Positions 1 to 62,212 of a stretch of DNA of 62,212 bases are shown piece by piece. Positions within the stretch are counted from its first letter, which is position 1. Each line of letters starts with the position of its first letter. The stretch covers positions 1 through 62,212 of the forward strand of contig JAISZC010000135.1 in assembly GCA_031269485.1 (NCBI GenBank), written 5' to 3'. The notes beneath the pieces were generated by a model that did no database searches, was not told the DNA's origin, and saw nothing but the letters and a program-made list of their open reading frames with translations. The translations under genes and the position numbers were made by a program. This DNA comes from Deltaproteobacteria bacterium. GTDB taxonomy: Bacteria > Desulfobacterota > Desulfarculia > Adiutricales > Adiutricaceae.

Positions 1-348
1 GACCTGACCCTCCGGCGGCCGCGTCGTCTGGCGCTTGACCGCCCGGTTTTTGGCGGATCGGACGACCGCCCGGCCTTGGACGGCCGGACTCGCGGCGCGG
101 GCCTTGACGTTTCGGCCCTCGGCTGCTTGGATGACCTGACCCTCCGGCGGCCGCGTCGTCTGGCGCTTGACCGCCCGGTTTTTGGCGGATCGGACGACCG
201 CCCGGCCTTGGACGGCCGAATTTTTTTCTTGCGAGGTCTTGGCGGCCGGAATTTTGGCGGCCGAGGTCTTGGCCGGCGGGCCCTTGGCCGCCTGGCTCTT
301 GGCCGCCGGGCTCTTGGCTTGCGGGCCCTGGACGGCTTGGGCCGTCAT
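1..348 (-). CDS. Lys/Ala-rich repeat protein; C-terminus lies outside the window. It is absent from the ORF track because the frame is open-ended.
   Basis: ATG at 348-346 overlaps the uvrA stop (ATGA). The frame stays open to base 1. Translation reads MTAQAVQGPQAKSPAAKSQAAKGPPAKTSAAKIPAAK... Third codon positions are almost all G/C. It contains a 132-bp (44-aa) period repeat. Confidence 0.5.
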   Translation of the reverse strand, partial: MTAQAVQGPQAKSPAAKSQAAKGPPAKTSAAKIPAAKTSQEKNSAVQGRAVVRSAKNRAVKRQTTRPPEGQVIQAAEGRNVKARAASPAVQGRAVVRSAKNRAVKRQTTRPPEGQV

Positions 349-3227
349 TTCGAGCCTTCCTTGAGGACCTTCAGCAGGGCTCGGCCCGTGTGGGAGCCGT
401 GGATCTGAGCCACCTGCTCCGGCGACCCCTCCGCCACGACGCGCCCGCCCCCGTCGCCGCCTTCTGGGCCCAGGTCGATGATGTGGTCGGCGCTCTTGAT
501 CACGTCGAGGTTGTGCTCGATGACGATGACCGTGTTGCCTTGGTCAATGAGTCGCTGGAGCACTTCCAGGAGCTTTTTGACGTCGTCGAAATGGAGTCCC
601 GTGGTGGGCTCGTCGAGAATGTAGACGGTCCGGCCGGTGTCCCGGCGGCTAAGCTCCCGGCTGAGCTTGACCCGCTGGGCCTCGCCGCCGGAGAGCGTGG
701 TGGCGGCCTGCCCCAGCTTGACGTAGCCCAGCCCCACCTGCTCGAGAGTGCTGAGCTTGCCGCGGACCATGGGCACGTTGGCGAAGAAGGCGGCGGCCTC
801 GGTGACGGTCATCTCCAGCACGTCGGCGATGGAGGCCCCGGCGTACTTGACCTCCAGGGTGTCGCGGTTGTAGCGCTGTCCTTGGCAGGCCTCGCAGCGG
901 ACGTAGACGTCGGGCAGAAAATGCATCTCGATGCGCAGTATGCCGTCGCCCTCGCATTTTTCGCAGCGGCCGCCGCGCACGTTGAAGGAAAAGCGGCCCG
1001 TGGAGTAGCCTCGGGCCCGGGCCTCCGGCAGCCTCGCGAACAGCTCCCGGAGGGGCGTGAAAAGGCCAGTGTAGGTGGCCGGGTTGGAACGGGGCGTGCG
1101 GCCGATGGGGCTTTGGTCGATGTCGACGACTTTGTCGACCCGCTCCAGGCCCTCGACGGCGTCGTGCTCGCCGGGGCGCTGGCGGGATCTGAGGATTTTG
1201 GCGGCCATGGCCTTGTAAAGGATTTCCAGCACCAAGGTGGACTTGCCCGAGCCGGACACCCCAGTGACGCACGTCAGCACCCCCAGCGGGAAGCCGACGG
1301 TGAGGTTTTTGAGGTTGTTGGCCCGGGCGCCGCGGACCACCACGGTCCCCTTGGTCTTGACGCGCCGCTTGGGGAGGCCTACCTTCTTGACGCCCGAGAG
1401 GTACTGGCCTGTCAGCGAGCCGGGCTCGGCCAAAAGTTCCTGGGGCGTCCCGGCGAAGATCAGCTGGCCGCCGTTTTCGCCGGCCCCTGGGCCCAGATCG
1501 AGCACGTAGTCGGCGCTCAGGATGGTCTCGGCGTCGTGCTCGACGACGATGACGGTGTTGCCCAGATCGCGCATGCGCCGCAGACTGCCCAGCAGCTTTT
1601 CGTTGTCGCGGGGGTGAAGGCCGATGGAGGGCTCGTCGAGGACGTACATGACCCCGACCAGCCGCGAGCCGATTTGGGTGGCGAGGCGGATGCGCTGGGT
1701 CTCGCCTCCGGAGAGGGTCGACGAGCTCCGGTTGAGGCTGAGGTAGCCCAGGCCCACGTCGTTGAGAAAGCCCAGGCGGTCCCGGATCTCCTTGACGATG
1801 CGCCGGGCCACCGTCTGGTCGCGCTCGCTGAGCTCGAGGTGGATGAACCAGTCCAGGCAGCGGGCCACCGGCAGCGCGCAGACGGCCTCGATGTTGAGGC
1901 CGGCCACCGTCACGGCCAAGGCCTCCGGCCGTAGCCGGGCCCCACGGCACAGCCGGCAGGTTTGACGGCTCATGTACTCGGCCAGCTCGTCCTTGACGGA
2001 CTGGGATTCGGTCTCGCGCCAGCGGCGCTCGAGGAGCTTCAAGACGCCCTCGAAAGGCCGGCGGCGGACGCCGTCGTCGCGCGCGGCCACGCTCTCGCCG
2101 TTCGTCCCGTGCAGCAGGGCCTCGAGGGCTTGAGGAGGCAGCTCGCTCGCCGGGCGATCGGGGTCGCCCTTGTAATGTCTGACCACGGCGTCCAGGATGC
2201 TGATCTGCTGGACGCCTCCGAAGCTGCGAACCAGCGGGATCACCGCGCCTTGGGCGACGGAGAGGTCGGGGTTGGGGATGACCAGGTCGGGATCGAAGAC
2301 GAAGTCGGCCCCCAGCCCGTCGCATTGGGGACAGGCGCCCAAGGGGCCGTTGAAGGAAAAAAGCTGCGGGCTCAGCGCCGGAAAGGACAGCCCGCACCAA
2401 TCGCAGGCGAAGCGCTCGGAGAAGAAGATTTCCTCGACGATCTTGGGCGTCTCGTCCATGACAGCCGCCGTCAGCGAGCCTTCGGAGGTCCGCAAGGCCA
2501 GTTCCACCGAGTCGGTCAGCCGACGCTCGAGCCCTGGCTTGACGATGAGGCGGTCGACCACCACCTCGATGACGTGCTTTTTGCGCTTGTCAAGATTGAT
2601 GCTCTGGCTGAGCTCGAGCACCTCGCCGCCGATGCGCACCCGCGCGAAGCCGTCCTTGCGAAGATGGTCCAGGAGCTTTTGGTGCTCGCCCTTCCGCGAG
2701 TCGATCACGGGGGCCAGCAGCATCAGCCGCGTTCCGGCCGGAAAGGCCATGAGGCGGTCGACGATTTCCGCGGCGCTCTGGGCGTTGATGGGTCGGCCGC
2801 ATTGATGGCAGTGGGGCTCGCCGATCCTCGCGAAGAGCAGCCGCAGGTAGTCGTGTATTTCCGTGGCCGTGCCCACCGTCGAGCGGGGGTTTTTGATGAC
2901 GGTCTTCTGCTCGATGGAGATGGCCGGCGAAAGGCCCTCGACGAGATCCACGTCGGGCTTGTCCATCTGGCCCAAAAACTGGCGGGCGTAGGTCGACAGC
3001 GACTCGACGTAGCGCCGCTGCCCTTCGGCGTAGAGGGTGTCGAAGGCCAAGGAGGACTTGCCCGAGCCGGACAGGCCGGTGACGACCGTCATGGCGTTGC
3101 GCGGAATGTCGACGTTGACGTTTTTGAGGTTGTGCTGCCTGGCGCCTCTGACGACGATGAGCCCGGCCTCCTCGGGACGGGCCGCCTTAAGCCCGAGGGG
3201 CCGGGCGGCCTGGCGGGCGGCCGTCAT
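345..3227 (-). CDS. uvrA: Excinuclease ABC subunit A
   Basis: 960 aa. Two ABC modules (Walker A GLSGSGKSSL and GVSGSGKSTL, two LSGGE signatures). Cys-cluster zinc fingers (CHQCGRP, CPQCDGLG, CEKCEGDG...CEAC). Confidence 0.97.
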   Translation of the reverse strand: MTAARQAARPLGLKAARPEEAGLIVVRGARQHNLKNVNVDIPRNAMTVVTGLSGSGKSSLAFDTLYAEGQRRYVESLSTYARQFLGQMDKPDVDLVEGLSPAISIEQKTVIKNPRSTVGTATEIHDYLRLLFARIGEPHCHQCGRPINAQSAAEIVDRLMAFPAGTRLMLLAPVIDSRKGEHQKLLDHLRKDGFARVRIGGEVLELSQSINLDKRKKHVIEVVVDRLIVKPGLERRLTDSVELALRTSEGSLTAAVMDETPKIVEEIFFSERFACDWCGLSFPALSPQLFSFNGPLGACPQCDGLGADFVFDPDLVIPNPDLSVAQGAVIPLVRSFGGVQQISILDAVVRHYKGDPDRPASELPPQALEALLHGTNGESVAARDDGVRRRPFEGVLKLLERRWRETESQSVKDELAEYMSRQTCRLCRGARLRPEALAVTVAGLNIEAVCALPVARCLDWFIHLELSERDQTVARRIVKEIRDRLGFLNDVGLGYLSLNRSSSTLSGGETQRIRLATQIGSRLVGVMYVLDEPSIGLHPRDNEKLLGSLRRMRDLGNTVIVVEHDAETILSADYVLDLGPGAGENGGQLIFAGTPQELLAEPGSLTGQYLSGVKKVGLPKRRVKTKGTVVVRGARANNLKNLTVGFPLGVLTCVTGVSGSGKSTLVLEILYKAMAAKILRSRQRPGEHDAVEGLERVDKVVDIDQSPIGRTPRSNPATYTGLFTPLRELFARLPEARARGYSTGRFSFNVRGGRCEKCEGDGILRIEMHFLPDVYVRCEACQGQRYNRDTLEVKYAGASIADVLEMTVTEAAAFFANVPMVRGKLSTLEQVGLGYVKLGQAATTLSGGEAQRVKLSRELSRRDTGRTVYILDEPTTGLHFDDVKKLLEVLQRLIDQGNTVIVIEHNLDVIKSADHIIDLGPEGGDGGGRVVAEGSPEQVAQIHGSHTGRALLKVLKEGSK

Positions 3228-3655
3228 CGGGACTCCGCGAACCAGCGCAGGGCCAGCTCGTAGGAGCGGGCCCCGAAGCCGGCTATGAGGCCCGCGGCGG
3301 CGCCGGAGAGCAGCGAGACGTGCCTGAAGCTTTCCCGAGCCGCGGGATTGGTCAGATGGACCTCGACGACAGGCCGGCCGCAGGCCAGCACCGCGTCGCG
3401 CAGCGCCACCGAGGTGTGCGTGTAGGCCCCGGCGTTGAGCACCCCGCCGTCGCGGCTCGCGCCAAGCCTTTGCAGGGCGTCCACCAGTTCGCCTTCATGG
3501 TTTGACTGAAAAAAATCGACCGCCAGACCCAGCTCCGCGGCCAGGGCGGCCAGGCCCGCGTTGATTGCCTCCAGGGTCAGGGCGCCGTAGAGATCGGGTT
3601 CCCGGCGGCCCAGCAAGTTGAGGTTCGGTCCGTTGACGACCATTATTTTTTTCAT
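3224..3655 (-). CDS. aroQ: 3-dehydroquinate dehydratase, type II
   Basis: 143 aa. MKKIMVVNGPNLNLLGRREPDLYG, HEGELVDAL and NAGAYTHTSVALRDA are typical of type II DHQase. Its stop overlaps the uvrA ATG (ATGA). Confidence 0.93.
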   Translation of the reverse strand: MKKIMVVNGPNLNLLGRREPDLYGALTLEAINAGLAALAAELGLAVDFFQSNHEGELVDALQRLGASRDGGVLNAGAYTHTSVALRDAVLACGRPVVEVHLTNPAARESFRHVSLLSGAAAGLIAGFGARSYELALRWFAESR

Positions 3656-3973
3656 GAGGGTTCCAAAAAAGGCCGTTCGGCGCGGCCGTGGCCCGTCAGT
3701 CGGCCGGCCCGGGCGAACCGGCCGCGTCGGGCTGGCGCTTGATGACGCCGGGGGAAGCTTGATGTCGAAAAGCCGTTGAGTCTGCAGGCGGCGGCCACTG
3801 GAGTCTTTGGAGGAAGTTTATGATGATGTAATAATAAATTTTCGGCTTAGCCATAAATTATGTTGGAGTTAAATTATGCTGAAACCAAATTAAGTTGGAT
3901 CAAAATAAAGATAGATCCAAGTTAAGTTAGGTCCGTAGTGATAGACAACAGAACAGAATAGAGCTGTTCAGAT

Positions 3974-5323
3974 TTAAGAAAAGAGCATGCTTTTAGCATA
4001 TATTAATTGTTCGTCTTCAGACAATAGTTTATAACATTTAAGGTTAATTCTATAATCTTTAGCGTTGTAAGTTTCTATTGACGTTAATTTAGCATTTCTC
4101 CCGTCTGGCAATAAACAAGCATCATTTATATTGATTTTAGCCAGATTGTTTGACCAATTTTGCAGATAATCGTCGCTAATCTCTCCTAAATCGGTGTATT
4201 TAGTACTAGATGACTTTAAAATAAGATTAGAGGCAATTTTGTTCAAATAATTGTAATCTTGAACAAATTTAGCGTGGTTTTGTAACCAAGTTTTCCCATT
4301 CACGATGCCTAAGAGGGCACCTGTCATGGCGCCGATCGTTCCTGTGTCGGATCCCAGCAAGTAAGTGGCTTTAGTTAAACCTTCAAGGGGTTCTGAGCTA
4401 TACTTAGAGGCTAGATATAAAACGCCCGCCACCGTCACCAAGCTTGAGTTGGTAAATTTGTAGTTAAAGCAACCTAAATCATCTAAAATATTATTTTCGT
4501 TAGCGGAAGTATTTTCTAAACCTTTATGCGAAACATTCAAGAGGTCTAGCATTTCTTCAATGGTAATTTTCCACAGTTTATTCAAATCAAAGAATTTACG
4601 GGCATTATCAATCCATTGCTGCGGCAGGTTGAAGAAATCAAAATCTAAAGCCCATTTATTTGCATTATCTAAAAGATCTTCGAGAATTTCTTTAGTTTTT
4701 GGTGGATGTGAACGGAGCAAAGAAGTCCATACTGCGTAACCATAAGCTAAACCTGAAATTAAAGCGCGAGGGTGTCCATGCGTTGCAATACCATCGTAGA
4801 TAATATTATTAGCTATAGTTGAAAAATTTGAATTATCTACCCCAAAAATAGCATGGGGTAAAATACGCATCGTGACACCGTTGCCCCAGGAATAAAAATA
4901 TTTTTTAATATCTGTGGCTTTTCGTGAGCTAGCCCAAGGAGCTATTTGTCTTTTCCAAGATGCTATGGCCTTAATTGTTGATTTATCACCAGATCTTTCG
5001 TATATAGTCCAAAATGGCAACTCAACACTAACGAGGCGTTGAGCCCAGCCTTCTCCTGATAAAATTGCTCTTGCCACACATAAAATTAACTGTGTGGTGT
5101 CACTGTAGCATCCTGCGTCGATATTCTCTTCATACGGGCATGATAGGCCACCTGACCGTCGGGACCATGATTTAAAATCTAGACTAGTGACAATTGGTGC
5201 ATTTTTTGTAGAATTAACCGGGTTAACCCTTTCGTTTGGCCAGCCTAATGCGTCACCGCACGCTGTACCAAGCAAGGCGCCGACTGCTTTATCCAAATTT
5301 GGGTTGTTTATTGTGTTAGTCAT
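3974..5323 (-). CDS. ADP-ribosylglycohydrolase-family protein with a roughly 110-aa C-terminal extension of unknown function
   Basis: 449 aa. N-terminal GALLGTACGDALGWPNE and distal GSDTGTIGAMTGALLG match the ARH/DraG-fold metal-site motifs. GAAGGAA SD before the ATG. It is the only gene in a sharply AT-rich island. Confidence 0.75.
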   Translation of the reverse strand: MTNTINNPNLDKAVGALLGTACGDALGWPNERVNPVNSTKNAPIVTSLDFKSWSRRSGGLSCPYEENIDAGCYSDTTQLILCVARAILSGEGWAQRLVSVELPFWTIYERSGDKSTIKAIASWKRQIAPWASSRKATDIKKYFYSWGNGVTMRILPHAIFGVDNSNFSTIANNIIYDGIATHGHPRALISGLAYGYAVWTSLLRSHPPKTKEILEDLLDNANKWALDFDFFNLPQQWIDNARKFFDLNKLWKITIEEMLDLLNVSHKGLENTSANENNILDDLGCFNYKFTNSSLVTVAGVLYLASKYSSEPLEGLTKATYLLGSDTGTIGAMTGALLGIVNGKTWLQNHAKFVQDYNYLNKIASNLILKSSSTKYTDLGEISDDYLQNWSNNLAKININDACLLPDGRNAKLTSIETYNAKDYRINLKCYKLLSEDEQLIYAKSMLFS

Positions 5324-5414
5324 AATTCCTTCTATTCAGTAATAATGTTTAAGTATAGTCAGTTAATAAAAAACATTAAGGTTGTAATAAAAATTATTAA
5401 ACGTTGATCTTCGG

Positions 5415-5455
5415 CAATTAGGCCTATAGAGGGCCCAATTAGGCCTATAGAGGGC
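5415..5455. repeat. Direct 20-bp repeat x2 (CAATTAGGCCTATAGAGGGC) at the right edge of the AT-rich island
   Basis: Identical copies at 5415-5434 and 5436-5455, so the period is 21 bp. Each copy contains the AGGCCT palindrome. Confidence 0.9.
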
Positions 5456-5613
5456 GAGCGGTCAGCTGAGAGCCTGCCTGTCGTCCGTCGCCTGGCCCGT
5501 CGAGACCGCGCGGTCTGCTCCTCCGTCAAGAGCCCGGCAAACAGCGCCAGGCGTTGGTCGGCCGGTTCACCGGTCGGCCGCGAGAGGCCTAGCGCCGCCG
5601 GCCAGCCCCCGTT

Positions 5614-5720
5614 GTTCAAAAATTCGGATCTTGTTCAAAAATCTGAACAGCCAGGGCGACCGGCGTTCAAAAATTCAGGTTCAAAAAATTGGACGTGTAC
5701 AAAAATTTGAACAGCCAGGG
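5614..5720 (+). promoter_or_regulatory. Cluster of GTTCAAAAAT motifs, including two 24-bp repeats GT(T/A)CA-N6-TGAAC-AGCCAGGG. Candidate upstream activator sites.
   Basis: GTTCAAAAAT occurs at 5614, 5633 and 5665, with variants at 5679 and 5697. The palindromes GTTCAaaaatcTGAAC (5633-5648) and GTACAaaaattTGAAC (5697-5712) lie about 150 and 85 bp upstream of the -12 element. Confidence 0.4.
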
Positions 5721-5774
5721 GCAGAAAAAGGCCAAAATCAAGGCTTTATCTTCAGCCGGCCCCCTTGCCCCAGT

Positions 5775-5790
5775 TGGCCCGGGAATTGCT
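5775..5790 (+). promoter_or_regulatory. Candidate sigma54 (-24/-12) promoter
   Basis: TTGGCCCGGGAATTGCT against the consensus YTGGCACGrNNNTTGCW. There is one mismatch, and the GG-to-GC spacing is correct (5776 to 5788). Confidence 0.5.
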
Positions 5791-5800
5791 ACGCTCAGGG

Positions 5801-5894
5801 TCAAGCAGGACGCAACGCCCAGCGTCAGCCAAACAAAAGTTTCTCCTTGTTCCTTATCGCTGAAAACCGGGACCCGCCCAAGTCCCGGTTTTTT
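5801..5894 (+). ncRNA. Candidate sigma54-dependent small RNA, about 95 nt
   Basis: The predicted TSS is about 12 nt after the -12 GC. There is no SD/ATG. A CU-rich single-stranded stretch (TTTCTCCTTGTTCCTTA) is present. The transcript ends in the stem-loop AACCGGGAC-N8-GTCCCGGTT followed by a T6 run. Confidence 0.4.
5865..5894 (+). terminator. Intrinsic terminator hairpin, bidirectional. It also lies 16 nt downstream of the aroC stop on the minus strand.
   Basis: 9-bp stem AACCGGGAC/GTCCCGGTT with an 8-nt loop. T6 follows on the plus strand and TTTT on the minus strand. Confidence 0.65.
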
Positions 5895-5909
5895 CATGCC
5901 GATCACATC

Positions 5910-7025
5910 TTAGCATATTTCCTTTCCAATTTCGCCAGACAATTTGTCGCCAGCCTCCCGGCCGCCGGCTTGCGGCTGAAACTTGCCCGGCGGGGCCAGT
6001 CGGCAGTCGGCCAGGACCATCAGGGCCATGGCCTCGGCCACCGGGGCCAACCGCGGCGCCAGGCAAGGGTCGTGGCGGCCGCCGACGGCGATGTCGGTCG
6101 GTCGGCCGTCGAGGTCAACGGTTTTTTGGGGCTTGGCGATGGACGGCGTGGGTTTGACGAAAAGTCTGGCCGTCAGCGGCCGGCCGGTGGACAGGCCGCC
6201 CAGGACGCCGCCGTGGCGGTCGCTCAAGGGGCCTTCAGGCCCCAACGGGTCGTTGGCTTGGGAGCCGAAGGCGGCGGCCAACTCCAGACCGTCCCCGAAC
6301 TCCACGGCCCTGACCGCGCCGATGGAAAAAAAGGCGCCGCCCAAAAGGGCCTCCAGCTTGTCGAAGACCGGATCGCCCCAGCCGGGCGGGAGGCCTTCGG
6401 CCCGGAGCTCGACTACGGCCCCCACCGAGTCGCCCTCGCGAGCGGCTTTTTGGACCAGGGCCGCGACCTCGGCGGCCCGCGCGGGGTCCAGATAGCGCAA
6501 GGGGTCGGCCTCGGCGAAAGCCCAGTCGCGGGCTTGAGCTTGGATGGGGCCCACGGCCGCGGCGGCGGCCCGCACTTCGACGCCCAGCGGGCGCAGCAAG
6601 GCTCGGGCCACGGCGCCGGCGGCCACGCGGGCCGCCGTTTCCCTTCCGCTGGCCCGTCCCCCGCCAGGTTGCGGCTTGAGGCCGTACTTGACGAAAAAAG
6701 GCCAGTCGGCGTGGCCTGGCCGGAAGCGGTCGGCCAGAGTCCGGTAGTCGCCGCCGCGGGCGTCTTGGTTGCGGATGAGCAAGGCCAGGGGGGCGCCGTT
6801 GGTCAGGCCCTCGGACAGTCCGCTCAAAATTTCGCAGCGGTCAGGCTCCTGACGGGCGGAGACGAAGGGCGACTGTCCGGGCCGGCGCCGGTCGAGGTCC
6901 TTTTGGACGTCCGCCTCGCTCAGGGGCAGTCCGGCCGGCAGACCGTCCACGACCACGCCCAAGGCCGGCCCGTGGGATTCCCCGAAGGTGGCGACCCGAA
7001 AAAAACGGCCCGTCATGCTGCCCAT
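5910..7025 (-). CDS. aroC: Chorismate synthase
   Basis: The track ORF is trimmed to the internal ATG at 7025, which has an AAGGAG SD. MGSMTGRFFRVATFGESHGPALGVVVDGLPAGLPL...RRRPGQS is the canonical AroC N-terminus. The upstream 116 codons are Arg/Pro-rich junk. Confidence 0.93.
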   Translation of the reverse strand: MGSMTGRFFRVATFGESHGPALGVVVDGLPAGLPLSEADVQKDLDRRRPGQSPFVSARQEPDRCEILSGLSEGLTNGAPLALLIRNQDARGGDYRTLADRFRPGHADWPFFVKYGLKPQPGGGRASGRETAARVAAGAVARALLRPLGVEVRAAAAAVGPIQAQARDWAFAEADPLRYLDPARAAEVAALVQKAAREGDSVGAVVELRAEGLPPGWGDPVFDKLEALLGGAFFSIGAVRAVEFGDGLELAAAFGSQANDPLGPEGPLSDRHGGVLGGLSTGRPLTARLFVKPTPSIAKPQKTVDLDGRPTDIAVGGRHDPCLAPRLAPVAEAMALMVLADCRLAPPGKFQPQAGGREAGDKLSGEIGKEIC

Positions 7026-7376
7026 GGCTGAGCTCCTTCCCGCAAAATCTTTCAAGTCCGGGCCCGGCGGGCGTCTTGCGGCCGATCGCCTGGCCGTCCG
7101 TCCGCCGCCTGGCCAGCGGCCTGCTTCTGGCGTCCGGCGGCGCTGCCGCCAGGCCAGCCGGCGGCGTTTTTTTGTCCGCCAAGGGCGTTCAGTCAGAGCC
7201 GGTCCATCCTCGGCCGCGGTCCATCCTCGGCCGCGGTCCGTCCTCGGCCGCTGGCTTGGCCTTAGAGCCGGCGGCCTTTCAGCCCTGCCGTCCCGCGGCG
7301 TTTTTTCTTCCGCCAGCGTTTTCGCCTTTCCCGTTTTTCCAGCCTTTCCGCCCCCGTCAGAGCAGGCCTTCACAGG

Positions 7377-9050
7377 TCAGTCAGTCAGTTCGTCCGCCCG
7401 TGCAGGCCTTGCGTCCCAGCCGTCCTTGACGGCTTCCGGCGCGGCGACGGCTTGGACGGCCGCGGCCGCCGCGTCCAGGATCGCTTCCGGCGCGGCCTCC
7501 ACGATCAGCGGCCGACCTGGTTCGGCCAGGGCCGCGAACTTGAGTCGACCGCCGCGGATTTTCTTGTCGAAGCTCAGCAGCCGTTGGGCTTCCGCCGGAG
7601 GCGGGGCGGGCGGAAAGCGGCCGCCGGCCAGGGCCAGGCATAGGCGTTGGCCCCGCAGGGCCGTCGCCGCGTCGAAGCCCAGACGTTGCTTTGAAAATTC
7701 CAAGGCCGCGGCCAGGCCTAAGGCCACGGCGCGGCCGTGGCTGACGGCGGGGCCGTGATGGCTCTCCACGACGTGTCCGTAGGTGTGGCCCAAGTTGAGC
7801 ACGTCGCGCAGCCCCTTCTCCTCGCGGAAGTCCTGCTCGACCAGGGCGGCCTTGGCCTGGACCGAGCGGCGAATCGTCTCGTTGAGAAGCGGCGCGTCGC
7901 CTCGCAGCAGGTCCGGCAGCCGCCGTTCGATCAGCGCGGCCAGCGCGGGCTCGAAGAGCAGCCCGGTCTTGTAGGCCTCCGTCAAGCCCTCGGCCAGCAG
8001 GCGCGGCGGGAGCCGGCTCAGCAGCGTCGGATCGATCCAAACTTCGCGAGGGAGATGAAACAGGCCGACCTGATTTTTGGCCCCGGCCAGGTTGACGGCC
8101 GCCTTGCCGCCCACCGCCGCGTCCACGGCCCCCAGCAGAGTGGTGGGCGACAAAATCAGATTCAGGCCCCGTCGAAAAAGGCCGGCGCAGAAGGCGCCCA
8201 GATCGGTCAAGCTGCCGCCGCCTCTGGCGGCCAGAAAGTCGCCGCGGTCCAGGCGGGCCTCGACCATGATCGTCAGCAGGCGTTGGGCTTCGGCGAAGGT
8301 CTTGGCCGCCTCGCCCTGGGCCTCGGGGCGGTGGAGCGGCGCCCCCGGGAAGGCGGCCGGAAAGGGGTCGTCGGCCGCCTGAAAAAAACGGTCCAGAAGC
8401 GTCAGGACTCGGCGGCCGCCGACGAGGTCGGCGGCCAGGGCGGGGAGCTTTTCGGCCGGAGCGTGCGTGCGGATGACGGTTTGGCGCCCTTCGGCCGTCA
8501 AGGTCAGCGGTTCGGCCGCCAGCAGAAGATCTTCGATGAGGCGGGCCGTCGCCTCGGGCGGGTCGTCGGCCGCGACGGTCCGCCCGCAGTCGCGATATTG
8601 GGGCCGACGGCGGAGCCACAGCGCGTCGAAGGCCGCCCGAGTCGCGGCCAAGGGCCTTTGGGCCTGGCCCTGCGGGGTCAGTCTGGCCCACAGCGTTTCG
8701 GGCGGCAGATCCAGAAAAAAGGTCGAGGCCGTTTGGAGCAGACGGCGGTTTTCCGGGTCTTGGCACAGTCCGCCGCCGGTGGCGACCACCAGCGGACGGT
8801 CTTGGGCGGCGAGCTCGGCCAAAAAAGCCTTTTCGGCCGCCCGGAAGAAGGCCTCGCCCTCGGCGGAGAAGATCTCGGCCGGGGCGCGGCCCAAGCGCCG
8901 CTGGAGCTCCTCGTCGCAGTCCACGAAGGGTCGGCGAAGAAGTTCGGCCAGCCGACGCCCCACGGTGGTCTTGCCGGCGGCCATGAAGCCCACGAGAAAG
9001 ACGGGCCGCTCGGCCGGCGACAGCTCGGCCCAGCCGGCGCCGTCGGTCAT
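7377..9050 (-). CDS. aroKB: Bifunctional shikimate kinase / 3-dehydroquinate synthase (AroK-AroB fusion)
   Basis: N-terminal FLVGFMAAGKTTVGRRLA is the shikimate kinase P-loop. C-terminal GGGSLTDLGAF, TTLLGAVDAAVGGKAAVN and LNLGHTYGHVVE are DHQ synthase motifs. The start at 9050 overlaps the aroE stop (ATGA). Confidence 0.9.
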   Translation of the reverse strand: MTDGAGWAELSPAERPVFLVGFMAAGKTTVGRRLAELLRRPFVDCDEELQRRLGRAPAEIFSAEGEAFFRAAEKAFLAELAAQDRPLVVATGGGLCQDPENRRLLQTASTFFLDLPPETLWARLTPQGQAQRPLAATRAAFDALWLRRRPQYRDCGRTVAADDPPEATARLIEDLLLAAEPLTLTAEGRQTVIRTHAPAEKLPALAADLVGGRRVLTLLDRFFQAADDPFPAAFPGAPLHRPEAQGEAAKTFAEAQRLLTIMVEARLDRGDFLAARGGGSLTDLGAFCAGLFRRGLNLILSPTTLLGAVDAAVGGKAAVNLAGAKNQVGLFHLPREVWIDPTLLSRLPPRLLAEGLTEAYKTGLLFEPALAALIERRLPDLLRGDAPLLNETIRRSVQAKAALVEQDFREEKGLRDVLNLGHTYGHVVESHHGPAVSHGRAVALGLAAALEFSKQRLGFDAATALRGQRLCLALAGGRFPPAPPPAEAQRLLSFDKKIRGGRLKFAALAEPGRPLIVEAAPEAILDAAAAAVQAVAAPEAVKDGWDARPARADELTD

Positions 9051-9874
9051 CGGCCTTCGGCCGCCCAGGCTCGGATGGCCGTCAGGAAAGGCTCCAGGGG
9101 CGGGGAGGCGCCGGTCCATTTGGCGAAGGAGCTGCGGGCCTGGCAGGCCAGCATGTCCAGGCCGTCGCGGAACTCCGCCCCGCAGGCCTCGGCCCAGCGG
9201 CGCCAATGGTTTTCGGGCCGGCCGTAGTTCATGTCCAGCAAGCGGCCCGTTTGGGCCAGCGGCGGGCGCGGGGCTTGGGCGCCAATTTCTTCCGGGCTGG
9301 AGGCCGAGGTGGCGTTGACGATCAGATCCCAAGGTTCGGAGGCGTCAAGCTGGTCCCAGGGCAGGAAGTCCGCCGAAAAGAAGGCGGCCATGCGTCGGCC
9401 CGGCTCGGACCGGCGGGACGAGACGACGACCGTGGCGGCGGGCATGGCCAGGCAGGCGGCGCGGGCCGCTCCTCCGGCCCCCAGGACCAGATTGCGGCGG
9501 CCGGGGGGCGTGGTGAGCAAATAGGCGGCCGCGAAGCCTTCGGCGTCGGTGTTGCGGCCCAGCCAGCCGTCGCCGTCGGGGATGAGGGTGTTGGCCGCGC
9601 CGGCGGCCAGCGCCTCCGGGGCCAGCGAGGTCAGGTGGGGCAGCACGGCTTCCTTGAGGGGCGCGGTGACGTTGAGGCCGTCGAAGCCCAGCGCGGTCAG
9701 GCCCTTGAGGGCCGCCGCCAGATCCTCGGCGCGGACAGCCAGCGCCGCGTAGAGGCCCGGCCAGCCCAGCCGGGCCAAGCAGGCCTCGTGCATGGCCGGG
9801 GACGGCGAGCGATAGACGCGCTCGCCGCCGAGCAGCCCCAGGCGCCAGGGCCTGGCGGGGTTCAGTCTTGCCAT
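9047..9874 (-). CDS. aroE: Shikimate 5-dehydrogenase
   Basis: 275 aa. SPSPAMHEA...GFDGLNVTAPLKEAV and LVLGAGGAARA (Rossmann fold) are typical of AroE. Confidence 0.9.
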   Translation of the reverse strand: MARLNPARPWRLGLLGGERVYRSPSPAMHEACLARLGWPGLYAALAVRAEDLAAALKGLTALGFDGLNVTAPLKEAVLPHLTSLAPEALAAGAANTLIPDGDGWLGRNTDAEGFAAAYLLTTPPGRRNLVLGAGGAARAACLAMPAATVVVSSRRSEPGRRMAAFFSADFLPWDQLDASEPWDLIVNATSASSPEEIGAQAPRPPLAQTGRLLDMNYGRPENHWRRWAEACGAEFRDGLDMLACQARSSFAKWTGASPPLEPFLTAIRAWAAEGR

Positions 9875-11121
9875 AGCTCGCTCAAATGCTGGTCGAAGTT
9901 AGGGTAGGAGACAGGGATCGACTCGCGGCCCAAGACGGGAATGCTGGCCTTGGCCGCCTTCAGGGCCATGGTCAGGGTCATGGCCAGCCGGTGGTCATGG
10001 CCCGAGTCGAGGCTGTCGGGCAGGATGAACGACGTGGGGCCTTCGACGATCAGATCGTCGCCTTCGACCGCGGCTCGGGCCCCCAAGGCCCCCAATTGGT
10101 GCCGGATGCTCATCAGACGGTCGGTTTCCTTGATTCTGAGCTCGTCGACCTGGCGGAAGATCGTCACGCCTTGGGCTTGCGTGGCCGCCAAGGCCAAGAT
10201 GGGAATTTCGTCGATGAGCGAGGGGACTTCGGAGGCCGAGACCTCCACGGCCGACAGCGGGCCGTCGTAGGCCACGGCGACCTCGCCGACGGGCTCGGGC
10301 GTGTCGGAGGTCAGCGTCATCGAGACCTTGGCCCCCATACGGTCCAGCACCCGCAAAAAACCCGTGCGGCCGTGGGACAAAAGGACGTTGACGGCCGTCA
10401 CGCGGCTGCCGGGGATCATGGCCGCGGCCGCCAGGAAAAAAGCCGCCGAGGAGGGATCCCCCGGGGCGGCGAAGAAGGGCGGGAGAGTCAGCGGGCCTGG
10501 CGTTAGAGTCAGCCGCAGGCCGTCGACGGCCACCTGGCCGCCCCAGTGGTTGATCAGGCGCTCGGTGTGGTCTCTGGTTTTGGCCGGCTCGACGACGACC
10601 GTCCGGCCGGCGGCCGAAAGGCCGGCCAACAGCAGAGCGCCTTTCAGCTGGGCGCTGGCGTCGGTCAGCTGGTGCACGATCCCGGTCAGGGCTTGGCCGA
10701 CGACCGACACCGGCGGCTTGCCGTTTTGGGTCTCCACCGAGGCCCCCATCAGCCTCAAGGGCTCGGCCACCCTTTCCATGGGCCGTCGACGCAGCTGGCT
10801 GTCGCCGTCGAGCACGAAACGGCCCGGCCGGCTGGCGAGCAGGCCCATCAAAAGGCGGAAGGTGGTGCCGCTGTTGCGGCAGTCCAAGACCAGATTGTCG
10901 GGCCCCCGCCAGCGCCCGCCCAGACCGACGACGCTCAGGCCGTCGGCTTCCGGCGAGGCCGAGCCGCCCAAGGCCCGGAAGATGTCCAGGCTGGCGTTGA
11001 CGTCCTCGCAGACGGACAAGCCGGCGACGTGCATGCGGCCCTCGGCGAGCAGCGACATGAGCACCAGACGGTGGCTGATGGACTTGTCGCCCGGGGGAGC
11101 GAACTGACCTAAAAAAGGCAT
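9862..11121 (-). CDS. aroA: 3-phosphoshikimate 1-carboxyvinyltransferase (EPSP synthase)
   Basis: Trimmed to ATG 11121, with GGAG 5 nt upstream. PPGDKSISHRLVLMSLLAEG, NSGTTFRLLMGL and DHRLAMTLT are typical. The 3' end overlaps the aroE start by 13 nt. Confidence 0.93.
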   Translation of the reverse strand: MPFLGQFAPPGDKSISHRLVLMSLLAEGRMHVAGLSVCEDVNASLDIFRALGGSASPEADGLSVVGLGGRWRGPDNLVLDCRNSGTTFRLLMGLLASRPGRFVLDGDSQLRRRPMERVAEPLRLMGASVETQNGKPPVSVVGQALTGIVHQLTDASAQLKGALLLAGLSAAGRTVVVEPAKTRDHTERLINHWGGQVAVDGLRLTLTPGPLTLPPFFAAPGDPSSAAFFLAAAAMIPGSRVTAVNVLLSHGRTGFLRVLDRMGAKVSMTLTSDTPEPVGEVAVAYDGPLSAVEVSASEVPSLIDEIPILALAATQAQGVTIFRQVDELRIKETDRLMSIRHQLGALGARAAVEGDDLIVEGPTSFILPDSLDSGHDHRLAMTLTMALKAAKASIPVLGRESIPVSYPNFDQHLSELWQD

Positions 11122-11540
11122 GACGGCTCCTGAGGCGCGGCGGCTGACAAGCCGTAATCGGCCCGCCGCCGACCTGACGGACCATTTTATCACAACAGCC
11201 GCGGAGGACGGGGGCTTTTTTCCTTATTATTCGGCCGTCCGGCGGCCGGGCCGGCCGAACGTCGGTTGTTGCATCTTGGCTTAGCTTCCTGGAAGGTGAT
11301 ATATTGGTTCAAGCCGGATGAAAAAAAGGCCTGACGCAGTCCGGCGCCTTCGCTCGCGTCGTCGTCCGGCGAGGCCTCAGGCCCGCCGCGGCCCGACCAT
11401 TGTCACGGACGGTTTTATTAAAAAACCCAAGACGGCCGCCGGGCCGTCCGCCGACGCCATTCGTCCGTTCAGTCGAGAACGGCCGCCTGGCCGGACGCCT
11501 TTCATGCCCGGCCGCCAACGCGTCATTCAAGGTGATCAAA

Positions 11541-11921
11541 ATGCCTCTCGGTAGCGGTCAAACAATTTTGATAGTCGACGATTCCCCTGTCATGCGACAG
11601 ATGCTGGTGAAGATATTTCAAAACGAGGGCTTCACGGTGGTGGGCCAAGCCTGCGACGGCGAGGAGGCTTTGGAGCTTTTTGAAAAGCACAAGCCCGAGC
11701 TGACCACCTTGGACATCGTCATGCCCAAAATGCGCGGCACGCAGGTGCTGGAAACGCTGATGAGCAAATATCCGGACAGCAAAGTCATCATGGCCTCTTC
11801 CGTTTCGGACGCCCGCACGGTCATGCACTGCCTCAAGATGGGGGCCAAGCAGTACATCATCAAGCCTTACGACGAGGAAAAGGTCATGTCGGCGGTCAAA
11901 AAGACCCTCGAGCTGACGTGA
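11541..11921 (+). CDS. cheY: CheY-like single-domain response regulator
   Basis: 126 aa from ATG 11541. ILIVDDSPVMRQ...LDIVMPKMRG...KP carries the receiver-domain D-D-D-T/S-K pattern. Confidence 0.88.
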   Translation: MPLGSGQTILIVDDSPVMRQMLVKIFQNEGFTVVGQACDGEEALELFEKHKPELTTLDIVMPKMRGTQVLETLMSKYPDSKVIMASSVSDARTVMHCLKMGAKQYIIKPYDEEKVMSAVKKTLELT

Positions 11922-12109
11922 GGCGCCGCTGGCCTTTGGGGGCCTGACGGGCGGCCGAATTGGCGGACGGACGGCGGCGACCGAAAACGGCGGCCGGCTC
12001 GTCCGACGAAATTACAGGCGGCCGACAGCGCCCAGGCCGCCGGACGACGTTGGACTGGCCGGCGAGGCGACCCTCGCGGACCCGAGCTTGCCTGTTTGGA
12101 GAGAATATA

Positions 12110-14284
12110 ATGAGCTCTTCCACTGATGAAAATCTGGCTGAACTTTTTGAACAATACAAAGACGAAGTCCGGGAAACCATTGGGACATTAGACAATGAAT
12201 TAGTGTCTATAGAGCAGGATCCTACCTCTAGCGAGACGATATTTTCATTATTTAGACATATGCATTCCCTTAAAGGTTCTTCTAAGATGTTTAATGTTGA
12301 CAATATTGCCAACATCGCCCACCGTTTAGAAGATCTTATGTCTATGATTGATAAAAATAACTCAATTCTGCCTAGATATCCTAAAATTATCGATTTATTA
12401 TTCAAAGGTAATGATATATTTAGAGAAATTATCGCTAGGTTGGAAGACGATATTGCCTTCACTACTATGACTGCCGATCATGTAGCCTTTATCGGCGAAA
12501 TACAAAATCAGATTGACAAAATAAATCGACGCGATTCCCATCTGGTGGAGGCGGCGAAAAAGCTCGTAGACGATTTGGAGGCCATTTTGCCCTCCCTCGA
12601 GGAGCAGGAAGCGGAAGCCCTCAAAAAGGACATCAGCGAGGTTGTCACGGGCTTGGCCTTGACCACGCTTGAAGAGGAGGGCGCCGGTCAGATCCGCTTC
12701 AGCTACAACGGGGCCGATCTGACCGAAGACGTGCGGGGCATGGAGGAACGGCTGGCCAAATTCCGGGAAGGCCGAGCCACGGCCGATGACGCCCGCGGCT
12801 TCGTCGAGGCGGCCAACCGCCTGTTCAACAGCCTCGCCGAAGTGGCCGGCGAAGACGCCCAAAACTTGATAGCCGAACTGGGCGACGGCTTGACGCTCTT
12901 CTCCGAGCGGCAGCTGGAGATGGATCAGATGATGGTCGAGTTCTTCGACGCCATGCTCAAAGAGCTCAAGGAAAAGTTCCAGGTGGAGGTGGAGGGGCCG
13001 GCTGTCAAGAGCAAGGCCGGCGGGGCCAAGTCCGGCTCGGCCGCCGCCAAGGAGCCCCAGTCCAAGACCATTCGGGTTGATGAAGCCAAAATTGATCTTT
13101 TTTTGGAGTCTGTCGGCAAACTCATCACCAAGAGCGAAAATCTCAATCATTTGCAGTTTTCTTTCCGCCAAGCCCAAATAGATATTAATTTATTACGTGA
13201 TTTTGCCACTATTTCTCGTACAATATCTAATGATATCGTCAATCTGCAGCGCTCCATTATGGAAGTACGGCAGGTCGAAATGAATAATATTTTAAAGAAA
13301 TTTCCTCGGTTAGTCCGCGACATTACTCATAAGATAGGCAAAGAAGCCGAGATGAACATTTTCGGCGAGCGAGTGCCCATCGACAAAAGCCTGCTGGACG
13401 ACGTCGAGCAGGCTTTGGTCCACATCGTCCGCAACGCCGTCGACCACGGCCTGGAAAGCCCCGAGGACCGCCTCCTGGCCGGCAAGCCGCGCCGCGGCGT
13501 CATCAACATCAGAGTCACCCCCGAGGAGGCCGCCGTTTTCATCGAGGTCGCCGACGACGGCCGCGGCCTGGATTTGGAGAAAATCAAGGCCAAGGCCGTG
13601 GAAAGAGGCGTGCTGGCGACGGAGCAGGCGCCGGGCTTGCCCGACAAGGAGGCCGAGATGCTCATCTTTTCCTCCGGGCTGTCGACCAAGGATCAAGCCA
13701 CCGACCTGTCCGGGCGCGGAGTGGGCATGGACGTGGTCATGACCAACCTCAAGAAATGGAACGGCGAGGTCGTCGTCGACAATCGGCCGGGCCGCGGCCT
13801 GACGGTGGGCCTGAGGCTGCCGGTGACCAACACCTTGCTGACCAAGGAGGCCATCATGCTCCGGTTGGGCTCCTCGACTTTCTGTCTGCCCTTGGAATGC
13901 GTCAACGAGATCGTCACCGTGTCGGCCGAAGCCGTCCATTATCACCAAGGCGGCGCGGTTTTTCGGCATCGCGACATGGTCATCTCGGTCATCGACTTGA
14001 GAAGCCTTTTGGGTCTGAGCTCGGAGGCGCCCTTGGCCCCGGAGGCCGGCCGGCGGGGCGAGTCGGTCAAGTCTGCGGACAGCCAGATCTTCATCATCCT
14101 CAGAGGAAAAAATGATTCTCGGCAGTCCATCAGGGCCGATGAAATATTAGGTCAGCAGAAAATAGTCATCAAAGAGTTTGAATTGGATACTTTTAGGCGT
14201 TTACCATATTTTAGTGGTCTGACGTTGTTGGGCGATGGGAGAGTAGTGCTTATTCTCGACTCTGACAAGCTATTAGAAGCTTAA
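12110..14284 (+). CDS. cheA: Chemotaxis histidine kinase CheA
   Basis: 724 aa from ATG 12110 (GGAGAG SD). HPt motif FRHMHSLKGSS. HATPase motifs HIVRNAVDHGLE, DDGRGLD and GRGVGMDVV. C-terminal CheW-like domain. The DNA composition is mosaic (see findings). Confidence 0.92.
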   Translation: MSSSTDENLAELFEQYKDEVRETIGTLDNELVSIEQDPTSSETIFSLFRHMHSLKGSSKMFNVDNIANIAHRLEDLMSMIDKNNSILPRYPKIIDLLFKGNDIFREIIARLEDDIAFTTMTADHVAFIGEIQNQIDKINRRDSHLVEAAKKLVDDLEAILPSLEEQEAEALKKDISEVVTGLALTTLEEEGAGQIRFSYNGADLTEDVRGMEERLAKFREGRATADDARGFVEAANRLFNSLAEVAGEDAQNLIAELGDGLTLFSERQLEMDQMMVEFFDAMLKELKEKFQVEVEGPAVKSKAGGAKSGSAAAKEPQSKTIRVDEAKIDLFLESVGKLITKSENLNHLQFSFRQAQIDINLLRDFATISRTISNDIVNLQRSIMEVRQVEMNNILKKFPRLVRDITHKIGKEAEMNIFGERVPIDKSLLDDVEQALVHIVRNAVDHGLESPEDRLLAGKPRRGVINIRVTPEEAAVFIEVADDGRGLDLEKIKAKAVERGVLATEQAPGLPDKEAEMLIFSSGLSTKDQATDLSGRGVGMDVVMTNLKKWNGEVVVDNRPGRGLTVGLRLPVTNTLLTKEAIMLRLGSSTFCLPLECVNEIVTVSAEAVHYHQGGAVFRHRDMVISVIDLRSLLGLSSEAPLAPEAGRRGESVKSADSQIFIILRGKNDSRQSIRADEILGQQKIVIKEFELDTFRRLPYFSGLTLLGDGRVVLILDSDKLLEA

Positions 14285-14531
14285 AAAGGGAAAATATTTT
14301 TAATAAGTATTAAAAGTCGAAGAGCCAAGAAACGCTCGGCCGGCGTTCTCCGCCGTCCAGGCGAACCGCCGCCCGTCCGGACGTTCTCGCGGGCCAAGGT
14401 TTTTTTTCGGCGTCACTCTCCACGGCCCCGGGGCCTTGAGGACCGCAAACAACGCTCCTTGTCCAGCTTTTGAGCTTTTGTCCGCTTGCTCTTCTCCGAA
14501 CCAGCCGCGGTCGCCTCCAAGACGCCCATTC

Positions 14532-14592
14532 AGAGTCAATCCGGAGTCAATCTGGAACCAATTCGGAATCAATTCGGAATCAATTCGGGATC
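14532..14592. repeat. 11-bp tandem repeat, about 5.5 units (GA(A/G)(T/C)CAAT(T/C)(C/T)G)
   Basis: gagtcaatccg gagtcaatctg gaaccaattcg gaatcaattcg gaatcaattcg ggatca, read directly from the sequence. It is intergenic, downstream of cheA. Confidence 0.9.
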
Positions 14593-14915
14593 AGGCCAAA
14601 TCTCCAAAACCCGGCGGCGCCCCCTGGCCCAAGCCGCGGCGACCGCCGCGAAAAGTCGCTTTTGAGGGCTCAAAGGCCGGCTTTTTCAGGCGCTGGCGTC
14701 CGGCCTTACGCCTGCCCTCCGGCGGCCTAAGGGGCTCCTTTGGCGCCTTTGGTCGTCGCCGCCGCCTCCATCCTGACCGCCGGCCTCCCCACTCTCCGTC
14801 CCCTAGTCAACATCGAGATTGAATTTTCGACATTTCGCCTCAATGCGTCCAAGAGTCTGGATTTTGGGTCCGCCGCCAGACTGCGGTTTTCAATTGAGCG
14901 AAGTGAAAATAATAT

Positions 14916-14944
14916 TTGACTAGTGTTGCAATTTATCATACAAT
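14916..14944 (+). promoter_or_regulatory. Near-consensus sigma70 promoter (TTGACT-N17-TACAAT)
   Basis: -35 at 14916-14921 and -10 at 14939-14944. It lies about 115 nt upstream of the CDS at 15062. Confidence 0.55.
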
Positions 14945-15061
14945 CCGAAAACGGCCCGGCCTTGCCCCGCCAGGGGTTAAAATCAAGCTGTTGTCGTCGA
15001 AGCCGGCGCCGAACGTTTAAGAATCTTTGAGCCGCTTTCGAGCAAGCTTCCCGGGGGAGTT

Positions 15062-15568
15062 ATGAAAACCTTGATGTTGGCCTTCGTGACGGTCCTGGCC
15101 CTGTCCGCCGCCCAGCTTCAGGCCCAGAACGTGTCGGGCGATTTCCAATTCGAGGAGCTTGACTTCGATCGTCAGCCAGCCCCGGCCGCCAGGGCTTTGG
15201 ACGGCGAAAAGGCCGCGCCGGGCGGCCAGGACGATTTGCAGCAGCTCTTCGGCGATCCGGAGGAGCCGGCGCCCCCGAACGTCGCCCGGGAATCCGTCCT
15301 CAACCTCCCCGGCGAGCCCAGCCCGGTCAGTCCGCCCAGCGGCCAAGGCGAGGCCAAGATCGAGCGGGTGGCCAAGAGCGAGCCGGCGGTCGTCCAGGCC
15401 CGTCGGCCGGCCGCCGTCCGGCAAGTCCGTTGGGACCGCTGGCGATACGTCGTCGAGGCCTGGCGCGGCCGTCCGGACGCCCAAGCGAGCTCGTGCGTCT
15501 CTTACGTGGCCGAGCGGCCCTTGTATCACGTCAAGTGCCTCGGCGCGGTGGGCCTGGCCCGCCGCTGA
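15062..15568 (+). CDS. Secreted hypothetical protein
   Basis: 168 aa. GGGGAG SD. The signal-peptide-like N-terminus MKTLMLAFVTVLALSAAQLQA is followed by an acidic, Pro-rich region. No recognisable family. Confidence 0.55.
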   Translation: MKTLMLAFVTVLALSAAQLQAQNVSGDFQFEELDFDRQPAPAARALDGEKAAPGGQDDLQQLFGDPEEPAPPNVARESVLNLPGEPSPVSPPSGQGEAKIERVAKSEPAVVQARRPAAVRQVRWDRWRYVVEAWRGRPDAQASSCVSYVAERPLYHVKCLGAVGLARR

Positions 15569-15852
15569 ACGCCCAAACCCTCGGCGGCGCGTCCCGCTGG
15601 CCGCGTCCGTCGCAGAGGGCCGCCTCTTGGGACTCCGCGGGCGCCTCTTTTGGCCTCGTTTTTTTTTTGATTTCGCAGCCCTGTTCGCGGCGCTTCTTGC
15701 GACATCGGAACCTCCAGGTCCGTCGCCGGACGTCCAGGCCCGCCTCCGGCGGCCGAGTCGTCCGGCGCGCAAGGGCCCTTTGACGTCGGCCGCCAGCCCC
15801 GCCGGGCGGCGGCCTCAGCCGGGCGGCCGCCCCGCCGGCCGCCGGAGAAGAC

Positions 15853-17673
15853 ATGACCGACCAGCCCGCCTCTTCGCCAACCGCCCCGCCAACCGGCCAA
15901 CTCGGCGTCCCGCCGGCCGACGCTCCACCCCATTGGGATTTGGACCAGCTCTACGTCTTGGGCTCGGACCAGCTGCAGCAGGATTTGGCCCGGCTCGAGG
16001 AGCTGCGGGCGGCCTTCATGCGGCACGGCGCCCGTTTGGCCCAAGACGCGCCGCCGAGCGCGGCGGAGTTCGCCGGCATGGTCGGCGAGCTCGACCAAAT
16101 CACCCGCCTGGTCAACCGGCTGTCCGGCTTCGCCTCCTTGGCCTTCGCCCAGGACGCGACCGACCAGAAGGCCTTGAGCTTCATGTCCAAGCTCGACGAG
16201 ACGCTGACGGTGGCGGGCAACGATCTGCTTTTTTTCGAGCTGTGGTGGAAAAACCTTCCCGACGGCGAGGCGGACGTCTTGGCCGCCGGTCTGCCCGACT
16301 ACGGCCACTGGCTGTCCCGAACCAGGGCCTTCAAGCCCCACACGCTCTCGGAGGCCGAGGAAAAGATCATCAACCTCAAAAACGTCACCGGCTCGGAGGC
16401 CATGGTCAACCTTTATGACGCCGTGACCACCCGCTATCGCTTCGACGGCTCGTTTCTGCCCGACGGCCAGGGCCGCCCGCTGACGCGCGAGGAGCTCGGC
16501 GTGCACGTCCGCAGCGCCGCGCCGGAGATCCGGCAAGGGGCCTACCGCGAGCTGCACCGCGTCTACGGCGAGCAAGGCCCCGTTCTGGCCCAGCTTTACC
16601 AAACCGTGGTCCGAGACTGGCGCCTCGAGCAGGTCCGTCTGCGGCGCCACCCCTCGCCGCAGGCCGCCCGCCACAAGGCCAACGATTTGTCGCAGGAGAC
16701 GGTCGACAGCCTGCTGCGGGTTTGCCGCCAACGGGCGCCGGAAATCTTCGGGCGCTATTTTCGCCAAAAGGCTCGACGCCTGGGACTGCCGCTCCTCAGA
16801 CGCTACGACCTTTACGCCCCTTTGGCCCCCGCCGGCGGCCGCCTGGACTTCGCCCAAGGGCTAAGGGAGGTCGCGGAGGCTTTTCGGGCCTTCGGGGACG
16901 ATTATGCCGCCTTGGCCTTGGAGGTGGCCGAAAAAGGCCGCTTGAGCGCCCGGCCCGCTCCGGGCAAGCAAAGCGGGGCCTTTTGCGCCTCCATCGAGCC
17001 GGGCGCCGCGCCCTGGGTGCTGATGAGCTTCAACGGCCAACGCCAAGACCTTTTCACGTTGGCCCACGAGCTGGGCCACGCCGTCCATTCCCAGCTGGCC
17101 GGCGTGAACAACGTTTTTCATTTCCACAGCTCGCTGCCTTTGGCCGAGACGGCCTCGACCTTCGGCGAGATGCTCTTGGCCCAGCGCCTCGCCCAGCAGG
17201 CCCAAACCGAAGAGGAGCGCGACGCTCTGCGTTTCCATCTGCTCGACGACGCCTACGCCACCGTCGGCCGGCAGGCTTTTTTCGCCCTCTTCGAGATCGA
17301 GGCCCACGATCTCGTCGAGGCCGGGGCCACCGCCGACGAGCTGGCCGAGGCCTATTGGCGCAACATCTCCGAGCAGTTCGGCGATTCGTTGGAGCTCAGC
17401 GAGGAGTTCCGCTGGGAATGGGTCAGCATTCCCCATTTTTTCCACACGCCTTTCTACGTTTACGCCTACAGCTTCGGACAGCTGCTGGTTTACAGCCTCT
17501 GGCGGGTCCGCCAGCGGCAAGGCCCGGAGTTCGTGCCACGTTTCAAGGCCCTGCTGGCACGCGGCGGCTCGGCTTCGCCGGAGGCCATTTTGGCCGAAGC
17601 CGGACTGGGGCCGCTGGACGACGATTTTTGGGCCAGCGGCTTTGAGGTCATCGAGAGCTTTTTGCCTGATTGA
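15853..17673 (+). CDS. pepF: M3-family oligoendopeptidase (PepF-like)
   Basis: 606 aa. Zinc motif HELGHAVH followed by ETASTFGE. The length and architecture fit M3B. Confidence 0.85.
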   Translation: MTDQPASSPTAPPTGQLGVPPADAPPHWDLDQLYVLGSDQLQQDLARLEELRAAFMRHGARLAQDAPPSAAEFAGMVGELDQITRLVNRLSGFASLAFAQDATDQKALSFMSKLDETLTVAGNDLLFFELWWKNLPDGEADVLAAGLPDYGHWLSRTRAFKPHTLSEAEEKIINLKNVTGSEAMVNLYDAVTTRYRFDGSFLPDGQGRPLTREELGVHVRSAAPEIRQGAYRELHRVYGEQGPVLAQLYQTVVRDWRLEQVRLRRHPSPQAARHKANDLSQETVDSLLRVCRQRAPEIFGRYFRQKARRLGLPLLRRYDLYAPLAPAGGRLDFAQGLREVAEAFRAFGDDYAALALEVAEKGRLSARPAPGKQSGAFCASIEPGAAPWVLMSFNGQRQDLFTLAHELGHAVHSQLAGVNNVFHFHSSLPLAETASTFGEMLLAQRLAQQAQTEEERDALRFHLLDDAYATVGRQAFFALFEIEAHDLVEAGATADELAEAYWRNISEQFGDSLELSEEFRWEWVSIPHFFHTPFYVYAYSFGQLLVYSLWRVRQRQGPEFVPRFKALLARGGSASPEAILAEAGLGPLDDDFWASGFEVIESFLPD

Positions 17674-17811
17674 CGCCGCCGAACGCGCCGGAGAAACGCT
17701 TGAAAGCCGGCGGGCAACGTCCGAAAAAACGCCGGACGCTCCGCGACGCGCGCGCCGTCGGGCTCGAAAGCCCGTCCGCCGGCCCGAGCCGACTTGGCCT
17801 CAGGGCGGCGC

Positions 17812-17840
17812 TGGACATCGTCGGACGGCTCGGCTAATAT
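17812..17840 (+). promoter_or_regulatory. Candidate sigma70 promoter (TGGACA-N17-TAATAT)
   Basis: -35 at 17812-17817 and -10 at 17835-17840. It lies about 100 nt upstream of the histidine kinase ATG. Confidence 0.45.
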
Positions 17841-17946
17841 GTACCATTGTAGCCAGTCGGCCGCGGCGTCAGCTCCTCGTTTCGTTTCCCGCGGCTCTCC
17901 GTCGGGACGGCCCCAACGTCGGCTCCAAGTTTGTAGGAAAACCCCC

Positions 17947-20856
17947 ATGGCCGACGAACTGCCCGCCAATGAAGTCGCCAAGCTCACCGTCGACAGCCTG
18001 GCCACCAACTTGTTCCTGAGCGGCATCGGCGTCTGGCGGCTTTCGCTGCGCCAGGACGACCCGCGGCGGGGCTTTTTGACGCTCCACGAAAGCTTCTGCT
18101 CGCTGTTCGGGGAAGGCGGCGGGGGCAGTTGCATGCTTTTGACGACCTTCGTCGAGGACTTCGTCCATCCTGACGAGGCCGCGCGCTTCCTGTCCGCCTT
18201 GGAGGTTTTGCTGCAAGGCCAAGACGAGCGCTTCGAGCTGGAGCTGCGCATTTGGAGCGTGGCCCGCCGCGATTGGCGTTGGGTCAACCTCCATTGCAGC
18301 CTCTTGACTCCTCTGTCGCCCGACGGCGCCTTGGAGGCGGTCGCCACGGTCCTGGACATTCACAACAACCGCCAAGCCCTCCAAGCCCTTTCGGCGGCCC
18401 TCAAAGCCAAAGAAGAAGCCTCCAAGGCCCTCGACGAGGGTCAAAAGCGCCTACGCGCCGTGGTGGACGCCGTCCACGTGGGCATCTTCGACTTTGACGT
18501 GACCGCCAAGAAGCTGTCCTACAGCCCGCAGTGCGGCGAGATTTTGGGCCTGGAAGTCTGCGAGCTGGGCACGACCTTGAAGGATCGCCGTCGCTTCGTC
18601 TTGTCGCCCGATTACGAGCTGGCGCTTGACGCCATTGAAGATCATTTGCAGGGTCTGACGCCTGAATTCGAAGTCATTTCCAAAATGCGCCGCCGGGACG
18701 GCGAGACGATCTACGTGTTGGACCGAGGCCGAGTGGTGGAAACCGACTTTTTTTCCGGCCGGCCCACGCGCCTTTTGGGGGTCATGCTCGACGTCACCAA
18801 GCAAATGGAGACGGAAATCAACTTGGCCGAGTCCAAGGAGCGGATGGAGCTTTTTTTCAAGGCCGCCAATTTCGGCGTCTGGGATTACGACGTCGCGGCC
18901 GGGCGCTTCGCCTTCAACGAAGAGTTTTTGGGCCTGCTCGGTCGCCGGGCCGACGAGCTCGATGGCGCCTACGAAGAATGGCTGGCCTTGATTCACCCCG
19001 AGGATCGGGCCTCGGCCGAGGCGGCTTTTCAGGCCGCCGTCTCGGGCCAGGCCGACTCCCTGGCCACCGAGATCCGTTTCAGACGCCGGGACGGCTCGCA
19101 CGTGTGGACCTACAACGTCGGCCGGGTCATTGCCCGCGACGAGGCGGGCTGGCCCTCGCGTCTGGTCGGCGGCGTCTTGGATTTCACCGCGCGCAAGGAG
19201 ATGGAGCTGGAGATCTTCGCGATGGCCGAGCAGGAACGGGAAGCTCGGCTGGGCCGGGAGCTGGCCGAGGAGAGCGCCCGGGCCAAGAGCGAATTTTTGG
19301 CCAACATGAGCCACGAAATTCGCACTCCCATGAACGCCATCCTGGGCCTGACCCATCTGACCCTCCAAACCAATCTCAACGAACAACAGCTAGAGTACCT
19401 CCAAAACATAGGCGCGGCCGGCACGTCCCTCTTGCGTATCATCAACGATATTTTGGATTTTTCTAAAATTGAGGCCGGTAAGCTGGAAATTGAAGCTGCT
19501 TACTTCAATCTTGACGCCTTATTAGACTCAATTATTAAGCTTTTGAGTCCGCAAGCTGAAAAAAAAGGTTTATCGTTGACTTTAAACTGCCCATCAGACC
19601 TTCCCAAAGATTTTATTGGTGATCAGGTCCGTTTGGGTCAGATTTTAAATAACCTTTTGAGCAACGCCATAAAATTTACTGAAAAAGGTTCGGTGGCGGT
19701 CACGGTGGCCATGGAGGCCCAGGGCCCCGTGGAGGCGCGGTTGCGCTTCTCCGTCAGCGACACCGGCATCGGCCTGAGCCCCGAGCAACTCAAGCTGCTT
19801 TTCAGCGCCTTCACCCAAGCCGACGCCTCCATCACCCGCCGCTACGGCGGGACCGGCCTGGGTCTGACCATTTCCAAACGCTTAAGCGAGATGATGGGCG
19901 GACGCATCTGGTGCGAAAGCGAGCTGGGGCGCGGCAGCGTTTTTTGCTTCACCGCCCGGCTCAAGCTCGGCGACTCGCCGGCCGAGGACGTCGACCGCTC
20001 CGAGATGTCCTTTGAGGGCTTTTCGGCCCTGGTGGTCGACGACGATGCGACGGCCCTGGAAATCATCTCGGCGGCCCTGCGGCATGAGGCCATGGACGTC
20101 GTCGCCGTGTCCGCCGGCCTGGAGGCTCTGGAGTGGCTGAAAATCGCCGCCAAGCCGCCCGAGCTGATCATGATGGACTGGAAGATGCCGGATTTGGACG
20201 GCTTGGCCGTCATCGAGCTTTTCAAGCAAGAGGGCGTGCTCAAGGAAAGCTCCGTCGTGATCATGGTCACGGCCTACGATCGCGACGAGGTCCTGAGCCG
20301 GGCCAGGGAGCTGGGCGTCCGCAAGGTCTTGACCAAGCCCATCTCGGAATCCTTTCTGCACGAAACCCTCGTCGAGCTCTTCAGCCAGCCCAAGGCCGCC
20401 GCCAAGGCCCCCAAAAGAAAACGCCTCGTGGAGGCCGATCGGGAGATGGTCAAGTCCATCCAGGGGGCCAAAATCTTGCTGGTCGAAGACAACGAAATAA
20501 ACCAGCTGGTGGCCGGCCGCATCATGACCAACGCGGGCCTGTCCGTTGACGTCGCCCCGGACGGCAGCCGGGCCGTGGAAATGGTCCAGGCCGGCGACTA
20601 CGATTTGGTGCTGATGGACATCCAGATGCCGGTCATGGACGGCCTGACGGCCGCGAGGACCATCCGCGGCTTGGGCTACGGCTCGCTGCCGATCGTGGCC
20701 ATGACCGCGCACGCCATGTCTAGCGACCGCCAGCTGAGCATCGAAGCCGGCATGAACGATCACGTCACCAAGCCCATCAATGTCGCCGAGCTTTTTCAGT
20801 CCTTGGTGCGGTGGATTCCAGCCAAATTCGACGACCCGGCGTCTCCGGTCCTCTGA
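17947..20856 (+). CDS. PAS-domain hybrid sensor histidine kinase with two receiver domains
   Basis: 969 aa from ATG 17947. Repeated PAS-like segments. H-box SHEIRTPMNAILG. N, G1 and G2 boxes NLLSNAIKFT, DTGIGL and GGTGLGL. Two REC domains (VVDDD...MDWKMPDLDG and LVEDNEINQ...MDIQMPVMDG). Confidence 0.9.
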   Translation: MADELPANEVAKLTVDSLATNLFLSGIGVWRLSLRQDDPRRGFLTLHESFCSLFGEGGGGSCMLLTTFVEDFVHPDEAARFLSALEVLLQGQDERFELELRIWSVARRDWRWVNLHCSLLTPLSPDGALEAVATVLDIHNNRQALQALSAALKAKEEASKALDEGQKRLRAVVDAVHVGIFDFDVTAKKLSYSPQCGEILGLEVCELGTTLKDRRRFVLSPDYELALDAIEDHLQGLTPEFEVISKMRRRDGETIYVLDRGRVVETDFFSGRPTRLLGVMLDVTKQMETEINLAESKERMELFFKAANFGVWDYDVAAGRFAFNEEFLGLLGRRADELDGAYEEWLALIHPEDRASAEAAFQAAVSGQADSLATEIRFRRRDGSHVWTYNVGRVIARDEAGWPSRLVGGVLDFTARKEMELEIFAMAEQEREARLGRELAEESARAKSEFLANMSHEIRTPMNAILGLTHLTLQTNLNEQQLEYLQNIGAAGTSLLRIINDILDFSKIEAGKLEIEAAYFNLDALLDSIIKLLSPQAEKKGLSLTLNCPSDLPKDFIGDQVRLGQILNNLLSNAIKFTEKGSVAVTVAMEAQGPVEARLRFSVSDTGIGLSPEQLKLLFSAFTQADASITRRYGGTGLGLTISKRLSEMMGGRIWCESELGRGSVFCFTARLKLGDSPAEDVDRSEMSFEGFSALVVDDDATALEIISAALRHEAMDVVAVSAGLEALEWLKIAAKPPELIMMDWKMPDLDGLAVIELFKQEGVLKESSVVIMVTAYDRDEVLSRARELGVRKVLTKPISESFLHETLVELFSQPKAAAKAPKRKRLVEADREMVKSIQGAKILLVEDNEINQLVAGRIMTNAGLSVDVAPDGSRAVEMVQAGDYDLVLMDIQMPVMDGLTAARTIRGLGYGSLPIVAMTAHAMSSDRQLSIEAGMNDHVTKPINVAELFQSLVRWIPAKFDDPASPVL

Positions 20857-20868
20857 CGACCGCTTCGG

Positions 20869-20901
20869 CCCGTCGGCGGCCCCGCTGCCGGCGGGTTTTT
20901 T
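20869..20901 (+). terminator. Intrinsic terminator after the histidine kinase
   Basis: Stem CCCGTCGGCGG/CTGCCGGCGGG (9 of 11 pairs), a 5-nt loop, then T6. Confidence 0.6.
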
Positions 20902-21072
20902 GGTCGCCGGCCGACTGCGCGTCTGCTCCGAGCGGTCAGCAAATTAATTTTTATATTTTGTCATTTTAGCGGGTCGCTCTAAAAATCAACTCTTTAATTG
21001 TGACTCTCTTAAGTTTTGATAGGTGCAAAAAGGTTTTAATAATAGGTATATATAAAATATGCCTAACAATTT

Positions 21073-21097
21073 TGATATAATCCATTTTTGATATAAT
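21073..21097 (+). promoter_or_regulatory. Two tandem extended -10 elements (TGATATAAT x2) inside the direct repeat TTTTGATATAATCC
   Basis: TG at 21073-74 with TATAAT at 21076-81, and TG at 21089-90 with TATAAT at 21092-97. No credible CDS lies downstream before 21463. Confidence 0.4.
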
Positions 21098-21462
21098 CCT
21101 TGGTCTTCAACCTAATTCTCGCCCTCCGTAGCCAGACCTCCCTTCAACCTCCTCCAGACCATGCGCCGGCCGGCCGACCGCTCCACGCGGCCGGCGGGCC
21201 GGCGGACTTGGCGGCGTTTGGCGGCGGGAAGCTGCGACTTTTCGGGAGTTCGGACTTGTTGTGGAGACGCCGCATTCTCGAGAGCGGACCGCTCCGACGT
21301 TTTGGAGCGGCCCTCGGCCAGGGACGGCGCGCGGGCAATAAGGCCGGACTTTCGGGGCGGCAGGGCGCAGTTTCGGCGGGCGTCAATTTGAGCGCGGCAG
21401 GTTCTCGTCAAGAGCTCAAAAGACGGCCGCCGACGGCCAGAGCGCGCCGCCGCCCAGGCCGG

Positions 21463-22245
21463 TCAGCCTTGCCTTTCTTTCGAGGGCAAGCCGGGGCCGC
21501 CCGCCGGCGCCGCGCCGGAGGCCGACGGCTCGTCGAACTCCAGCTGGCGGTACATTTGAGCCAAAACCTGTTGGGCCTCTTGGGCGATGCGGTCGAGCGA
21601 GTCGGTCTTCGCCACGTGCACGGGGCGGCCCACGGCCGTTTTGAGGCGGCCTGGGCGGGGCAGAAACGAGCCGCCGGGCCACAGCCGGCCGCTGTTGAAG
21701 ATGGCCAGGGGCACCAAAGGCGCGCCGGTGTGCTTGGCCAAGATGAAGGCCCCTTTCTTGAAGGGCAGCAACGCCTCGTCAGTGCGGTTGCGGGTTCCTT
21801 CCGGAAAAATGGCCATGATCTCGCCCCGGGCCAGGCGTTCCGAGGCCTCGGCGAGCATTTTGCGGGCCGATTCCGAGCCGCCGCCGCGGTCCACCAGCAT
21901 GTGGACCCTCATCAGCACCCAGCCGAAGACGGGTATGCGGCCCAGGGCGGCCTTGGCGATCCAGGAGATTTGCCGGCCGGTGGCTTCGGCCACGGCGGGG
22001 ATGTCCAGCAGGGAGCGATGGTTGGCGTAGATGATGAAGCCGCCCGAGGCCGGGAGATGCTCTCGGCCTCGAACGTCGACTTTGATGCGGGCCGGACTGA
22101 GCACGATGCGGGCCCACACTTGGCTGGTTATGTAGCGGCAGGCGCGTCGAGAAAAGCAGCTGACCAATAGGCAGAGCAGGCCGCTGACGATGGTCAGCGA
22201 GACGAAGATCGGCAGATACCAAAAACCGAAGAAGACTCTTTTCAT
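21463..22245 (-). CDS. plsC: 1-acyl-sn-glycerol-3-phosphate acyltransferase
   Basis: 260 aa from ATG 22245. N-terminal TM helix. Acyltransferase motifs NHRSLLD (HX4D) and FPEGTRNR. Confidence 0.88.
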   Translation of the reverse strand: MKRVFFGFWYLPIFVSLTIVSGLLCLLVSCFSRRACRYITSQVWARIVLSPARIKVDVRGREHLPASGGFIIYANHRSLLDIPAVAEATGRQISWIAKAALGRIPVFGWVLMRVHMLVDRGGGSESARKMLAEASERLARGEIMAIFPEGTRNRTDEALLPFKKGAFILAKHTGAPLVPLAIFNSGRLWPGGSFLPRPGRLKTAVGRPVHVAKTDSLDRIAQEAQQVLAQMYRQLEFDEPSASGAAPAGGPGLPSKERQG

Positions 22246-22449
22246 GCGGTGGCGGCGCGGCTTGGCTGGATCTTGAGCGGCGGCGGCCGCGCGCTCAAGG
22301 GTTTGACCGACAGGCAAATCAATCCGCTGACGAGGGTCAGCGCGACAAAGATCGGCAGAGGCCAGAAGCTGAAAAGGCTCTTTTCATGCGGCGGCGGCGC
22401 GGTTTGGCTGGCCCTTGAGCGGCCGCCGCGCGCTCAAGGGTTTGACCGA
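22181..22449. repeat. Imperfect tandem duplication (about 130 bp, period about 143 bp) of the plsC 5' end plus its upstream palindrome
   Basis: 22181-22310 and 22324-22449 align base for base with scattered substitutions. Copy B keeps an ATG (22387) but is frameshifted and stops after 16 codons. Each copy carries the hairpin CTTGAGCG-loop-CGCTCAAG. Confidence 0.9.
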
Positions 22450-22456
22450 AAAAAGG

Positions 22457-23527
22457 CTACATCCCGGCCAGCTTGAAGGCGTTTTTGATGCTCTGATCAA
22501 AAAAGCCGTCGGGCGCGGCCTCCAAGCCGCCGTCCGCCCGCACCTCGACGGGCGTCAGCGTCGTGAGGGGGGATTCTTCGGATTGGCTGAAAAAGTAGGC
22601 CAGCACCTTGTCGGAGGAGAGGAGGTGCGAGGCCACGGCCATGCGGACGCCATCGAAGAAATGGTCGGAATAGGTTTCGACCACGCATTGAATCCCGGCG
22701 AGGACCGCCCTGGCCACCAGCAGGCCCAATTGCGTCTGGGCCTTGGGGTGCAGGCGGGAGTCCGGGTTTTCCAACAGCAGCACCGGCGAGACTTTTTCCG
22801 CCTCTGCCGCGCCGCCTAACAGCAGCAGCGCGGTGACGACGGGCAAGGCTTGGCTGAAGCCCGCGCCGCCGAGGTTGGCCGTGCCGTCGGCCAAGCTGAC
22901 TTGTTCTTTGTCGTTCTTTTTCAACGATTGGAGATCGATATAAAAAGTCGGAGATAGTGTTTGTAGCCAATAATTTAAGTTTGTTTCAAATGAAGTGGCA
23001 TTTGGGTGGTCTGGGTGTCTCATTACGTCGGGAATTGGATCTATATCCTTGCATCTATGTAAAACATTTAAGGTATATTCTCCTTCGTAACCAAAAGCCC
23101 AATATGTTGGCAAATCATCGTCCGAAAAAATAGCTGGACCGGTGTCTGATTGATATCTAGCCACTGAAATAAGACAAGTCGCAGGTTGATAGATAGGAGA
23201 ATCGTCCGGGGTAGAGGCAATTATTTTTTTTAACTTACCGGATTCTTCAATGGTTTGAAGAAAGTAATCCTTAAAAAATTCGCGTCTATTAATTTCACCC
23301 TGCAATTTCATGGAAATAGTATCGGAGTGAAGGATGTTTACCAAATGTTCTGGTAAAAAATAGGCGTTAGAAAGACTTTGGATATTTCTATCACACAAAA
23401 AATTAATAGCCTTTAATAATAAAGTTTTATTTGTATTATTTTGGCCAGTTATAATAGTTAGAGGAGGTAATTTAATTTCGACTTCGGGTAAATGTCCTAA
23501 TTTTTTGACATATATAGAATTGATCAT
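22457..23527 (-). CDS. ABC/AAA-type ATPase with a DUF3696-like C-terminus
   Basis: 356 aa if started at MINSIYVKKLG (ATG 23527); the track start at 23572 is an alternative. Degenerate Walker A ITGQNNTNKTLLL. Walker B/D-loop LLLENPDSRLHP, then VETYSDHFFDG and a terminal GFFDQ, as I recall for DUF3696 ATPases. The stop codon is TAG. Confidence 0.65.
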   Translation of the reverse strand: MINSIYVKKLGHLPEVEIKLPPLTIITGQNNTNKTLLLKAINFLCDRNIQSLSNAYFLPEHLVNILHSDTISMKLQGEINRREFFKDYFLQTIEESGKLKKIIASTPDDSPIYQPATCLISVARYQSDTGPAIFSDDDLPTYWAFGYEGEYTLNVLHRCKDIDPIPDVMRHPDHPNATSFETNLNYWLQTLSPTFYIDLQSLKKNDKEQVSLADGTANLGGAGFSQALPVVTALLLLGGAAEAEKVSPVLLLENPDSRLHPKAQTQLGLLVARAVLAGIQCVVETYSDHFFDGVRMAVASHLLSSDKVLAYFFSQSEESPLTTLTPVEVRADGGLEAAPDGFFDQSIKNAFKLAGM

Positions 23528-23535
23528 AATTTGTC

Positions 23536-24144
23536 TCAGTTCTGGCGTTCTTGTCGCCATTTTTTTAGCCAACCCTGCAGTCTGGGCACTTCTTTGGTAG
23601 TCCAGTCCGCAGAAAGGCGTAGTTTGAGAAATTGGGCGAACAGGGCCTCGACGGCGTTGAGCAACTCCAGCGTGACCGCCGCGCGATCGAGCAACTGGCC
23701 AGCCGGCCCGGACTCGTCGTCTTCAGCGAAATTAGCCCCCGAAACGAGCTTGATCGACGTCGGGGTCAGGGTGTCGGCCGGCAGGTTCAGCAACCATTCC
23801 CGGTTGTCGTTTTTGATCCTCAGCCGGCCGCTGGACATCTTTTTGCGTTCCATGACGGCGGCGAAGGCTTCGGCCCAAGGCCGGCCGCCGCCTTGGTCTT
23901 CGACGTCCTCGGGACATTGGCAGGCCACGCTGCGCTTGGAGGCGCCGAAGCCGCTTTCCAGCCGGAGGCTTTTTTCGAACCAGGCCTCGACGATCAGGCC
24001 GCCGGGGAGCTCAAAACGGCTGTCGACCTCGGAAGACAGCCACAGCCAAGTCAAAAACTCCTGGCCCAGAAACAGCTTTTCCTGCCACAGCTCGAAGAAG
24101 TCGACGTCCGGCTCGCGGGCCGGCTTGGCGGGGGAGGGCGACAA
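23536..24144 (-). CDS. Hypothetical protein, possibly distantly RdgC-related
   Basis: 202 aa. The motif FLGQEFLTWLWLSSE is conserved-looking. It is tightly packed between its neighbours (12-nt gap upstream, 8 nt downstream). I cannot assign a family with confidence. Confidence 0.5.
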   Translation of the reverse strand: MSPSPAKPAREPDVDFFELWQEKLFLGQEFLTWLWLSSEVDSRFELPGGLIVEAWFEKSLRLESGFGASKRSVACQCPEDVEDQGGGRPWAEAFAAVMERKKMSSGRLRIKNDNREWLLNLPADTLTPTSIKLVSGANFAEDDESGPAGQLLDRAAVTLELLNAVEALFAQFLKLRLSADWTTKEVPRLQGWLKKWRQERQN

Positions 24145-24156
24145 GGGCGGCTCTCC

Positions 24157-24768
24157 TTAAAGGTCCCAAAAGTCGGTGGGCTTGACGGCCAGGAAGGCCT
24201 CGCGGCCTTTTTCGGCCGTCAGCTCCAGGGCCAGCGAGGCCGGGACCAGCAGACGCAAGGCCAAGCCGAAGGTGCGGCCCCACAAATCCTCGAACAGAGC
24301 GCGGTTTTTTTCGCCGGAGGCGCACAGCCACACTTCGCCGGACTCCTCCAGCCAGAGCACCTCCATCAGCGCGGTGTTCAAAAGAGAGCGTCCGAGCAGC
24401 TCCGAGCGCAGAGACTCCTTGAGCTCCCTTTTGGCGACGCCGTTGAGCTTGCGCCCGGCCTGCTCCTCGTGACGGGTCAAGGCGATGGCGAAATAGCGGT
24501 TGAGCGTCTTGCCCGGCAAGCGTCGTTCGTCGAAGCGCAGCTGAAAGGCCAAAAAGCCGCCGAAACGAAAATTCTCCGTTCGGAAGGAGCAGCCAAGGTG
24601 GTTGAATATTTGCGCCCAGCCCAGACTGGATTCATCCATGGTCTCTTCGATGTCGACGAAGGCGTTGCGGGCCAGTCTTTCGGCGACGTATTCGTCGGTC
24701 AGTCCGGCTTGCGGCTGCTCCAGCACCCGATAGCGGGACAGCGTCAAGCCGCCTTTGATGAGGCCCAT
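24157..24768 (-). CDS. rdgC: RdgC-like recombination-associated protein (short form)
   Basis: 203 aa. MGLIKGGLTLSRYRV...AFVDIEET.DESSLGWAQI...FQLRFDERRLPGKTL resembles the N-terminal half of RdgC (F..i.....e.s.GWv ... r.eek.lP). The call rests on memory of the family. Confidence 0.5.
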   Translation of the reverse strand: MGLIKGGLTLSRYRVLEQPQAGLTDEYVAERLARNAFVDIEETMDESSLGWAQIFNHLGCSFRTENFRFGGFLAFQLRFDERRLPGKTLNRYFAIALTRHEEQAGRKLNGVAKRELKESLRSELLGRSLLNTALMEVLWLEESGEVWLCASGEKNRALFEDLWGRTFGLALRLLVPASLALELTAEKGREAFLAVKPTDFWDL

Positions 24769-25180
24769 GTCGTCTCCTGAAGGCGGTCGCGCTTACGGCC
24801 GGCGCTGGAGTTTTCCAGTCTTTTCGGCTTAATGGCCGACGAAGGGATTATCATACTACATTCGGGGCCGAAAATGCAAGGGCCGCCAAGCCTTGCCGGC
24901 GAGCTGCCTTATCGAGCGGAAGAGGCCGTCAATCTTCTCTGTTTCAGCCAGGGAAAGGCGCGCGGCCGTGTCCTTGGGTTCCCGGCCGGGCTGCGCTCCC
25001 CTTTCGCTGGAAAAGCTGGCGGTCGGCTCGCAGCGCGGAAACCTGAGCCAGGAAAAAAAACGGCATGCCAGGCGGCCTCGCCAGGCTGGTCTTCCGGCCC
25101 GACGGGCGCCGAGCGCGTCCGGCCTCGGCGTCGAAAAAAACTTGCCTCCGGTCGGCCGTCCGAGGACGGCGCCGAGGCCG

Positions 25181-26329
25181 TCAATCGTCCTTGAGCGGCG
25201 GCCGCTTGGGCGGCACGGCGGGAAACATGTTGGGAGGGCGATGAGTGCTGGGGTCGGGCGGGAGAAAATGGAGCTTGCGCTTGATCTGGTGACGCTGGTA
25301 GGACAGCATCCAGCGCGAGAGATCTTCGAGGGAGGCCAGAGTCAGGCCTCGGTAGGACCAGACCTTCAGGACGGCGTCCTTGAGGTAGCGCCCCAAAAAG
25401 CGCACCCTCAGCACGTTGTGGGCCTCAGGCCCGGACGGCGAGGACTGGCGGACGAATTCCTGGCTCAAAAGCTGAATGAGCACCACCAGGACCTGGTCGG
25501 CGAGCTCGGCGTCCAGATCGGTCGTGGGCAGCATCATGACGCCGACGAAGCGCTGGGTTTCCCGGAGGGTGACGTTGGGCGGCAGCTTGAGCTGGGCCCC
25601 GCCGATGCTGATGTCCATGACGGCGCCGCAGCTGACCGGCTCCAGGGTCTCCAAGCTGGCGATGTTGCCTTCAGGGACGTTGAACAGCCGGCAATCGAAG
25701 GCGTATTCGTCGGCGGGCTCCAAGCGCATGAAGCTGCGTCTCTGGGCGCTGGTGACGACCTTGGGGATGGGCAGCAGGAACTGGGCCTCGCGCCAGGTGT
25801 TGACCTTGACGTAGCGGGTGTCGGCAATTTTGGTGGAGAACTGGTAATGCTCCAAGGGTTCCTTGGGCGCCGGCCGGAAGTTGACGTGGATGACGCCGGG
25901 CAGATCGTTGAAGACGGCCTCGGCCGAGGGCGCCTCGGTGAGGGTCAGCGCCAGGTAGGCGTCGTCCTCCAGGCTCGACAGGACGCCTCTGAAATTGACC
26001 GTGCGGGCGGCCTCGTAGACGTCGAGAGTGAAATGGGCCTGCCGGGCCACGGCCTTGGTGAGGATTTCCCAAATGCTTTGGCTGTTGGTGATGGAGGACC
26101 AGCCCTGGTTGAGGCGGCTTTTCTTGCGCCGGCGGCTAAGCAGGGCCAAGACCGTCGAAATGGCGGCGATCCCGACCACGACGGCCAGCAGATATTTGAC
26201 TTGATCGAAGGTCAGCGGGGAGTTGACGGCGAAGCCGGCCTGGACTTGGGCGAGATTGTTCGTGGAATTGGCCGCGGCCGCGGTCCAGATCGAGCTCAGG
26301 CCCGGCGGCGCGGGGGGCGGCTCAAACAT
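25181..26329 (-). CDS. Membrane-anchored PilZ-domain protein (YcgR-like architecture)
   Basis: 382 aa. One TM helix (YLLAVVVGIAAISTVLALL). PilZ motifs QRRSFMR (RxxxR) and DISIGGAQL (DxSxxG). Confidence 0.7.
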   Translation of the reverse strand: MFEPPPAPPGLSSIWTAAAANSTNNLAQVQAGFAVNSPLTFDQVKYLLAVVVGIAAISTVLALLSRRRKKSRLNQGWSSITNSQSIWEILTKAVARQAHFTLDVYEAARTVNFRGVLSSLEDDAYLALTLTEAPSAEAVFNDLPGVIHVNFRPAPKEPLEHYQFSTKIADTRYVKVNTWREAQFLLPIPKVVTSAQRRSFMRLEPADEYAFDCRLFNVPEGNIASLETLEPVSCGAVMDISIGGAQLKLPPNVTLRETQRFVGVMMLPTTDLDAELADQVLVVLIQLLSQEFVRQSSPSGPEAHNVLRVRFLGRYLKDAVLKVWSYRGLTLASLEDLSRWMLSYQRHQIKRKLHFLPPDPSTHRPPNMFPAVPPKRPPLKDD

Positions 26330-26705
26330 CTAGCTGGCCGTCTGGCAGAGCGAAGAGGTTGATCAAAAGGTCGATCAACGACTTGGCCTCTTCGTTGAGG
26401 TTCAAGAACATCATGCCGGTTTCTATGAAGGGACGAGTCAGGCTCGGCCTGGTCCAGACGGCCTTGGCCCTGACGCCGATGTCGGGCAGGCTGCGCTTTT
26501 GCAGCGCCTTGGGCAACTCGACGCTCAGCAGCATCTCCTTGCCCACGGGCACGCCCTTGGCGCCGATGAGCTGGAGCCCCGCGGCGTTGACGTCGATGAG
26601 CCGGCCGACTTCTTGGTTGTTGAGAAGTTCGGAAACCTTGAGATAATAAATCAGCTCTTTGCGGGCCAGCTGTCTTTTTTCGGAAAGCAGGACGCTCGAT
26701 GCCAT
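26322..26705 (-). CDS. Small stand-alone PilZ-like protein
   Basis: 127 aa from ATG 26705 (GGGAGCG SD). EKRQLARKE plus DVNAAGLQL are degenerate RxxxR / D/NxSxxG motifs. Its 3' end overlaps the downstream PilZ gene by 8 nt. Confidence 0.55.
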   Translation of the reverse strand: MASSVLLSEKRQLARKELIYYLKVSELLNNQEVGRLIDVNAAGLQLIGAKGVPVGKEMLLSVELPKALQKRSLPDIGVRAKAVWTRPSLTRPFIETGMMFLNLNEEAKSLIDLLINLFALPDGQLDV

Positions 26706-27003
26706 GAACGCTCCCAGGGCGCCTGCCGAGCGTTCGACGAGAGCGCCGGCTCGTGACGGCGGCGCCTGGTCGCCCGGTTCGGCGGCAAGACAAGGTCGAA
26801 ACGGCGACGGCGGGCGTCGACAGCCGGCCGGCAGGCGCCGAAGCCCCCTTCGGGGCCGGCCCCGTCCGGGTCCGTCTTCGGCCACGCGTCGGCGGGACGG
26901 CGAGCGGGCGGGCCAAGGGCCAAAGGCGCCTTCTTGGCTGGGCGATTGCAATGATTATACTGGGGCCTTGAAAAAAATCAACGCATATCGGCAAGCTGCT
27001 CGC

Positions 27004-27996
27004 TCAGGCTCGGCCGGGGCGGCCGCCCTCCGTGGAGTTGACGATGATCAGCTCCGGCTTTTTGATGAACACTTTGGTGTCCGAAGGAATGCTCTCGGTC
27101 AGCCAGACGTTGCCGCCCACCACCGAGCGGGCCCCGATGACCGTCTCGCCGCCCAAGATGGTGGCCCCGGCGTAGACAATCACGTCGTCCTCGATGGTCG
27201 GATGACGCTTGCGGCCCCGGAGGGCCTCGACTTCCGCCCTCGACAGCGACAGGGCCCCCAGCGTCACGCCTTGATAAAGGCGCACGCGGCGGCCGATGAC
27301 GGTGGTCTCGCCCACCACCACCCCCGTGCCGTGATCGATGAAAAAGCTCGAGCCGATGGAGGCGCCGGGATGGATGTCGATGCCGGTTTGGCTGTGGGCG
27401 TGCTCGGTCATGATTCGAGGCAGGAAGGGCACGTCCAGGCCCCACAGCTCGTGGGCCAGGCGATGGACCAGCGTCGCGTACACGCCCGGATAGCACAAGA
27501 TGATTTGGTCGAGATGGTTGTCTGCGGCCGGATCGCCTTCCTTGGCCGCCAGAACGTCGGAGGCCGTGAGCTCCCTGAGCTTGGGCAGCTCCTTGATCAG
27601 GGCCATGGCGGCGGCGCGGGCCTGCTGGTGGCAGTCGGTGCAGCTGCGGTTGTAACGGATGTGGTCGTGGCGGATGGCGGCGCAGATTTCCTTGGTCAGC
27701 ACGCAAAAAAGCCGGTTGACCAGCTGGCCGATGGAAAATTTGACCGTCAAATCGGTGGAAGGTTGCAAGGGCTCGAAAAAGCCGGGAAAGACGAGCTGGC
27801 GGGTCAGCTTGATGATTTCGTCGACGGCGGCGAAGGAAGGCCGCGGGACGGACGTGACGTATTCGAAGGCCCGGTAGTCGGACCTCATGCCGGCGAGCCG
27901 TTCGGAGGTCTCTTCGAGGACCGGCGCGTCCTCGGTCAGATAATTGAGCTCGGCGAGGACGTATTCGCAAGATTTGTCGTTTGACGCGGCGGCCAT
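27004..27996 (-). CDS. cysE: Serine O-acetyltransferase (long form)
   Basis: 330 aa. Hexapeptide-repeat region IHPGASIGSSFFIDHGTGVVVGETTVIGRRVRLYQGVTLG...HPTIEDDVIVYAGATILGG, plus a SATase N-terminal helical domain. Confidence 0.88.
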   Translation of the reverse strand: MAAASNDKSCEYVLAELNYLTEDAPVLEETSERLAGMRSDYRAFEYVTSVPRPSFAAVDEIIKLTRQLVFPGFFEPLQPSTDLTVKFSIGQLVNRLFCVLTKEICAAIRHDHIRYNRSCTDCHQQARAAAMALIKELPKLRELTASDVLAAKEGDPAADNHLDQIILCYPGVYATLVHRLAHELWGLDVPFLPRIMTEHAHSQTGIDIHPGASIGSSFFIDHGTGVVVGETTVIGRRVRLYQGVTLGALSLSRAEVEALRGRKRHPTIEDDVIVYAGATILGGETVIGARSVVGGNVWLTESIPSDTKVFIKKPELIIVNSTEGGRPGRA

Positions 27997-28467
27997 GTTG
28001 CCTCTGTTTTTTTGAAACTCAAGCGATAAAAATGGCGTTTCGGCGCAGGGGACATGAGCGGGGCATGAGGGGGAGAAAGAGAGGGGTGCGGGGCTTTCTC
28101 TACCTCCTGAACCGCGCGGAACGAACTCCGCGGCGACATCGCGCTGACAAGCTCATGATCGCGTCTCCCTTCGACGACGTAAGGCGATTGGCCGACGCCT
28201 GCCGTTTTTCGGCTGGGGCGGTGGCGGGTTGCGCGTCAACAAATGCAAGGCCACGGGGCAAAAAAGCCAGCCGACCTGGGCGCGTCCAGGGACCTGCCGG
28301 CACGTTTATTCTAGCTTAGCCGAACGGCAAAGTCCAGTTTGGAAAAAGGCTGCGTCAAAAAATTGCGGCATAAAAAATTGGCGCCGAAAGGCGCGGGCTT
28401 CCAGGCGTCCCGGCCTGAGACGCCGCTGAGGAGGCCTGGCCGAAAGGCCGGCCAGAGCCTGGCCGGC

Positions 28468-30195
28468 TCAGGCCGGCTCTTTCGTCGGGCTGGCCGGCGG
28501 CTCGTCGGTCTCGGGGTCCTTAAAGTCGGCCGGTCCGGCCAGACGGGCCTGGGCGACGTGACGTACGCGGTCGTCGGGCGGAACGTGAAAAAAGTTCAGC
28601 ACCGAGTCGAAGACCTCCAAGGCGGCCTCGAACTCCTCGGCCACCACCGCGTCGGCCCCCAAGCGGCGCAGCTGATCGGCGGAGAGCAGAAAACGGGTTC
28701 TGGCCAGCACGAAAAGAGAGGGGTTCATGGACTTGGCCTGGACGATGATGCGTCTGGTGGCCAAGGGATCGGGTATGCTGACCGCCAGCAGGGCGGCCCG
28801 GGAGACGCCGACGTGATCCAGCACATGCTCGTTGGCGGCGTCGCCGAAGATGATGGGCTCGCCCATGGCCCGGAAGGACTGGACGCTTTTGGGGTTCATG
28901 TCGATGACGGCGTACTTGCGGCCCGTCAGCCGGCAGGCCCTGGCCACGCCTTGGCCGGCGACCCCGAAGCCGACCACCACGGCGTGGCCGGAGGCCTCCA
29001 CCGGGGGCACGTCGGCGGCGGGCTTTTCCATGTCGGCCAGCTTGGGGGCGACGAAGCGCCCCAAGGCCAAGGCCAGGGGGGTCATGGCCATGGTCAGCAC
29101 GGCCATGTTCAGGAAAATCGTCAGCTCCGAGGTCGTCAGCAAGCCGAGATCTCCGCCGGTCTTGGCCAGCACGAAGGCGAACTCGCCCACTTGGCACAGC
29201 GAAAAGCCGATGAGCGCGGCCACGCGGTTGGTCAGCCCGATGGCCTTCATGGCCAGGGCGCAGCCCGCCAAATTGAGGATCATCACGCCCACGGCCAGGC
29301 CGATGGTCAGGGTCGGCGCCTCGACGAGCGATCTCACGTCCATGCGCAGGCCGATGGAGACGAAAAAGAGGCTGGTGAAGATGTCGCGCATCGGCATCAC
29401 CGAGCCGATGGCCTGGTAGGCGTAAGGGGAGCCGGCGATGACCAGGCCGGCCATGAAGGCCCCCAAAGCCAAGGACAGTCCGGCCTCGGCCGTCAGGAAG
29501 GCCGTGCCCAGGCACACGAGCGCCACGGTGAACATGAAAAGTTCGTTGGACTTGGTGGCGGCCACGCGTTTCATCAGCAGGGGCACGACCCACATGGCCA
29601 GCACGACGACCACGGCCAAGATGATCAGCACCTTGAGGGCCACCACGTAGAGGGGGTCGCCGCCCTGCTGGCCGGCCAGCATGGGGAGGATCAGCACCAG
29701 AGGCACCACGGCCAGGTCCTGGAAGATGAGGATCGCGAAGGCGCCTTGGCCATGGGTGGCGTCCATCTCGCCCCTTTCTTGCAGGAGCTTGAGGACTATG
29801 GCCGTCGACGACAGGGCGAACAGCATGCCCCACACAAGCGACTTGTTCCAGGGGAAGCCGAAAATCATGGCCAGCGGAAAGATCAAGGCGATGCAAAAAA
29901 GCATCTGCAAGCTGCCGCCCAACAAAACCAGCCGTTTTATCTTGACCAAGCTTTGGATGGAAAATTCCAGGCCGATGGTGAACAGCAAAAGCACCACGCC
30001 CAGCTCGGAGAGGACCTCGATCTGCTCGGCGTCGTGGATCAAGCTCAAGCCGTTTGGGCCGACCAGGATGCCGGTGGCCAAAAAGCCCACGATGGCCGGC
30101 ATTTTGAGCTTGAGCCCGAAGTAGATCAGGAGGATGGACAGGGCCAGCAGGGCGATGATTTTGCCGATGAGGAATTCCGCGGACAGTTCGGCCAT
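28468..30195 (-). CDS. CPA2-family cation:proton antiporter with a C-terminal RCK/TrkA-N domain (KefB/C-like)
   Basis: 575 aa from ATG 30195. MAELSAEFLIGKII..., multiple TM helices, and C-terminal HAVVVGFGVAGQGVA (Rossmann GxGxxG). The upstream 260 codons of the track ORF overlap the next gene and were discarded. Confidence 0.85.
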   Translation of the reverse strand: MAELSAEFLIGKIIALLALSILLIYFGLKLKMPAIVGFLATGILVGPNGLSLIHDAEQIEVLSELGVVLLLFTIGLEFSIQSLVKIKRLVLLGGSLQMLFCIALIFPLAMIFGFPWNKSLVWGMLFALSSTAIVLKLLQERGEMDATHGQGAFAILIFQDLAVVPLVLILPMLAGQQGGDPLYVVALKVLIILAVVVVLAMWVVPLLMKRVAATKSNELFMFTVALVCLGTAFLTAEAGLSLALGAFMAGLVIAGSPYAYQAIGSVMPMRDIFTSLFFVSIGLRMDVRSLVEAPTLTIGLAVGVMILNLAGCALAMKAIGLTNRVAALIGFSLCQVGEFAFVLAKTGGDLGLLTTSELTIFLNMAVLTMAMTPLALALGRFVAPKLADMEKPAADVPPVEASGHAVVVGFGVAGQGVARACRLTGRKYAVIDMNPKSVQSFRAMGEPIIFGDAANEHVLDHVGVSRAALLAVSIPDPLATRRIIVQAKSMNPSLFVLARTRFLLSADQLRRLGADAVVAEEFEAALEVFDSVLNFFHVPPDDRVRHVAQARLAGPADFKDPETDEPPASPTKEPA

Positions 30196-30296
30196 AATTA
30201 GCCTTTCGTGCGAGTTCCGGAGCGGTTGACCAAGGCGGCCTCCGAAAGCCAGCTTTGAGGCGCAGGAGGCTTCAGGCCGATCGGCTGAGATTTGGC

Positions 30297-30887
30297 TTAG
30301 GTCCGGTCCTGTTGAGGTTCGTTTTTCTTTAGGCTCAGCCCGATGGAAAAGGCCCGACCCAGGGCCTGGCCCAGCTGGTGGTAGGCGCCGCTGGCGAAAA
30401 TCAAAGGATCGATCGCCACGGGATCTGGTTCGGCGGAGAGGCTGATGGTCCGCGTGTCGGCTTTGACGTCTACGATTTGACCGACGAACATCGTATGGGC
30501 GCCCAGATCGACCTGGCTGCGCAGGGCGCATTCCAGCGTCACAGGGCACTCGGCGACGTAGGGCGCCTCGACGAGATCGCTTCTGACGGCCGTCAGTCCG
30601 GCGATTTTGAACTTGTCGAAGTCGCGGCCCGAGACCAGGCCGACGTAGTCGACCGCGACGGCCAGCGCCGAGCTGGGGCAATTGACGGAAAAAGCCTTGT
30701 TTTTCAGGATGGCCCCATGTGTCCACCGCGAAGGCCGCACCGAAACGCTCACGCAGGGCGGGTCGGAGGACGCGATCCCGCCCCAGGCGGCGGTCATGAC
30801 GTTGGGTCGGCCGTTTTCGTCGTAGGTGGCCACCAGAAAGGCTGGCATGGGAAAAACGATGGGTTTCGGTCCCAGCGAAGTTTTCAT
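30297..30887 (-). CDS. Flavin reductase-like FMN-binding protein (flavoredoxin family)
   Basis: 196 aa. The pattern PMPAFLVATYDENGRPNVMTAAWGGIASSDPPCVSVSVRPSRWTH is typical of the split-barrel flavin reductase family. Confidence 0.75.
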   Translation of the reverse strand: MKTSLGPKPIVFPMPAFLVATYDENGRPNVMTAAWGGIASSDPPCVSVSVRPSRWTHGAILKNKAFSVNCPSSALAVAVDYVGLVSGRDFDKFKIAGLTAVRSDLVEAPYVAECPVTLECALRSQVDLGAHTMFVGQIVDVKADTRTISLSAEPDPVAIDPLIFASGAYHQLGQALGRAFSIGLSLKKNEPQQDRT

Positions 30888-31118
30888 GACTGGCTCCCTG
30901 AGCGCCGCCGCCGGCCAGGTTTGAGGCGGTGGAGCAATTTGGCGTCCGACGCGGCGTCCAGGCCAAATTATAACGCAAACGAGGCCGCGGCTAAAGGGGG
31001 GAGAAAGTCCCGCGCCGGACAGGCGCCATCGTCCGACCGGAACGCGGCGAAGCCGCCGACAACCGGCGCCTCAGGCGGGCGGGCCGCGGAACGGCCCCGC
31101 GTCTCGTTTCGCCGGGGC

Positions 31119-31148
31119 TTGCATTTTTTTTGGTGCGGGATATATAAT
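31119..31148 (+). promoter_or_regulatory. Candidate sigma70 promoter (TTGCAT-N18-TATAAT)
   Basis: -35 at 31119-31124. TATATAAT at 31141-31148. It lies upstream of the flavodoxin-like CDS. Confidence 0.45.
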
Positions 31149-31321
31149 GCGAATGCGACTAAATCGCAATAAGGCCCGAAGGTCCCGAAGGCCCCAAAAG
31201 GCCTGCAGCAGCAAGGCGGCGCCCTCATTTAAAACGCCGCCCGGTCAGCGACGTCGATCAACTCGGTAAACTCGATTGACGCGAGCCGGCGGACGAAGGG
31301 CGACGACCATGGGAGGCGAAG

Positions 31322-31798
31322 ATGCAAGCGTTGGTTGTGTATTCCGGCCACGACGCCCGGAAGCTGGCCGAGGCGGTGGCTGGCGTGCTGCCTGAAGGCT
31401 CGGCCCTCAAGCCGGCGGCCGAGGCCCCCGATCCCCGCGGCTACGATTTGGTCATGATAGGCTTTCATGCCGACGACGGCCGGGCCGACGCCGCCGCCGC
31501 GGCTTTTTTCGAAAAACTCAACGACTGCCGGACGGCCTTCTTTTTCGTCATGAGCGACCGCCCCAACTCGGCCCTGGCCCGCGGCGTGGCCGACGAGACC
31601 AAGCGGCTGCTGGAAAGCCGCGGCAACGTCGTGGTTGGGCATTTCAGCTGCCGGGAGAGCGATTCCGAGGCCGCCGGCGGCTCCTCGAGCGTCTTTCAGT
31701 TCGACGACGACCGCCTTCTGGTCCGGGCCTTCGCCTACGACGTCCTCAACCAGGTGTCGAGCCGGTCGAGCCTGGCCGGCGGCCGCGCCTTGCGCTAG
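31322..31798 (+). CDS. Flavodoxin-like domain protein
   Basis: 158 aa. GGGAGG SD. The MQALVVYSG...YDLVMIGF...FFFV alternating beta-strand pattern resembles short flavodoxin-fold proteins. This is a weak call. The stop codon is TAG. Confidence 0.45.
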   Translation: MQALVVYSGHDARKLAEAVAGVLPEGSALKPAAEAPDPRGYDLVMIGFHADDGRADAAAAAFFEKLNDCRTAFFFVMSDRPNSALARGVADETKRLLESRGNVVVGHFSCRESDSEAAGGSSSVFQFDDDRLLVRAFAYDVLNQVSSRSSLAGGRALR

Positions 31799-32280
31799 CC
31801 GGCGATCGGTCTCTCGACGAGCTCGGCCTTGGCCCGACCTTCGGCGGACCGGCGCTTCGCAGGCCAAGAGGTCAAGCCCTCCGGCGGCCGAGTCCAGGTC
31901 CGGCTGGCCGGCGTTTGGCGAACAGCCCGTCAGCTGGCGGCCGTCGTCGCCGGCCAAGGCCTTCGGCTCAGTGGGCGCTTGAGGCGGTTCAAGCCAAAGC
32001 CCCAAACCCGAAGTCAGCCCAGCCGCCAAGCCAGCCAATCCGCCCGAGCCACGTCTGACACTGGCTGGCTGCCCAAGTCAATTAACCAAGCCAAGTCGAG
32101 CCAAGGCCGGCCTGGTCGCTAGGCCGAACCAAGGCCGGCCCAGGCGGGCGCCGTGGCTTCTCCGAGCTGGCCCATTCGCCCGCCGAGGCGCGGTCCGGAC
32201 AAGGGCGGACTTGCCGACTAGCTTGCCGGCGACCTTGGCCCTTGGATTGACGAGCCTGCGTTTTTTGGCGGTCCCGGTCC

Positions 32281-33579
32281 TCAATGGGCCGCCTGGGCGA
32301 ACTTGGAAATGAAGTTGGCGGCGAAGATGGCGCCCACCACCCAGACCGTGACGGTGATTTGCCGTCTTTGGCCCGAGAGGACCTTCATGAGGAGGTGCAG
32401 CAGCCAGCCCAGCGTCAAGCCGTCAGATATGCGCCAGGTGAAGGTGATGACGATCGCGGTCGCGAAGGCCGGAAAGCACTCCGACCAGTCGTCGAAGCTC
32501 ACCTGGAGGATGGAGCGGATCATCAGCAGGCCAACCAGAACCAGGGCCGGCGCCACGGCGCTGAACGGAATGACCATGAACAACGGCGAGACGAACAGCG
32601 CCAAGCCGAAGAAGAAGGCCACCGTCAGGGCCGTCAGGCCCGTGCGGCCGCCTGCGGCCACGCCAGCTCCGCTTTCGGCGTAGGTGGTGTTGGGCGAAAG
32701 GCCTAAACAACTGCCGACGACCACGCCCACCGAGTCGGCAATGAAGGCTCGGCCCATGCGCGGTCGATAGCGGTCGCCTTCCTGGCCCATGACTCCGAAC
32801 AGCCCCAGAAAGCCGGCCAGGCCGTCGATGATTTCCATGAAGGCGAAAGTCAAGATGAGGGCCCAAAAATCCAGCGAAACGAGCGGCGAGAAGTCGAACT
32901 TGAAGGCGATGGAGCTTAGGCTGGGCGGCAGGCTCACCAGGCCGGCCGACAGCCCGGAGGCGTCGGTGACGCCCAGGCGCAGGCCGATGAGGGTGGTGAC
33001 GACGATGCCTGCCAGGATGGCGTAGCGGAAGCGCGCGGCCAGCAGGGCGCCCATGACCAGAAGGCCGATGCAGGCCAGCAGGGGAGGACCGCTTGACAGG
33101 TTCCCCAAAGAAGGCTGGCCGTGGTTGAAGACCACGATTTGGCTGTGGAGCAGGCCGATGTAGGCGATCATCAGTCCGACGCCGGCGCAGACCCCGTGCT
33201 GGAGGCTTTTGGGCACTTCCTTGAGGACCTTCGCCCGCGCCGGCGACAGCGAGAGAGCCACGAAAACGAGTCCCGAGAAGAGCACCGCCGTGAGGGCCTG
33301 AGGCCACGAGTAGCCCATTTGGACGACCACGGCCACGAAAAAGGCGTTGAGCCCCATCCCCGGGGCCACGGCGAAGGGCAGATTAGCCCCGAAGGCCATG
33401 ATCAGGGTGGCCACGATGACGCCCAAGGCCGTGGCCGTGAACAAGGCCTCGATGGGCAGGCCGGCTTCCGCGACGATGTGCGGGTTGGCGGCCAGCACGT
33501 AGACCATTGAAAAGAAGGTGCTCGCTCCGGCGGCGATCTCGACGGAAGGCTTGAGGCCGTTTTGCTTCAATTGGAACAT
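32281..33579 (-). CDS. NCS2-family nucleobase permease (AzgA / adenine-guanine-hypoxanthine type)
   Basis: 432 aa. EIAAGASTFFSMVYVLAANP and about 12 hydrophobic segments are typical of the AzgA-like NCS2 clade. Confidence 0.85.
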   Translation of the reverse strand: MFQLKQNGLKPSVEIAAGASTFFSMVYVLAANPHIVAEAGLPIEALFTATALGVIVATLIMAFGANLPFAVAPGMGLNAFFVAVVVQMGYSWPQALTAVLFSGLVFVALSLSPARAKVLKEVPKSLQHGVCAGVGLMIAYIGLLHSQIVVFNHGQPSLGNLSSGPPLLACIGLLVMGALLAARFRYAILAGIVVTTLIGLRLGVTDASGLSAGLVSLPPSLSSIAFKFDFSPLVSLDFWALILTFAFMEIIDGLAGFLGLFGVMGQEGDRYRPRMGRAFIADSVGVVVGSCLGLSPNTTYAESGAGVAAGGRTGLTALTVAFFFGLALFVSPLFMVIPFSAVAPALVLVGLLMIRSILQVSFDDWSECFPAFATAIVITFTWRISDGLTLGWLLHLLMKVLSGQRRQITVTVWVVGAIFAANFISKFAQAAH

Positions 33580-33745
33580 AACCTCTTCCTCGCAGGAGTT
33601 GGAAAGGACCTCCGGCCTCGCGCTCGTCCCAAGGCCGGCGCGGAAACGAAAAGGCCCCTTCCGTGGAAAAAGATCCTCGAAAAGGGGTCTTTGCCTTCGA
33701 CCGCCTAAGGTACGGAAGCCGAGCGGGACGCCGCCGGCGGCTTCG

Positions 33746-33916
33746 GATTCGACCGGTCTTCTGGCTTTCGGATCATTCGGCTCGGCCGAGCCTTCCCAAG
33801 CCCATGGGCTCAGTGGCCGGCGCCGGACAAGCAGTCCGTCGCCCCAGCGGCCGTCCGTCCCCGATTACAGCGGCGGGTCCGCCACGGATTTTCACCGTGT
33901 TCCGAGAGATCGAATC
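33746..33916 (-). promoter_or_regulatory. Cobalamin (B12) riboswitch aptamer
   Basis: The minus strand reads GATTCGA...GGAACACGGTGAAAATCCGTGGCGGACCCGCCGCTGTAATCGGGGA...GCCACTG...GGGAAGGC...AGCCAGAAGACCGGTCGAATC. The conserved core (GGUGAAAAUCC..CGG.CCCGCC.CUGUAA) and a B12 box (AGCCAGAAGACC) are present. The P1 helix GATTCGA/TCGAATC closes the aptamer. Confidence 0.88.
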
Positions 33917-33923
33917 GTCGTCC

Positions 33924-33952
33924 ATTAAACCCCATGGACCGGCGGCTGTCAA
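33924..33952 (-). promoter_or_regulatory. Sigma70 promoter driving the riboswitch (TTGACA-N17-TTTAAT)
   Basis: -35 at 33952-33947 and -10 at 33929-33924. The predicted TSS falls at about 33917, exactly at the 5' end of P1. Confidence 0.65.
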
Positions 33953-34022
33953 CTGGTTCAAGCGGCCCGGGCGTCAGGCGACGGTCTCCAAACGGCGCGG
34001 TTGCAGGGCTTGCGGAAGCCTC

Positions 34023-34052
34023 TTGACAAGGCCGCCCCAGGCGGTGTATATA
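34023..34052 (+). promoter_or_regulatory. Sigma70 promoter for tRNA-Lys (TTGACA-N18-TATATA)
   Basis: -35 at 34023-34028 and -10 at 34047-34052. The tRNA starts 14 nt downstream. Confidence 0.6.
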
Positions 34053-34065
34053 TGCCAACTTGGCT

Positions 34066-34140
34066 GCGCCATTAGCTCAATGGTAGAGCAAATGACTCTT
34101 AATCATTAGGCTGAAGGTTCGAGTCCTTCATGGCGCACCA
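34066..34140 (+). tRNA. tRNA-Lys, anticodon CUU, with encoded CCA
   Basis: Hand-folded cloverleaf. Acceptor GCGCCAT/ATGGCGC. D arm GCTC-aatggta-GAGC. Anticodon arm AATGA-ctCTTaa-TCATT. T arm GAAGG-ttcgagt-CCTTC. Discriminator A plus CCA. Confidence 0.9.
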
Positions 34141-34302
34141 GGCCCATTTTGCTTCCTTTTTGACGACTCCAACAAACCCGCGCCCCGCGTGGGTTTCGTC
34201 ATTTAGGGCTGCCTTTGATGGCGCGCCTGCAACCGGTAAATTTGGGGACGCAAGCGGGGGCGCGCGTAGAACCCGAGGCCAGCTCCCTTCAATCGGAAGC
34301 CA

Positions 34303-34356
34303 CGCCACGCCTTTTCAGGCTGCCATGCCTTTTCAGGCCGCCATGCCGCTTCAGGC
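34303..34356. repeat. 18-bp tandem repeat x3 (GCCA(C/T)GCC(T/G)(T/C)TTCAGGC(T/C))
   Basis: Read directly from the sequence. It is intergenic, downstream of the tRNA. A separate 12-bp x2 repeat (CCGCTCAAGAGG) lies at 34489-34512. Confidence 0.85.
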
Positions 34357-34665
34357 CACGTCGGAGCCGACGGCCTTCGCCGAAAGCCCGGCCTGCGGCG
34401 GCCTGTCGGGCGCGACAATTATCGGAGATCGGACTTCCGAATCCGGAAAACGGCCTGGCCGGACTATTTTTTCGAGTCCGCCTCGAAGCCGCTCAAGAGG
34501 CCGCTCAAGAGGCCGAAGCGCGCCGTTCGTCAGGGCGTCAGGGGCGCGGGGTTTTTCAGGAGGATTATTTGGCGTATATTGGGGGGCGCGGCTTGAGCCG
34601 GCCGCCTTCCACGAGCCGTTCGGCCGGAAGCGCGGGCGGCCGCGTCGCGCGGCGTCCGGCGTCGC

Positions 34666-35928
34666 CTATCGCGCGGACGCGGAGGACCTCAGCGCCTCCG
34701 CCGCCCGTTGGCGCGGCAGCCACAAAGCCGTGGCCGTCACGCACCAATATATGTACATTAAGGGCTTGAGGCCGAAGACTTGGTCGATGAGCCCGTTGAG
34801 GGCCAGCTGTCCGGCCACGGCCACGGCCGCCCAGGCCCAGAAGAAGGTCTCCGGGTCCGGCGAGCGCAGCCGGCGACCGAGAGCCCAAAGCGGCGCCAGA
34901 TGAAGGGCCAGAAAGCCCAAAAAACCGACCAGCCCGCTTTCCGCCAGCACGGTGGCCGGGATTTGATGGGCACCGGTGTAGGGCCCCAGTTGAATCAGCG
35001 AGCCGTCGTGACGCCGGGGCAGCAGCTCCGGCGAGGGGCTGGGCACGGCGTCGGGGCCGGCGCCCAGGATGGGATGCTGCAGGAAGCTCCGCCAGCCGTG
35101 CCGCCAAAGCGAGTAGCGCACGTCGTTGGAAAAGTTGCCTTGGGATTCGGTCATTTCGGCGAAGCGGACGAAGACGTCGTCGTTGAGGGTCGTCCCCAGC
35201 GCGGCCGCGCCGGCCAGCAGCAGGGCCGCCAGCCTGACCCGGCGGCTCAAGCTCCGCCAGTTGACCGCCAAGGTCAGGGCCGAGAGCGCGGCGGCGGCGA
35301 TCAGGCCTATGCGAGAGCAGCTGACGGCCAGGCAGACGGCGGCGGCGGCCAGGCTCGCCAGGTGCAGCGCGACGCGCCGGCGGTCGCCCTTCTTGAGGGC
35401 CAGCGCCAGGGCGCCGACCATGACGGGCGTCAGCTGGCCCAGGACGGCGCCCAGCTCGATGACGCCCAGGTGGGACTTGGCGCGAATGCAGGCGAGAGTC
35501 CAGCCGGCCTGCCGCAGGACGATGACGGCGCTGACCGCCAGCCCCAGGGCCCACAGCGTCGGCAGGACGCGGCTCGTCTCCGGCTTCTGGCTCAAGGCCA
35601 GCCAAGTCAGGGGAAAGGCCGCCAGCAAGTAGAGCATGGTCCCCGTGTGGCGCAAGCTGCGCCAGGGGTCGCCGCCGGCCAGGGAGGCCAGAAGGCAGGT
35701 TCCGGCGAAGATGGCCGCCCCCCACGCCCAGGCCCGGGGCAAGGGCGGGCAGGGACGCCGGGGCAGGCGGCTGCCGGCGGCCCAAAAAAGCAGACCCCAA
35801 GCCGCCAGCAGGGCGTAGGCCAAGTTGACCCAACCGCGGGCGAAGACGCCGACGAAGGCCATGGCCGCCAGCAGGCGCGGTCCTGCGAGCGGGGCGCAGT
35901 TTTGCAAAGCGAGGCCTATTTTGGTCAC
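34666..35928 (-). CDS. O-antigen ligase / Wzy_C-family membrane protein
   Basis: 420 aa with a GTG start and a GGTGGAGAA SD. It is polytopic. The periplasmic loop ...RYSLWRHGWRSFLQHPILGAGPD... is typical of the WaaL/O-antigen polymerase family. The stop codon is TAG. Confidence 0.7.
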   Translation of the reverse strand: MTKIGLALQNCAPLAGPRLLAAMAFVGVFARGWVNLAYALLAAWGLLFWAAGSRLPRRPCPPLPRAWAWGAAIFAGTCLLASLAGGDPWRSLRHTGTMLYLLAAFPLTWLALSQKPETSRVLPTLWALGLAVSAVIVLRQAGWTLACIRAKSHLGVIELGAVLGQLTPVMVGALALALKKGDRRRVALHLASLAAAAVCLAVSCSRIGLIAAAALSALTLAVNWRSLSRRVRLAALLLAGAAALGTTLNDDVFVRFAEMTESQGNFSNDVRYSLWRHGWRSFLQHPILGAGPDAVPSPSPELLPRRHDGSLIQLGPYTGAHQIPATVLAESGLVGFLGFLALHLAPLWALGRRLRSPDPETFFWAWAAVAVAGQLALNGLIDQVFGLKPLMYIYWCVTATALWLPRQRAAEALRSSASAR

Positions 35929-36048
35929 TTCTCCACCGCCCCTTGCGGCCGGCTACTCCGCCGGTCCGCCGCCGGTCCGTCATTATTTCGGCGTCGGCCG
36001 GCGCTCGAAATTTATTCAGCCGCCGAGCGGCGAGATTGTCGAGTCGTC

Positions 36049-36921
36049 ATGTCATTGGACGTCATAATACTGACCAAGAACGAAGCCGTCAACCTGCCTG
36101 CCTGTTTGGACAGCCTTAAAAGCTTCGCCGAGCCGCCGGGCGTGACGGTGATCGACGACGGCAGCGACGACGAGACCGTCGCCCTGGCCGGGGCCGCCGG
36201 GGCGGCGGTTTTTGACCGTCGGCTCGACAGCTTCGCCGCCCAGCGCAACTTCGCGCTTGAAAAGTCCCAGGCCGATTGGGTCTTCTTTCTCGACGCGGAC
36301 GAACGCTTCACTCCGACCCTGGCCCGTTCCGTCGAGCGGACGATCGAGCGGGCGACGGCCCGCGCCGCGCCGGTCTGCGGCTCCTGCCTCCGCCGCAACT
36401 TCGCCTTCGGCCGCCGCCAGCGCTTCGGCCCCCTGGCCGCCGATCGAGTCGTGAGGCTGTTTCCGCGCCGCGAAGTCCGCTGGGAAGGCCTGGTGCACGA
36501 GCGGCCCGTCAGCCTTTGCCCCGTGGTCCGGCTAGGCGGGGCTTTGGAGCACCGCACTTATCGCGACTGGAGCCAGTTTCTGGAAAAGCTCGTCAAATAC
36601 GCCAAGCTCTGGGCCGTCGAAGCGGCCCAAGCCGGCCGCCGGGCCACGGCCCTCAAGGCGGCGATCAGGGCGGCGACGGCTTTCGGCAAAACGTTCGTCT
36701 GTCAGCTGGGCTTTTTGGGCGGACCGACGACTTGGGCCTTGTGCCTGTACAACTGCTGCTACACTCTGTCCAAATATCTTTTTTTAAGTCAACGGGCCGG
36801 GCCGTCCGGCCCGACGCCAAGCCCGACGTCAAATTCGACGCCAAGCTCGTCGCAAGGTCCGCCGTCTGGCTCGGCGTCGCAGTCCTGCGGGCCGTCAAGC
36901 GACCCGCCGCCGGCGCCATAG
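36049..36921 (+). CDS. Family 2 glycosyltransferase
   Basis: 290 aa from ATG 36049, inside the long track ORF 34780..36921. VIILTKNEAVNLPACLDSL...VIDDGSDDET...FFLDADERF are GT2 DxD-type motifs. Confidence 0.8.
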   Translation: MSLDVIILTKNEAVNLPACLDSLKSFAEPPGVTVIDDGSDDETVALAGAAGAAVFDRRLDSFAAQRNFALEKSQADWVFFLDADERFTPTLARSVERTIERATARAAPVCGSCLRRNFAFGRRQRFGPLAADRVVRLFPRREVRWEGLVHERPVSLCPVVRLGGALEHRTYRDWSQFLEKLVKYAKLWAVEAAQAGRRATALKAAIRAATAFGKTFVCQLGFLGGPTTWALCLYNCCYTLSKYLFLSQRAGPSGPTPSPTSNSTPSSSQGPPSGSASQSCGPSSDPPPAP

Positions 36922-37337
36922 CCAGAGGACCTCAAGCGCGCGGCCAAGGCCTCAGGGCCCGTCCGGCCCGTCCCTTGCCCCCGCCGCCGGCTTTCTCGTC
37001 CGTGGCCCTATGGACCAGGCCTTTGGTCAAGCCCGCGCCCGGTCCGCCCCCGACCGCCGCCGCTCCAGCGGTCTGGCCGGAGGGCCAATCGCCTCCTGCC
37101 CCAGGCGTTTCGTCGCTTCCAGGGCGAGCAGGGTTTTGAAGCAGGCGAGGCCCGCCGGCTGCGCTGGCGGGCCTCGTCGCGATCGGGTCGGCCGCTTCGT
37201 GTTCGTTTTTTTCGAAGGCCGAGCCAAAGCCGCCAGGGCACGTTCGGAGGCCCCGCGGGCTGCTAGCCGTCACGCTTGAGGCCTCCGGACGAAAGCCCCA
37301 AAGCCGCCAGCCTCGATAGGCTGTCCCGACGCCCGCC

Positions 37338-37886
37338 TCAAACGATGAACGGCCACAGGGCCTTGTGAGGCCGGGCAATGACCACCGAACTCACCAGGCC
37401 GCCGTCGCGGCCCAAGCGCTCCTCGACGGCCTTTTGGGCCGCCTCGACCTGGCCCAGCTCGCCGGTGTAGAAAACTTCGCCCTTGCCGCCCAGGCCGCGA
37501 GCCAGACGGATCTCCAGCAGACAGATTCTGGCCGTCTTGGCCGCCGCGTCGCCGGCCCGCACGGCCGAGACGGCCGCGAAGGTCTCCAAAACGCCCAAGG
37601 CGCCCAAGGTCTCCGGCTGGGTGGTTCCGGAGATGGCCGGGAGCACTTGGGGATCGACGTTGGTCAAGACATGCGAGTCGATCACGAACTCCCCGCCGCA
37701 GTCGGCGCCTTTGGCCACCGCGACGGCGACGTCGGCCGTCTCGCCGGCCACGATGGTCACGAACTTGCCCGGGCACGTCGGCGAGGCCAGCAGCAACTCG
37801 ACCTCGGCGGCTTTGAGCATCTCGTCGGTGGCCTCCACGGCCACCGGGACGGTCTTGAATTCGATCAATCCTAAGGCGGAGCTCAT
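37338..37886 (-). CDS. pduT: Tandem-BMC-domain shell protein (PduT-like BMC-T)
   Basis: 182 aa from ATG 37886. Two BMC repeats (ALGLIEFKTV... and ALGVLETFAA...). SPTCPGKF carries the Cys that ligates the 4Fe-4S cluster in PduT. Confidence 0.75.
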   Translation of the reverse strand: MSSALGLIEFKTVPVAVEATDEMLKAAEVELLLASPTCPGKFVTIVAGETADVAVAVAKGADCGGEFVIDSHVLTNVDPQVLPAISGTTQPETLGALGVLETFAAVSAVRAGDAAAKTARICLLEIRLARGLGGKGEVFYTGELGQVEAAQKAVEERLGRDGGLVSSVVIARPHKALWPFIV

Positions 37887-37890
37887 GAGA

Positions 37891-39273
37891 TCACGCTTGG
37901 CGGCGGCCGCCCTGGGCCGCGGGAGGAGTTGCGGGGAACGGCCGCGCGGCGACGACGACGAACTTTTCGTCGACGCTTTCGACGACGCCGGCCAAGCTCG
38001 CGTGGACGGGCGCCCCCAAGGCGCCTTCGGGCGGCGCGGCCACAAGCTGGCCCAAAGCCACCACGTCGCCTGGCGCCGCCAGGGGCCGGCAGGGGACGCC
38101 CAGATGCTGCTTCAGCGCCAGGCGCACCCGCTCGACGCGACCGGGATAGGGCGTCAGGGGCGCCTTGAGGCCCTCGTAGGCGCTCAGCCCCAGCCGCTGG
38201 ACCAGCCGGGGAATGGGAAAGCGGCGCAGTTCGCGGAAGCGGTTGACCGCCGTCGGGGTCCTCTTCTGAAAGCTTTTGGCCGCGGCTGGACCCAGCTGGC
38301 CCTTGAGCTCACGGTTGAGGCGCCAGGGCTGGAGCCCCATGACGCAGGCCTGCTCGCACAGCCCGCACTCGCAGCACAGAAAGGCGCCGAAGGCCGTCTC
38401 GGGGCCGTCGCCGACCTGGCCGTAGGAGGCCAGGCGCATGAGGCGGTCAGGGTGGAGACGGTGCCCAAGCAGGTTGCGGGGGCATAGCTCGGTGCAGAAC
38501 ATGCAGTGGCAGCAGGCCGCCTTGGCCGTCCGGAGCATGTCCGACAGACGGCGGCGCTTGGCCTCGGCCCGAGGGTGGCGGCGGTCGAGGACGATCAGGC
38601 CTTTGGTGGCCTTCGTCACCGGGCTGGACAAATCCTCTTCGAGACGGCCCATCATGGGGCCGCCGTTGATGACCGTCGGGTCCGGGACGAGCGCTCCGCC
38701 GCTGGCCTCGATGATCTCGGAGATGGACACGCCCAGCGGGACCTTGTAGGTGGCCGGCCGCTTGACCTCGCCGGTCACGGTGAGCCAAGTCTCGGTCACC
38801 GGCCGGCCCTCCAAGGCCGCGGCCATGTTAAGCAGGCTCTCGACGTTGACCACCACCGTTCCGCAGGCCAGCGGCAGGCCGCCTTCGGGCACGATGCGGC
38901 CCAGAACCTCGTAGACCAGCACCTGCTCGTCGCCCATGGGATAATAATTGCCCAAAGTCTTGACCGACAGCGTCGGCCGGGCGGCGGTCGCGCGCCGCAA
39001 GGCTTCCACCGCGCGGCCGTATTTCTCCTTGATCGCAAAGACGCCGCCCTTGGCGCCCAGCGCCGCCGTCAAGACCTCCAAGGCCCGCGCCAGACGGTCG
39101 GCCTCCGCTTCGGCCAGCTGCTGGTCGACCTTCAGCAACGGCTCGCACTCGGCGCCGTTGACGAGGATCCACTCCGGCGAGGAATTGAGCTTGACGGCGG
39201 CGGGAAAGCCCGCCCCGCCGGCGCCGACCACGCCGGCCGCGGCCACGGCGGAGATGAATTCGGCCTTGTCCAT
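37891..39273 (-). CDS. pduS: PduS-like cobalamin reductase (RnfC/Nqo1-like flavoprotein with two 4Fe-4S motifs)
   Basis: 460 aa from ATG 39273; an alternative TTG at 39354 abuts the eutA stop. GVVGAGGAGFPAAVKL. SLBB region. CCHCMFCTELCP and CCECGLCEQAC are ferredoxin-type clusters. Confidence 0.75.
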   Translation of the reverse strand: MDKAEFISAVAAAGVVGAGGAGFPAAVKLNSSPEWILVNGAECEPLLKVDQQLAEAEADRLARALEVLTAALGAKGGVFAIKEKYGRAVEALRRATAARPTLSVKTLGNYYPMGDEQVLVYEVLGRIVPEGGLPLACGTVVVNVESLLNMAAALEGRPVTETWLTVTGEVKRPATYKVPLGVSISEIIEASGGALVPDPTVINGGPMMGRLEEDLSSPVTKATKGLIVLDRRHPRAEAKRRRLSDMLRTAKAACCHCMFCTELCPRNLLGHRLHPDRLMRLASYGQVGDGPETAFGAFLCCECGLCEQACVMGLQPWRLNRELKGQLGPAAAKSFQKRTPTAVNRFRELRRFPIPRLVQRLGLSAYEGLKAPLTPYPGRVERVRLALKQHLGVPCRPLAAPGDVVALGQLVAAPPEGALGAPVHASLAGVVESVDEKFVVVAARPFPATPPAAQGGRRQA

Positions 39274-39350
39274 GCAAAAGCCCCGTTTTGGCGAGAGCGC
39301 CGTTTGATCGTCGGCCTTCGGCCTGGCGGACGTCCGACGGCGGCCTAAGT

Positions 39351-40817
39351 TCAACGCCCGAAAATAAGCGTTTTGACCACCACCGGCACCACCCGGCCGT
39401 TGACCACGGGCTGGCCCACGTCGATGTAGTCGCCGTTTTCGACCCTGACGGAATCGAGCGCGATGACCGTCTTGCCCGGCAAGGCCGCCTTCAGGGTCAA
39501 CCCGAGACTTTTGGCCAAATCCTCCTCGGCGACCACCACCAGCAGATCGCTGCCGGCCAAGTAGTCGTCAAGGCCTTCAAGCAGGCGGTCGCGCAGAAAG
39601 AGGACCTCCTCGTAGGAGGGGTTTTTCGGGCCCTTGAAGGCCACCGCCAAAGGCTGATAGCCGCCGGTCTCGCCCTCCTTGAACCAGGCGATCTTCTCGC
39701 TGAGCCGGGAGCTGAACCAGCGGCAGCCGTCGGCCTCGTCGTCGGGACTGAGCTTGAGGATGGGCAAGTTTTTCAGCGGCAAAACGCTCGGGTCGCTCAC
39801 CGTGACGGTCGAGCCGCTGAGCTCCAGGGAGTTCGAGCCGGCCCCCACCACGGTGGCTCTGATGGTTTCGGCCGGCCGAAGCCGCGGCACGGCCTGGAAG
39901 GCTTCGCAGCGGCGCGCGGCCCGGCCCAGCAACGGGCCGACGTCGCCATACATGAAAGGGTCGGCCGGCTCCTCGTCGGCGTAGACGAAGTCGGCCACTC
40001 CGCCGGAGAAGGTCAGCCCGGCCAAGGGCCGCAGCTCGTTGAGAGGGTGGGCGGTCACGAAAAGCGCCAAGTCGGCCTCCGCTTGGGCCCGCGTGGCGGG
40101 CGTCAGCCCCAAGCCCAGCGACTGGGCCATGATCAGAGCCAGACGCTCGCAGATTTTCGTCAAGTCAGCCAGCTGCGCCGGCTCGCCTTCCTCCAGCCTC
40201 AGGCCCAGCCCGGCGGCCAGCTTCTGGACCTTGGGGGCGACGCGCCGGAGGCGAAGCGTCGCCTGGTCCACGACGATTTGGCGGCCGCCGATGTCCAGGC
40301 ACGAGGTGTCGGCCGGGCGGCCGTCGATGAAGACGGCCGTGTTGGTGGTGCCGCCGCCGATGTCGAGGTTGGCCAGAGCCCGGCCGGGGGCGTTTTTGCT
40401 CATTTCGGCCGTGCCGGCCCCGCGGCCGGCCAGGATGCTTTCAAGATCGCTGCCGGCGGTGGCCACCACGAAGTCCCCGGCCAGGCCGCTCAAGGTCCGC
40501 AGCACGGCCTGGCTGTTTTCCTTGCGGGCCGTCTCGCCGGTGATGATGACCGCCCCGGCCGAGACGTCGGCCGGCTTGAAGCCGGCGAGACGGTACTCCT
40601 CCTCGACGATGCGCAGCACCCCCTCGGCGTCGATGACGGCGGGGCCCAGCAGGGGCGTGAATCGGATCTCGCCTTGATGGACGATTTCCTTTTCGACGAT
40701 GCGAATCCGGGGCACCGAGGCTGCTCCGGCCACATTTTCCATGGTCAGGCGGCTGAAAATGATTTGGGTGGTGGTGGTGCCCAAATCGATGCCCACGCTG
40801 ACAAGGCTCTCGGCCAT
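39351..40817 (-). CDS. eutA: Ethanolamine ammonia-lyase reactivase
   Basis: 488 aa. SVGIDLGTTTTQIIFSRL... and the repeated actin/HSP70-like ATPase folds (IGGGTTN) are typical of EutA. Confidence 0.88.
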   Translation of the reverse strand: MAESLVSVGIDLGTTTTQIIFSRLTMENVAGAASVPRIRIVEKEIVHQGEIRFTPLLGPAVIDAEGVLRIVEEEYRLAGFKPADVSAGAVIITGETARKENSQAVLRTLSGLAGDFVVATAGSDLESILAGRGAGTAEMSKNAPGRALANLDIGGGTTNTAVFIDGRPADTSCLDIGGRQIVVDQATLRLRRVAPKVQKLAAGLGLRLEEGEPAQLADLTKICERLALIMAQSLGLGLTPATRAQAEADLALFVTAHPLNELRPLAGLTFSGGVADFVYADEEPADPFMYGDVGPLLGRAARRCEAFQAVPRLRPAETIRATVVGAGSNSLELSGSTVTVSDPSVLPLKNLPILKLSPDDEADGCRWFSSRLSEKIAWFKEGETGGYQPLAVAFKGPKNPSYEEVLFLRDRLLEGLDDYLAGSDLLVVVAEEDLAKSLGLTLKAALPGKTVIALDSVRVENGDYIDVGQPVVNGRVVPVVVKTLIFGR

Positions 40818-40836
40818 CGTCGCAGTTCCCGCCCGC

Positions 40837-41592
40837 TCAGATGCCCGAATGCTCAGGCGTGAAGCCTGGGGGCAGATACTTGAACATCAGCACGTAAAAC
40901 AGGCTCGAGAGCCGGTTGAGGGCCATGATGACGTCGTCACGGTCCGACCGGCCGAATTCGTCCTGGAAGGCCGCGGCCGCGGCCAGCTCGACCTGCCGGA
41001 CCTCGCTTCTGAGCTCGTTGAGGGCCGTCGACAAGCGGCCCATCCGCCAAGAAGCCTTCAGGTGGCGGTGCCCGAAATACTTGACCGGGTTGTGGCTGCG
41101 CTCGCGCACCGCCTGCGCGTCGAGGCCCGCCAGCTTGAACTCGGGAACTTTTTCGCCGCGCAGCTCGGCTGGCAAAAGAGCCCGGACGAAGTTCAAAATT
41201 TCTTCGAGCTCGGTCGTGAAATCTTCGCGTCCAGCCTCGACGCCAAGATGCTGGGCTGAGATGATTTTGGCGCACAGCGAGTCGAGGCGGCCGCGCCAGA
41301 TGATGACGGGGTGATTTTTGGGCACGAGCCGGCGGCCGTTGAGGTGGGTCAGGCCCTCGGGCTTATGGTCCAAGACCTCGCCGCCGGGCCCCATGAAGGT
41401 CCCAGGCGGCAGCGGCTTGAACATGCCGTCGCGCGCGCCGACCCCGGGCTCCTCCCAGACGACCTTGATGTTGCGCTCTTTGAGGAAGTCCAGAGCCGCA
41501 GGCGTCGGCACCACTCCGGCGGGCACGGTCCAGGCGGGCACCGTGCGGTCCATCAGGATGCGCCTGAGCTCCGTTTCGGTCAGCGCTTTCAT
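40837..41592 (-). CDS. eutT: ATP:cob(I)alamin adenosyltransferase (EutT / PduO-fold)
   Basis: 251 aa from ATG 41592 (AGGAGGG SD). The N-terminus LTETELRRIL...VVPTPAALDFLKERNIKV resembles EutT. C-terminal ALNRLSSLFYVLMF resembles the adenosyltransferase helix bundle. Confidence 0.65.
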   Translation of the reverse strand: MKALTETELRRILMDRTVPAWTVPAGVVPTPAALDFLKERNIKVVWEEPGVGARDGMFKPLPPGTFMGPGGEVLDHKPEGLTHLNGRRLVPKNHPVIIWRGRLDSLCAKIISAQHLGVEAGREDFTTELEEILNFVRALLPAELRGEKVPEFKLAGLDAQAVRERSHNPVKYFGHRHLKASWRMGRLSTALNELRSEVRQVELAAAAAFQDEFGRSDRDDVIMALNRLSSLFYVLMFKYLPPGFTPEHSGI

Positions 41593-41639
41593 GTGCCCTC
41601 CTGCTTGAGAACGGCGGCGACGAAAAGGCCGGCCGCCGG

Positions 41640-41712
41640 CCAACCAACCAACCAACCAACCAACCAACCAACCAACCAAGTTCAACCAAGTTCAATCAAG
41701 TTCAATCAAATC
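41640..41712. repeat. (CCAA)10 microsatellite followed by about 10-bp CAAGTTCAA(C/T) repeats. On the coding strand it reads (TTGG)n.
   Basis: CCAA x10 spans exactly 41640-41679, followed by ccaagttcaa x3 variants. It lies between the eutQ stop and the eutT start. Confidence 0.95.
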
Positions 41713-41742
41713 AAACAATGGTCAGCGGCTGGCCGGTCAGGC

Positions 41743-42201
41743 TCATTGCTCGTACCAGTTGGCCGGGTAGACGACGTAGAAAAAACGCGTAAAGCCAGGA
41801 GTCGAAAACTCGATGGTGCTCTTGGCCGGGATGAAGATCACGTCGCCGGTCTGGCCGGAGACCTTGCGGCCGTCGATGAGGATGTCGAGCTGTCCGTCGA
41901 TGATGTAGTCGACCTCGTCGTAGTTCAGAGTCCACTTGAAGGTCGAGCGGTCCATTTCCATGACCCCGAAGCCCACCCTGGGGCTTTCCTGGAGGGTGGA
42001 GATGTCCTTGAGGAAAACCTTGTCGCCGGGCTTGCCGGTGTCGAAGGGCTCGGGCTTGATCTCGGCGGTCCGCACGCTCATCACGCCGCTGGGGTCGACC
42101 GTCTTGGATCCGCCGGCCGGGCCGGCGGCCAAGATCTCGGTCAGCACCTTGCGGACCAGTTTTTCCAGCTCTTTTTTGTCAATTTCGCTCATATGGCTCA
42201 C
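41743..42201 (-). CDS. eutQ: Cupin-fold ethanolamine utilisation protein EutQ
   Basis: 152 aa with GTG 42201, or ATG 42192. The C-terminal cupin WTLNYDEVDYIIDGQLDILIDG...GDVIFIPAKS is typical of EutQ. Confidence 0.85.
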   Translation of the reverse strand: MSHMSEIDKKELEKLVRKVLTEILAAGPAGGSKTVDPSGVMSVRTAEIKPEPFDTGKPGDKVFLKDISTLQESPRVGFGVMEMDRSTFKWTLNYDEVDYIIDGQLDILIDGRKVSGQTGDVIFIPAKSTIEFSTPGFTRFFYVVYPANWYEQ

Positions 42202-42319
42202 CCGTCCGCTTTGCGGCGCTTTGTCTGGTCGGCGATGGGTCGGGCCGGTCGCGCGTCGTCGCGACGACGACCGCTGGCCGGCGGAGGGAGGAGGCGGCCC
42301 CGCGAGGCCGCGCTCGCCG

Positions 42320-42592
42320 CTATTTCAGCAGTTTTTCGTCAACTTCCAAGCTGTCGATGATGCCCACGACCACGGCGTCCACGGGGCTGTCGTGATCGCC
42401 CAGGGAATTGCGGGCCACGCTGCCTTTGGTCACCAGCACGTCGTCGCCCGCGCCCGCGCCGATGGTGTCCACGGCTACGATGGTCTCCGCGCCGATTCCG
42501 CCGAACGTCTTGACCACCAGCAGCTTGCGGCCGTCGAGCTTGGGGTCTTTCTTGGTGGCCCAGACGTTGCCTAAAACCTTGCCTATGATCAT
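42320..42592 (-). CDS. eutN: BMC vertex pentamer protein (EutN/CcmL/PduN family)
   Basis: 90 aa from ATG 42592 (alternative TTG at 42619). MIIGKVLGNVWATKKDPKLDGRKLLVVK...VAVDTIGAGAGDDVLV is the canonical BMC-P sequence. Confidence 0.88.
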   Translation of the reverse strand: MIIGKVLGNVWATKKDPKLDGRKLLVVKTFGGIGAETIVAVDTIGAGAGDDVLVTKGSVARNSLGDHDSPVDAVVVGIIDSLEVDEKLLK

Positions 42593-42674
42593 GAGGTTTT
42601 CCGTCGTTGAGGTAAGCAAAGGGGCTTGGCCCTGTCGCCCGGTCCGACCGTCTCGGCCAATTCGGCCGGTCGGT

Positions 42675-43379
42675 TCAGCCGGCGACGACGGCGATTTTCT
42701 TGGCCAACAGCCAGTCGCGGGCCAGCGGCGTCAGCACGTCGCCCGGCGTCAGCCTCAGGACGCGAGCCTCGGGGCCGGTAGAGGGCGGAAAGAGCTCCTG
42801 GACCCTGGTTTCAGTCAGCACGCGGGTTCGGGGCGTCAAGTTCGGCGTCAAGTTCGGCGGCAACGGCGTCAAGTTCGACGGCCGGCCGGCGGCCGGGTCG
42901 GCGAGGGCGTCCAGCAGGCGGCTTTCATCGACGATCCGCAAGCCCGCGTTCTTGAGAGCGGCCTCGCAAGCCAGATAAACGGAAACGAGCGACCGCGGGG
43001 CGGTGTCCTTGTGTCGCCGCCAGACCAGGCCCTCTTCGAGGGCCACGGCTCGCCGGCCCTCCAGCAGCGCCGACAAAAGGACCATGCCTTCGACGGTGCA
43101 GCCTTCGTCGCCTTGGGCTGTCCGCACCAAGGCCTGGAGCCCCAAGGACGTCAGCAAAACCGGGGCCGGGGGCCATTGGCCCGGTTCCCTGCCTTCGGCC
43201 GGCGTGATCTCGTGGCGGGCCTCCAGGGCGGCGCGCGTTTGCGGCGCGAGTCCGTCGAGAGAGCCGACCGTCAAAAGGGGCGTCCTGGGCGCCGGGACGG
43301 CGGCCCCGTCGGAGGCGGCCTTGAGGCGCTTGAGGATTTCGGTCGTCACGAGTTCGACCAAGGCGTCGTCGATCTGCAT
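42675..43379 (-). CDS. pduM: PduM-like microcompartment structural protein
   Basis: 234 aa. The N-terminal amphipathic helix DDALVELVTTEILKRLK resembles the PduM N-terminus and encapsulation peptides. The C-terminal LTPGDVLTPLARDWLLAKKI motif is as in PduM/EutT N-domains. Contains an LTP(N/L)-rich linker. Confidence 0.45.
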   Translation of the reverse strand: MQIDDALVELVTTEILKRLKAASDGAAVPAPRTPLLTVGSLDGLAPQTRAALEARHEITPAEGREPGQWPPAPVLLTSLGLQALVRTAQGDEGCTVEGMVLLSALLEGRRAVALEEGLVWRRHKDTAPRSLVSVYLACEAALKNAGLRIVDESRLLDALADPAAGRPSNLTPLPPNLTPNLTPRTRVLTETRVQELFPPSTGPEARVLRLTPGDVLTPLARDWLLAKKIAVVAG

Positions 43380-43555
43380 GTCTTCTCTCCTTGGCGCCGG
43401 GTTCGTCGAATCCCGAAGGTTCGGGGCGGGCGAAGGCGTCGGGCGGCTCGGCCTGGACTTGGCCCCTCAAGAGCTCGGCGAGGCGCCTGAGGGGCTTTGG
43501 CGAGGCCGAGGCGCGCCAAAAGCTCCAGGCCGGCCAAGGGCCGCCGGCTCGGCTC

Positions 43556-44473
43556 TCAGAAAGGCTCGTCGGGCCCGGCGGCCGGACAGCCCAGCGCGAT
43601 GCCTGCCGGGGTGACCAGGTCGGGCCGGTGGGCCACCCGGACCTTAAGGCCGGTTTCTCGGGCCACGATGGGGCCGGCCTGCGGGGCGGCGGAGCAGCCG
43701 CCGGCCAGGATCAGCTCCTTGACCACATGGCCGGCCAAGCCGGCCTTGAGAATGAGGCCCATCTTGGACAGCACGGGGGCCGTCACGGCGGCCACGACCG
43801 CCCGATTCTCCGGCGCGAGCTTGAAGGACTCGGCCGCCTCGAAGTCGAGGCGAAAGCGTCCGGCCAAGGTCAGCGTCAGATGATGCCCGCCCGTGGGCTC
43901 GTCGAAGGACTTGATCAGGCGGCCTCGGCGGAAAATCGCCGCGCCCGTGGTGCCGCCGCCGAGATCGGCCACCGCCCCGTCAATGAGGCCCAGCACCAGA
44001 TTGGCGGCCTCCGGCTCGTTCCAGACGGCCGTCGTCTCCAGGCCGGCCGCTTCGGCGACGTGACGGTGGGTGGCCGAATCGCGCTCGGAGGTGCCCGGCG
44101 GAACGGCCACGGCCGCGTGACGAAGCTTGACGCCCAGGCGGCTCTCAAGCGTGGCCTTGAGCGACGACGTGACGGACCTGGCGGCCTCGAAGTCCACCAC
44201 CAGCCCGTCGCGGACCGCCGAGGCCTCGCGGCGGGCCAAGCCTAGCGGCCGGCCCTCGGCGTCCAGCGCGACCAGCACGATGGAGTCCGTGCCCAGGTCG
44301 AGCCCCACGCGCAGCGCCTGCCCCGGCTGCGGCGGGACGGGGAGCGTGAGGCGGTCGGCGAGCTCGTCGAGAAAGGCGGCCGGGTCGGCGACGCTGGGCG
44401 GCCGGTCGACGAGGTCGGGGACCTCCCCGAAGGGCGGCTCGTCGCGGTCGGCCGCGCGTCCGGGGTCGGTCAC
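43556..44473 (-). CDS. eutJ: EutJ chaperone-like (actin/HSP70-fold ATPase)
   Basis: 305 aa with a GTG start and a GGAGGA SD. VGLDLGTDSIVLV, EPEAANL, DLGGGTTG and LAGG are typical of EutJ. Confidence 0.85.
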   Translation of the reverse strand: MTDPGRAADRDEPPFGEVPDLVDRPPSVADPAAFLDELADRLTLPVPPQPGQALRVGLDLGTDSIVLVALDAEGRPLGLARREASAVRDGLVVDFEAARSVTSSLKATLESRLGVKLRHAAVAVPPGTSERDSATHRHVAEAAGLETTAVWNEPEAANLVLGLIDGAVADLGGGTTGAAIFRRGRLIKSFDEPTGGHHLTLTLAGRFRLDFEAAESFKLAPENRAVVAAVTAPVLSKMGLILKAGLAGHVVKELILAGGCSAAPQAGPIVARETGLKVRVAHRPDLVTPAGIALGCPAAGPDEPF

Positions 44474-44493
44474 GCGTCCTCCGGCTGGTGCGC

Positions 44494-45015
<522 letters not shown>

Positions 45016-45074
45016 TCGAGCCGTCCTTGCGTTTAGCCGACGGCAATTCCCTCGCGGTCGCCGCGGTCATGAGC

Positions 45075-45377
45075 TCAGGCCTTGGGCGCGGTCTCCAAGG
45101 TCGGCAGGATGAACTCGACCTCCTGATGCGGCCTGGGGATGACGTGGACGCTCTTGAGCTCGCCGACCCGGCCGGCCGCGGCCGCGCCGGCGTCGGTGGC
45201 CGCCTTGACGGCCCCCACGTCGCCTCTGACCATGACGGTCACCAGGCCGCCCCCCACCAAGACCTTGCCGATGAGGGTCACGTTGGCGGCCTTGACCATG
45301 GCGTCGGCCGCCTCGATGGCCCCGACCAGGCCTTTGGTCTCTATCAAGCCCAAGGCTTGCTGATTGCCCGTTGCCAT
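45075..45377 (-). CDS. eutM: BMC-H shell protein (EutM/PduA type)
   Basis: 100 aa. It is nearly identical to the core of the downstream paralog at both the protein and DNA levels. Confidence 0.92.
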
Positions 45378-45588
45378 TTCTTTCCTCCTTGAGGCCGCCT
45401 CGGGCGGCCTGGGCCTGGCGGCCCGTCACGCTAAGTTCAGTCCTCCGCGGCTTCCGTTCGGAGACCGGAGGGCGGTTGTCGCCTAGGAATAATCGCCGGC
45501 GCGTCGGCAAGCCGGCCCGGCGTCGACCCGACAAGGCGGCCCTGGCGCCGGCGAGGCCCGCAGGGCTCGGCCGTCGGGCCCGAGTCGG

Positions 45589-47058
45589 CTATGACAGCCG
45601 GGACAAGTCCAGCTTGGCCATGACACGGCGGACCAGCTCGTCGAACACGTCGGTCCGGTCGGCGAGCGGCTCGGCGACGGCCGGCCGCAGTTCCTCGATC
45701 TCCTTGAGGCCGTAGGCCACGCGTTTGACGTTGATGAGGTTCAGCGGGCCCACGTTGTCGGAGGTCGAGTTGCGGCCGATGGCCCCGCAGCCCAGAGTCA
45801 GCGACGGCTCCAGGGCCGAGGCCGCGCCGATGGCCGCCAAGGCGGCCGGGGCGTTGACCACGAGGCGCGAGACCGGCTTTTTGAGCCCGAACTCCCTGAT
45901 GACGGCCTCGTCTCGGGAATGGATGGCCATGGTGTGGCCGGCGCCTTCCAAAGAGAGGATCTCGATGCATTTCAGGCAGGCCTTTTCCCAGTTTTCCTCG
46001 ACAAAGAAGCCCAAGACCGGCATGAGCTTTTCGCGGGAATAGGGGAATTTCTCGCCCACTCTCGTCTCCTGGCCCAGCAGCACTCGCGCGTCGGCCGGCA
46101 CGGCCACCCCGGCCGCCTCGGCGATGTGCCGCGCCGAGCGGCCCACCAGCTTGGCGTTCATCGTGCCCCCGGGGCCCATGAGGATGCGCTCGACCCGCTC
46201 CGAGTCGCCCGGCGGCAGGAAGTGGCCGCCTTGGCGGGTCACCTCCGCCATGACCTCCCGGCGGATGGACGCCTCGGTGACGATGGACTGCTCCGAGGCG
46301 CAGATGGTGCCGTTGTCGAAGGTTTTCGAGTCGAAGATGCGCTTGACGGCCAGCGGGATGTCGGCGCTCTTTTCGATGTAGGCCGGTCCGTTGCCAGGTC
46401 CGACGCCGATGGCGGGCGTGCCGGAGCTGTAGGCCGCCTGGACCATGGCGTTGCCCCCGGTGGCCAGGATGAGGTTCATCCGAGGGTGGGTCATCAAGGC
46501 GCGCGTGGCCTCCTTGGTGGGCATGGTCAGCGACGACAGCAGATCGGCCGGCAGGCCGCGGGCGGCCAGAGCTCGCCTCAGGACGTCCACCGTCTCGAGG
46601 ATGCAGCCCCGGGCGCTGGGGTGGGGCGAGAAGATGACGGCGCAGCCGGCCTTAAGGGCGATGAGAGCTTTGAAGATGGTCGTCGACGTGGGATTGGTCG
46701 AGGGTATCAGGGCCGTCACCAGCCCCACCGGGACGCCCACCTCGAAGAAGCGCTTTTCCGGGACCTCGCGGATGACGCCCACGGTCTTCATCGGGCGGAT
46801 GTGATTGAGGACTTCGCGGGAGGCGAAGAGGTTCTTGACGACCTTGTCCTCCCAGCGTCCGAAGCCGGTCTCTTCGCGGGCCATCTTGGCCAGGCGGACG
46901 GCCTCGGCCTCGGCCGCCGCCGCCGCGGCCTCCACGGCCGCGTCGACGGCCCGCTGATCGAGCTGGCGGTAGATCTCTTGGGCCGCCAGGGCGGCCCGGA
47001 CCAAGTTTCTGGCCTCCTGGACGGACACCAGATCCCGGTCCCTGACGTCAACGGTCAT
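45589..47058 (-). CDS. eutE: CoA-acylating acetaldehyde dehydrogenase
   Basis: 489 aa (AGGAGCG SD). Aldehyde dehydrogenase fold of the EutE/PduP type (GVIREVPEK...ALIPSTNPTST..., catalytic-Cys region GTICASEQS). The C-terminal amphipathic tail is DVFDELVRRVMAKLDL. Confidence 0.88.
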   Translation of the reverse strand: MTVDVRDRDLVSVQEARNLVRAALAAQEIYRQLDQRAVDAAVEAAAAAAEAEAVRLAKMAREETGFGRWEDKVVKNLFASREVLNHIRPMKTVGVIREVPEKRFFEVGVPVGLVTALIPSTNPTSTTIFKALIALKAGCAVIFSPHPSARGCILETVDVLRRALAARGLPADLLSSLTMPTKEATRALMTHPRMNLILATGGNAMVQAAYSSGTPAIGVGPGNGPAYIEKSADIPLAVKRIFDSKTFDNGTICASEQSIVTEASIRREVMAEVTRQGGHFLPPGDSERVERILMGPGGTMNAKLVGRSARHIAEAAGVAVPADARVLLGQETRVGEKFPYSREKLMPVLGFFVEENWEKACLKCIEILSLEGAGHTMAIHSRDEAVIREFGLKKPVSRLVVNAPAALAAIGAASALEPSLTLGCGAIGRNSTSDNVGPLNLINVKRVAYGLKEIEELRPAVAEPLADRTDVFDELVRRVMAKLDLSRLS

Positions 47059-47136
47059 AAGTCGCGCTCCTGACGGAGCCGTCCGACGGGGTCGGCCGTG
47101 GGCCCGTCCCCAGGCCCACGGTCCTGACGGACGGGC

Positions 47137-47793
47137 TCAGTAGGCGGTCGGGTTGTCGGCCACGAACTCCACGGCCGCTCCGAAGGCGTCGCAGGCCGCC
47201 TTGCAGGCCGACTGGCTGCCGGTCAGCAGCCCGCCGCCGAAGTTGGTCTCCGAAGGCGGGCCGTAGAAGGCGGCCAGGCGGACGTCGGCGGCCTTCAGGG
47301 CCATGTCCAGCGCGTAGACGGCCTCCAGCGGCGGGGCGATGAGGTAGGCCAGCGAGTCGCCTTCCTTGACGTTGGCGGCCTTGGAAAGGTAGCTGCCGGA
47401 CCGCGAGATGCAATGGGCGTAGTATATGATGGTGTTGTCGTCGTTGGCCGAGACGAACCAGGCCTCGTTGTCGATGAAGGCTTTCAGGGCGTTGAGCCCG
47501 CTTCTGATCTCGGCCGGATTGGGTCCGGCCAGGACGCCCAGGATCTCGCCGGCCAGCTTGGTGTTGGCGTTGGCGGCCCCGCCGTAGAAGCTCTTGGCGT
47601 AGACGACCTCGACGTCGGCCATCTTGGTGGCTTCGTCGAGGGCGGTGTAGGTCACGTCGTCGCAGTCGGCCGTCACCAGGCCCAGGCTTTTGACGCCGGG
47701 CTTGAGACCAAGATCGCGGGCCAGCTCGGCGCTGACGTTGGGGATGATCTTGGCGGCCAGAATGGTGGTCTTTAGGGGATCGTGCTTTGCCAT
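47137..47793 (-). CDS. eutL: BMC-T shell protein EutL
   Basis: 218 aa (AGGAGAGG SD). Full-length resemblance to EutL (…LGLVTADCDDVTYTALDEATK…FYGPPSETNFGGGLLTG…). Confidence 0.9.
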   Translation of the reverse strand: MAKHDPLKTTILAAKIIPNVSAELARDLGLKPGVKSLGLVTADCDDVTYTALDEATKMADVEVVYAKSFYGGAANANTKLAGEILGVLAGPNPAEIRSGLNALKAFIDNEAWFVSANDDNTIIYYAHCISRSGSYLSKAANVKEGDSLAYLIAPPLEAVYALDMALKAADVRLAAFYGPPSETNFGGGLLTGSQSACKAACDAFGAAVEFVADNPTAY

Positions 47794-47856
47794 TGTGAGG
47801 CCTCTCCTGATGAGCCGGAAAACGGCGGGCCGCCCAAAGGGGCCCGGCCGAGGCGG

Positions 47857-48726
47857 CTAGAGCTTAAGATCGAGCCCGCTGGCCTTCTTCTCCAGCATGA
47901 GCTTGACGATGTCGGCCAGGTAGCTGCCGGCCTCCACGGCCGGGGTGCCGCCGCGGTGAATGTTCGAGACCACGGTTCTTTTGGCCTCCGGGATGTCGTG
48001 ATAGGCCTTGTAGCACAAGTAGGCCGACATGCTCTCGGCGGTCGCCAGACCAGGCCGCTCGCCTATGAGGCAGACCACCACCTCGGCGCCGACGATTTCG
48101 CTGACGTCGTCTTCGGAGCCCACCCGGCCGTACTGGACCAGGAAGGGCGGCGAGGTTTTCAGTCCCGAGGCCGCCAGGCCGTCGGTCATGGCCTTGAGGC
48201 AGTCGATGGCGTTGGCGGTCACCGCCGTCGTCGACAGCCCGTCGGCGATGAAGACGACGATTTTGGCGAGGGCGCCCACGTGAGCCTTGATCTTGGCCGC
48301 CGTCTCGGCGTCGAAGCGCCGGCCCAGATCGGGCCTGGTCAGGTAGACGTCCTTGGTGTCGCATTTGGTGCGAAACTGAGGCAAGTTGTGGCGGGCGATC
48401 CAGTCGGCTGGTATTTCGTTGAACACCGCGTCCATGGCCACGGCGTGATCGGCCCTGAACCTCAGCAAAGTGTCCGTCAGGTAGCGGGGCCCGGCGCGAC
48501 CGACGCCGATTCTGGCCGGCGTGATCTTCTTGACGGCCTTGAGGGCCTCGAGGTTGTGCGGCGAAGGCACGTTTATGACTTCTGAGAGATCGATCTCGGT
48601 GATGTCGGGCAAAATTTCCTCGGACCCGGCCGAGCGGACGGCCGCGGCCGCGACGGGCGGCGCCTGGCCGGCTAGGTCCTGCAATATTTCGGCGACGTAG
48701 CGTCTGATGTCGTTTTCGGAAACCAT
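47857..48726 (-). CDS. eutC: Ethanolamine ammonia-lyase small subunit
   Basis: 289 aa. TPARIGVGRAGPRY...FRADHA is typical of EutC. The N-terminal helix ENDIRRYVAEILQDL resembles the EutC encapsulation peptide. Confidence 0.9.
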   Translation of the reverse strand: MVSENDIRRYVAEILQDLAGQAPPVAAAAVRSAGSEEILPDITEIDLSEVINVPSPHNLEALKAVKKITPARIGVGRAGPRYLTDTLLRFRADHAVAMDAVFNEIPADWIARHNLPQFRTKCDTKDVYLTRPDLGRRFDAETAAKIKAHVGALAKIVVFIADGLSTTAVTANAIDCLKAMTDGLAASGLKTSPPFLVQYGRVGSEDDVSEIVGAEVVVCLIGERPGLATAESMSAYLCYKAYHDIPEAKRTVVSNIHRGGTPAVEAGSYLADIVKLMLEKKASGLDLKL

Positions 48727-48807
48727 CGTCCAACCCCCATGAGGTGTTGATTGTCGACGTTCGGCGCGGGCCCGGGCAAGCTCAGGCCGGCCGGCTCGTC
48801 CGGCGGC

Positions 48808-50172
48808 TCACAGAAACAGCGAGGCGTCGCCCGCCTTGGCCGTCAGGCGTCCCTTCTCGTCCATGAGCTCCCGCTTTTTCAGCCACTCGAAGAACTCCGG
48901 GGCGGGGGTCAGGCCCAGGATCTCCCGGAGGGCGGCGTCGTCGTGAAAGCTGGTGTCCTGATAGGCCAGCATGACGTCGTCGCCGACGGGCACGCCCATG
49001 TAATAATTGGCGCCGGCCATGGCCGCCAGCATGGTGGCCATTTCCTGATCGTCCTGGTTGATTTTGGTGTGATTGGTGTAGCAGGGGGCCATGCCCATGG
49101 GGATGCCCAGCAGCTTGCCCATGAAATGGTCCTCCAGGGTGGCCCGCAAGATTTGGCGGCCGTCGTAGAGGGTTTCCGGCCCGATGAAGCCCGAGACGTT
49201 GTTGAGCATGAAGGGCTTGAACACCCTGGCGAGGCCGTAGCAGCGAGCCTCGAGGGTCATCAGATCCACGCCGCCGTCGGCGTCGATGGACTGCTCGGAA
49301 CCCTGGCCGGTCTCGAAATAAAGCAGATTGGGGCCCGGGGCCTGGCCTAGGGTGTGGATGCAGTCGTAGGCCTCCCGGAGGATGGCCGCGTTGACGCCGA
49401 AGCCGTCGTTGGCCAGCTGGGTGCCGGCCAGGCTCTGAAATAGGCAGCAGGCGCGGGCGCCCTTTTCGACGGCCTGCATCTGGGTGGTCACGTGGGCCAG
49501 CACGCAGTTTTGGGTGGGGATCTCATGGCGCTGCATGAAATCCCACAGCGCGTCCAAAATGGCCTTGGTGTTGTCCACGGTGTCCTCGACGGGGTTGACG
49601 CCGAAGACGGCGTCGCCGGAGCCGTAGGAGACCCCCTCGGCCAAGGAGGCTATGATGCCCTTGAGGTCGTCCGCGGGGTGGTTGGGCTGGTTGCGGAACG
49701 ACAGCGTCCCGGGCAGGCCGATGGTGGTCGCGCACGTCGAGGGCACCTTGATCTTGGAGGCCGCGTAAACCAGATCCATGGCCGTCATGATCTTGGCCAC
49801 GGCGGCGGCGGCTTCGGCCTCCAGCCCGCGGGATATCCGCAAAATGTCCTCGCCGCCGGTCTCGTGCGACAGCAGCCAGTTTCTCAGCTCGCCCACGGTC
49901 CAGCCCTTGACGCGCCTGTATATGCCCAGGCTCAGGTCCTCCTTGAGGACCCGGGAAACTTCGTCCTTTTCAGGCGGCAGCACCGGGTTTTCGTAAATGT
50001 CCTCCAAGGTCGCCCTCGACAGGACCATGCGGGCGGCGGTGCGCTCGGTGACGGTGCTGGCGGCCCGGCCCAAAAGAACGTCGCCCGACTTTTCGTCGTT
50101 GGCCTTGGCCAGCACGTCGGTCAAGTTTTTGAACGCATAGACCTGTCCGGCCATTTTGGTCTTCAAAATCAC
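48808..50172 (-). CDS. eutB: Ethanolamine ammonia-lyase large subunit
   Basis: 454 aa from GTG 50172, with GGAGG 5 nt upstream. (V)ILKTKMAGQVYAFKNLTDVLAKANDEKSGDVLLG aligns with the EutB N-terminus. The upstream 49 codons of the track ORF were discarded. Confidence 0.92.
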   Translation of the reverse strand: MILKTKMAGQVYAFKNLTDVLAKANDEKSGDVLLGRAASTVTERTAARMVLSRATLEDIYENPVLPPEKDEVSRVLKEDLSLGIYRRVKGWTVGELRNWLLSHETGGEDILRISRGLEAEAAAAVAKIMTAMDLVYAASKIKVPSTCATTIGLPGTLSFRNQPNHPADDLKGIIASLAEGVSYGSGDAVFGVNPVEDTVDNTKAILDALWDFMQRHEIPTQNCVLAHVTTQMQAVEKGARACCLFQSLAGTQLANDGFGVNAAILREAYDCIHTLGQAPGPNLLYFETGQGSEQSIDADGGVDLMTLEARCYGLARVFKPFMLNNVSGFIGPETLYDGRQILRATLEDHFMGKLLGIPMGMAPCYTNHTKINQDDQEMATMLAAMAGANYYMGVPVGDDVMLAYQDTSFHDDAALREILGLTPAPEFFEWLKKRELMDEKGRLTAKAGDASLFL

Positions 50173-50520
50173 GGCTACCTCCAAGATGCGCCGCCGAGGG
50201 CGGCCGGCTCTCGCCGAAAGCCCGCCGGAGGGCGAGCGGCCGGCGGCGCGGCTCGTGAGGGAAGCCGCGGCCGGCCTAAGAAGCCGACGACGGGCCGCGT
50301 CCGCCCTCGTCGGCTTCAAGCTCGAGCTTAAGTTTGAGATCCTTGGGCTTGCGGTTCCAATTTAAAGGCTCCAATCTTGATTTGGCGAACCCCGCCGCGG
50401 CAAGGTTCAACTCTCCGCCGCTGGCGGCGGCCGGCCTTTGGCGCCGGCCGGCGGCTCGCGCGTCCGAGTCCGAGTCCGACTGGCCGTCGAGCCCGGGGCG
50501 GGCTTTTCGAGGCCGGCCGC

Positions 50521-51009
50521 CTAAGGTTCGAGGGGGGCGGCGCGCAAGCTGCGCCGCAGCTGCCCGTCGGCCGACTGCAAAAGGCAGGCGCGCAGCTCGT
50601 CGAGGCCTTGGCCGGTCACGCTCGACACCTTGAATATCCGCTCCGCTCCGGCCGTCGTCAAGGAATGGACGGCCCGGTCGAGCGAGACCGAGTCGGCGAT
50701 GTCCGTCTTGGTGACCACGCCGATCACCGGCGCCTTGAGGGCCAGGCTTAGCTTGACCGGCAGCCAGATCGCGCGGCGTCCGTCCATGACCATCAGGATG
50801 GCCGACGCCCGCGAGGAGTTTAGAATCAGGGCGTTGTAAAACCGCGGAATGGACAGCATCTCGCCGGGCGTGTCGATGGACTGGCCGGCGTAGTACGTCA
50901 GGGCCTGGGTTTTGGACACGTCGTTCGGACCGAGCCCCAGGGCCGCCAGAAGCGAGGTCTTGCCGGCGGCCACCGGGCCGATGACCATGAGCGGGCCTGA
51001 GCGGACCAA
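50521..51009 (-). CDS. eutP: EutP/PduV-family small GTPase
   Basis: 162 aa from TTG 51009; the alternative ATG at 50988 gives MVIGPVAAGKTSLL. P-loop GPVAAGKT, DTPGE and VVTKTD (NKxD-like) are present. Confidence 0.82.
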   Translation of the reverse strand: MVRSGPLMVIGPVAAGKTSLLAALGLGPNDVSKTQALTYYAGQSIDTPGEMLSIPRFYNALILNSSRASAILMVMDGRRAIWLPVKLSLALKAPVIGVVTKTDIADSVSLDRAVHSLTTAGAERIFKVSSVTGQGLDELRACLLQSADGQLRRSLRAAPLEP

Positions 51010-51019
51010 GAAGCCGCCC

Positions 51020-51358
51020 CTAGGTCCGCGTGACGGGCGCCGGATCGAAGCTCAGCACGTCGACGAGGGCCGCGATGGCGCCGCGCAGGGCGCTGTCGAC
51101 CGAAGCCACGTCGCCGGTGAAGATCAGGCAGCCGGTGAAACGGTCGACGAATTCGAGCTTGACGTCCCCGGCCTTGTCGGCGGCGTCGGCGGCTATGATG
51201 GCCCCCTCGCCCGGCGTGACGGTCATCAGGCCGATGGCGCCGCGCGGCTCGACTCCGATCTGGCGGCACAGCTCGGCGCTGGGATTGGCGATCATATGGG
51301 CCAAGGTGGCCTGCTTGCCCGGAACGTACTCGTGTATTTGCCGCGGCTTCACCGTCAT
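51020..51358 (-). CDS. eutS: Circularly permuted BMC shell protein EutS/PduU
   Basis: 112 aa. RQIHEYVPGKQATLAHMIANP...IGLMTVTPGEGAIIAADAADKAGDV is typical of EutS. Confidence 0.85.
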   Translation of the reverse strand: MTVKPRQIHEYVPGKQATLAHMIANPSAELCRQIGVEPRGAIGLMTVTPGEGAIIAADAADKAGDVKLEFVDRFTGCLIFTGDVASVDSALRGAIAALVDVLSFDPAPVTRT

Positions 51359-51837
51359 GGCGCGTCGGGAGCTCCCGCCAGCCGGCCGCCGGGAGGCCGG
51401 CGCGCGGCGGCCGCGAGGCCGGCGTGACGCCGCCGAGTCGACGCGCGAAGGAGCGCCAGGCGGCGGCCTGGAAAAAAATGGCCCGGTTGGGGGCGGCGGT
51501 TCGACGAGCGGCGGCGAATGGTCATGAACGTCAGCTTAACGCATTTCGTCGAATTTGGCAAACCTTTTTGGGGCTTTTTTCGGGCCGGGAGGCCCGCGAG
51601 GCCGAAAAGGGGCGGAAACAGCCCGAAACTGACGGCCTCCGCGGCCGCCCGAGCCAGGCTAACTGAGCTAAATAATTGGATTTTTTGCGGACAAAAATTT
51701 TTTTTCCAGATTCGCGATTTTCCCGGTCCGAAGCCGAAAATAAAGGTCGGCCGGCCGGCGGCGGCCTGGGCCCACAAGGGGTCAATAGCTTGAATTAATT
51801 GATTAAAACTGCAAATTCCCCCCGCCTCGTTTTTCCC

Positions 51838-51866
51838 TTGACTTGAGTCGGACGAAAGAGTAGTAT
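51838..51866 (+). promoter_or_regulatory. Sigma70 promoter (TTGACT-N17-TAGTAT) for the mttB module, divergent from eutS
   Basis: -35 at 51838-51843 and -10 at 51861-51866, in an AT-rich spacer. This implies a leader of about 315 nt before ATG 52187. Confidence 0.5.
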
Positions 51867-52186
51867 CGCAATAAATGGTAATGTAGTTAAATGCACAAAA
51901 AAACCAAAGTCGTATAGATGACTGCGTCCCGCCGGTCGCCGTCAAGCTGGCCGAACGGCGTCAGGCCGCCGCCGGTCGGACGCTGTCCGGCGGGTCGGTT
52001 CCTCTTTTTTTTGATGGCCGCGGCCGGGCATGGCCGGGCCTGGGGCCGGCGGCTCAGGTCCAGAGCCCGAAAAGGCCGCCTGAAAAATAAGGAAGCCGGT
52101 CATCAGCACTCTCGGGCGGCCTGCAAGGCGACGGCCCGATTACTCCCGCGTCACCTCACGACGCGGGCTTCCTCGGGGGATTACGT

Positions 52187-53701
52187 ATGAAGAGAGCCGT
52201 GCAAACGGGCATGCTGCTGCAGCGAGGCTGCGGGCTGACCCTGCTGACGCCGGACGAGGTCAAGGAAACCCATTACGCGGGCTTGGAAATTTTGGCCAAG
52301 ACCGGCGTGTTCGTCGATTCCGACGAAGCCCTGGAAATTTTTCACTCGATCGGCTGCGTCGTCGACAAATCGAGCAAGAGGGTCAGGATCCCGGCCCATC
52401 TCGTGGAAGCCGCCTTGGAAAGCGCCCCGTCGCAGTTCATCGTCAGGGGACGCGATCCGCAAAAGGCCTTGCGCGTCGGCGGCAAAAGGGTCAGCTTCAC
52501 CCCCTTCGGCGAAGGCGTCAGGGTCAACGATCCTTACACTGGAGAGCAGCGCGATTCCAAAAAAATCGACTTGGCCGCCATCACCCGGCTGTCGGACTGG
52601 ATCGACGAATTCGACATCATTCATCGGGCCGTGGCCTCCCAAGACGTCCATCCCGAGTCCTATCCCCTCCACAATTTCGAGGCCATGGTCCACAACACCG
52701 TCAAGCCCATCTCCTTGGGCGGCGGCAACGGCTATCTGGTCGACAAGATGATCCAGCTGGCCGCCATGGTCAGAGGCGACAAGGACTCGCTGAGCCTCGA
52801 GCCGCTGATGGTCATCAGCACCTGTCCGGTCAGCCCCTTGAGGCTGGTCAGCGAGTGCTGCGAGATCGCCATCCACGGCGCCCGCCACCGCATCCCGGTG
52901 CGCTTCACCACCATGGCCCTGTCGGGCAGCACCAGCCCCATCACCATGGTCGGCACCATGGCCGTCCAGAACGCCGAGTTCATGGCCTGCGCGACCTTGA
53001 GCCAGGCCGTCAGCAAGGGCGCGCCCATCTTCCGCAGCGGCACCTCCACCCAGCTCGACATGAAGAAGGGCGACGCCTCCGTCGGCTCGCCGGAGATGGC
53101 CATGATGGCGGCCATGAACGCCCAAATCGCCCAGTTCCACGGCGTGCCCTCCTGGACCGGCGGCACGTAGACGGACAGCAAGATTCCCGGCGGCGCCCAG
53201 GCCGGCCACGAAAAAACTCTCACCGCCCTCCTGGCCGGCTTGGCAGGGTCCAACGTCATCTACGGGGCGGGCATGCTTGAATGCGGAATGACGGTCGACT
53301 ACGGGCAGCTGCTTTTGGACTCCGACATGCTCCAGATGGTCCTCTTCCTTCTTCGAGGCGAAGAAGTCAACGAGGAAAACCTGGACCTCGAGGAAATCCA
53401 CGAAATAGGGCCCCACGGCAACTACATGATGAGCAAGCTCACCAGAAAGTTCATGCGGGCCCAGAGCCGGCCCAAATTTTTCGACCGCATGAACATGGAG
53501 GCCTGGAAGAAGGTCGGCAGCCCCGACTGCTACCAGGTCGCTCTGGACAAGGCCAAGGATCTGCTGGTCAACCACAAGGTCGAGCCTTTGAGCGACAAGG
53601 TGGCCAAGGACATCCGGGAGTTCATCGTCGAGGCCGAAAAGGAGCTGGGCGTGCCCAGCAAGAACCCCGACTACGATCCGACCAAGGGGTCCTTGGCCTG
53701 A
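52187..53701 (+). CDS. mttB: Trimethylamine:corrinoid methyltransferase MttB with an in-frame TAG (putative pyrrolysine) at 53168-53170
   Basis: Track ORFs 52187..53170 and 53240..53701 share one frame and are separated only by the TAG. Both halves are MttB-family. Readthrough gives ...HGVPSWTGGT-(TAG)-TDSKIPGGAQAGHEK..., 504 codons in total. GGGGGA SD before the ATG. Confidence 0.7.
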
Positions 53702-53825
53702 CGGCCGCGTCGGCCCTCCGCCGCCCCGCCGACCTGACGGGGCGCGGGGGCGCCTTTCCGGCCGTTTCGCTCTTTCGGCCGCCGCTCCGGCCCGCCGGCC
53801 GGCGCGGACGCTCTGCGAGGTTTTC

Positions 53826-54467
53826 ATGAGCTTTGGCTTCGCCGTCTTCGATTTCGACATGACTCTCATCGATTCCATCAAGCCCCTGACCATCAGCGCC
53901 AACCTCTTGGCCAAGGAGTTCGGGCTCGCGGAAGTCAAGTACGAGCAGGTCTACGACGCGGAGGTCTCGGTCAAGAACTGCACCTTCGAGCTGCTGTGGT
54001 CGGCCTTGTGGGGCCGCTGCGATCCGGCCTGGTATCCGGCCTACTTGGATCACATGACCGAGGCCGAGTATCGGGCGATGGAGCTTTTTCCCGGCGCCCG
54101 CGAGACGCTCGAGGAGCTCGTCCGCCGCGGCGCGCGCCTGGGGCTGGCCTCCAACCGCGATTATCCGGCCAAGGCCCTCCAGGCTCTGGGCGTGGACGGA
54201 CTCTTCGAGGCCGTGGTGGGCCAGTTCGACGTCGCCAACGTCAAGCCCGCGCCTGACATGATTTTGAAGACTTTGGCGCTTCTGGGCGCCCGGCCGCAGG
54301 ACGCCCTGTACGTCTGCGACTCGCGGGGCGATCTGCTGGCGGCGGCCGCCGCCGGCGTCAAGACCTTCGCCATGAGCACCGGCGGCCATCCGGTCGAGGA
54401 GCTTTTGAGCCTGGGCGCCTGGAAGGCCGGCGACCAGCTCGCCGACATCCTGCCCTGCTTCGTCTGA
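53826..54467 (+). CDS. HAD-superfamily phosphatase (phosphoglycolate-phosphatase-like, HAD-IA)
   Basis: 213 aa. Motif I FDFDMTLIDS, motif II LASNR, Lys motif KPAPD, motif IV VCDSRGDL. Confidence 0.8.
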   Translation: MSFGFAVFDFDMTLIDSIKPLTISANLLAKEFGLAEVKYEQVYDAEVSVKNCTFELLWSALWGRCDPAWYPAYLDHMTEAEYRAMELFPGARETLEELVRRGARLGLASNRDYPAKALQALGVDGLFEAVVGQFDVANVKPAPDMILKTLALLGARPQDALYVCDSRGDLLAAAAAGVKTFAMSTGGHPVEELLSLGAWKAGDQLADILPCFV

Positions 54468-54627
54468 AGGCCGCCGGGCCGGTTCGGGCCGAAACGCCAG
54501 GCCGGGCCAAGGCCCGCCGGCTTGGATTCGGTCCGCTTTTTCAAGTTAGCCGCAAACCGCGCCGCCGCGAAGCGTCGGCGTTCAAACCTCAGCTTGCTGG
54601 GCTATAGTCCCAAGGAGATTTCACCGT

Positions 54628-55866
54628 ATGTCAAAAATGGACGTTTCGAAGATGCTGCGCTTCAAGCCGACCAACACGGCCGAAGCCAATGAAAAGTACA
54701 TCAACGCCGCATCTCTGAATAAATTAGCCAAAAATGCCTATGAAACCAGCGACGCCGACTTTGTTAGGGCTCAAATCAAGGAAGTCATGGAACAGAACTA
54801 CGATTTGGGCGAAGTTTTAGAGGTCTACGAGATTTTCGGCGGCTACGTCAACCGTAGTTTCGGCGTGATCTGCCGTAAAGACGGCAAAAACGAGGACTAC
54901 TTCGTCCGCAAGTATAAGGCCAAATTCAACACCGAGGCCAATCCCGATGACATTCTTTATGAGCACAATCTAATCAACTTTTGTTTAGGCAACGGGCTCA
55001 AGGAAGCCGCCAAGGTCTACCAGTCCAACAACGGCACCACCATGGTCAGCCTGACGGACAAGGACGAGAACGGCAAGCAGATCAAGCGCTACTTCGCCGT
55101 TTACGACTACCTGCCCGGCGAGGACAAGTGGACTTGGGTCAACAACGAAAACAACCCCACCGAGTTCCGCAACATCGGCGCCTTGCAGGCCCGGTTCCAC
55201 CTCTACGGCCAAGGCTTCGAGCCGGGCCGGCTGGCCAAGGCCGAACCGAAGATTCAGCACCTGCTGCCCTCCTTTGTGGACTTGTTCTCCAAATTGGCCG
55301 CCCGCGACGTCCCCGACTCGATTTTTCACGCCACCTTCAATTCAAAGCTGCCGAGGATCATCGAGGTCATCAAGTCCAACCAGATCCCCGACGACGCGTT
55401 CAAGCAGATGCCCGAAACCCCCATCCACAGCGATCTGCACGCCGGCAACGTCAAGTGGGTGGGCGAGGAGTGCACCGGCATCTTCGACTTCGACTGGTCG
55501 AAAATCGACGTGCGCCTCTTTGACATCGCCTTCGCCCTGATCTACTGCTGCTCCTCATGGCGGCCCGAGACCGACGGCATCCTGCGGCTTGACGACTGCC
55601 GCTACTTCCTGGAAGGCTACAACAGCCAGCTCAAGAAGCTCCAGGGCCTGCCGCCGCTCAACGCGACGGAGAAGCAGCATTTCCCGACCATGATGGCCGC
55701 CGGCTGCCAGTATCTGATCAATTGGTGCACGACTCTTTATTTCTACGAGGATCCCACCATCGTCAACGACTACGAGGCGCTTTACTACCTGCTGCACATC
55801 ACCCGTCTGATGGACTGGATTGAAGCCCACAAGTCCGATTTGGCCAAGGTGGTGGAGGGCGTCTGA
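54628..55866 (+). CDS. APH / choline-ethanolamine-kinase-fold phosphotransferase, paralog 1
   Basis: 412 aa (AAGGAGA SD). Nucleotide-binding GGYVNRSFGV...FVRKYK. Catalytic loop HSDLHAGNV. Metal-binding FDFDWS. Confidence 0.78.
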   Translation: MSKMDVSKMLRFKPTNTAEANEKYINAASLNKLAKNAYETSDADFVRAQIKEVMEQNYDLGEVLEVYEIFGGYVNRSFGVICRKDGKNEDYFVRKYKAKFNTEANPDDILYEHNLINFCLGNGLKEAAKVYQSNNGTTMVSLTDKDENGKQIKRYFAVYDYLPGEDKWTWVNNENNPTEFRNIGALQARFHLYGQGFEPGRLAKAEPKIQHLLPSFVDLFSKLAARDVPDSIFHATFNSKLPRIIEVIKSNQIPDDAFKQMPETPIHSDLHAGNVKWVGEECTGIFDFDWSKIDVRLFDIAFALIYCCSSWRPETDGILRLDDCRYFLEGYNSQLKKLQGLPPLNATEKQHFPTMMAAGCQYLINWCTTLYFYEDPTIVNDYEALYYLLHITRLMDWIEAHKSDLAKVVEGV

Positions 55867-55932
55867 GGAGCCCCTGGCTGGGGACGGTCCTGGTGACGTC
55901 TCACCGTTTCGCAACATTTTAGGAGGTAACGC

Positions 55933-56994
55933 ATGACCGAAAAATCTCCGCAGGCTGTATTGGACGCCAAGCAGCTCAAGCATGCCAAGAGAGGCATCTT
56001 TGCGGGCGTGATGTCGGGGATCCTCTGGGGGGCCTCGGGCACAGTCCTGGGGATGGCCATCGGCTTTGAGCCTTTGGCCAGCGCCCAGGGGTCGCTTGAA
56101 GGCGACGCGCTGCTGTGCACGCTGGTGGCCATGGCCTTGTGCGGGGCCATCCTGCACGATTTCTTCGCCTCTGTCTGGGTGGCCGTCCACAACATCAGGG
56201 CCGGCAAGTTCAAAGAGTACGGCCGGACCCTCCGCACCAAGCCGGGCAAGATGGTTTGCCTCGGGGCCATCCTGGGCGGCCCCATCGGCATGAGCGGCTA
56301 CCTGCTGGGCATCACGTTCGTCAACGCCGCCTACGCGCTGCCCATCACGGCCGCCTATCCGGCCGTGGCCGCGGTGCTGGCCACCATCTTCTTCAAGGAG
56401 CGCAACCCGGCCCGCGTCTGGGTCGGCGTGGTTCTCTGCATCTTGGGCTCTTTTCTGGTTTATTACGCGCCCATGGAAGGCGACAAGGGCGCCTTCTTCA
56501 CCATCGGCATGGTTTTGACCACCTTGGCCTGCATCGGCTGGGCCACTGAGGGCCTGCTGTCGACCTACGGCATGGACATGCTCGATCCCGACATCGCCCT
56601 GGGCATTCGCGAGGGCGTGAGCGCCTTGGCCTATCTGATCTTCGTGCTCCCCATCGTCACGATCTTCATGACCACCAAATTTGGCTCCGCCACCCCCATC
56701 TGGGAGCTGGTCGTCGGCTGCTTAGGCTCTTCGGCCTTCCCCATCTACGCCTTCGGCGGCTTTTTGGGCGGCTTTTCCTACGTCTACTGGTATAGGGCCC
56801 TCAACATGACCGGCGTGGCCCGGGCCATGGCCCTCAACGTGACGTACGCCTTGTGGGGCGTCATCTTCGCCGGCCTGTTCACTGGCTTTGTGACCACCGC
56901 TCAGCTGTTCATGGGCGCCGGGTCCATCGCCGTCGGGGCCATCTTGGTTTCGGCCAATCCTCGCGAGCTCTTCAAGCTCAGAGACGTCAAGTAA
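55933..56994 (+). CDS. DMT-superfamily (EamA-like) 10-TM transporter
   Basis: 353 aa (AGGAGG SD). Two homologous halves of about 5 TM segments each, rich in Gly/Ala/Leu. Confidence 0.65.
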   Translation: MTEKSPQAVLDAKQLKHAKRGIFAGVMSGILWGASGTVLGMAIGFEPLASAQGSLEGDALLCTLVAMALCGAILHDFFASVWVAVHNIRAGKFKEYGRTLRTKPGKMVCLGAILGGPIGMSGYLLGITFVNAAYALPITAAYPAVAAVLATIFFKERNPARVWVGVVLCILGSFLVYYAPMEGDKGAFFTIGMVLTTLACIGWATEGLLSTYGMDMLDPDIALGIREGVSALAYLIFVLPIVTIFMTTKFGSATPIWELVVGCLGSSAFPIYAFGGFLGGFSYVYWYRALNMTGVARAMALNVTYALWGVIFAGLFTGFVTTAQLFMGAGSIAVGAILVSANPRELFKLRDVK

Positions 56995-57006
56995 AGGAGG
57001 AGCTCC

Positions 57007-57288
57007 ATGGCAGTATTACCCCTCCGCTTCAGGATTTTGCACATCGTCAACAAAGCTGCGGGGAAGCCCTTGAAGACCGACGAGATCTACAAGGAACTCT
57101 ACGACGAGTACTCCGGCGAGGGCCAATTCAGCCTCGATCTGATGGAAAGCCACCTGATGAGCATCAAGGCCGTCGGCCTGATCGACGCCGTCGATCCTTA
57201 TTTCGACGAGCTGGGCGAGGCCCGCTACAAGTACATCATCACCGAAACAGGCACGGCCAGGACCAAGTACCTGCCAGCCCAACTCTAA
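57007..57288 (+). CDS. Small hypothetical protein, possibly winged-helix-like
   Basis: 93 aa. Strong AAGGAGGAG SD, 12 nt after the transporter stop. No family recognised. Confidence 0.55.
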   Translation: MAVLPLRFRILHIVNKAAGKPLKTDEIYKELYDEYSGEGQFSLDLMESHLMSIKAVGLIDAVDPYFDELGEARYKYIITETGTARTKYLPAQL

Positions 57289-57302
57289 ACCCTTTCGTTT
57301 TC

Positions 57303-57346
57303 GGCGGGAGGCCCGCGGTCCGGGCCTCCCGCCGATTGCATTTTTT
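57303..57346 (+). terminator. Strong stem-loop followed by a displaced T-run
   Basis: Perfect 13-bp stem GGCGGGAGGCCCG/CGGGCCTCCCGCC (57303-57333) with a 5-nt loop. A T7 run begins 7 nt later. Confidence 0.55.
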
Positions 57347-57666
57347 TCCGTCTGACGCCAAGCCCGCGCTCCGCCGACGGGGCCGGCGCCGAACGTCGGA
57401 GTTCGAGGCTGCCCTTGGCGGCCGGGCGGTTTTTTTCTCGCGGCGTAGCGCTCGTTCGCAAGCCGCGCCGCGGAGCCCGAAAAAAAACGACGACGGCCGC
57501 GTTCGGCGCGTCAGTCGGGGCGCCGCGAGTCCAGCCGGGGGGCTGGAAGGCCGCTCAGGCCGCCAGCCGCAGGAAGCGCGGCCGATTTTCGGTCAGACGC
57601 GGGTGAAGGGCCTTTTTCTAAACTTTCTCTCTGCGAGTCGTTCGCAGGTTTACCTTGGGGTAGAGC

Positions 57667-59103
57667 ATGAATTTCTATAATTTTTTTACTGACGACCAGA
57701 AAAAAAATATCCATGAGGCTTCGCTGACCATACTTGAAGAAACCGGCATGATCGTGAAAAACGTCGATGCCTTGGAAATCTTCAAGACTCATGGTTGCCA
57801 AGTCGACGGCAAGCGGGTGAAGTTTCCGCGCAAGCTGGTCGAGGAAAAGATCAAGTCCGTGCCGCCGACCTACACCTTCACGGCCCAAGACCCTGACCTC
57901 GACGTCACCTTGCCCGGCGATCGCCCTGTCATAGTCACCGGCTCTTCGGCGCCCAACGTGATCGATCCGGTGACCGGCGAAGAACGGTACGGCACCAGCC
58001 GCGACGTGGCCAACATCGCCTATCTGATCAACGAGCTGCCCGGCTTCGACGTTTTTTCCATATCCATATTGGCCGACGACGCGCCGGCCGACATGCGTTC
58101 GCTCTACCGCTTCTACCCGGCGCTGAAGAACTGCCGCAAGCCGGTCCGTTCCAACACGCCCTCCATTCCGGACCTCGAAAAAGTTTTGGATTTGGGCTAC
58201 ACTGTCGCAGGAGGCAAGGAGGCCTATTTCGCCAGGCCGTTCATCAACCACCATTACTGTCCGGTCATCTCCCCGCTGACGTACGACGTGGAATCGACCG
58301 CGTCCATGATATATCTGGCCAAGCTGGGCCTGCCGGTCTACGGCACCATCGTCCCCAACGCGGGCATGACCTCGCCGATGAGCCTTTTGGGCACCCTGAC
58401 GATGGGCAACGCCGAGTATTTGTCGCTGGCCTTCCTGATGCAGGCCGTCAGGCCCGGGACGGGCGTCATCTACGCGGTGCTCTCGACGGTGGGCGACATG
58501 CGCAACGGCGACTACGCCCCGGGCGCCATCGAGACGGGCATTCTGCAGATGGGCCACTCCGAGATGGCCCGGTGGTACAACGTGCCCTCCGGCGGGTACA
58601 TAGGCCTGACCAACTCGCAGTCCAACGACGTCCAAAACGGCTACGAAACCAGCCTCAACACGTCCGCGGCGCTGCTGGCCGGCTCGGATTTGTTCAACAT
58701 GGGCGGCCTGCTGGGCGGCCTGATGGCCTTCGACTTCGCCAAGGCGGTCATCGACAACGAGATCGCCATGAACCTCAAGCACCTCAAGAAGGGCATCGTC
58801 TACGACGAGAACGACTTTTGTCTCGAGCTCATCGACAAGACCGGCCCGGGCGGCAATTACATGGTCCTGCCCCATACGGCCAAGAACCTCAGAAAAGTCA
58901 CCCACTACCCGTCCATCGGCGTCCGCGGCTTCAGAAGCAAGTGGATCAACGACGGGCGGCCCAACGCGGCCGACCAGGCCACGGCCCTGGCCAAGAAGAT
59001 CTTAGGCAAGCCCAATCCCAAGGCCTTCTCGGAGGAGCTGGACAAGAAAATCCGTGATCACATCCCCGGCCTGCCGGAAGGTTTGGCCGTCTGGTACGAA
59101 TAA
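57667..59103 (+). CDS. MttB-superfamily methyltransferase without an amber codon (non-Pyl type; substrate unknown)
   Basis: 478 aa. It is collinear with the interrupted mttB over its whole length and has Leu where the other gene has TAG (…VPSGGYIGL-TNSQ…). Confidence 0.8.
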   Translation: MNFYNFFTDDQKKNIHEASLTILEETGMIVKNVDALEIFKTHGCQVDGKRVKFPRKLVEEKIKSVPPTYTFTAQDPDLDVTLPGDRPVIVTGSSAPNVIDPVTGEERYGTSRDVANIAYLINELPGFDVFSISILADDAPADMRSLYRFYPALKNCRKPVRSNTPSIPDLEKVLDLGYTVAGGKEAYFARPFINHHYCPVISPLTYDVESTASMIYLAKLGLPVYGTIVPNAGMTSPMSLLGTLTMGNAEYLSLAFLMQAVRPGTGVIYAVLSTVGDMRNGDYAPGAIETGILQMGHSEMARWYNVPSGGYIGLTNSQSNDVQNGYETSLNTSAALLAGSDLFNMGGLLGGLMAFDFAKAVIDNEIAMNLKHLKKGIVYDENDFCLELIDKTGPGGNYMVLPHTAKNLRKVTHYPSIGVRGFRSKWINDGRPNAADQATALAKKILGKPNPKAFSEELDKKIRDHIPGLPEGLAVWYE

Positions 59104-59422
59104 GGCGAACGCGCGCCTGCGCGGCCGCGCCCCTCGCGGGCCGGCCGCGCCGCCTTCGACGGACCGGGCGGCCGCCGACCGTCCGATCCGCGCCGTTCGG
59201 CGGCGTCCGGTGGGCGGCGCCCGCGAACCTTGAGTCTTTGGAACGAAGGTTGATCGATGTGAAAAACCACAGTTAGGGTCAAAATCATCAAACTTTGACG
59301 CCTATTGTCAAGGTATTATTTTAATCATTAAGCTAAAATGGGATTTTTGCACATCGATCAAGGTTGGCCGTACACTGAACGAATTGGCCGTCCGCAGCCA
59401 AGCCAAACCAGGAGGTTGACCA

Positions 59423-60634
59423 ATGGATACGACTAACATGAAGCGCATTGGAGAAATAAAACAGACCCAATTTGAGAAATTTCGTGAATCATTGGTTAAA
59501 ATCAAAAAAAAGGTCGATCTTCTGTATAATTACGTTGAATCTCAGGTTTTGCATAATCAAATAGTTGAGCTTTTTAAAAATTATAATTTAGGTGAAGTTG
59601 AAGAGATATTTGAGGTCTTCGGCGGCTACACCAACCGTAGCTTCGGCGTTATTTGCCGCCAGGGCGACGTCCGAACCGAGCACTTCGTCCGCAAATATAA
59701 AGTCGAGGCGACGCCGGCCGACGTCCTGATGGAGCACAGTCTAATCAATTACGCCGTAGCCCACGGATTCCAGGAGGCGGCCGACATCGTGTTGGCCCAG
59801 GATGGACGCAGCTACGTCGAAATCAAGGAACTCAAAAACGAGAAGGAAGTAAGTCGCATTTTCACCGTCTACAGGTACCTCCTGGGACGGGACAAATACT
59901 CCTGGATCGACAACAAATGCACGCCCAAGGAGTACAAGAACCTAGGCGCCCTCTTGGCCCGCTTCCACCTGTCGGCTCATGACTTCAAGCCTTCGGACCA
60001 GGCCCATAAGACCGAGCCCAAAGTTGAAGTGCTGCTGCCAAGCTTGGCCAAAACTTTTTCCGAACGCGCCGCTCAGCCTATTCAAAGTCAGTTTCACGCC
60101 TATTTCGCGTTCAACCTGCCACGCTTGCTCGAGCATATTGAAAAAAACGCTTTGACGGACGACGAGTACGCGCAACTCCCTACGTGTCCCATTCATGGCG
60201 ACTATCACGCCGGCAACGTCAAGTTCGACGGCGAAGAAACGGTTGGTCTCTTCGATTTCGACTGGTCCAAGATCGACGTTCGCCTCTTCGACGTCAGTTT
60301 GGGGATGGTCTACTGTTGCGGCTCGTGGGACATGGTCACCGATGGCCAGCTGCGTTTGGACGACTGCCGTAGCTTTCTGGACGGCTACAATTCAACTCTC
60401 AAAGGCACGGTTTTTTCGCCACTCAAGGAAATAGAAAAAAATACCTTCGTCAAAATGTTGGCCAACGCACATATTTATCTGGTTTATTGGCTCACCGAGC
60501 TGTGGTACTACCTAGATCCCGATAACATCAACGATTACGAGGCCGTCTCGTACCTGACGCATTTCCTCAGAGGCCTCGGCGGGGTGGAGGAAAACGCTTC
60601 GGCCCTCAATTGGCTGGCGCGCTCCCAAGCCTGA
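59423..60634 (+). CDS. APH / choline-ethanolamine-kinase-fold phosphotransferase, paralog 2
   Basis: 403 aa (AGGAGG SD). GGYTNRSFGV...FVRKYK, HGDYHAGNV and FDFDWS. A clear paralog of 54628..55866. Confidence 0.78.
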   Translation: MDTTNMKRIGEIKQTQFEKFRESLVKIKKKVDLLYNYVESQVLHNQIVELFKNYNLGEVEEIFEVFGGYTNRSFGVICRQGDVRTEHFVRKYKVEATPADVLMEHSLINYAVAHGFQEAADIVLAQDGRSYVEIKELKNEKEVSRIFTVYRYLLGRDKYSWIDNKCTPKEYKNLGALLARFHLSAHDFKPSDQAHKTEPKVEVLLPSLAKTFSERAAQPIQSQFHAYFAFNLPRLLEHIEKNALTDDEYAQLPTCPIHGDYHAGNVKFDGEETVGLFDFDWSKIDVRLFDVSLGMVYCCGSWDMVTDGQLRLDDCRSFLDGYNSTLKGTVFSPLKEIEKNTFVKMLANAHIYLVYWLTELWYYLDPDNINDYEAVSYLTHFLRGLGGVEENASALNWLARSQA

Positions 60635-60815
60635 GGGGCTGCAGGCCGCGGTTTGGGGCTACGGCCGCCGGACTTTTTTCGGTTTTTTTCTCGCGGCCCG
60701 GCCGCGTCCGTTTGAATCAGGCCGTCGTCCCGGTTTCGGCCAGGCCGCGGCTCGGCCGCTCCGGCCTGTCGAACTGCCGGCGCGACGCCAGCCTCGCCGA
60801 AATGTCCAGCCTCGC

Positions 60816-61577
60816 CTAAATATCCCGCCAGCCCATGAAGGCCTTGATGTTGCCGTAGAAAACTTTTTCCAGCTCCGAGGGGGCCAGTCCGCTGACCTCG
60901 GTGCGTAGCATTTCCGCCTCATGACGGTGGAAGGGCGCGTCGCTGCCCCAAAAGAGGCGCTCGGATCCCACGCGTCGGCAGGCTTCGAGAATCTTTCCGG
61001 GCATGGGCATGCCCGAATTTTCCAGCCAAATGTTCTCGCGTCGTCGCGCCGTCTCAATGGCGGCCTGGATGTAGACGCCGTGTCCGTGCCCCATGTGGAC
61101 CATCACGAAGCGGGCGGCGGGAAAGCGTTCTGCCAGTTGTCCGATGCTCCACGGCAGCGAGAAGGGCGGATGGCCGCTGTGGACGAAGATTGGCAAGTCC
61201 CGCTTTTGGGCCGCCTCGACCAGCGGAAAGACGCACTCGTCGTCGGCCACGAAGGCATTGAACAGAGGATGCAGTTTCAGGCCCTGAATTTGCTTGGCCT
61301 CGGCCAGCTCGACGAGCTTGTGGACGGCCGTCTCGCCGTCGGCGGGGTTGAGCCAGGCCAAGGCCGCGAACTGGTCGGGCCGACGGCGCTGGGCCTCCAA
61401 AGTCGTCCGGTTGTCGGGGTGGCTGATGATGGTCCTCTTGACGCCTAAGCGAGCCATGATTTCGCACATTTCCTCGGCGCCGACGGAGACGCCGCACCAG
61501 GACCCGAAGGCGCCCACGTGGGCGTGCGCGTCGATTTTGGGCGAGTCGGACGGGATGTAGCGGCCTGGCTGGTGCAT
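60816..61577 (-). CDS. Amidohydrolase-2 family metal-dependent TIM-barrel hydrolase
   Basis: 253 aa. KIDAHAHVG near the N-terminus, VHSGHP, VMVHMGH and GSDAPF form the typical His/Asp metal-ligand pattern. The stop codon is TAG. Confidence 0.7.
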   Translation of the reverse strand: MHQPGRYIPSDSPKIDAHAHVGAFGSWCGVSVGAEEMCEIMARLGVKRTIISHPDNRTTLEAQRRRPDQFAALAWLNPADGETAVHKLVELAEAKQIQGLKLHPLFNAFVADDECVFPLVEAAQKRDLPIFVHSGHPPFSLPWSIGQLAERFPAARFVMVHMGHGHGVYIQAAIETARRRENIWLENSGMPMPGKILEACRRVGSERLFWGSDAPFHRHEAEMLRTEVSGLAPSELEKVFYGNIKAFMGWRDI

Positions 61578-61822
61578 ATCTTCTCCTGCGAGGCGGTGGC
61601 CCGCCGGACGTCGTCAGCCCGACGGGGACGAGGCGACGTCTGGGGCGCCAAGGGGTTTGGGCGGCTGGGGCGGCGCGCGAGGTCGTCCGCGACTTAAGCG
61701 GCCATGGGGTGGCCATAGCGGCCATGGGGCGAAAAACGGGAGCAGGCCAAGAGCCTTGGATGGAAGGCGAAAAGGACGCCGCGACGCCAGACGGGACTTC
61801 CACGCTCGTCCCGCCGGCCGCC

Positions 61823-62212
61823 TCAGTCCGTCGAGCTTCGCAGCAGGTTTTTGACGTCGCGCGACGGGGGCGCGCCGAAAAGCCGGGCATACTCGCGGCT
61901 GAACTGCGAGGGGCTTTCGTAGCCTACCTCAAAGGCCGCGTCGGCCGCGTCGCGCCGTTCGGCCAGCATCAGGCGGCGAGCCTCGATGAGTCGCAGTTTT
62001 TTCAGAAACTGCAAAGGGCTCATGGCCGTCAGGGCCCGGAAATGCTTGTGAAAGCTGGAAACGCTCATGCCGGCCATTTTGGCCAAATCTTCGACTTGGA
62101 CGGAGCGGCGGAAGTTTTCCTTGAGCCAGCCGATGGTCGCGGCCACGTTGCGGCCGTTGCCGCCGGACTCGGCGACGCGTCTGAGGATCAGGCCCTGCTC
62201 GCCGATCAGCAG
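61823..62212 (-). CDS. AraC-family transcriptional regulator; N-terminus lies outside the window
   Basis: C-terminal HTH_18 region ...VEDLAKMAGMSVSSFHKHFRALTAMSPLQFLKKLRLIEARRLM...VGYESPSQFSREYARLFG. The frame stays open to the window edge. Confidence 0.85.
   Translation of the reverse strand: MLIGEQGLILRRVAESGGNGRNVAATIGWLKENFRRSVQVEDLAKMAGMSVSSFHKHFRALTAMSPLQFLKKLRLIEARRLMLAERRDAADAAFEVGYESPSQFSREYARLFGAPPSRDVKNLLRSSTD

What the first reader, a model, noticed from the sequence alone, without database searches (positions are those of the whole stretch)
32281..33952. Cobalamin riboswitch controlling an NCS2 (purine-type) permease
- **Seen in the sequence, promoter:** a TTGACA-N17-TTTAAT promoter (33952-33924, minus strand) places the predicted start site at the first base of the P1 helix (GATTCGA, paired with TCGAATC at 33752-33746).
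- **Seen in the sequence, aptamer:** it contains the cobalamin core GGUGAAAAUCCGUGGCGGACCCGCCGCUGUAAUCGGGGA, the GCCACUG...GGGAAGGC element and a B12 box AGCCAGAAGACC.
- About 165 nt of GC-rich hairpins follow. These include a possible anti-SD pairing of UCCUUUCC with the GGAAGAGG SD. The only downstream gene is an AzgA-like NCS2 nucleobase permease.
- **Established knowledge:** B12 riboswitches usually control btuB/btuFCD, cob/cbi genes, metE or nrd. This permease family carries adenine, guanine or hypoxanthine.
- **Inference:** the permease may import a corrinoid lower-ligand base (adenine or other purines, or benzimidazoles) for cobamide assembly or remodelling. That would fit a window full of corrinoid-dependent enzymes (EutBC and two MttB-family genes).
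Basis: partly seen in the sequence, partly recalled or inferred. Interest (0 to 1): 0.7.

Follow-up and report, generated by a model that had tools for sequence, protein, structure and literature searches.

The report
B12 riboswitch controlling a purine-type permease
A genuine vitamin-B12-sensing RNA switch sits in front of a purine-type base importer, and the pairing recurs in a whole bacterial lineage, which suggests that uptake of a purine-like base is tied to B12 supply, a link I could not find reported.

Summary
Rfam finds a full-length cobalamin riboswitch at 33929-33734 (-) (80.4 bits against a 31.5-bit threshold). It lies between a conserved TTGACA-N17-TAnnnT promoter and a monocistronic 432-aa AzgA-type NCS2 permease (33579-32281).

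The pairing is not chance:
- 9 of 10 relatives of the permease sampled by protein (52-73% identity; Adiutricales-type Thermodesulfobacteriota) carry the same riboswitch directly upstream.
- A scan for the RNA alone returned 7 more riboswitch-permease units.
- 30 more distant homologues scanned with Rfam have no cobalamin riboswitch. Four have purine riboswitches directly upstream instead.

It is a conserved antiterminator/terminator module, so this is most likely an OFF switch acting on transcription.

The permease keeps every residue that contacts the purine ring. It has a clade-specific change at three pocket positions that in AZG2 lie beside the purine C6 substituent.

The substrate and the reason for B12 control are inferred, not shown. 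My best reading is import of a purine-like lower-ligand base for cobamide assembly. The main rival is purine salvage during B12 shortage. I found no published report of this pairing.

The parts
33924..33952 (-). Sigma-70-type promoter: -35 TTGACA (33952-33947), 17-nt spacer, -10 TTTAAT (33929-33924)
   Evidence: Read from the sequence. The same arrangement is found at the same distance from P1 in all 9 clade loci aligned. The generic scan missed it because of its -10 rule.
33734..33929 (-). Cobalamin riboswitch aptamer (RF00174). P1 is 33916-33910 paired with 33752-33746. The L5 region GGCGGACCCGCCG is at 33883-33871. The B12 box is at 33766-33755.
   Evidence: 80.4 bits, E 3e-18, full model 1-189. 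The core is invariant across 9 orthologous loci.
33715..33744 (-). Hairpin directly after P1 (GAAGCCG...CGGCUUC, with the inner element GGCGGCGUCCCGC)
   Evidence: Predicted fold. The GGCGGCGCCCCGCC element is shared by most GC-rich relatives. Its role is unknown.
33683..33710 (-). Switching element CCUUAGGCGGUCGAAGGCAAAGACCCCU. Either a small hairpin P13 forms (CCUU/AAGG), presenting GGCGGUC in its loop, or an antiterminator hairpin forms (GGCGGUC paired with GACCCCU).
   Evidence: This is the most conserved block outside the aptamer in 17 loci. The antiterminator helix is 80% paired, with 2 pairs changed on both sides. It folds at -8.7 kcal/mol. L13 position 3 co-varies with the last L5 nucleotide. 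Mutual exclusivity and the L5-L13 kissing contact are inferred.
33644..33692 (-). Terminator-like hairpin (AAAGACCCCUUUU...GGAAGGGGCCUUU) followed by the U-tract UUUUCGUUU. Its 5' arm is the 3' arm of the antiterminator.
   Evidence: -17.9 kcal/mol, z -2.0. At the same position the AT-richer relatives have textbook terminators with T7-T9 tracts, for example L094 at -33.4 kcal/mol, z -4.3.
33582..33639 (-). Second GC-rich hairpin (33639-33609), then the Shine-Dalgarno sequence AGGAAGAGG (33590-33582)
Evidence: Read from the sequence and predicted fold.
32281..33579 (-). Monocistronic gene for a 432-aa AzgA-type NCS2 permease (predicted purine-base:H+ symporter)
   Evidence: PF00860, E 8e-37. 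AZG1 and AZG2 are the best solved relatives. The purine-contact residues Y27, M75, N78, D252, T299, Y300 and E302 are conserved. The next gene is convergent.

Best explanation
Shown: a cobalamin riboswitch, transcribed from its own conserved promoter, lies in the 5' leader of a single gene for an AzgA-type nucleobase permease. The unit is conserved as a cassette across an Adiutricales-type lineage of Thermodesulfobacteriota.

Inferred mechanism:
- When the cobamide coenzyme is scarce, the segment GGCGGUC pairs with GACCCCU (the antiterminator). RNA polymerase reads through and the permease is made.
- When the coenzyme binds, the aptamer captures GGCGGUC as the loop of a small hairpin P13, through a kissing contact with loop L5 (GACCCGCC).
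- This frees GACCCC to form the terminator stem before a U-tract, so transcription stops. In the GC-rich relatives, where this segment reads GACCUCCUUUCU and resembles the 3' end of 16S rRNA, it may also mask the ribosome-binding site.

Inferred function: the permease imports a purine-like base only under cobamide limitation. The most likely purpose is to supply a lower-ligand base, a purine or modified purine and less probably a benzimidazole, for cobamide nucleotide-loop assembly or remodelling. This would be analogous to the B12-riboswitch-controlled CblT transporter, which carries alpha-ribazole.
For: Regulatory unit:
- RF00174 at 80.4 bits, full length.
- 9 of 10 protein-sampled relatives carry RF00174 on the same strand within about 150-200 nt of the start codon.
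- A tandem duplicate kept its own riboswitch (L086/L088).
- An RNA-only pattern scan returned 8 loci, and 7 of them precede permease orthologues.
- In a neighbour-joining tree the riboswitch-bearing proteins form one clade.
- 30 more distant loci scanned with Rfam have no cobalamin riboswitch, and 4 have purine riboswitches directly upstream. My own covariance model found none in 82 loci.

Mechanism:
- The promoter is conserved.
- The switching block is conserved, and clear terminators follow it in relatives.
- Pair counts support the antiterminator helix modestly.
- There is one L5/L13 covarying position.

Function:
- Apart from the riboswitch itself, the genomic context gives no clue, because the neighbouring genes differ from locus to locus.
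- From established knowledge, known B12-riboswitch regulons consist of cobamide synthesis, cobamide or precursor transport, and B12-independent isozymes.
- The pocket residues that contact the purine ring are retained. Three positions differ consistently from the purine-riboswitch-controlled relatives: E249 or A (AZG2 D345), P296 (AZG2 T392) and A or G at 301 (AZG2 V397). In AZG2, D345 and T392 contact the substituent on C6.
- The same riboswitch and platform type precedes an RlmN/Cfr-family adenine C-methylase homologue that lacks the RNA-binding N-terminus. This hints at a purine-modifying branch of the B12 regulon in this lineage.
- From memory: Desulfovibrio vulgaris makes guanyl- and hypoxanthyl-cobamides, and other anaerobes make adeninyl-, 2-methyladeninyl- and purinyl-cobamides.
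Against: - No ligand binding, regulation or transport was measured.
- No cobamide synthesis gene (cobT, cobS, cobU, cbi, bza, bluB) was seen in the window or beside any unit, and no whole genome of the lineage could be inspected. I therefore do not know whether these organisms assemble cobamides at all.
- Adenine, guanine and hypoxanthine are available inside cells, and only trace amounts are needed for cobamides. A proton symporter dedicated to that purpose is not obviously necessary.
- The fully canonical purine-ring contacts argue against benzimidazoles.
- The Neisseria homologue has the same pocket signature but no riboswitch.
- Evidence for the antiterminator and the kissing loop rests on few independent changes.
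- The window's own terminator is weak (z -2.0, interrupted U-tract).
Confidence: 0.45

Rival explanations
1. Compensatory purine salvage. The permease carries ordinary adenine, guanine or hypoxanthine and is switched on in B12 shortage because de novo purine synthesis then falters. With corrinoid-dependent methyl transfer blocked (MetH, the CoFeSP/Wood-Ljungdahl route, MttB-type systems), folate would be trapped as 5-methyl-THF and 10-formyl-THF would run short. This follows the same bypass logic as metE or nrd under B12 riboswitches.
For: - All purine-ring-contacting residues are conserved.
- Relatives of the family are under purine riboswitches, or sit beside adenine deaminase and xanthine dehydrogenase, so the family's normal role is purine salvage or catabolism.
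- purA lies two genes downstream in five GC-rich relatives, and a type-I phosphoribosyltransferase is adjacent in L087.
- The window's organism relies heavily on corrinoid and C1 metabolism.
- From established knowledge, the methyl-folate trap is a recognised consequence of B12 deficiency.
Against: - No other purine, thymidylate or folate gene was seen under a cobalamin riboswitch in these loci.
- purA and the phosphoribosyltransferase are separate transcription units (gaps of 300-400 nt, or opposite strand), and they are absent from the window and from the Adiutrix-type loci.
- The clade-specific change in the pocket is unexplained if the substrates are the ordinary purines.
- No purine riboswitch or other purine-sensing element accompanies the unit.
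Confidence: 0.3
2. Metabolic re-routing. When corrinoid-dependent catabolism (ethanolamine through EutBC, methylamines through MttB, the acetyl-CoA pathway) cannot run, the cell turns to external purines as an alternative nitrogen, carbon or energy source, and the riboswitch gates that switch.
For: - The window encodes a full eut microcompartment operon and two MttB systems.
- Some relatives of the permease sit next to purine-catabolic genes (L090).
Against: - No purine-catabolic genes lie near any riboswitch-bearing unit.
- To my knowledge, no precedent exists for a B12 riboswitch gating an unrelated catabolic route.
Confidence: 0.1
3. 7-deazapurine salvage. The permease imports queuine, preQ0 or preQ1 to bypass the cobalamin-dependent epoxyqueuosine reductase QueG when B12 is scarce.
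For: - It fits the bypass logic of B12 regulons.
- The remodelled pocket would allow a substrate that is not a canonical purine.
Against: - No queuosine genes lie near any unit.
- From established knowledge, the known preQ and queuine transporters belong to other families (YhhQ, ECF QrtT).
- This reading is entirely speculative.
Confidence: 0.05
4. Chance juxtaposition or a decayed riboswitch: the aptamer is a relic and does not control the permease.
For: - The window's terminator is weak, with an interrupted U-tract.
Against: - 17 independent loci keep the promoter, aptamer, platform and permease in the same order and on the same strand despite differing neighbours.
- The aptamer core is invariant.
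- A duplicated copy retained its riboswitch.
Confidence: 0.02

Closest known systems
Cobalamin riboswitches (Rfam RF00174) in btuB, cob/cbi, metE and nrd leaders
   Same: Full-length match to the family model, B12 box, conserved core, P1, 5'-leader position, and an expression platform with a terminator. OFF logic is inferred.
   Different: The target gene is an NCS2/AzgA nucleobase permease. That class did not turn up as a cobalamin-riboswitch target in the searchable literature. The lineage also has its own conserved platform block, GGYGGUYGANGGYAAAGRCCYCC.
CblT/CblS alpha-ribazole salvage, a transporter of a lower-ligand derivative (Firmicutes; CblT is cited in PMC6461909; its control by a B12 riboswitch is from memory)
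   Same: A small-molecule importer for the lower-ligand part of cobamides, expressed only when B12 is low. This is the functional analogy behind my best explanation.
   Different: CblT is an ECF-type substrate-capture component that carries a riboside. This protein is a 14-TM-type NCS2 proton symporter with a free-base purine pocket, and the two are not homologous. The lower-ligand role here is inferred, not shown.
AzgA-type permeases controlled by purine riboswitches (B. subtilis pbuG type; here L022, L048, L059, L033)
   Same: Same protein family, same single-gene arrangement, and a riboswitch with a terminator in the leader.
   Different: The sensor is a cobalamin aptamer rather than a purine aptamer. 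No RF00167 hit occurs in the window or in any clade locus. The TM8 and TM10 pocket motifs differ: FVDLFDTVGT becomes FMEVxDGLAG or FLAIFDSLGG, and STVTTYVES becomes SPNTTY(A/G)ES.
Characterised AzgA-like transporters: E. coli AdeP, AdeQ, GhxP; A. nidulans AzgA; Arabidopsis AZG1 and AZG2 (PDB 8irl, 9j12)
   Same: 30-37% identity to the E. coli proteins. The equivalents of AZG2 Y56, M138, T395, F396 and E398, and of AzgA N131, D342 and E394, are conserved.
   Different: The equivalents of AZG2 D345, T392 and V397 are replaced (E or A, P, and A or G). The substrate has not been tested.

Membership tests
Cobalamin riboswitch (Rfam RF00174) | Covariance-model score above the curated gathering threshold over the whole model | tested here: met
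   80.4 bits against 31.5, E 3e-18, model positions 1-189 of 189, not truncated.
Cobalamin riboswitch (Rfam RF00174) | B12 box and conserved core motifs closed by a P1 helix | tested here: met
   AGCCAGAAGACC at 33766-33755; GGUGAAAAUCC, GCCACUG and GGGAAGGC are present; P1 is GAUUCGA/UCGAAUC. The core is invariant in 9 orthologous leaders.
Cobalamin riboswitch (Rfam RF00174) | Located in the 5' leader of the regulated gene, on the same strand, with an expression platform | tested here: met
   Order is promoter, aptamer, platform of about 155 nt, then ATG at 33579. A terminator-like hairpin with a U-tract is present and is conserved as clear terminators in relatives.
Cobalamin riboswitch (Rfam RF00174) | Binds a cobamide coenzyme and represses expression | not testable with these tools
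   Needs in-line probing or ITC, plus reporter or transcription-termination assays.
Class I (AdoCbl-selective) cobalamin riboswitch | Peripheral extension of P6 and an L5-L13 kissing loop to the platform | tested here: inconclusive
   A 40-60-nt variable insert lies between GGGGAC and GCCACUG, and the P6-extension part of the model is matched. The candidate L13 GGCGGUC is complementary to L5 GACC(C)GCC, with one R-Y covarying position and 2 mismatching loci. Selectivity between AdoCbl and other cobamides cannot be read from the sequence.
AzgA-like subfamily of NCS2/NAT nucleobase transporters | PF00860 domain, with closest characterised relatives in the AzgA/AZG group rather than the UapA/XanQ group | tested here: met
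   PF00860 E 8e-37 over residues 14-385. The only PDB sequence matches are AZG1 and AZG2. Sources name the relatives 'AGZA family' or 'NCS2 family permease'.
AzgA-like subfamily of NCS2/NAT nucleobase transporters | Substrate-site residues in TM1, TM3, TM8 and TM10 (AzgA N131, D342, E394; AZG2 Y56, M138, T395, F396, E398) | tested here: met
   Y27, M75, N78, D252, T299, Y300 and E302 align to these positions. The peripheral positions equivalent to AZG2 D345, T392 and V397 are changed clade-wide.
AzgA-like subfamily of NCS2/NAT nucleobase transporters | Transports adenine, guanine or hypoxanthine with protons | not testable with these tools
   Needs uptake assays, for example in an E. coli strain lacking adeP, adeQ, ghxP and ghxQ.
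Purine-riboswitch-controlled purine permease (pbuG type) | RF00167 purine aptamer in the leader | tested here: not met
   No RF00167 hit in the window or in any of the 17 clade loci. It is present directly upstream of 4 Firmicute homologues.
B12-regulon lower-ligand transporter (CblT type) | Homology to the ECF substrate-capture component CblT | tested here: not met
   The protein matches only PF00860. The resemblance is one of regulatory logic, not of family.
B12-regulon lower-ligand transporter (CblT type) | Genomic or functional link to nucleotide-loop assembly (cobT, cobS, cobU, cblS) | tested here: not met
   No such gene in the 62-kb window or within 4-6 kb of the clade loci whose neighbours were examined. 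Whole genomes could not be examined.

The most novel reading that the evidence does not exclude
This permease clade may be the first dedicated importer of free cobamide lower-ligand bases, either unusual purines such as 2-methyladenine or purine itself, or benzimidazoles. Together with the RlmN/Cfr-like radical SAM enzyme found behind the same riboswitch type (L098), it would define a previously unrecognised B12-regulated module for acquiring and modifying purinyl lower ligands in Adiutricales-type bacteria.
Probability: 0.25. Interest if true: 0.8.

Novelty: new variant of a known kind. Interest (0 to 1): 0.6.

Why it matters
- Genes behind B12 riboswitches have repeatedly pointed to missing parts of cobamide biology, including transporters, cobalt uptake, lower-ligand synthesis and B12-independent isozymes.
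- How free lower-ligand bases enter cells is unresolved, as is how purinyl cobamides such as the 2-methyladeninyl form get their bases. To my knowledge no transporter for a free lower-ligand base has been identified.
- A lineage-wide purine-type permease repressed by B12, with a remodelled substrate pocket, is a concrete and cloneable candidate.
- If the explanation is instead purine salvage during B12 shortage, it would be the first riboswitch-level link between cobamide status and purine supply in bacteria, a regulatory counterpart of the methyl-folate trap.
- Either outcome can be tested with standard uptake, reporter and cobamide-profiling experiments.

Tried and rejected
I used them as an outgroup instead.
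- The metagenome scan with the single protein found nothing.
- The window's own protein is not in the encoding-contig index, which cost one look-up.
- NCBIfam has no model matching the permease.
- The generic promoter scan found no promoter, because of its -10 rule. I set that result aside in favour of conservation.
- Folding the whole leader gave an uninformative result (z +0.21). Only the local elements and the comparison between loci were useful.
- My own covariance model R1 found no cobalamin switch in 82 distant loci. That set contained no positive control for divergent switches, so I rely mainly on the 30 loci scanned with Rfam.
- Gene neighbourhood as a clue to function was rejected, because the neighbours differ between loci. 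An ABC transporter is divergently adjacent in the GC-rich relatives but absent from the window.
- Literature searches for the pairing found nothing: cobalamin riboswitch with purine permease, NCS2, xanthine/uracil/guanine/adenine permease, or lower ligand with permease.
- Searches for Smac51 and for Adiutrix with cobalamin gave nothing usable.
- I considered structure prediction and did not run it, because the tools return no ligand-contact information.
Full report
1. THE OBSERVATION

Rfam's cobalamin model (RF00174) matches window 33929-33734 on the minus strand at 80.4 bits. The gathering score is 31.5, the E-value is 3e-18, and the match covers model positions 1-189 without truncation. It is the only riboswitch in the 62-kb window.

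- -35 TTGACA at 33952-33947, a 17-nt spacer, and -10 TTTAAT at 33929-33924.
- P1 formed by GAUUCGA (33916-33910) and UCGAAUC (33752-33746).
- The B12 box AGCCAGAAGACC at 33766-33755.

About 155 nt further on, an ATG at 33579 opens a 432-aa ORF that ends at 32281. The ORF is PF00860 (E 8e-37). Its only solved relatives by sequence are the plant purine and cytokinin transporters AZG1 and AZG2. NCBIfam has no model for it.

Codon-position GC and Pfam show that the next real gene is a convergent flavodoxin at 31322-31798 (+). The permease is therefore monocistronic. A tRNA-Lys gene lies divergently upstream at 34066-34140.

The window also holds:
- An ethanolamine microcompartment operon with EutA, EutB, EutC, EutQ, EutP, EutN, shell proteins and a PduO-type adenosyltransferase.
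- One MttB gene with an in-frame UAG and a PYLIS element.
- A second MttB gene without UAG.

No cobamide-synthesis gene is present in the window.

2. IS THE PAIRING MORE THAN CHANCE?

The protein search found a discrete group of about 100 clusters at 52-73% identity, after which scores drop sharply. Sources name them 'Deltaproteobacteria bacterium' MAGs and 'Candidatus Adiutrix sp.'. Adiutrix belongs to Thermodesulfobacteriota, order Adiutricales.

Protein-first sampling.
- Nine have an RF00174 hit (55-80 bits) on the same strand directly upstream: L081-L088 and L102.
- Two of the nine are tandem paralogues on one contig, and each has its own riboswitch.
- The exception is a Neisseria sp. protein nested inside the clade (64-70% identical to the Adiutrix-type members). 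Its 88-nt AT-rich leader has no riboswitch. This looks like loss after horizontal transfer.

RNA-first sampling. I scanned metagenomes for an RNA-only pattern: the B12 box, a gap, then the conserved platform block.
- The scan returned eight loci.
- Seven precede permease orthologues at 52-55% identity, and Rfam confirms the aptamer in all seven.
- The eighth precedes a different gene (see section 7).

Outgroup.
- 30 loci with more distant homologues (38-47% identity; Spirochaetes, Bacteroidota, Firmicutes, Desulfovibrionaceae and others) have no cobalamin riboswitch by Rfam.
- Four Firmicute loci carry a purine riboswitch directly upstream.
- A Spirochaete homologue lies beside adenine deaminase and xanthine dehydrogenase.
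- A covariance model built from the nine clade aptamers found nothing in 82 distant loci. That set contained no divergent cobalamin switch to act as a positive control.

In a neighbour-joining tree the riboswitch-bearing permeases form a single clade. Their neighbouring genes differ from locus to locus: an ABC transporter, a CCA-adding-enzyme-like gene and purA, ilvD and gpsA, pepF, or a hydantoinase. What is conserved is the cassette of promoter, riboswitch and permease.

3. HOW THE SWITCH MOST LIKELY WORKS

All nine leaders aligned have a TTGACA-like -35 box, a spacer of about 17 nt and a TAnnnT -10 box ending 7-9 nt before P1. The generic scan missed the window's promoter only because its -10 box has T at position 2.

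The strongest conservation outside the aptamer is the block (A)CC..GGYGGUYGANGGYAAAGRCCYCC. In the window this is CCUUAGGCGGUCGAAGGCAAAGACCCC at 33710-33684. Three observations suggest what it does.

- The terminator. GRCCYCC is the 5' arm of a hairpin followed by a U-tract. In the AT-richer relatives these are textbook intrinsic terminators with T7-T9 tracts, for example L094 at -33.4 kcal/mol, z -4.3. In the window it is a weaker hairpin, AAAGACCCCUUUU...GGAAGGGGCCUUU, followed by UUUUCGUUU (-17.9 kcal/mol, z -2.0).
- The antiterminator. GGYGGUY can pair with GRCCYCC across the purine-rich loop GANGGYAAA, which would act as an antiterminator. It folds at -8.7 kcal/mol in the window. Across 17 sequences, 80% of cells are paired, and two pairs are changed on both sides. 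Only 4-9 of 500 shuffles reach the observed values, and the helix does better than all slid registers on percentage paired. This is modest support, because most columns hardly vary.
- The kissing loop. Alternatively the flanking (A)CC(U) and (A)GG(U) can pair, forming a small hairpin that presents GGYGGUY as a loop. That loop is complementary to the invariant L5 region GACC(C)RCC of the aptamer. The only variable L5 nucleotide, G or A, tracks the third L13 nucleotide: G with C or U in 12 of the 14 loci printed (L081 and L088, read, fit too), A with U in two loci, and mismatches in two.

This matches the L5-L13 kissing-loop principle known from class I cobalamin riboswitches (established knowledge). 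It gives a coherent OFF model:
- The bound aptamer captures L13.
- The antiterminator cannot form.
- The terminator forms and transcription stops.

In the GC-rich relatives the same segment reads GACCUCCUUUCU, resembling the 3' end of 16S rRNA, and it is complementary to their AGAAAGGA-type Shine-Dalgarno regions. It may therefore also act on translation in those loci.

Everything in this section is inference from sequence and comparison. Nothing was measured.

4. WHAT THE PERMEASE IS LIKELY TO CARRY

I aligned the protein to AZG2, for which adenine- and zeatin-bound structures have been described (PMC11992111), and to AzgA mutational data (PMC11527162).

The residues that contact the purine ring are all retained:

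| Window residue | Equivalent |
|---|---|
| Y27 | AZG2 Y56 |
| M75 | AZG2 M138 |
| N78 | AzgA N131 |
| D252 | AzgA D342 |
| T299 | AZG2 T395 |
| Y300 | AZG2 F396 (ring stacking) |
| E302 | AZG2 E398, AzgA E394 |

A planar purine-like base is therefore the expected substrate.

The clade also differs consistently from its purine-riboswitch-controlled and other relatives in the same motifs:
- TM8 changes from FVDLFDTVGT to FMEVxDGLAG or FLAIFDSLGG.
- TM10 changes from GTSTVTTYVES to G(L/I/V)SPNT(T/A)Y(A/G)ES.

Three changed positions correspond to AZG2 D345, T392 and V397. In AZG2, D345 and T392 contact the substituent on purine C6, and V397 contributes a backbone contact. This suggests an altered substrate preference but does not prove one. 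The riboswitch-less Neisseria protein shares the signature.

5. WHY B12 CONTROL?

From established knowledge, genes behind cobalamin riboswitches fall into three groups: cobamide synthesis, transport of cobamides, cobalt or precursors, and B12-independent substitutes for B12-dependent enzymes.

Reading 1, a precursor transporter (confidence 0.45). The permease is a B12-repressed importer of a lower-ligand base, functionally like CblT but unrelated to it.
- For: purinyl cobamides are made by related anaerobes (from memory: guanyl- and hypoxanthyl-cobamide in Desulfovibrio vulgaris). The pocket is remodelled. A riboswitch of the same type controls an RlmN/Cfr-like adenine C-methylase homologue (section 7).
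- Against: no link to loop-assembly genes was seen. Ordinary purines are already available inside the cell.

Reading 2, a substitute (confidence 0.3). Purine salvage would compensate for folate trapping when corrinoid-dependent methyl transfer stalls.
- For: the canonical purine contacts, the family's usual role, and loose synteny with purA in the GC-rich relatives.
- Against: it does not explain the pocket changes, and no purine-sensing element accompanies the unit.

Minor rivals:
- Switching to purines as a substrate when corrinoid-dependent catabolism is off (0.1).
- 7-deazapurine salvage bypassing QueG (0.05).
- Chance juxtaposition, which the conservation excludes.

6. COMPARISON WITH WHAT IS KNOWN, AND NOVELTY

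The RNA is an ordinary member of RF00174. The protein is an ordinary member, by sequence, of the AzgA-like NCS2 subfamily. What is new is the pairing, which is conserved across a lineage, together with the lineage's own platform module.

Full-text searches combining 'cobalamin riboswitch' or 'B12 riboswitch' with purine, xanthine, uracil, guanine or adenine permease, with NCS2, or with lower ligand plus permease found no report of the pairing. A large comparative study of cobamide genes mentions only CblT as a transporter related to the lower ligand. I cannot exclude a listing in regulon databases that I could not search.

I rate it a new variant of a known kind, namely a B12-riboswitch-controlled transporter, with interest 0.6. 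The association is solid and testable, and it bears on an open question. The functional meaning is still open.

7. OTHER THINGS SEEN

- L098 carries the 3' half of the same aptamer (the contig end cuts the rest), then the same platform and terminator. What follows is a 314-aa RlmN/Cfr-family radical SAM protein. It scores 182 bits on TIGR00048, below the 290-bit cutoff, and matches only profile positions 68-349, so it lacks the N-terminal RNA-binding part. A 550-aa protein of unknown function comes next. RlmN and Cfr methylate adenine at C2 and C8, and 2-methyladenine is a natural cobamide lower ligand whose origin, as far as I know, has no assigned gene (one search found none).
- L096 has a second cobalamin riboswitch immediately after the permease gene, facing the contig end.
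- Among the Firmicute homologues: L059 shows purine and guanidine-I hits in tandem before the permease; L033 has a ZMP/ZTP riboswitch just after it; L002 has a THF riboswitch 1.4 kb upstream.

Noticed in passing
L098:1-2827 (JGI contig Ga0153928_1009139): The same cobalamin riboswitch 3' half, platform block (GGTGGTTGACGGTAAAGGCCTCC) and terminator precede a different gene. It is a 314-aa RlmN/Cfr-family radical SAM protein lacking the N-terminal RNA-binding domain (TIGR00048 at 182 bits, below the 290 cutoff). A 550-aa protein of unknown function follows. It is a possible free-adenine C-methylase, and so a candidate source of the 2-methyladenine lower ligand. This is speculative.
   Followed up: partly
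L096:205-478 (-): A second cobalamin riboswitch (97 bits) lies directly downstream of the riboswitch-controlled permease gene, facing the contig end. The gene it controls is not on the contig.
   Followed up: no
L086:1-7290 and L088:3680-5290 (one contig, GCA_031263525.1 JAISFP010000295.1): The riboswitch-permease cassette is duplicated in tandem (P0056 and P0032). The copies are separated by an insertion carrying HipA-like and AAA-ATPase-like genes. In the P0056 copy the AzgA N131 equivalent is replaced (GMGIIGFF).
   Followed up: partly
L059:3598-3854 (Thermotalea metallivorans): A purine riboswitch hit (80.8 bits) is immediately followed by, and overlaps by 16 nt, a guanidine-I riboswitch hit (68.6 bits against a 63-bit threshold), upstream of an AzgA-type permease. 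It may be a tandem of two riboswitch classes, or a borderline false hit.
   Followed up: no
L002:2148-4963 (Clostridiales UBA8955); L033:2543-2623: In L002 a THF riboswitch is followed by two small ORFs (170 and 180 aa) and then an AzgA-type permease. In L033 a ZMP/ZTP riboswitch starts 21 nt after the permease gene. Both are folate or purine sensors sitting next to family members.
   Followed up: no
window 52187-53701 (+) and 57667-59103 (+): Two MttB-family methyltransferase genes are present. The first has an in-frame UAG at 53168 and a PYLIS_3 element (73 bits), so it encodes pyrrolysine. The second has no UAG. An APH-family phosphotransferase gene lies downstream of each (54628-55866, after an intervening HAD-hydrolase gene at 53826-54467; and 59423-60634).
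   Followed up: partly
window 37891-51358 (-): An ethanolamine-utilisation microcompartment operon: EutP, shell proteins, EutB, EutC, an aldehyde dehydrogenase, EutN, EutQ, a PduO-type adenosyltransferase, EutA, and an RnfC/Nuo51-like flavoprotein. No cobalamin riboswitch is associated with it.
   Followed up: partly
window 28468-30978 (-): The 836-aa ORF is probably over-extended. The Na+/H+ exchanger and TrkA_N domains start at residue 281, and a separate flavin-reductase gene (30297-30887, -) occupies another frame over its 5' part.
   Followed up: no
L089:4600-6296 (Neisseria sp. Ec49-e6-T10, CP152375.1): A permease of the riboswitch clade (64-70% identical to the Adiutrix-type members) occurs in a betaproteobacterium with an AT-rich 88-nt leader and no riboswitch. 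This looks like horizontal transfer with loss of B12 control.
   Followed up: partly

Follow-up and report, generated by a model that had tools for sequence, protein, structure and literature searches.

Analysis of a 62,212-nucleotide stretch of DNA (the window) from an Adiutricales-like (Desulfarculia) host led us to conclude that the genes beside its eut microcompartment operon probably constitute a module of the MthK/MthB kind that removes N-methyl groups from phosphates of choline-type amino alcohols in a kinase- and corrinoid-dependent manner, which would have been extended in this lineage and would deliver its product to the adjacent EutBC. The MthK/MthB-type pairing was known already (2025), and what looks new here is its enlargement by a pyrrolysine (Pyl) enzyme, a phosphatase, and a second kinase, together with its coupling to eut.

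Gene Content and Layout of the Window

Open reading frame calls and Pfam/NCBIfam profile matches located all the genes listed in the initial annotation (7/7), as well as the divergence from eutS and the hairpin that it had described. The set begins with a Pyl-type mttB (52187-53701, plus strand, like all the features that follow), with an in-frame TAG at 53168-53170, matches to PF06253 in both halves, and a PYLIS-like element at 53168-53270 (Rfam RF02510, PYLIS_3). It continues with a HAD-IA hydrolase or small-molecule phosphatase (53826-54467; PF13419, 101 bits; motif I DFDMT), kinase 1, an MthK-like core kinase of the APH/choline-kinase fold (54628-55866; PF01636), an EamA/DMT transporter that is a candidate choline importer (55933-56994; PF00892), and a conserved 93-aa ORF (57007-57288). 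A terminator-like hairpin (57301-57335) lies 3' of the latter gene, with 13 G-C pairs within its 15-bp stem and then a T-rich tail, TTGCATTTTT. Beyond it come an MthB-like, non-Pyl methyltransferase of the MttB superfamily, belonging to a kinase-linked clade (57667-59103; PF06253, 280 bits), and kinase 2, a paralogue of kinase 1 (59423-60634; PF01636). Kinase 1 is located three genes upstream of the non-Pyl MttB gene and kinase 2 directly downstream of it.

The 828-bp spacer between Pyl-mttB and eutS (51020-51358, minus strand) forms a divergent control region (51359-52186), where a promoter scan detected a sigma-70-like site at 51838-51866 (plus strand). The 12-mer TCGTATAGATGA is present as a single copy in the window, within this spacer at 51910-51921, and six related MAG loci have an exact copy of it 5' of their Pyl-mttB.

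On the other side of the spacer, Pfam and NCBIfam matches defined the eut microcompartment operon (37338-51358, minus strand), ordered as eutS, eutP, eutB, eutC, eutL, an aldehyde dehydrogenase, two BMC-H, eutJ-like, a 234-aa unknown, eutN, eutQ, an adenosyltransferase, eutA, pduS-like, and BMC-T. The EUT signature enzyme, EutB plus EutC, is present, as are an aldehyde dehydrogenase and shell proteins of the BMC-H, BMC-T, and BMC-P types, and EutB is canonical (539 bits against Listeria EutB, PDB 2QEZ). The operon has the full set of an EUT microcompartment (EutBC, EutA, shell, aldehyde dehydrogenase, EutT-like adenosyltransferase, EutQ, EutP, PduS-like protein), but, unlike the usual one, it is conserved beside a methyltransferase/kinase module, which suggests that cells may produce the eut substrate from choline instead of only importing it.

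Searches with phmmer markers and a Pfam survey found no corrinoid protein or MT2 homologue across the 62-kb window (no B12-binding or Pterin_bind match). No pyl genes or tRNA-Pyl were found in the window, nor was a glycyl-radical enzyme in the surveyed part of it.

The Pyl-Type MttB

The assignment of the first mttB as a Pyl-type gene was borne out by the position of its TAG, the only one in frame, which aligns to Pyl334 of Methanosarcina barkeri MttB (PDB 7XCL), and by the PYLIS_3 match that begins at this codon (73 bits versus a gathering score of 38, E = 5e-13). The same TAG, followed by an intact conserved downstream frame, was present in 10/10 related genome loci and in 10 termite-gut metagenome contigs. 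The roles of the MttB residues have been described, Gly110 and Tyr364 being fully conserved in Pyl-MttB (PMC9842639), and the alignment columns showed G110, M249, and Y364 of the M. barkeri enzyme to be kept in the window's protein. When scanned separately, its two halves scored 360 and 185 bits with TIGR02369, a sum of ~545 that is just above the equivalog cut-off of 525.

The kept residues and the match to TIGR02369, with the UAG and PYLIS, are shared with M. barkeri MttB/MttC (PDB 7XCL; PMC9842639). In contrast, identity to M. barkeri MttB is only 38%, E replaces T111 and W replaces Y329, and the gene has no MttC or MttP beside it in the window, where it instead shares an operon-like array with phosphatase and kinase genes. 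A sister Pyl-MttB clade, ~55% identical and derived from sediment metagenomes, has neighbours without kinase, HAD, or eut genes.

The Non-Pyl MttB

The protein encoded at 57667 has no in-frame stop and is 63-66% identical to kinase-adjacent MttB proteins of Firmicutes, with which it falls into a single clade in a neighbor-joining tree. Among solved structures, its best match is MtgB (PDB 2QNE/9YCE; 248 bits, 33% identity), the glycine betaine methyltransferase of Desulfitobacterium hafniense, for which Y97, R312, H348, and F356 have been proposed as betaine-binding residues (PMC13080624). Both belong to the same TIM-barrel family, but all four of these residues are replaced in the window's protein, the corresponding positions being an invariant S/G/N/L in 49/49 members of its clade, which also has seven invariant basic residues. 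Such remodelling of the pocket is in line with the MthB-like reading proposed below. Eubacterium limosum MthB is reported to keep Arg at the R312 position (PMC13080624), where alignment to MtgB only gave Gly in the window protein and in 49/49 clade members. The E. limosum proteins were not among the best 120 matches of either homologue search with the Acetobacterium (L062) query, and the 57667 protein is accordingly only a candidate orthologue of MthB, with a presumed substrate.

Kinases, Phosphatase, and the 93-aa Protein

The two kinases are 45% identical to each other, and the Brenner motif HSDLHAGN and an FDFDW motif are invariant across their family. Homologues of kinase 1 with 41-43% identity were found in Sporomusa, Desulfosporosinus, Acetobacterium, and Ca. 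Formimonas, adjoining the same MttB clade. Kinases 1 and 2 form, with a third clade, a group of paralogues limited to the Adiutricales-like lineage. Judging from its sequence, kinase 2 is a fast-evolving, lineage-specific extra paralogue, as its orthologues reach no more than 55-57% identity and it has a GC3 of 0.65, versus 0.82-0.89 in neighbouring genes. The possibility raised earlier that these were antibiotic or homoserine kinases found no backing, since both fall below the NCBIfam equivalog cut-offs for type II/ThrB homoserine kinases (64-71 bits versus 271 and 51-53 bits versus 256) and for the aminoglycoside phosphotransferase APH(9) (19 bits versus 680).

The HAD protein passed generic HAD-IA subfamily models only. 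Among the NCBIfam equivalogs, all of them below cut-off, the best was phosphoglycolate phosphatase, with 83 bits versus 180. The 93-aa gene, which sits between EamA and MttB across phyla, probably encodes a small winged-helix (PadR/ArsR-like) regulator, in view of the weak PadR/ArsR/HTH_20 matches of 10/14 members of its family (best E = 1.6e-4); an AF2 model built from the single sequence was of low confidence (pLDDT 61).

Conservation of the Module across Genomes

The search via the kinase retrieved 77 genome loci, 50 of which were of at least 15 kb (the long loci). In 52 of the 77, the same MttB clade was encoded within 4 kb of the kinase, the common unit being kinase-(EamA-93 aa)-MttB. The initial annotation had paired each MttB with a kinase following it, a logic that this comparison overturned, as the kinase lies at the upstream end of the conserved unit, kinase 1-EamA-93 aa-MttB. 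The co-conservation of kinase, MttB, and eut that it had predicted was, on the other hand, strongly supported: 37/50 long loci combined the kinase with this MttB clade, and in 25 of these 37 genes for eut enzymes or shell proteins lay no more than 10 kb away. Counts of loci are not independent, because 14 of the eut-linked ones are from Desulfosporosinus. Proximity to eut held across at least eight gene orders and two phyla, the orders varying among Adiutricales-like MAGs, a Desulfarculia MAG, Sporomusa, Desulfosporosinus, several Peptococcaceae, Acetobacterium, and a Syntrophomonadaceae MAG. The HAD gene was present in 32 of the 37 kinase plus MttB long loci, and EamA lay directly 3' of the kinase in 23/50.

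In addition, 17/50 long loci contained a TAG-interrupted MttB, and TAG was the splitting codon in every split MttB gene (24/24). Four Peptococcaceae loci from another phylum (L064, L067, L074, and L075) showed almost the same gene content as the window, with extra choline/ethanolamine kinases of the PF01633 family. In Ca. Formimonas warabiya DCMF, the order is pylSc-pylB-pylC-pylSn-corrinoid protein-MT2-Pyl-MttB-regulator-kinase-EamA-93 aa-MttB-HAD, the pyl operon thus adjoining the cluster, and cobalamin biosynthesis genes come after it. This strain, which shows no growth on trimethylamine, ferments choline to acetate plus ~1.3 monomethylamine. Many eut-linked loci, as in Desulfosporosinus and Sporomusa, contain one non-Pyl MttB only, and at least three further MttB clades adjoin kinases of the same family (L030/L052, a Desulfobacterales clade, and Pyl types).

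Firmicutes loci carry the corrinoid protein, MT2, and HAD genes after MttB, with the first two directly 3' of it, so the partners missing from the window point to a lineage-specific relocation. The gap noticed in the initial annotation is real as to the absence of MttC and MT2, but it does not weaken the model as had been supposed.

Relation to the E. limosum System and Proposed Pathway

The pairing of MttB with a kinase was characterised in E. limosum by Jiang, Kountz, Zhang, and Krzycki (2025), who reported that MthK (WP_052237066.1) phosphorylates choline and can recycle the phosphate without a phosphatase, that MthB (WP_341455952.1) demethylates phosphocholine only, and that choline demethylation ends at dimethylaminoethanol (PMC12155760). 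Their description also includes an EamA gene within the mth cluster and co-localised mthK/mthB homologues in Clostridia, Negativicutes, and delta-proteobacteria, among them S. malonica and Ca. F. warabiya (PMC12155760), whose proteins belong to the kinase and MttB families found in the window. The earlier statement that no system of this gene combination had been described is thus outdated, as MttB, kinase, EamA, corrinoid protein, and MT2 were published together in 2025, delta-proteobacteria included (PMC12155760). The central idea of the initial annotation, by which a choline-type amino alcohol is imported, phosphorylated, and demethylated by an MttB-family enzyme, agrees well with the MthK/MthB chemistry (PMC12155760).

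The window is likened to the E. limosum MthK/MthB/MthC/MthA choline:tetrahydrofolate system on the basis of gene content and the published description. Both have a non-Pyl MttB beside an APH-fold kinase of ~400 aa, with EamA, and genes for the corrinoid protein and MT2 occur in homologous clusters elsewhere. In contrast to E. limosum, the window lacks the corrinoid protein (MthC) and MT2 (MthA), adds a Pyl-type MttB, a HAD phosphatase, a second kinase, and the 93-aa putative winged-helix protein, is physically coupled to an eut microcompartment, has the kinase upstream and co-directional instead of divergent, and encodes Gly at the equivalent of MtgB R312.

Following this likeness, choline would be imported by the EamA transporter and phosphorylated by kinase 1, and the non-Pyl MttB (57667) would move one methyl group from phosphocholine to a corrinoid protein encoded elsewhere and thence to tetrahydrofolate, yielding dimethylaminoethanol phosphate. 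The placing of phosphorylation ahead of demethylation is carried over from the E. limosum literature, whereas we infer the substrates of the clade, the steps past the first demethylation, and the flow into the microcompartment. In these later steps, the Pyl-type MttB, the HAD phosphatase, and kinase 2 would take the tertiary amine further, with a second demethylation on the Pyl enzyme and then dephosphorylation by HAD. EutBC would finally receive the C2 amino alcohol in free form, as either ethanolamine or N-methylethanolamine. To our knowledge, no enzyme has been reported for the steps past dimethylaminoethanol. Because many unrelated anaerobes keep the module beside an eut microcompartment, complete breakdown of choline may take place with no release of trimethylamine. 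A more specific proposal, possible but offered tentatively, is that kinase-linked Pyl-type MttBs demethylate dimethylaminoethanol or its phosphate and, with the MthB-like enzyme, the kinases, and the HAD phosphatase, complete a trimethylamine-free route from choline to ethanolamine or N-methylethanolamine, whose product is consumed by the B12-dependent Eut microcompartment. If true, this would be the first pyrrolysine enzyme acting on a substrate beyond simple methylamines.

Alternative Explanations

A somewhat unlikely but serious alternative is that these genes are neighbours without a common pathway: choline would be converted to dimethylaminoethanol only, with HAD freeing the product, the Pyl-MttB would be an ordinary trimethylamine methyltransferase, and eut would use free ethanolamine. 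Co-regulation or co-transfer would be favoured because choline, trimethylamine, and ethanolamine share the phospholipid head-group pool and B12 dependence, and the cobalamin genes after the Ca. F. warabiya cluster fit such a B12 island. The window's Pyl-MttB could simply be a trimethylamine enzyme, since the TIGR02369 score is roughly reached (~545 bits as the sum of halves) and G110, M249, Pyl, and Y364 are retained; EutB is canonical (which suits our reading as well), dimethylaminoethanol is the endpoint in E. limosum, and unrelated genes surround the sister Pyl-MttB clade. Ethanolamine cannot arise from a quaternary amine by one demethylation alone, so the single non-Pyl MttB of most Desulfosporosinus and Sporomusa loci also counts against the pathway that we prefer, as do the E. 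limosum endpoint, the lack of a corrinoid protein and MT2 in the window, and the neighbours of that sister clade. Against this alternative stand an eut linkage that survives in two phyla through at least eight different arrangements of the genes, the recurring extra kinases (kinase 2 here, PF01633 in Peptococcaceae), and a HAD gene that is nearly universal although MthK can recycle phosphate without a phosphatase. In addition, no MttC or MttP accompanies the window's Pyl-mttB, and Ca. F. warabiya, which has Pyl-MttB-kinase pairs, shows no growth on trimethylamine and leaves only ~1 N-methyl per choline.

It is much less probable that the kinase-linked non-Pyl clade acts on a different phosphorylatable quaternary amine (methylated aminopropanol, homoserine or serine betaine, or glycerophosphocholine-derived species), the likeness to MthK/MthB being family-level only. 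Such a reading would agree with the Gly in place of R312 and an S/G/N/L pocket unlike the one reported for MthB, with the placement of the E. limosum proteins outside the best 120 matches, and with the further MttB clades (at least three) beside the same kinase family, which imply several substrates. Nevertheless, the choline growers S. malonica and Ca. F. warabiya carry exactly the 57667 clade beside the kinase and are listed as having mthK/mthB homologues (PMC12155760), and C2 amino alcohols are what the linked eut and choline/ethanolamine kinase genes suggest. Finally, the absence of pyl genes and tRNA-Pyl from the window would fit a pseudogene, in which case the TAG of the first mttB would really terminate translation and function would be confined to the second half of the module, but this is highly improbable given a TAG at the exact Pyl position, the PYLIS after it, and the conservation of both the codon and the intact downstream frame in all 10 related genome loci and the 10 termite-gut contigs.

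Other Routes of Anaerobic Choline Catabolism

CutC cleaves the C-N bond of choline, releasing trimethylamine. The CutC/CutD microcompartment and the route proposed here are alike in being anaerobic pathways of choline catabolism with acetaldehyde made inside a microcompartment, but the latter would start by stripping off methyl groups, and its nitrogen would leave as ammonia or methylamine. In Methanococcoides, methanogenesis from choline and tetramethylammonium is reported to proceed via a non-Pyl MtmB homologue (PMC13044021), which is also a corrinoid-dependent choline demethylation without trimethylamine but involves an MtmB-like, not an MttB-like, superfamily.

Organisation of the module divergent from the eut operon

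The plus-strand gene array claimed in the initial annotation was confirmed, with all genes at their positions, and is far beyond chance. It starts with a Pyl-type mttB (52187–53701, +) that contains one in-frame stop, a TAG at 53168–53170, followed by genes for an HAD-IA hydrolase (53826–54467, +), an APH-fold kinase (kinase 1; 54628–55866, +), an EamA/DMT transporter (55933–56994, +), and a 93-aa ORF (57007–57288, +). After a G+C-rich hairpin with a T-rich tail (57301–57335), a non-Pyl MttB-family gene (57667–59103, +; the 57667 protein) and a second kinase gene (kinase 2; 59423–60634, +) complete the array. A complete eut microcompartment operon, with eutS as its first gene, lies on the opposite strand (37338–51358, −), where eutS is divergent from the module and separated from its start by 828 bp.

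No homologue of a corrinoid protein or of a methylcorrinoid methyltransferase (MT2) was detected within the window, nor were any pyl genes, the sole tRNA being a tRNA-Lys. An Rfam scan of the leader and the intergenic gaps detected no riboswitch.

Relation to the described Mth system

The initial annotation knew of no described system with such a gene combination. This statement is out of date, since the pairing of MttB and kinase was published for the Mth system of E. limosum, an organism that strips a single methyl group from choline during growth on it (Jiang et al. 2025, PMC12155760). In this system, MthK, an APH-fold "phosphotransferase", shows choline kinase activity and can also phosphorylate choline with dimethylaminoethanol phosphate as the donor; MthB, a non-Pyl member of the MttB superfamily, methylates the corrinoid protein MthC with phosphocholine only, and MthA passes the methyl group to tetrahydrofolate (PMC12155760). 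An EamA transporter gene is located within the mth cluster, and co-localised mthK/mthB homologues were reported from Clostridia, Negativicutes, and delta-proteobacteria, with S. malonica and Ca. Formimonas warabiya named among them (PMC12155760). In the same paper, neither a phosphatase nor a Pyl-type partner is mentioned, nor is ethanolamine utilisation or any link to a microcompartment, and our full-text literature searches found no description of a link between an MttB/kinase module and a eut microcompartment. The chemistry of the earlier interpretation was supported by the E. limosum precedent, and its co-conservation by the comparison described below; its novelty did not stand, and its flow into eut is putative. 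The part worth pursuing is the conserved coupling to the HAD protein, extra kinases, Pyl-type MttBs, and the eut microcompartment.

Conservation across genomes

A kinase-profile scan of one genome per species yielded 77 loci, which were mapped with phmmer markers, and the counts were restricted to the 50 loci of at least 15 kb. The core unit common to the loci is kinase-(EamA-93 aa)-MttB, followed in Firmicutes by genes for a corrinoid protein, an MT2, and an HAD protein. As the Firmicutes clusters encode the corrinoid protein and the MT2, their absence from the window is to be read as a lineage-specific relocation rather than as a flaw of the model. The kinase and the non-Pyl MttB clade were found within 4 kb of each other in 37 of the 50 loci, and HAD was also present in 32 of these 37. 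The predicted co-conservation of kinase, MttB, and eut was borne out, with eut enzymes or shell genes no more than 10 kb away in 25 of the 37 loci, although these counts are not independent, as fourteen of the eut-linked loci belong to Desulfosporosinus.

The eut linkage appeared in at least eight gene orders. In Adiutricales-like MAGs and in a Desulfarculia MAG, the module and eutS are divergently transcribed. The module is 3' of eutA in Desulfosporosinus, 3' of eutP in Sporomusa acidovorans, and 5' of eutS in several Peptococcaceae, and it adjoins shell genes in both Acetobacterium and a Syntrophomonadaceae MAG. Four Peptococcaceae loci (L064, L067, L074, and L075), from another phylum, showed a gene content nearly identical to that of the window: a kinase, an EamA transporter, the 93-aa gene, and an HAD gene accompany the non-Pyl MttB, eutSPBCA, and a Pyl-MttB gene present once or twice. 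To this set they add choline/ethanolamine kinases of PF01633, a protein with a PHP domain, and a sigma-54 activator. MAGs carrying the label Deltaproteobacteria or Candidatus Adiutrix, as well as strain Smac51, contain the nearest homologues of kinase and MttB (70–92% identical). Adiutrix is placed in the Thermodesulfobacteriota, class Desulfarculia, order Adiutricales, and Ca. Adiutrix intracellularis is a homoacetogenic symbiont of the termite gut.

The non-Pyl MttB, the kinases and the 93-aa protein

The kinase-adjacent non-Pyl MttBs group as one clade, in which the 57667 protein is 63–66% identical to the Firmicutes members and 55% to a Thermoleophilia member. At the positions proposed to bind glycine betaine in the glycine betaine methyltransferase MtgB (Y97, R312, H348, and F356), the clade carries invariant S, G, N, and L (49 of 49 members). 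Seven clade-invariant basic residues, none of them present in MtgB, would fit a larger anionic substrate. E. limosum MthB retains R312 (PMC13080624), and the E. limosum proteins were absent from the best 120 matches when Acetobacterium proteins were used as queries; for these two reasons, we name the window genes MthB-like and MthK-like, and not orthologues.

The paralogues kinase 1 and kinase 2 are restricted to the lineage of the window, as is a third paralogous kinase clade (loci L030 and L052) that adjoins a further MttB clade. Both window kinases retain the Brenner and FDFDW motifs, and their assignment as homoserine kinase or as the antibiotic kinase APH(9) was rejected, with scores far under the cut-offs. 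Kinase 2 evolves faster, its orthologues being 55–57% identical versus 73–82% for kinase 1, and the module apart from kinase 2 shows 73–92% identity. The GC3 of the kinase 2 gene is 0.65 versus 0.82–0.89, and this low value, together with the low orthologue identity, points to relaxed or diversifying selection. From its weak Pfam winged-helix matches, the 93-aa protein is probably a small PadR/ArsR-like winged-helix regulator; a single-sequence AF2 model reached a pLDDT of 61 and was set aside in favour of these matches.

The kinase family is also paired with two further, very divergent MttB clades (L030 and L052; L040, L048, L051, L070, L072, and L078), 19–22% identical to the 57667 protein and often accompanied by EamA and the 93-aa gene; in L078, this pair adjoins eutSPBCAL. 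The diversity of kinase-coupled MttB systems seems to go beyond the one example described so far.

The Pyl-type MttB

The TAG of the window mttB aligns with Pyl334 of M. barkeri MttB, and a match to the Rfam element PYLIS_3 starts at this codon (73 bits versus a gathering score of 38). The residues G110, M249, and Y364, catalytic neighbours in MttB (PMC9842639), are kept, in a protein that shares only 38% identity with its M. barkeri counterpart. TAG-interrupted MttB genes were present in 17 of the 50 loci of at least 15 kb, and all 24 split MttB genes in the surveyed loci were interrupted by TAG. They form three groups, corresponding to the clade of the window, a clade of Firmicutes kinase neighbours, and M. 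barkeri MttB with L055. E111 and W329 are common to both kinase-linked clades and missing in M. barkeri and L055, but their use as a signature of kinase-linked Pyl-MttBs was rejected, because among fifty truncated Pyl-type representatives about 20 had E111 and about 13 had W329, so that these residues are common among diverse Pyl types and not specific.

Proposed pathway and its main alternative

Choline would be imported via the EamA transporter and phosphorylated by kinase 1, and the 57667 protein would take a methyl group off phosphocholine, with a corrinoid protein encoded in trans as the acceptor, all three steps being backed by precedent. Beyond this, we infer that the Pyl-MttB would demethylate the tertiary amine product again, that the HAD protein would free the amino alcohol, and that EutBC would convert it to acetaldehyde and ammonia, or methylamine if one methyl group is left. 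The role of kinase 2 may be to phosphorylate an intermediate anew or, like MthK, to recycle phosphate. The EutBC of the window looks canonical, and our literature search yielded nothing usable on EutBC with N-methylethanolamine.

In the main alternative, the modules may share no more than location and regulation, with choline, trimethylamine, and ethanolamine handled separately. In the nearest other Pyl-MttB clade (about 55% identical, from sediment metagenomes), no kinase, HAD, or eut neighbours were found, which argues against a family-wide link.

The strain DCMF of Ca. Formimonas warabiya (L080 1–15000; CP017634.1 6237472–6258689) carries, in this order, pylSc-pylB-pylC-pylSn, corrinoid protein, MT2, Pyl-MttB, sigma-54 activator, kinase, EamA, 93-aa gene, non-Pyl MttB, HAD, and cobalamin genes, so that the pyrrolysine operon lies directly 5' of the corrinoid protein-MT2-Pyl-MttB genes and cobalamin biosynthesis at the far end. 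In a second DCMF locus (L047), Pyl-MttB and kinase genes are followed by an ORF with a choline-kinase-like GGLTN motif, as judged from its sequence alone. Fermentation of choline by DCMF yields about 3.1 acetate and 1.3 monomethylamine, and trimethylamine does not support its growth. This product ratio would fit the loss of two methyl groups, although the route through glycine betaine and sarcosine reductase proposed by the DCMF authors themselves accounts for the products equally well.

In the gut, trimethylamine, a compound linked to cardiovascular disease, derives mainly from choline. To our knowledge, the sole described anaerobic alternative is the removal of a single methyl group with excretion of dimethylaminoethanol. 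The linkage of an Mth-type system to a phosphatase, extra kinases, Pyl-type methyltransferases, and eut suggests that many anaerobes, including acetogens, sulfate reducers, and termite-gut Desulfarculia, mineralise choline fully; the methyl groups would enter the Wood-Ljungdahl pathway and the C2 unit would become acetyl-CoA. Such a pathway offers a testable role for bacterial pyrrolysine and would explain the retention of Pyl-MttB genes in organisms that, like Ca. F. warabiya, do not grow on trimethylamine. It would also alter the reading of mttB and eut genes in metagenomes and models of the gut trimethylamine balance.

Additional observations

In the divergent spacer, the 12-mer TCGTATAGATGA (51910–51921, +), about 45 nt 3' of a promoter-like site, recurs unchanged 5' of Pyl-mttB in six related MAG loci (L003, L006, L007, L008, L011, and L012, twice in the latter) and could be an operator or leader element. 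A further conserved block lies near eutS (AGCTTAAC...ATTTGGCA); a sigma-54 promoter in the conserved TTTGGCA block near eutS was discarded, as spacing and GG/GC elements misfit. Inside the eut operon, a 234-aa ORF (42675–43379, −) with coding-type GC3 and no Pfam match lies between a eutJ-like gene and eutN. Just 3' of kinase 2 are genes for an Amidohydro_2 protein (60816–61577, −) and the C-terminal HTH part of an AraC-family regulator (61823–62146, −); an ORF that reads as amidohydrolase-like also follows the kinase genes of the second DCMF locus.

The sediment contigs that carry the nearest other Pyl-MttB clade (L092, L095, L106, and L120) showed no corrinoid-protein homologue near it. Judging by N-terminal sequences, its neighbours include an 807-aa DMGDH/sarcosine-dehydrogenase-like flavoprotein, ETF-like subunits, a 666-aa oxidoreductase-like ORF, and TRAP-transporter-like ORFs.

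Elsewhere in the window, a cobalamin riboswitch (Rfam RF00174, 80 bits; 33734–33929, −) precedes a gene for a xanthine/uracil-permease-family transporter (PF00860; 32281–33579, −), an unusual cargo for a B12 riboswitch that could be an importer of a corrinoid or a lower-ligand precursor. A low-GC island (3974–5323, −; 43% versus about 65%) with a 449-aa ADP-ribosylglycohydrolase (PF03747) is inserted between the shikimate-pathway gene aroQ and the chorismate synthase gene and looks like foreign DNA. A second low-GC3 gene (22457–23572, −) encodes an AAA_15/AAA_21/DUF3696 ATPase of defence-like architecture, adjoining unannotated ORFs and an RdgC-like protein.

Follow-up and report, generated by a model that had tools for sequence, protein, structure and literature searches.

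The mttB gene of termite-gut Adiutricales (Thermodesulfobacteriota) very probably encodes a functional pyrrolysine-dependent trimethylamine methyltransferase, in which an in-frame UAG at codon 328 is decoded as pyrrolysine (Pyl). We located this gene at 52187..53701 on the plus strand of a 62,212-nt stretch of DNA, here called the window. Its predicted product is a Pyl-type trimethylamine:corrinoid methyltransferase of 504 residues, with a UAG-encoded Pyl at residue 328. The Adiutricales inhabit the guts of termites and arthropods and are known chiefly as putative acetogens that consume hydrogen. Judged from sequence comparison, the gene almost certainly extends a known form of genetic-code expansion to a new lineage.

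The first open reading frame (ORF) of mttB, 52187..53170, encodes 327 amino acids and terminates at a TAG at 53168..53170 (plus strand), the predicted pyrrolysine codon. The original prediction held that this ORF and another at 53240..53701 share a frame in which TAG is the sole interruption, and our re-translation agrees: the frame runs on to a TGA at 53699..53701, codon 328 of the 504 sense positions is TAG, and the second listed ORF is the mttB frame restarting at a TTG. The stretch after the TAG had been described as free of stops, which is correct for the 23 codons (329 to 351, 53171..53239, plus strand) that precede this TTG, the first possible restart codon; the peptide quoted for the stretch, however, has 24 residues. 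A second MttB-superfamily gene lies at 57667..59103 on the plus strand (Pfam/NCBIfam). This non-Pyl paralog is 31% identical to the Pyl copy and, as had been claimed, its codon in the Pyl column is a sense codon. The claim that this codon is Leu depends on the alignment: a gapless alignment places Leu opposite the TAG, and BLASTP inserts a 2-residue gap and places Asn there. HMMER alignment to the solved non-Pyl homolog MtgB puts Leu opposite the Pyl column.

We aligned mttB to MttB of Methanosarcina barkeri, the founding Pyl-dependent trimethylamine methyltransferase (7XCL/7XCM/7XCN). The TAG had been predicted to occupy the Pyl column, and it coincides exactly with Pyl334: HMMER pairs query residue 328 with X334 in 7XCL and K334 in 7XCM (E 5e-100). 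These entries are the best PDB match of mttB, aligning end to end at 339 bits, compared with 209 bits for MtgB. With Pyl written as K, the readthrough product reaches 565.8 bits across profile positions 2 to 469 of TIGR02369, the NCBIfam equivalog for Pyl-dependent trimethylamine methyltransferase MttB, which has a cut-off of 525 bits. Scored one at a time, the fragments reach 360.3 and 184.8 bits. The paralog at 57667..59103, at 330.4 bits, falls under the cut-off. It belongs to the non-Pyl MttB superfamily of quaternary-amine methyltransferases (MtgB, PDB 2QNE/9YCE; MtcB; and others), which has the TIM-barrel fold in common with mttB; unlike that group, mttB scores higher against Pyl-MttB, passes the cut-off, and has a UAG.

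Catalytic and pocket residues of the M. barkeri enzyme are conserved in the alignment, with Gly110, Met249, Tyr364, and Gly372 corresponding to Gly108, Met243, Tyr359, and Gly367 of mttB; of these, the catalytic Tyr359 and Gly367 lie 3′ of the TAG. Gly110 and Tyr364 are 100% conserved among Pyl-MttBs, and the roles of the pocket residues have been described (PMC9842639). The two proteins also have a motif around Pyl in common, AQF[HY]G[VL]PS...G[ST]-O-[ST]D[SA]K[IV]P (PMC9842639). They differ at one pocket position that is not conserved, where M. barkeri Thr111 is replaced by Glu109. In addition, mttB is bacterial and has no adjoining mttC corrinoid gene, its relatives have a split synthetase (pylSn and pylSc) rather than the single pylS of archaea, and, unlike in M. 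barkeri, many ordinary genes of the window genome end in UAG.

We assembled orthologs from 13 GTDB species representatives, comprising metagenome-assembled genomes (MAGs) of termite-gut Adiutricales and the complete genome Smac51, with 88 to 96% amino acid identity. TAG is present at codon 328 in all 13, hence in 14/14 with the window copy, and there is no other stop; all 14 are open to codon 505 or 506 without frameshifts. Third positions of codons near the TAG vary among the orthologs while the TAG stays fixed. The dN/dS ratio was 0.035 upstream of the TAG and 0.059 downstream, with pS of approximately 0.6 and synonymous sites near saturation. A 38%-identical paralog (locus L018) also has TAG in the same column. 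Because the TAG occupies the Pyl334 column of M. barkeri MttB and never varies across 13 other species, this feature is, by comparison of sequences, far beyond chance. For codons 329 to 351, the 14 copies comprise 14 distinct nucleotide sequences that encode only two protein sequences (L or M at one site), with a pooled pS of 0.53 and a pN of 0.036. Because purifying selection on the protein is strong while every DNA sequence differs, these data indicate that residues 329 to 351, and with them the codons 3′ of the UAG, are translated in the mttB frame.

Among the 48 genes called in the window, 11 end in TAG, 30 in TGA, and 7 in TAA, consistent with the earlier statement that TAG is an ordinary stop for many genes there. 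Other bacterial Pyl users likewise employ TAG as a frequent stop. Given that TAG is a common ordinary stop, readthrough of mttB must be partial or regulated. As a control, we followed the genuine TAG stop of eutC; across the same relatives this codon drifts, being TAG, TAA, or TGA.

The window itself had been reported to lack pylT and pylSBCD, and each of our searches was empty in turn: the tRNA scan of the 62 kb found no tRNA-Pyl (the sole tRNA is Lys-CTT), the Pfam scan of all called genes found no pyl genes, and tblastn with PylS, PylB, PylC, PylD, and PylSn gave no match. The original prediction had called for a pyl cluster elsewhere in the genome, and we found such clusters in relatives. 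The complete genome of Smac51 (CP026657.1) carries an mttB ortholog with TAG together with tRNA-Pyl(CUA), in the order pylT(CUA)-pylSn-pylSc-pylB-pylC approximately 1.6 Mb from mttB. Scores and cut-offs for these genes were 120 and 51 bits for pylSn, 281 and 178 for pylSc, 388 and 348 for pylB, and 346 and 248 for pylC. The MAG Pcl387_bin95 (JAITLH) contains a 95%-identical mttB ortholog and, on a separate locus whose link to it depends on binning, pylSc-pylB-pylC. Ca. Adiutrix JAITBV has pylSn-Sc-B without pylC, so split systems occur in the Adiutrix family. Altogether, the arrangements seen were pylT-Sn-Sc-B-C, pylSn-Sc-B, pylC-D, and pylSc-D-T-Sn-B-C. A PylS search with the catalytic domain of M. 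mazei returned, among the matches listed, only Methanosarcina sequences; bacterial PylS was reached through 50%-identity representatives, ranking by GC-driven amino acid composition and cluster names, and a targeted profile search.

If mttB were a pseudogene, or if its TAG were a sporadic nonsense allele, translation would terminate at the TAG, only a 327-residue fragment would be made, and the downstream part would be decaying. The ordinary use of TAG as a stop and the lack of pyl genes within the window agree with this reading. The conservation data do not: because the TAG is kept, synonymous sites are near saturation, and the downstream dN/dS is approximately 0.06, mttB is neither a pseudogene nor a sporadic allele, and the "very recent pseudogene" once offered as the alternative to recoding is contradicted. 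Catalytic residues beyond the TAG are conserved, genuine stops in the same genomes drift, and the orthologs, with 14 distinct DNA sequences, are not assembly copies of one sequence. We regard the probability of decay as negligible. A split gene, in which translation stops at the TAG and re-initiates at TTG 53240 to give two polypeptides that assemble without pyrrolysine, is scarcely more credible. In its favor, this TTG, the first start codon to follow the TAG, is invariant and heads a 26-nt stretch conserved at synonymous sites. However, purifying selection acts strongly on the protein sequence of the 23 codons that separate the TAG from this TTG, inspection of the sequence found no Shine-Dalgarno-like motif before the TTG, and the residue lost would be the catalytic Pyl, whose TAG column is also kept in the L018 paralog and corresponds to that of archaeal MttB.

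A different objection concerns the residue inserted. The UAG could be read through without canonical Pyl, by near-cognate suppression, by use of a precursor or analogue (3-methylornithyl-lysine), or with Pyl scavenged from gut neighbors. This reading, which we consider unlikely, draws on pylD: we did not find the gene in the pylT-Sn-Sc-B-C clusters of Smac51, two Ca. Adiutrix MAGs, and P0147-type relatives, and none of the matches from a PylD protein search came from Smac51 or carried an Adiutrix label. The same protein search, however, also missed ten JGI PylDs, 41 to 46% identical, that a metagenome scan recovered, so we do not read its empty result as absence. Moreover, related termite-gut clusters (L018 and L020) contain pylD, as do separate pylC-pylD loci, whose PylC is 56 to 59% identical to Adiutrix PylC, and the incomplete cluster of JAITBV is a precedent for dispersed pyl genes in the family. 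In Smac51 and Ca. Adiutrix, pylB and pylC are intact and exceed the equivalog cut-offs, and having them would make no sense if the final step were missing. Some lineages (Smac51 and some Ca. Adiutrix) may in fact have no pylD and may obtain Pyl, or complete it, by another route. We also considered a 104-amino-acid ORF after Smac51 pylC as a pylD remnant and rejected it, as it matched no family and showed no similarity by tblastn.

Decoding of UAG 328 as Pyl, the reading we prefer, would proceed through an amber-suppressor tRNA-Pyl (CUA) charged by split PylSn/PylSc. The Pyl itself would be made by PylB, PylC, and PylD, presumably encoded elsewhere in the genome of the window organism. Because UAG also ends about one quarter of ordinary genes, we infer that decoding competes with RF1 termination and that pyl expression is probably conditional. 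In Acetohalobium arabaticum, expression of the pyl genes reportedly depends on the substrate. The full-length, 504-residue TIM-barrel enzyme would bind and activate trimethylamine through the Pyl imine, aided by Tyr359 and Gly108, and the methyl group would then be passed to a Co(I) corrinoid protein and might feed the Wood-Ljungdahl pathway in this putatively acetogenic lineage. No B12-binding corrinoid protein (MttC) was found among the called genes of the 62-kb window by Pfam, and among these genes none adjoining mttB encodes a corrinoid protein or activase. On a related metagenome contig (L030), a pylC-pylD locus is adjoined by a B12-binding corrinoid protein, a DUF1638 protein, and an ASKHA-type protein.

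The closest bacterial systems are those of gut Desulfobacterota (Bilophila wadsworthia and Desulfovibrio) and the delta1 symbiont of Olavius algarvensis, which have a Pyl-type mttB and a pyl cluster. These bacteria share a phylum-level group and an animal-gut habitat with the window organism and, as in the window lineage, have a UAG-interrupted mttB truncated by gene callers and a split PylS, alongside MttB paralogs of the non-Pyl type in the same genome (PMC3941956, PMC10653893, PMC1976440; locus L017). Unlike them, the window lineage is the Adiutricales of the class Desulfarculia. PylSc of Adiutricales relatives is only approximately 49% identical to the gut type of L017, their gene order is pylT-Sn-Sc-B-C without pylD rather than the canonical pylSn-Sc-B-C-D, and mttB lies apart from the pyl genes beside an ethanolamine-utilisation (eut) microcompartment operon. 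In the Firmicute Pyl users Desulfitobacterium hafniense and A. arabaticum, UAG also serves for termination as well as for Pyl, and the clusters are of the pylTScBCDSn type (PMC3941956); these bacteria differ from those described here in phylum, gene order, and genomic context.

We searched the literature on Adiutrix or Smac51 and pyrrolysine and found no open-access paper making the link. Our analysis extends pyrrolysine decoding to the Adiutricales and suggests that they can draw methyl groups from trimethylamine, which would be relevant to carbon and nitrogen flow in the insect gut and to competition with methyl-reducing methanogens. Because gene callers split mttB into two fragments, standard MAG annotation does not reveal the trait. 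These findings leave the accepted picture of pyrrolysine function unchanged; the family offers natural material for asking how far pyl genes can disperse and whether sequence context aids UAG-to-Pyl decoding where UAG is a common stop.

With regard to sequence context, the region 53168..53270 (plus strand) matches the Rfam family RF02510 PYLIS_3 ("pyrrolysine insertion sequence mttB") at 73 bits, relative to a gathering score of 38. The match covers the full model (1 to 100), starts at the TAG, and recurs in all 10 relatives tested at 62 to 73 bits. The PYLIS_3 model includes few base pairs; in essence it profiles the sequence of coding DNA. For mttB, its source paper detected no common structure; the same paper summarises published data in which the PYLIS of mtmB enhances decoding without being required (PMC3639795). 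Compared with RF02510, the mttB clade adds a 26-nt core, TTGGCAGGGTCCAAYGTCATCTACGG, that is near-invariant at synonymous sites. This core lies at 53240..53265 on the plus strand (codons 352 to 360, including the catalytic Tyr359), 70 nt 3′ of the UAG and inside the PYLIS_3 match. The gene's two longest runs of invariant nucleotides, 14 and 11 nt, both fall in this core, and the next in length has 8 nt. Synonymous codon entropy averages 0.19 in the core and 1.0 gene-wide, a value as low being reached in 36 of 20,000 permutations, and pooled pS is 0.15 compared with 0.5 to 0.67 elsewhere. It is a tentative and rather doubtful idea that the core is a cis-acting recoding signal for efficient UAG-to-Pyl decoding of mttB. 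As a candidate element, it may work as a protein or RNA binding site or as a ribosome-pausing element. If true, this would amount to a gene-specific, SECIS-like layer of bacterial Pyl decoding in a genome where UAG ends about one quarter of genes.

We also examined RNA structure around the UAG. The covariation term from RNAalifold was −0.72 kcal/mol in a region where most predicted pairs never vary, so the power of this test is low. Pair statistics around the UAG were no better than those of shuffled or shifted controls, and a minimum free energy z-score of +0.57 indicates that the region is no more stable than shuffled sequence. We rejected the long-range RNAalifold fold enclosing the UAG, given that it shows no covariation beyond controls and a stability like that of shuffled sequence. 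A pairing of UCUACG with CGUAGA across the UAG, which would join the 26-nt stretch to the UAG region, was dropped because orthologs with ACA-TAG or ACC-TAG break it.

The eut operon lies at 37891..51358 on the minus strand, divergent from mttB, and by Pfam comprises eutS, eutP, eutB, eutC, an eutL-like gene, eutE, eutM-like genes, an eutJ-like gene, eutN, eutQ, a PduO-type adenosyltransferase gene, eutA, and an RnfC-like gene. The TAG of eutC is in frame with eutL, and we considered it as a second readthrough candidate; we rejected it as a coincidence because relatives have TAA or TGA as the stop and a different frame. Downstream of mttB, on the plus strand, the Pfam and NCBIfam annotations give a HAD phosphatase (53826..54467), an APH-family kinase (54628..55866), and an EamA transporter (55933..56994), followed by orf93 (57007..57288), the non-Pyl paralog, and a second APH-family kinase (59423..60634; Pfam/NCBIfam). 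The eut operon adjoins mttB in all relatives with upstream flank, and the gene order of the downstream block (53826..60634) is the same in every relative with enough flank.

The mttB reading frame extends from an ATG at 52187 to a TGA at 53699-53701, and its sole interruption is the TAG at 53168-53170, codon 328; the downstream ORF, 53240..53701, is the same frame resumed at a TTG. The original prediction had placed both ORFs in one frame, broken by a single TAG and open to the TGA, and the sequence is as it described. It had also called TAG an ordinary stop for many genes of the window, and this holds: we called 48 window genes by codon-position GC bias, and TGA terminates 30 of them, TAG 11, and TAA 7. 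Since 11 of the 48 end in TAG, the codon is not reassigned in the window. The base after the TAG is G or C at all 11 ordinary stops, a small sample; after the Pyl UAG it is A in 14 of 14 mttB orthologs and G in a distant paralog (L018, from a termite-gut MAG).

We compared the mttB readthrough product with all PDB chains using phmmer. The best match was M. barkeri MttB (7XCL/7XCM, E 5e-100, 339 bits), aligned over residues 8-486 versus 9-491, compared to 209 bits for MtgB, the non-Pyl glycine-betaine enzyme. Position 328 lies opposite X334, the pyrrolysine of 7XCL, and the substitute K334 of 7XCM, with AQFHGVPSWTGGT-x-TDSKIPGGAQAGHEKTLTALL in mttB facing AQFYGLPSYVAGS-x-SDAKVPD-DQAGHEKTMTTLL in M. 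barkeri; the proposed placement of the TAG at the pyrrolysine position is thus confirmed by its alignment with Pyl334. In Pyl-MttBs, Gly110 and Tyr364 are 100% conserved, and Y364F lowers Vmax approximately 28-fold; Met249, Thr111, and Gly372 are pocket or corrinoid contacts, those of Thr111 being described as made via the Gly110-Thr111 peptide backbone (PMC9842639). The equivalents of Gly110, Tyr364, Met249, and Gly372 in mttB are G108, Y359, M243, and G367, and the replacement of Thr111 by E109 is the only change among the five named residues. Both the catalytic Tyr and the Gly372 equivalent are encoded 3' of the TAG. On TIGR02369, the NCBIfam equivalog model for [trimethylamine--corrinoid protein] Co-methyltransferase (cut-off 525), the full readthrough product scored 565.8 bits. 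The uninterrupted paralog at 57667-59103 reached only 330, and the two mttB fragments taken singly 360 and 185.

With each GTDB species represented by a single genome, a scan detected 13 mttB orthologs with 88-96% amino-acid identity: nine in termite-gut MAGs named Deltaproteobacteria bacterium, three in MAGs named Candidatus Adiutrix sp. (Thermodesulfobacteriota; Desulfarculia; Adiutricales), and one in a complete genome, Deltaproteobacteria bacterium Smac51 (CP026657.1, 4.48 Mb). These allowed us to weigh two alternatives to pyrrolysine decoding. One, consistent with the ordinary use of TAG stops in the window, is that the TAG is a sporadic nonsense allele and mttB a pseudogene. Codon 328 is TAG in 13/13 orthologs, with no further stop before codon 505/506, across loci that range in GC from 0.45 to 0.65 and have synonymous sites near saturation (median pS 0.61). 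dN/dS is 0.035 upstream of the TAG and 0.059 downstream. As a control, the TAG stop of the window's eutC is TAG, TAA, or TGA in relatives, whereas the mttB TAG is constant. The conserved TAG and the downstream dN/dS argue that mttB carries no nonsense allele and is no pseudogene, and we consider this alternative ruled out. The other is termination at the TAG followed by re-initiation. The 23 codons from the TAG to the first possible restart codon occur as 14 DNA sequences yet yield just two peptides, which differ at a single site (L/M). This shows that they are translated and rules out termination with re-initiation. Overall, the mttB UAG is very probably decoded as pyrrolysine, and the product is very probably a functional TMA methyltransferase.

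Beyond the UAG lies a 26-nt stretch, TTGGCAGGGTCCAAYGTCATCTACGG (53240-53265, plus strand; codons 352-360, 70 nt after the UAG), whose DNA is almost invariant in 14/14 orthologs, even at synonymous sites. Its invariant runs are 14 and 11 nt long, compared to 8 for the gene's next longest, and the rare codons TTG and GCA appear in it, in a gene with a GC3 of 0.88. Synonymous entropy over codons 352-360 is 0.19 versus a mean of 1.0, the lowest of all nine-codon windows and as low in 36 of 20,000 permutations; pS is 0.15 versus 0.5-0.67 elsewhere. The synonymous constraint is real. We spotted the stretch before an Rfam scan that matched RF02510 (PYLIS_3, pyrrolysine insertion sequence mttB) at 53168-53270 with 73 bits versus a gathering score of 38. 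This match covers the full model, begins at the TAG, and includes the 26-nt stretch; 10/10 relatives tested also matched, the distant paralog L018 among them. RNAalifold gave no support for an RNA structure (covariation term -0.72 kcal/mol, MFE z-score +0.57), and the pair statistics of its fold did not exceed shuffled controls, except for a marginal excess of double-sided changes resting on two pairs. The absence of a supported structure in our tests agrees with the source paper of PYLIS_3, which likewise saw no common structure for mttB (PMC3639795). Because few base pairs are built into the model and structure is unsupported, the match says mostly that this is Pyl-type mttB coding sequence. 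A cis role for the 26-nt stretch in decoding is possible, if improbable.

No pyl genes were detected in the 62-kb window by Pfam scans of all called genes or by tblastn with PylS, PylSn, PylB, PylC, and PylD, as originally predicted, and its only tRNA is tRNA-Lys(CTT). The machinery question was therefore addressed in the genomes of relatives, beyond the window. A first PylS search was dominated by Methanosarcina; representatives at 50% identity, searched exhaustively, then gave bacterial PylSc candidates, two of which, both MAG proteins, belong to clusters named pyrrolysine--tRNA(Pyl) ligase large subunit [Deltaproteobacteria bacterium]. A profile search seeded with both found PylSc in Smac51 (4,483,042-bp contig), three Ca. 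Adiutrix sp., and many termite MAGs. The Smac51 pyl locus (CP026657.1:2,428,139-2,448,990) reads tRNA-Pyl(CUA) - pylSn - pylSc - pylB - pylC - orf104 - mgtE and lies approximately 1.6 Mb away from the Smac51 mttB. All four proteins score above their NCBIfam equivalog cut-offs (bits/cut-off: pylSn 120/51, pylSc 281/178, pylB 388/348, pylC 346/248), and two Ca. Adiutrix loci (L016, L022) have the same gene order. In MAG Pcl387_bin95, a contig with a pylSn fragment - pylSc - pylB - pylC (JAITLH010000303.1) belongs to the same assembly as a TAG-mttB 95% identical to the window's (JAITLH010000017.1), and the two contigs have compatible GC (0.51 and 0.55). Thus pyl genes and a TAG-mttB occur in one genome, a link that depends on binning for Pcl387_bin95 and is independent of binning for Smac51.

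No pylD was found beside pylC in any pylT-Sn-Sc-B-C cluster, nor any remnant within 10 kb. A termite-gut PylD used as seed for a protein search returned 40 matches, none from the Smac51 chromosome and none labelled Adiutrix; the search misses true PylDs at the relevant distance, because a metagenome PylD profile scan found ten others, 41-46% identical to the seed and on contigs that correspond in length to none of those listed for the 40. Because of these false negatives, we do not conclude that Smac51 and Adiutrix lack pylD. In the wider group, pylD is clearly present. Two termite MAGs (L018, L020) have the order pylSc - pylD - pylT - pylSn - pylB - pylC, with PylSc 64% identical to that of Smac51. 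In L018, a second Pyl-type mttB lineage (7784-9274), 38% identical to the window's and with TAG in the same column, directly adjoins the pyl cluster and itself follows a sigma-54 activator. On five metagenome contigs, pylC and pylD are paired without pylS, pylB, or pylT in the sequence examined (10 kb upstream for 3/5); the PylC of these pairs shares 56-59% identity with Adiutrix PylC, to which Smac51 PylC is no closer. One pair adjoins genes for a B12-binding corrinoid protein, DUF1638, an ASKHA/hydantoinase-like protein, and a GntR regulator. In Ca. Adiutrix JAITBV, pylSn-pylSc-pylB occurs without an adjacent pylC. We count at least four arrangements (loci L014, L015, L016, L021, L022, and L023; L018 and L020; L027-L033): pylT-Sn-Sc-B-C without pylD, pylSn-Sc-B alone, pylSc-D-T-Sn-B-C, and stand-alone pylC-pylD. 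Because pylC-pylD pairs stand apart and the JAITBV cluster has no adjacent pylC, pyl genes are, as judged from gene order, dispersed in several ways among Adiutricales relatives. Published bacterial orders are pylTScBCDSn or pylSnScBCD, at times interrupted (PMC3941956). Most simply, genomes with pylT-Sn-Sc-B-C would carry pylD at another site. Among individual loci, L020 has two tandem tRNA-Pyl genes (4866-4937 and 5401-5472), and in L015 pylSc and pylB are separated (3732-5803) by a gene resembling a PDDEXK_2 transposase and by a second, short PylSc-like fragment (tblastn match 5552-5803).

By all sequence criteria applied, the window mttB belongs to the Pyl-dependent MttB family, and the original interpretation as a Pyl-type mttB is supported by the Pyl334 column, the TIGR02369 score (565.8 vs 525), the TAG in 13/13 orthologs, and the pyl cluster in Smac51. 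Bacterial Pyl users have long been known in Firmicutes and Desulfobacterota (Bilophila, Desulfovibrio, the Olavius delta1 symbiont) (PMC3941956, PMC10653893, PMC1976440). The NCBI pipeline already annotates pylS in Smac51 and Adiutrix MAGs. Since such use is long known and we found no Adiutricales-pyrrolysine connection in the open-access literature, the Adiutricales mttB adds to the known bacterial users. Three side observations may interest specialists: the scattered pyl genes, whose pylD was not located; the synonymously constrained core inside the PYLIS_3 match; and the conservation of the eut-mttB island. Ikeda-Ohtsubo et al. in 2016 reportedly described Ca. Adiutrix intracellularis as a putative homoacetogen, and Prat et al. 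in 2012 are said to have found Acetohalobium arabaticum pyl genes expressed only on TMA; both would fit Wood-Ljungdahl methyl feeding and conditional code expansion.

Gene order around mttB (window 37891-60634) is conserved wherever relatives have flanks (L001-L013). Divergent from mttB, the minus strand carries at 37.9-51.4 kb a complete operon for an ethanolamine-utilisation microcompartment (eutS, P, B, C, shell proteins, eutE, J-like, N, Q, adenosyltransferase, eutA, RnfC-like). The plus strand reads mttB(Pyl) - HAD phosphatase - APH-family kinase - EamA transporter - orf93 - non-Pyl MttB paralog - second APH-family kinase. The Smac51 and Adiutrix islands additionally carry a CehA/McbA-type metallohydrolase and, beside canonical eutB, a second EutB-like gene 55% identical to the window EutB (L009 5846-7210, L012 5805-7241, L011 389-1795). 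No corrinoid protein was found among the window's genes. The island resembles a module for the catabolism of amine or phospholipid head-group compounds, its substrates putative; successive action of the Pyl-type and non-Pyl MttB, first on a quaternary and next on a tertiary amine and ending in ethanolamine, is speculation. The eutC TAG stop (47857-47859), open in frame to the EutL-like gene (to 47137), was rejected as a second readthrough: relatives have TAA or TGA and another frame, and we take the in-frame continuity to be coincidence.

Elsewhere in the window, a cobalamin riboswitch (RF00174, 80 bits; 33734-33929, minus strand) precedes a gene for a xanthine/uracil-family permease (32281-33579), with tRNA-Lys alongside. 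Approximately 2.2 kb at 3656-5909 has no called gene and a GC of 0.43, compared to the window average of 0.64. Low-GC patches at 12001-14000 and 22001-24000 cover a CheA-like gene and a DUF3696/AAA ATPase gene (GC3 0.52) and may be acquired DNA. On a metagenome-scan contig (L028), a tRNA-Sec (UCA) at 4279-4376 on the minus strand lies approximately 3 kb from a pylD gene, which hints at a lineage using selenocysteine as well as pyrrolysine.
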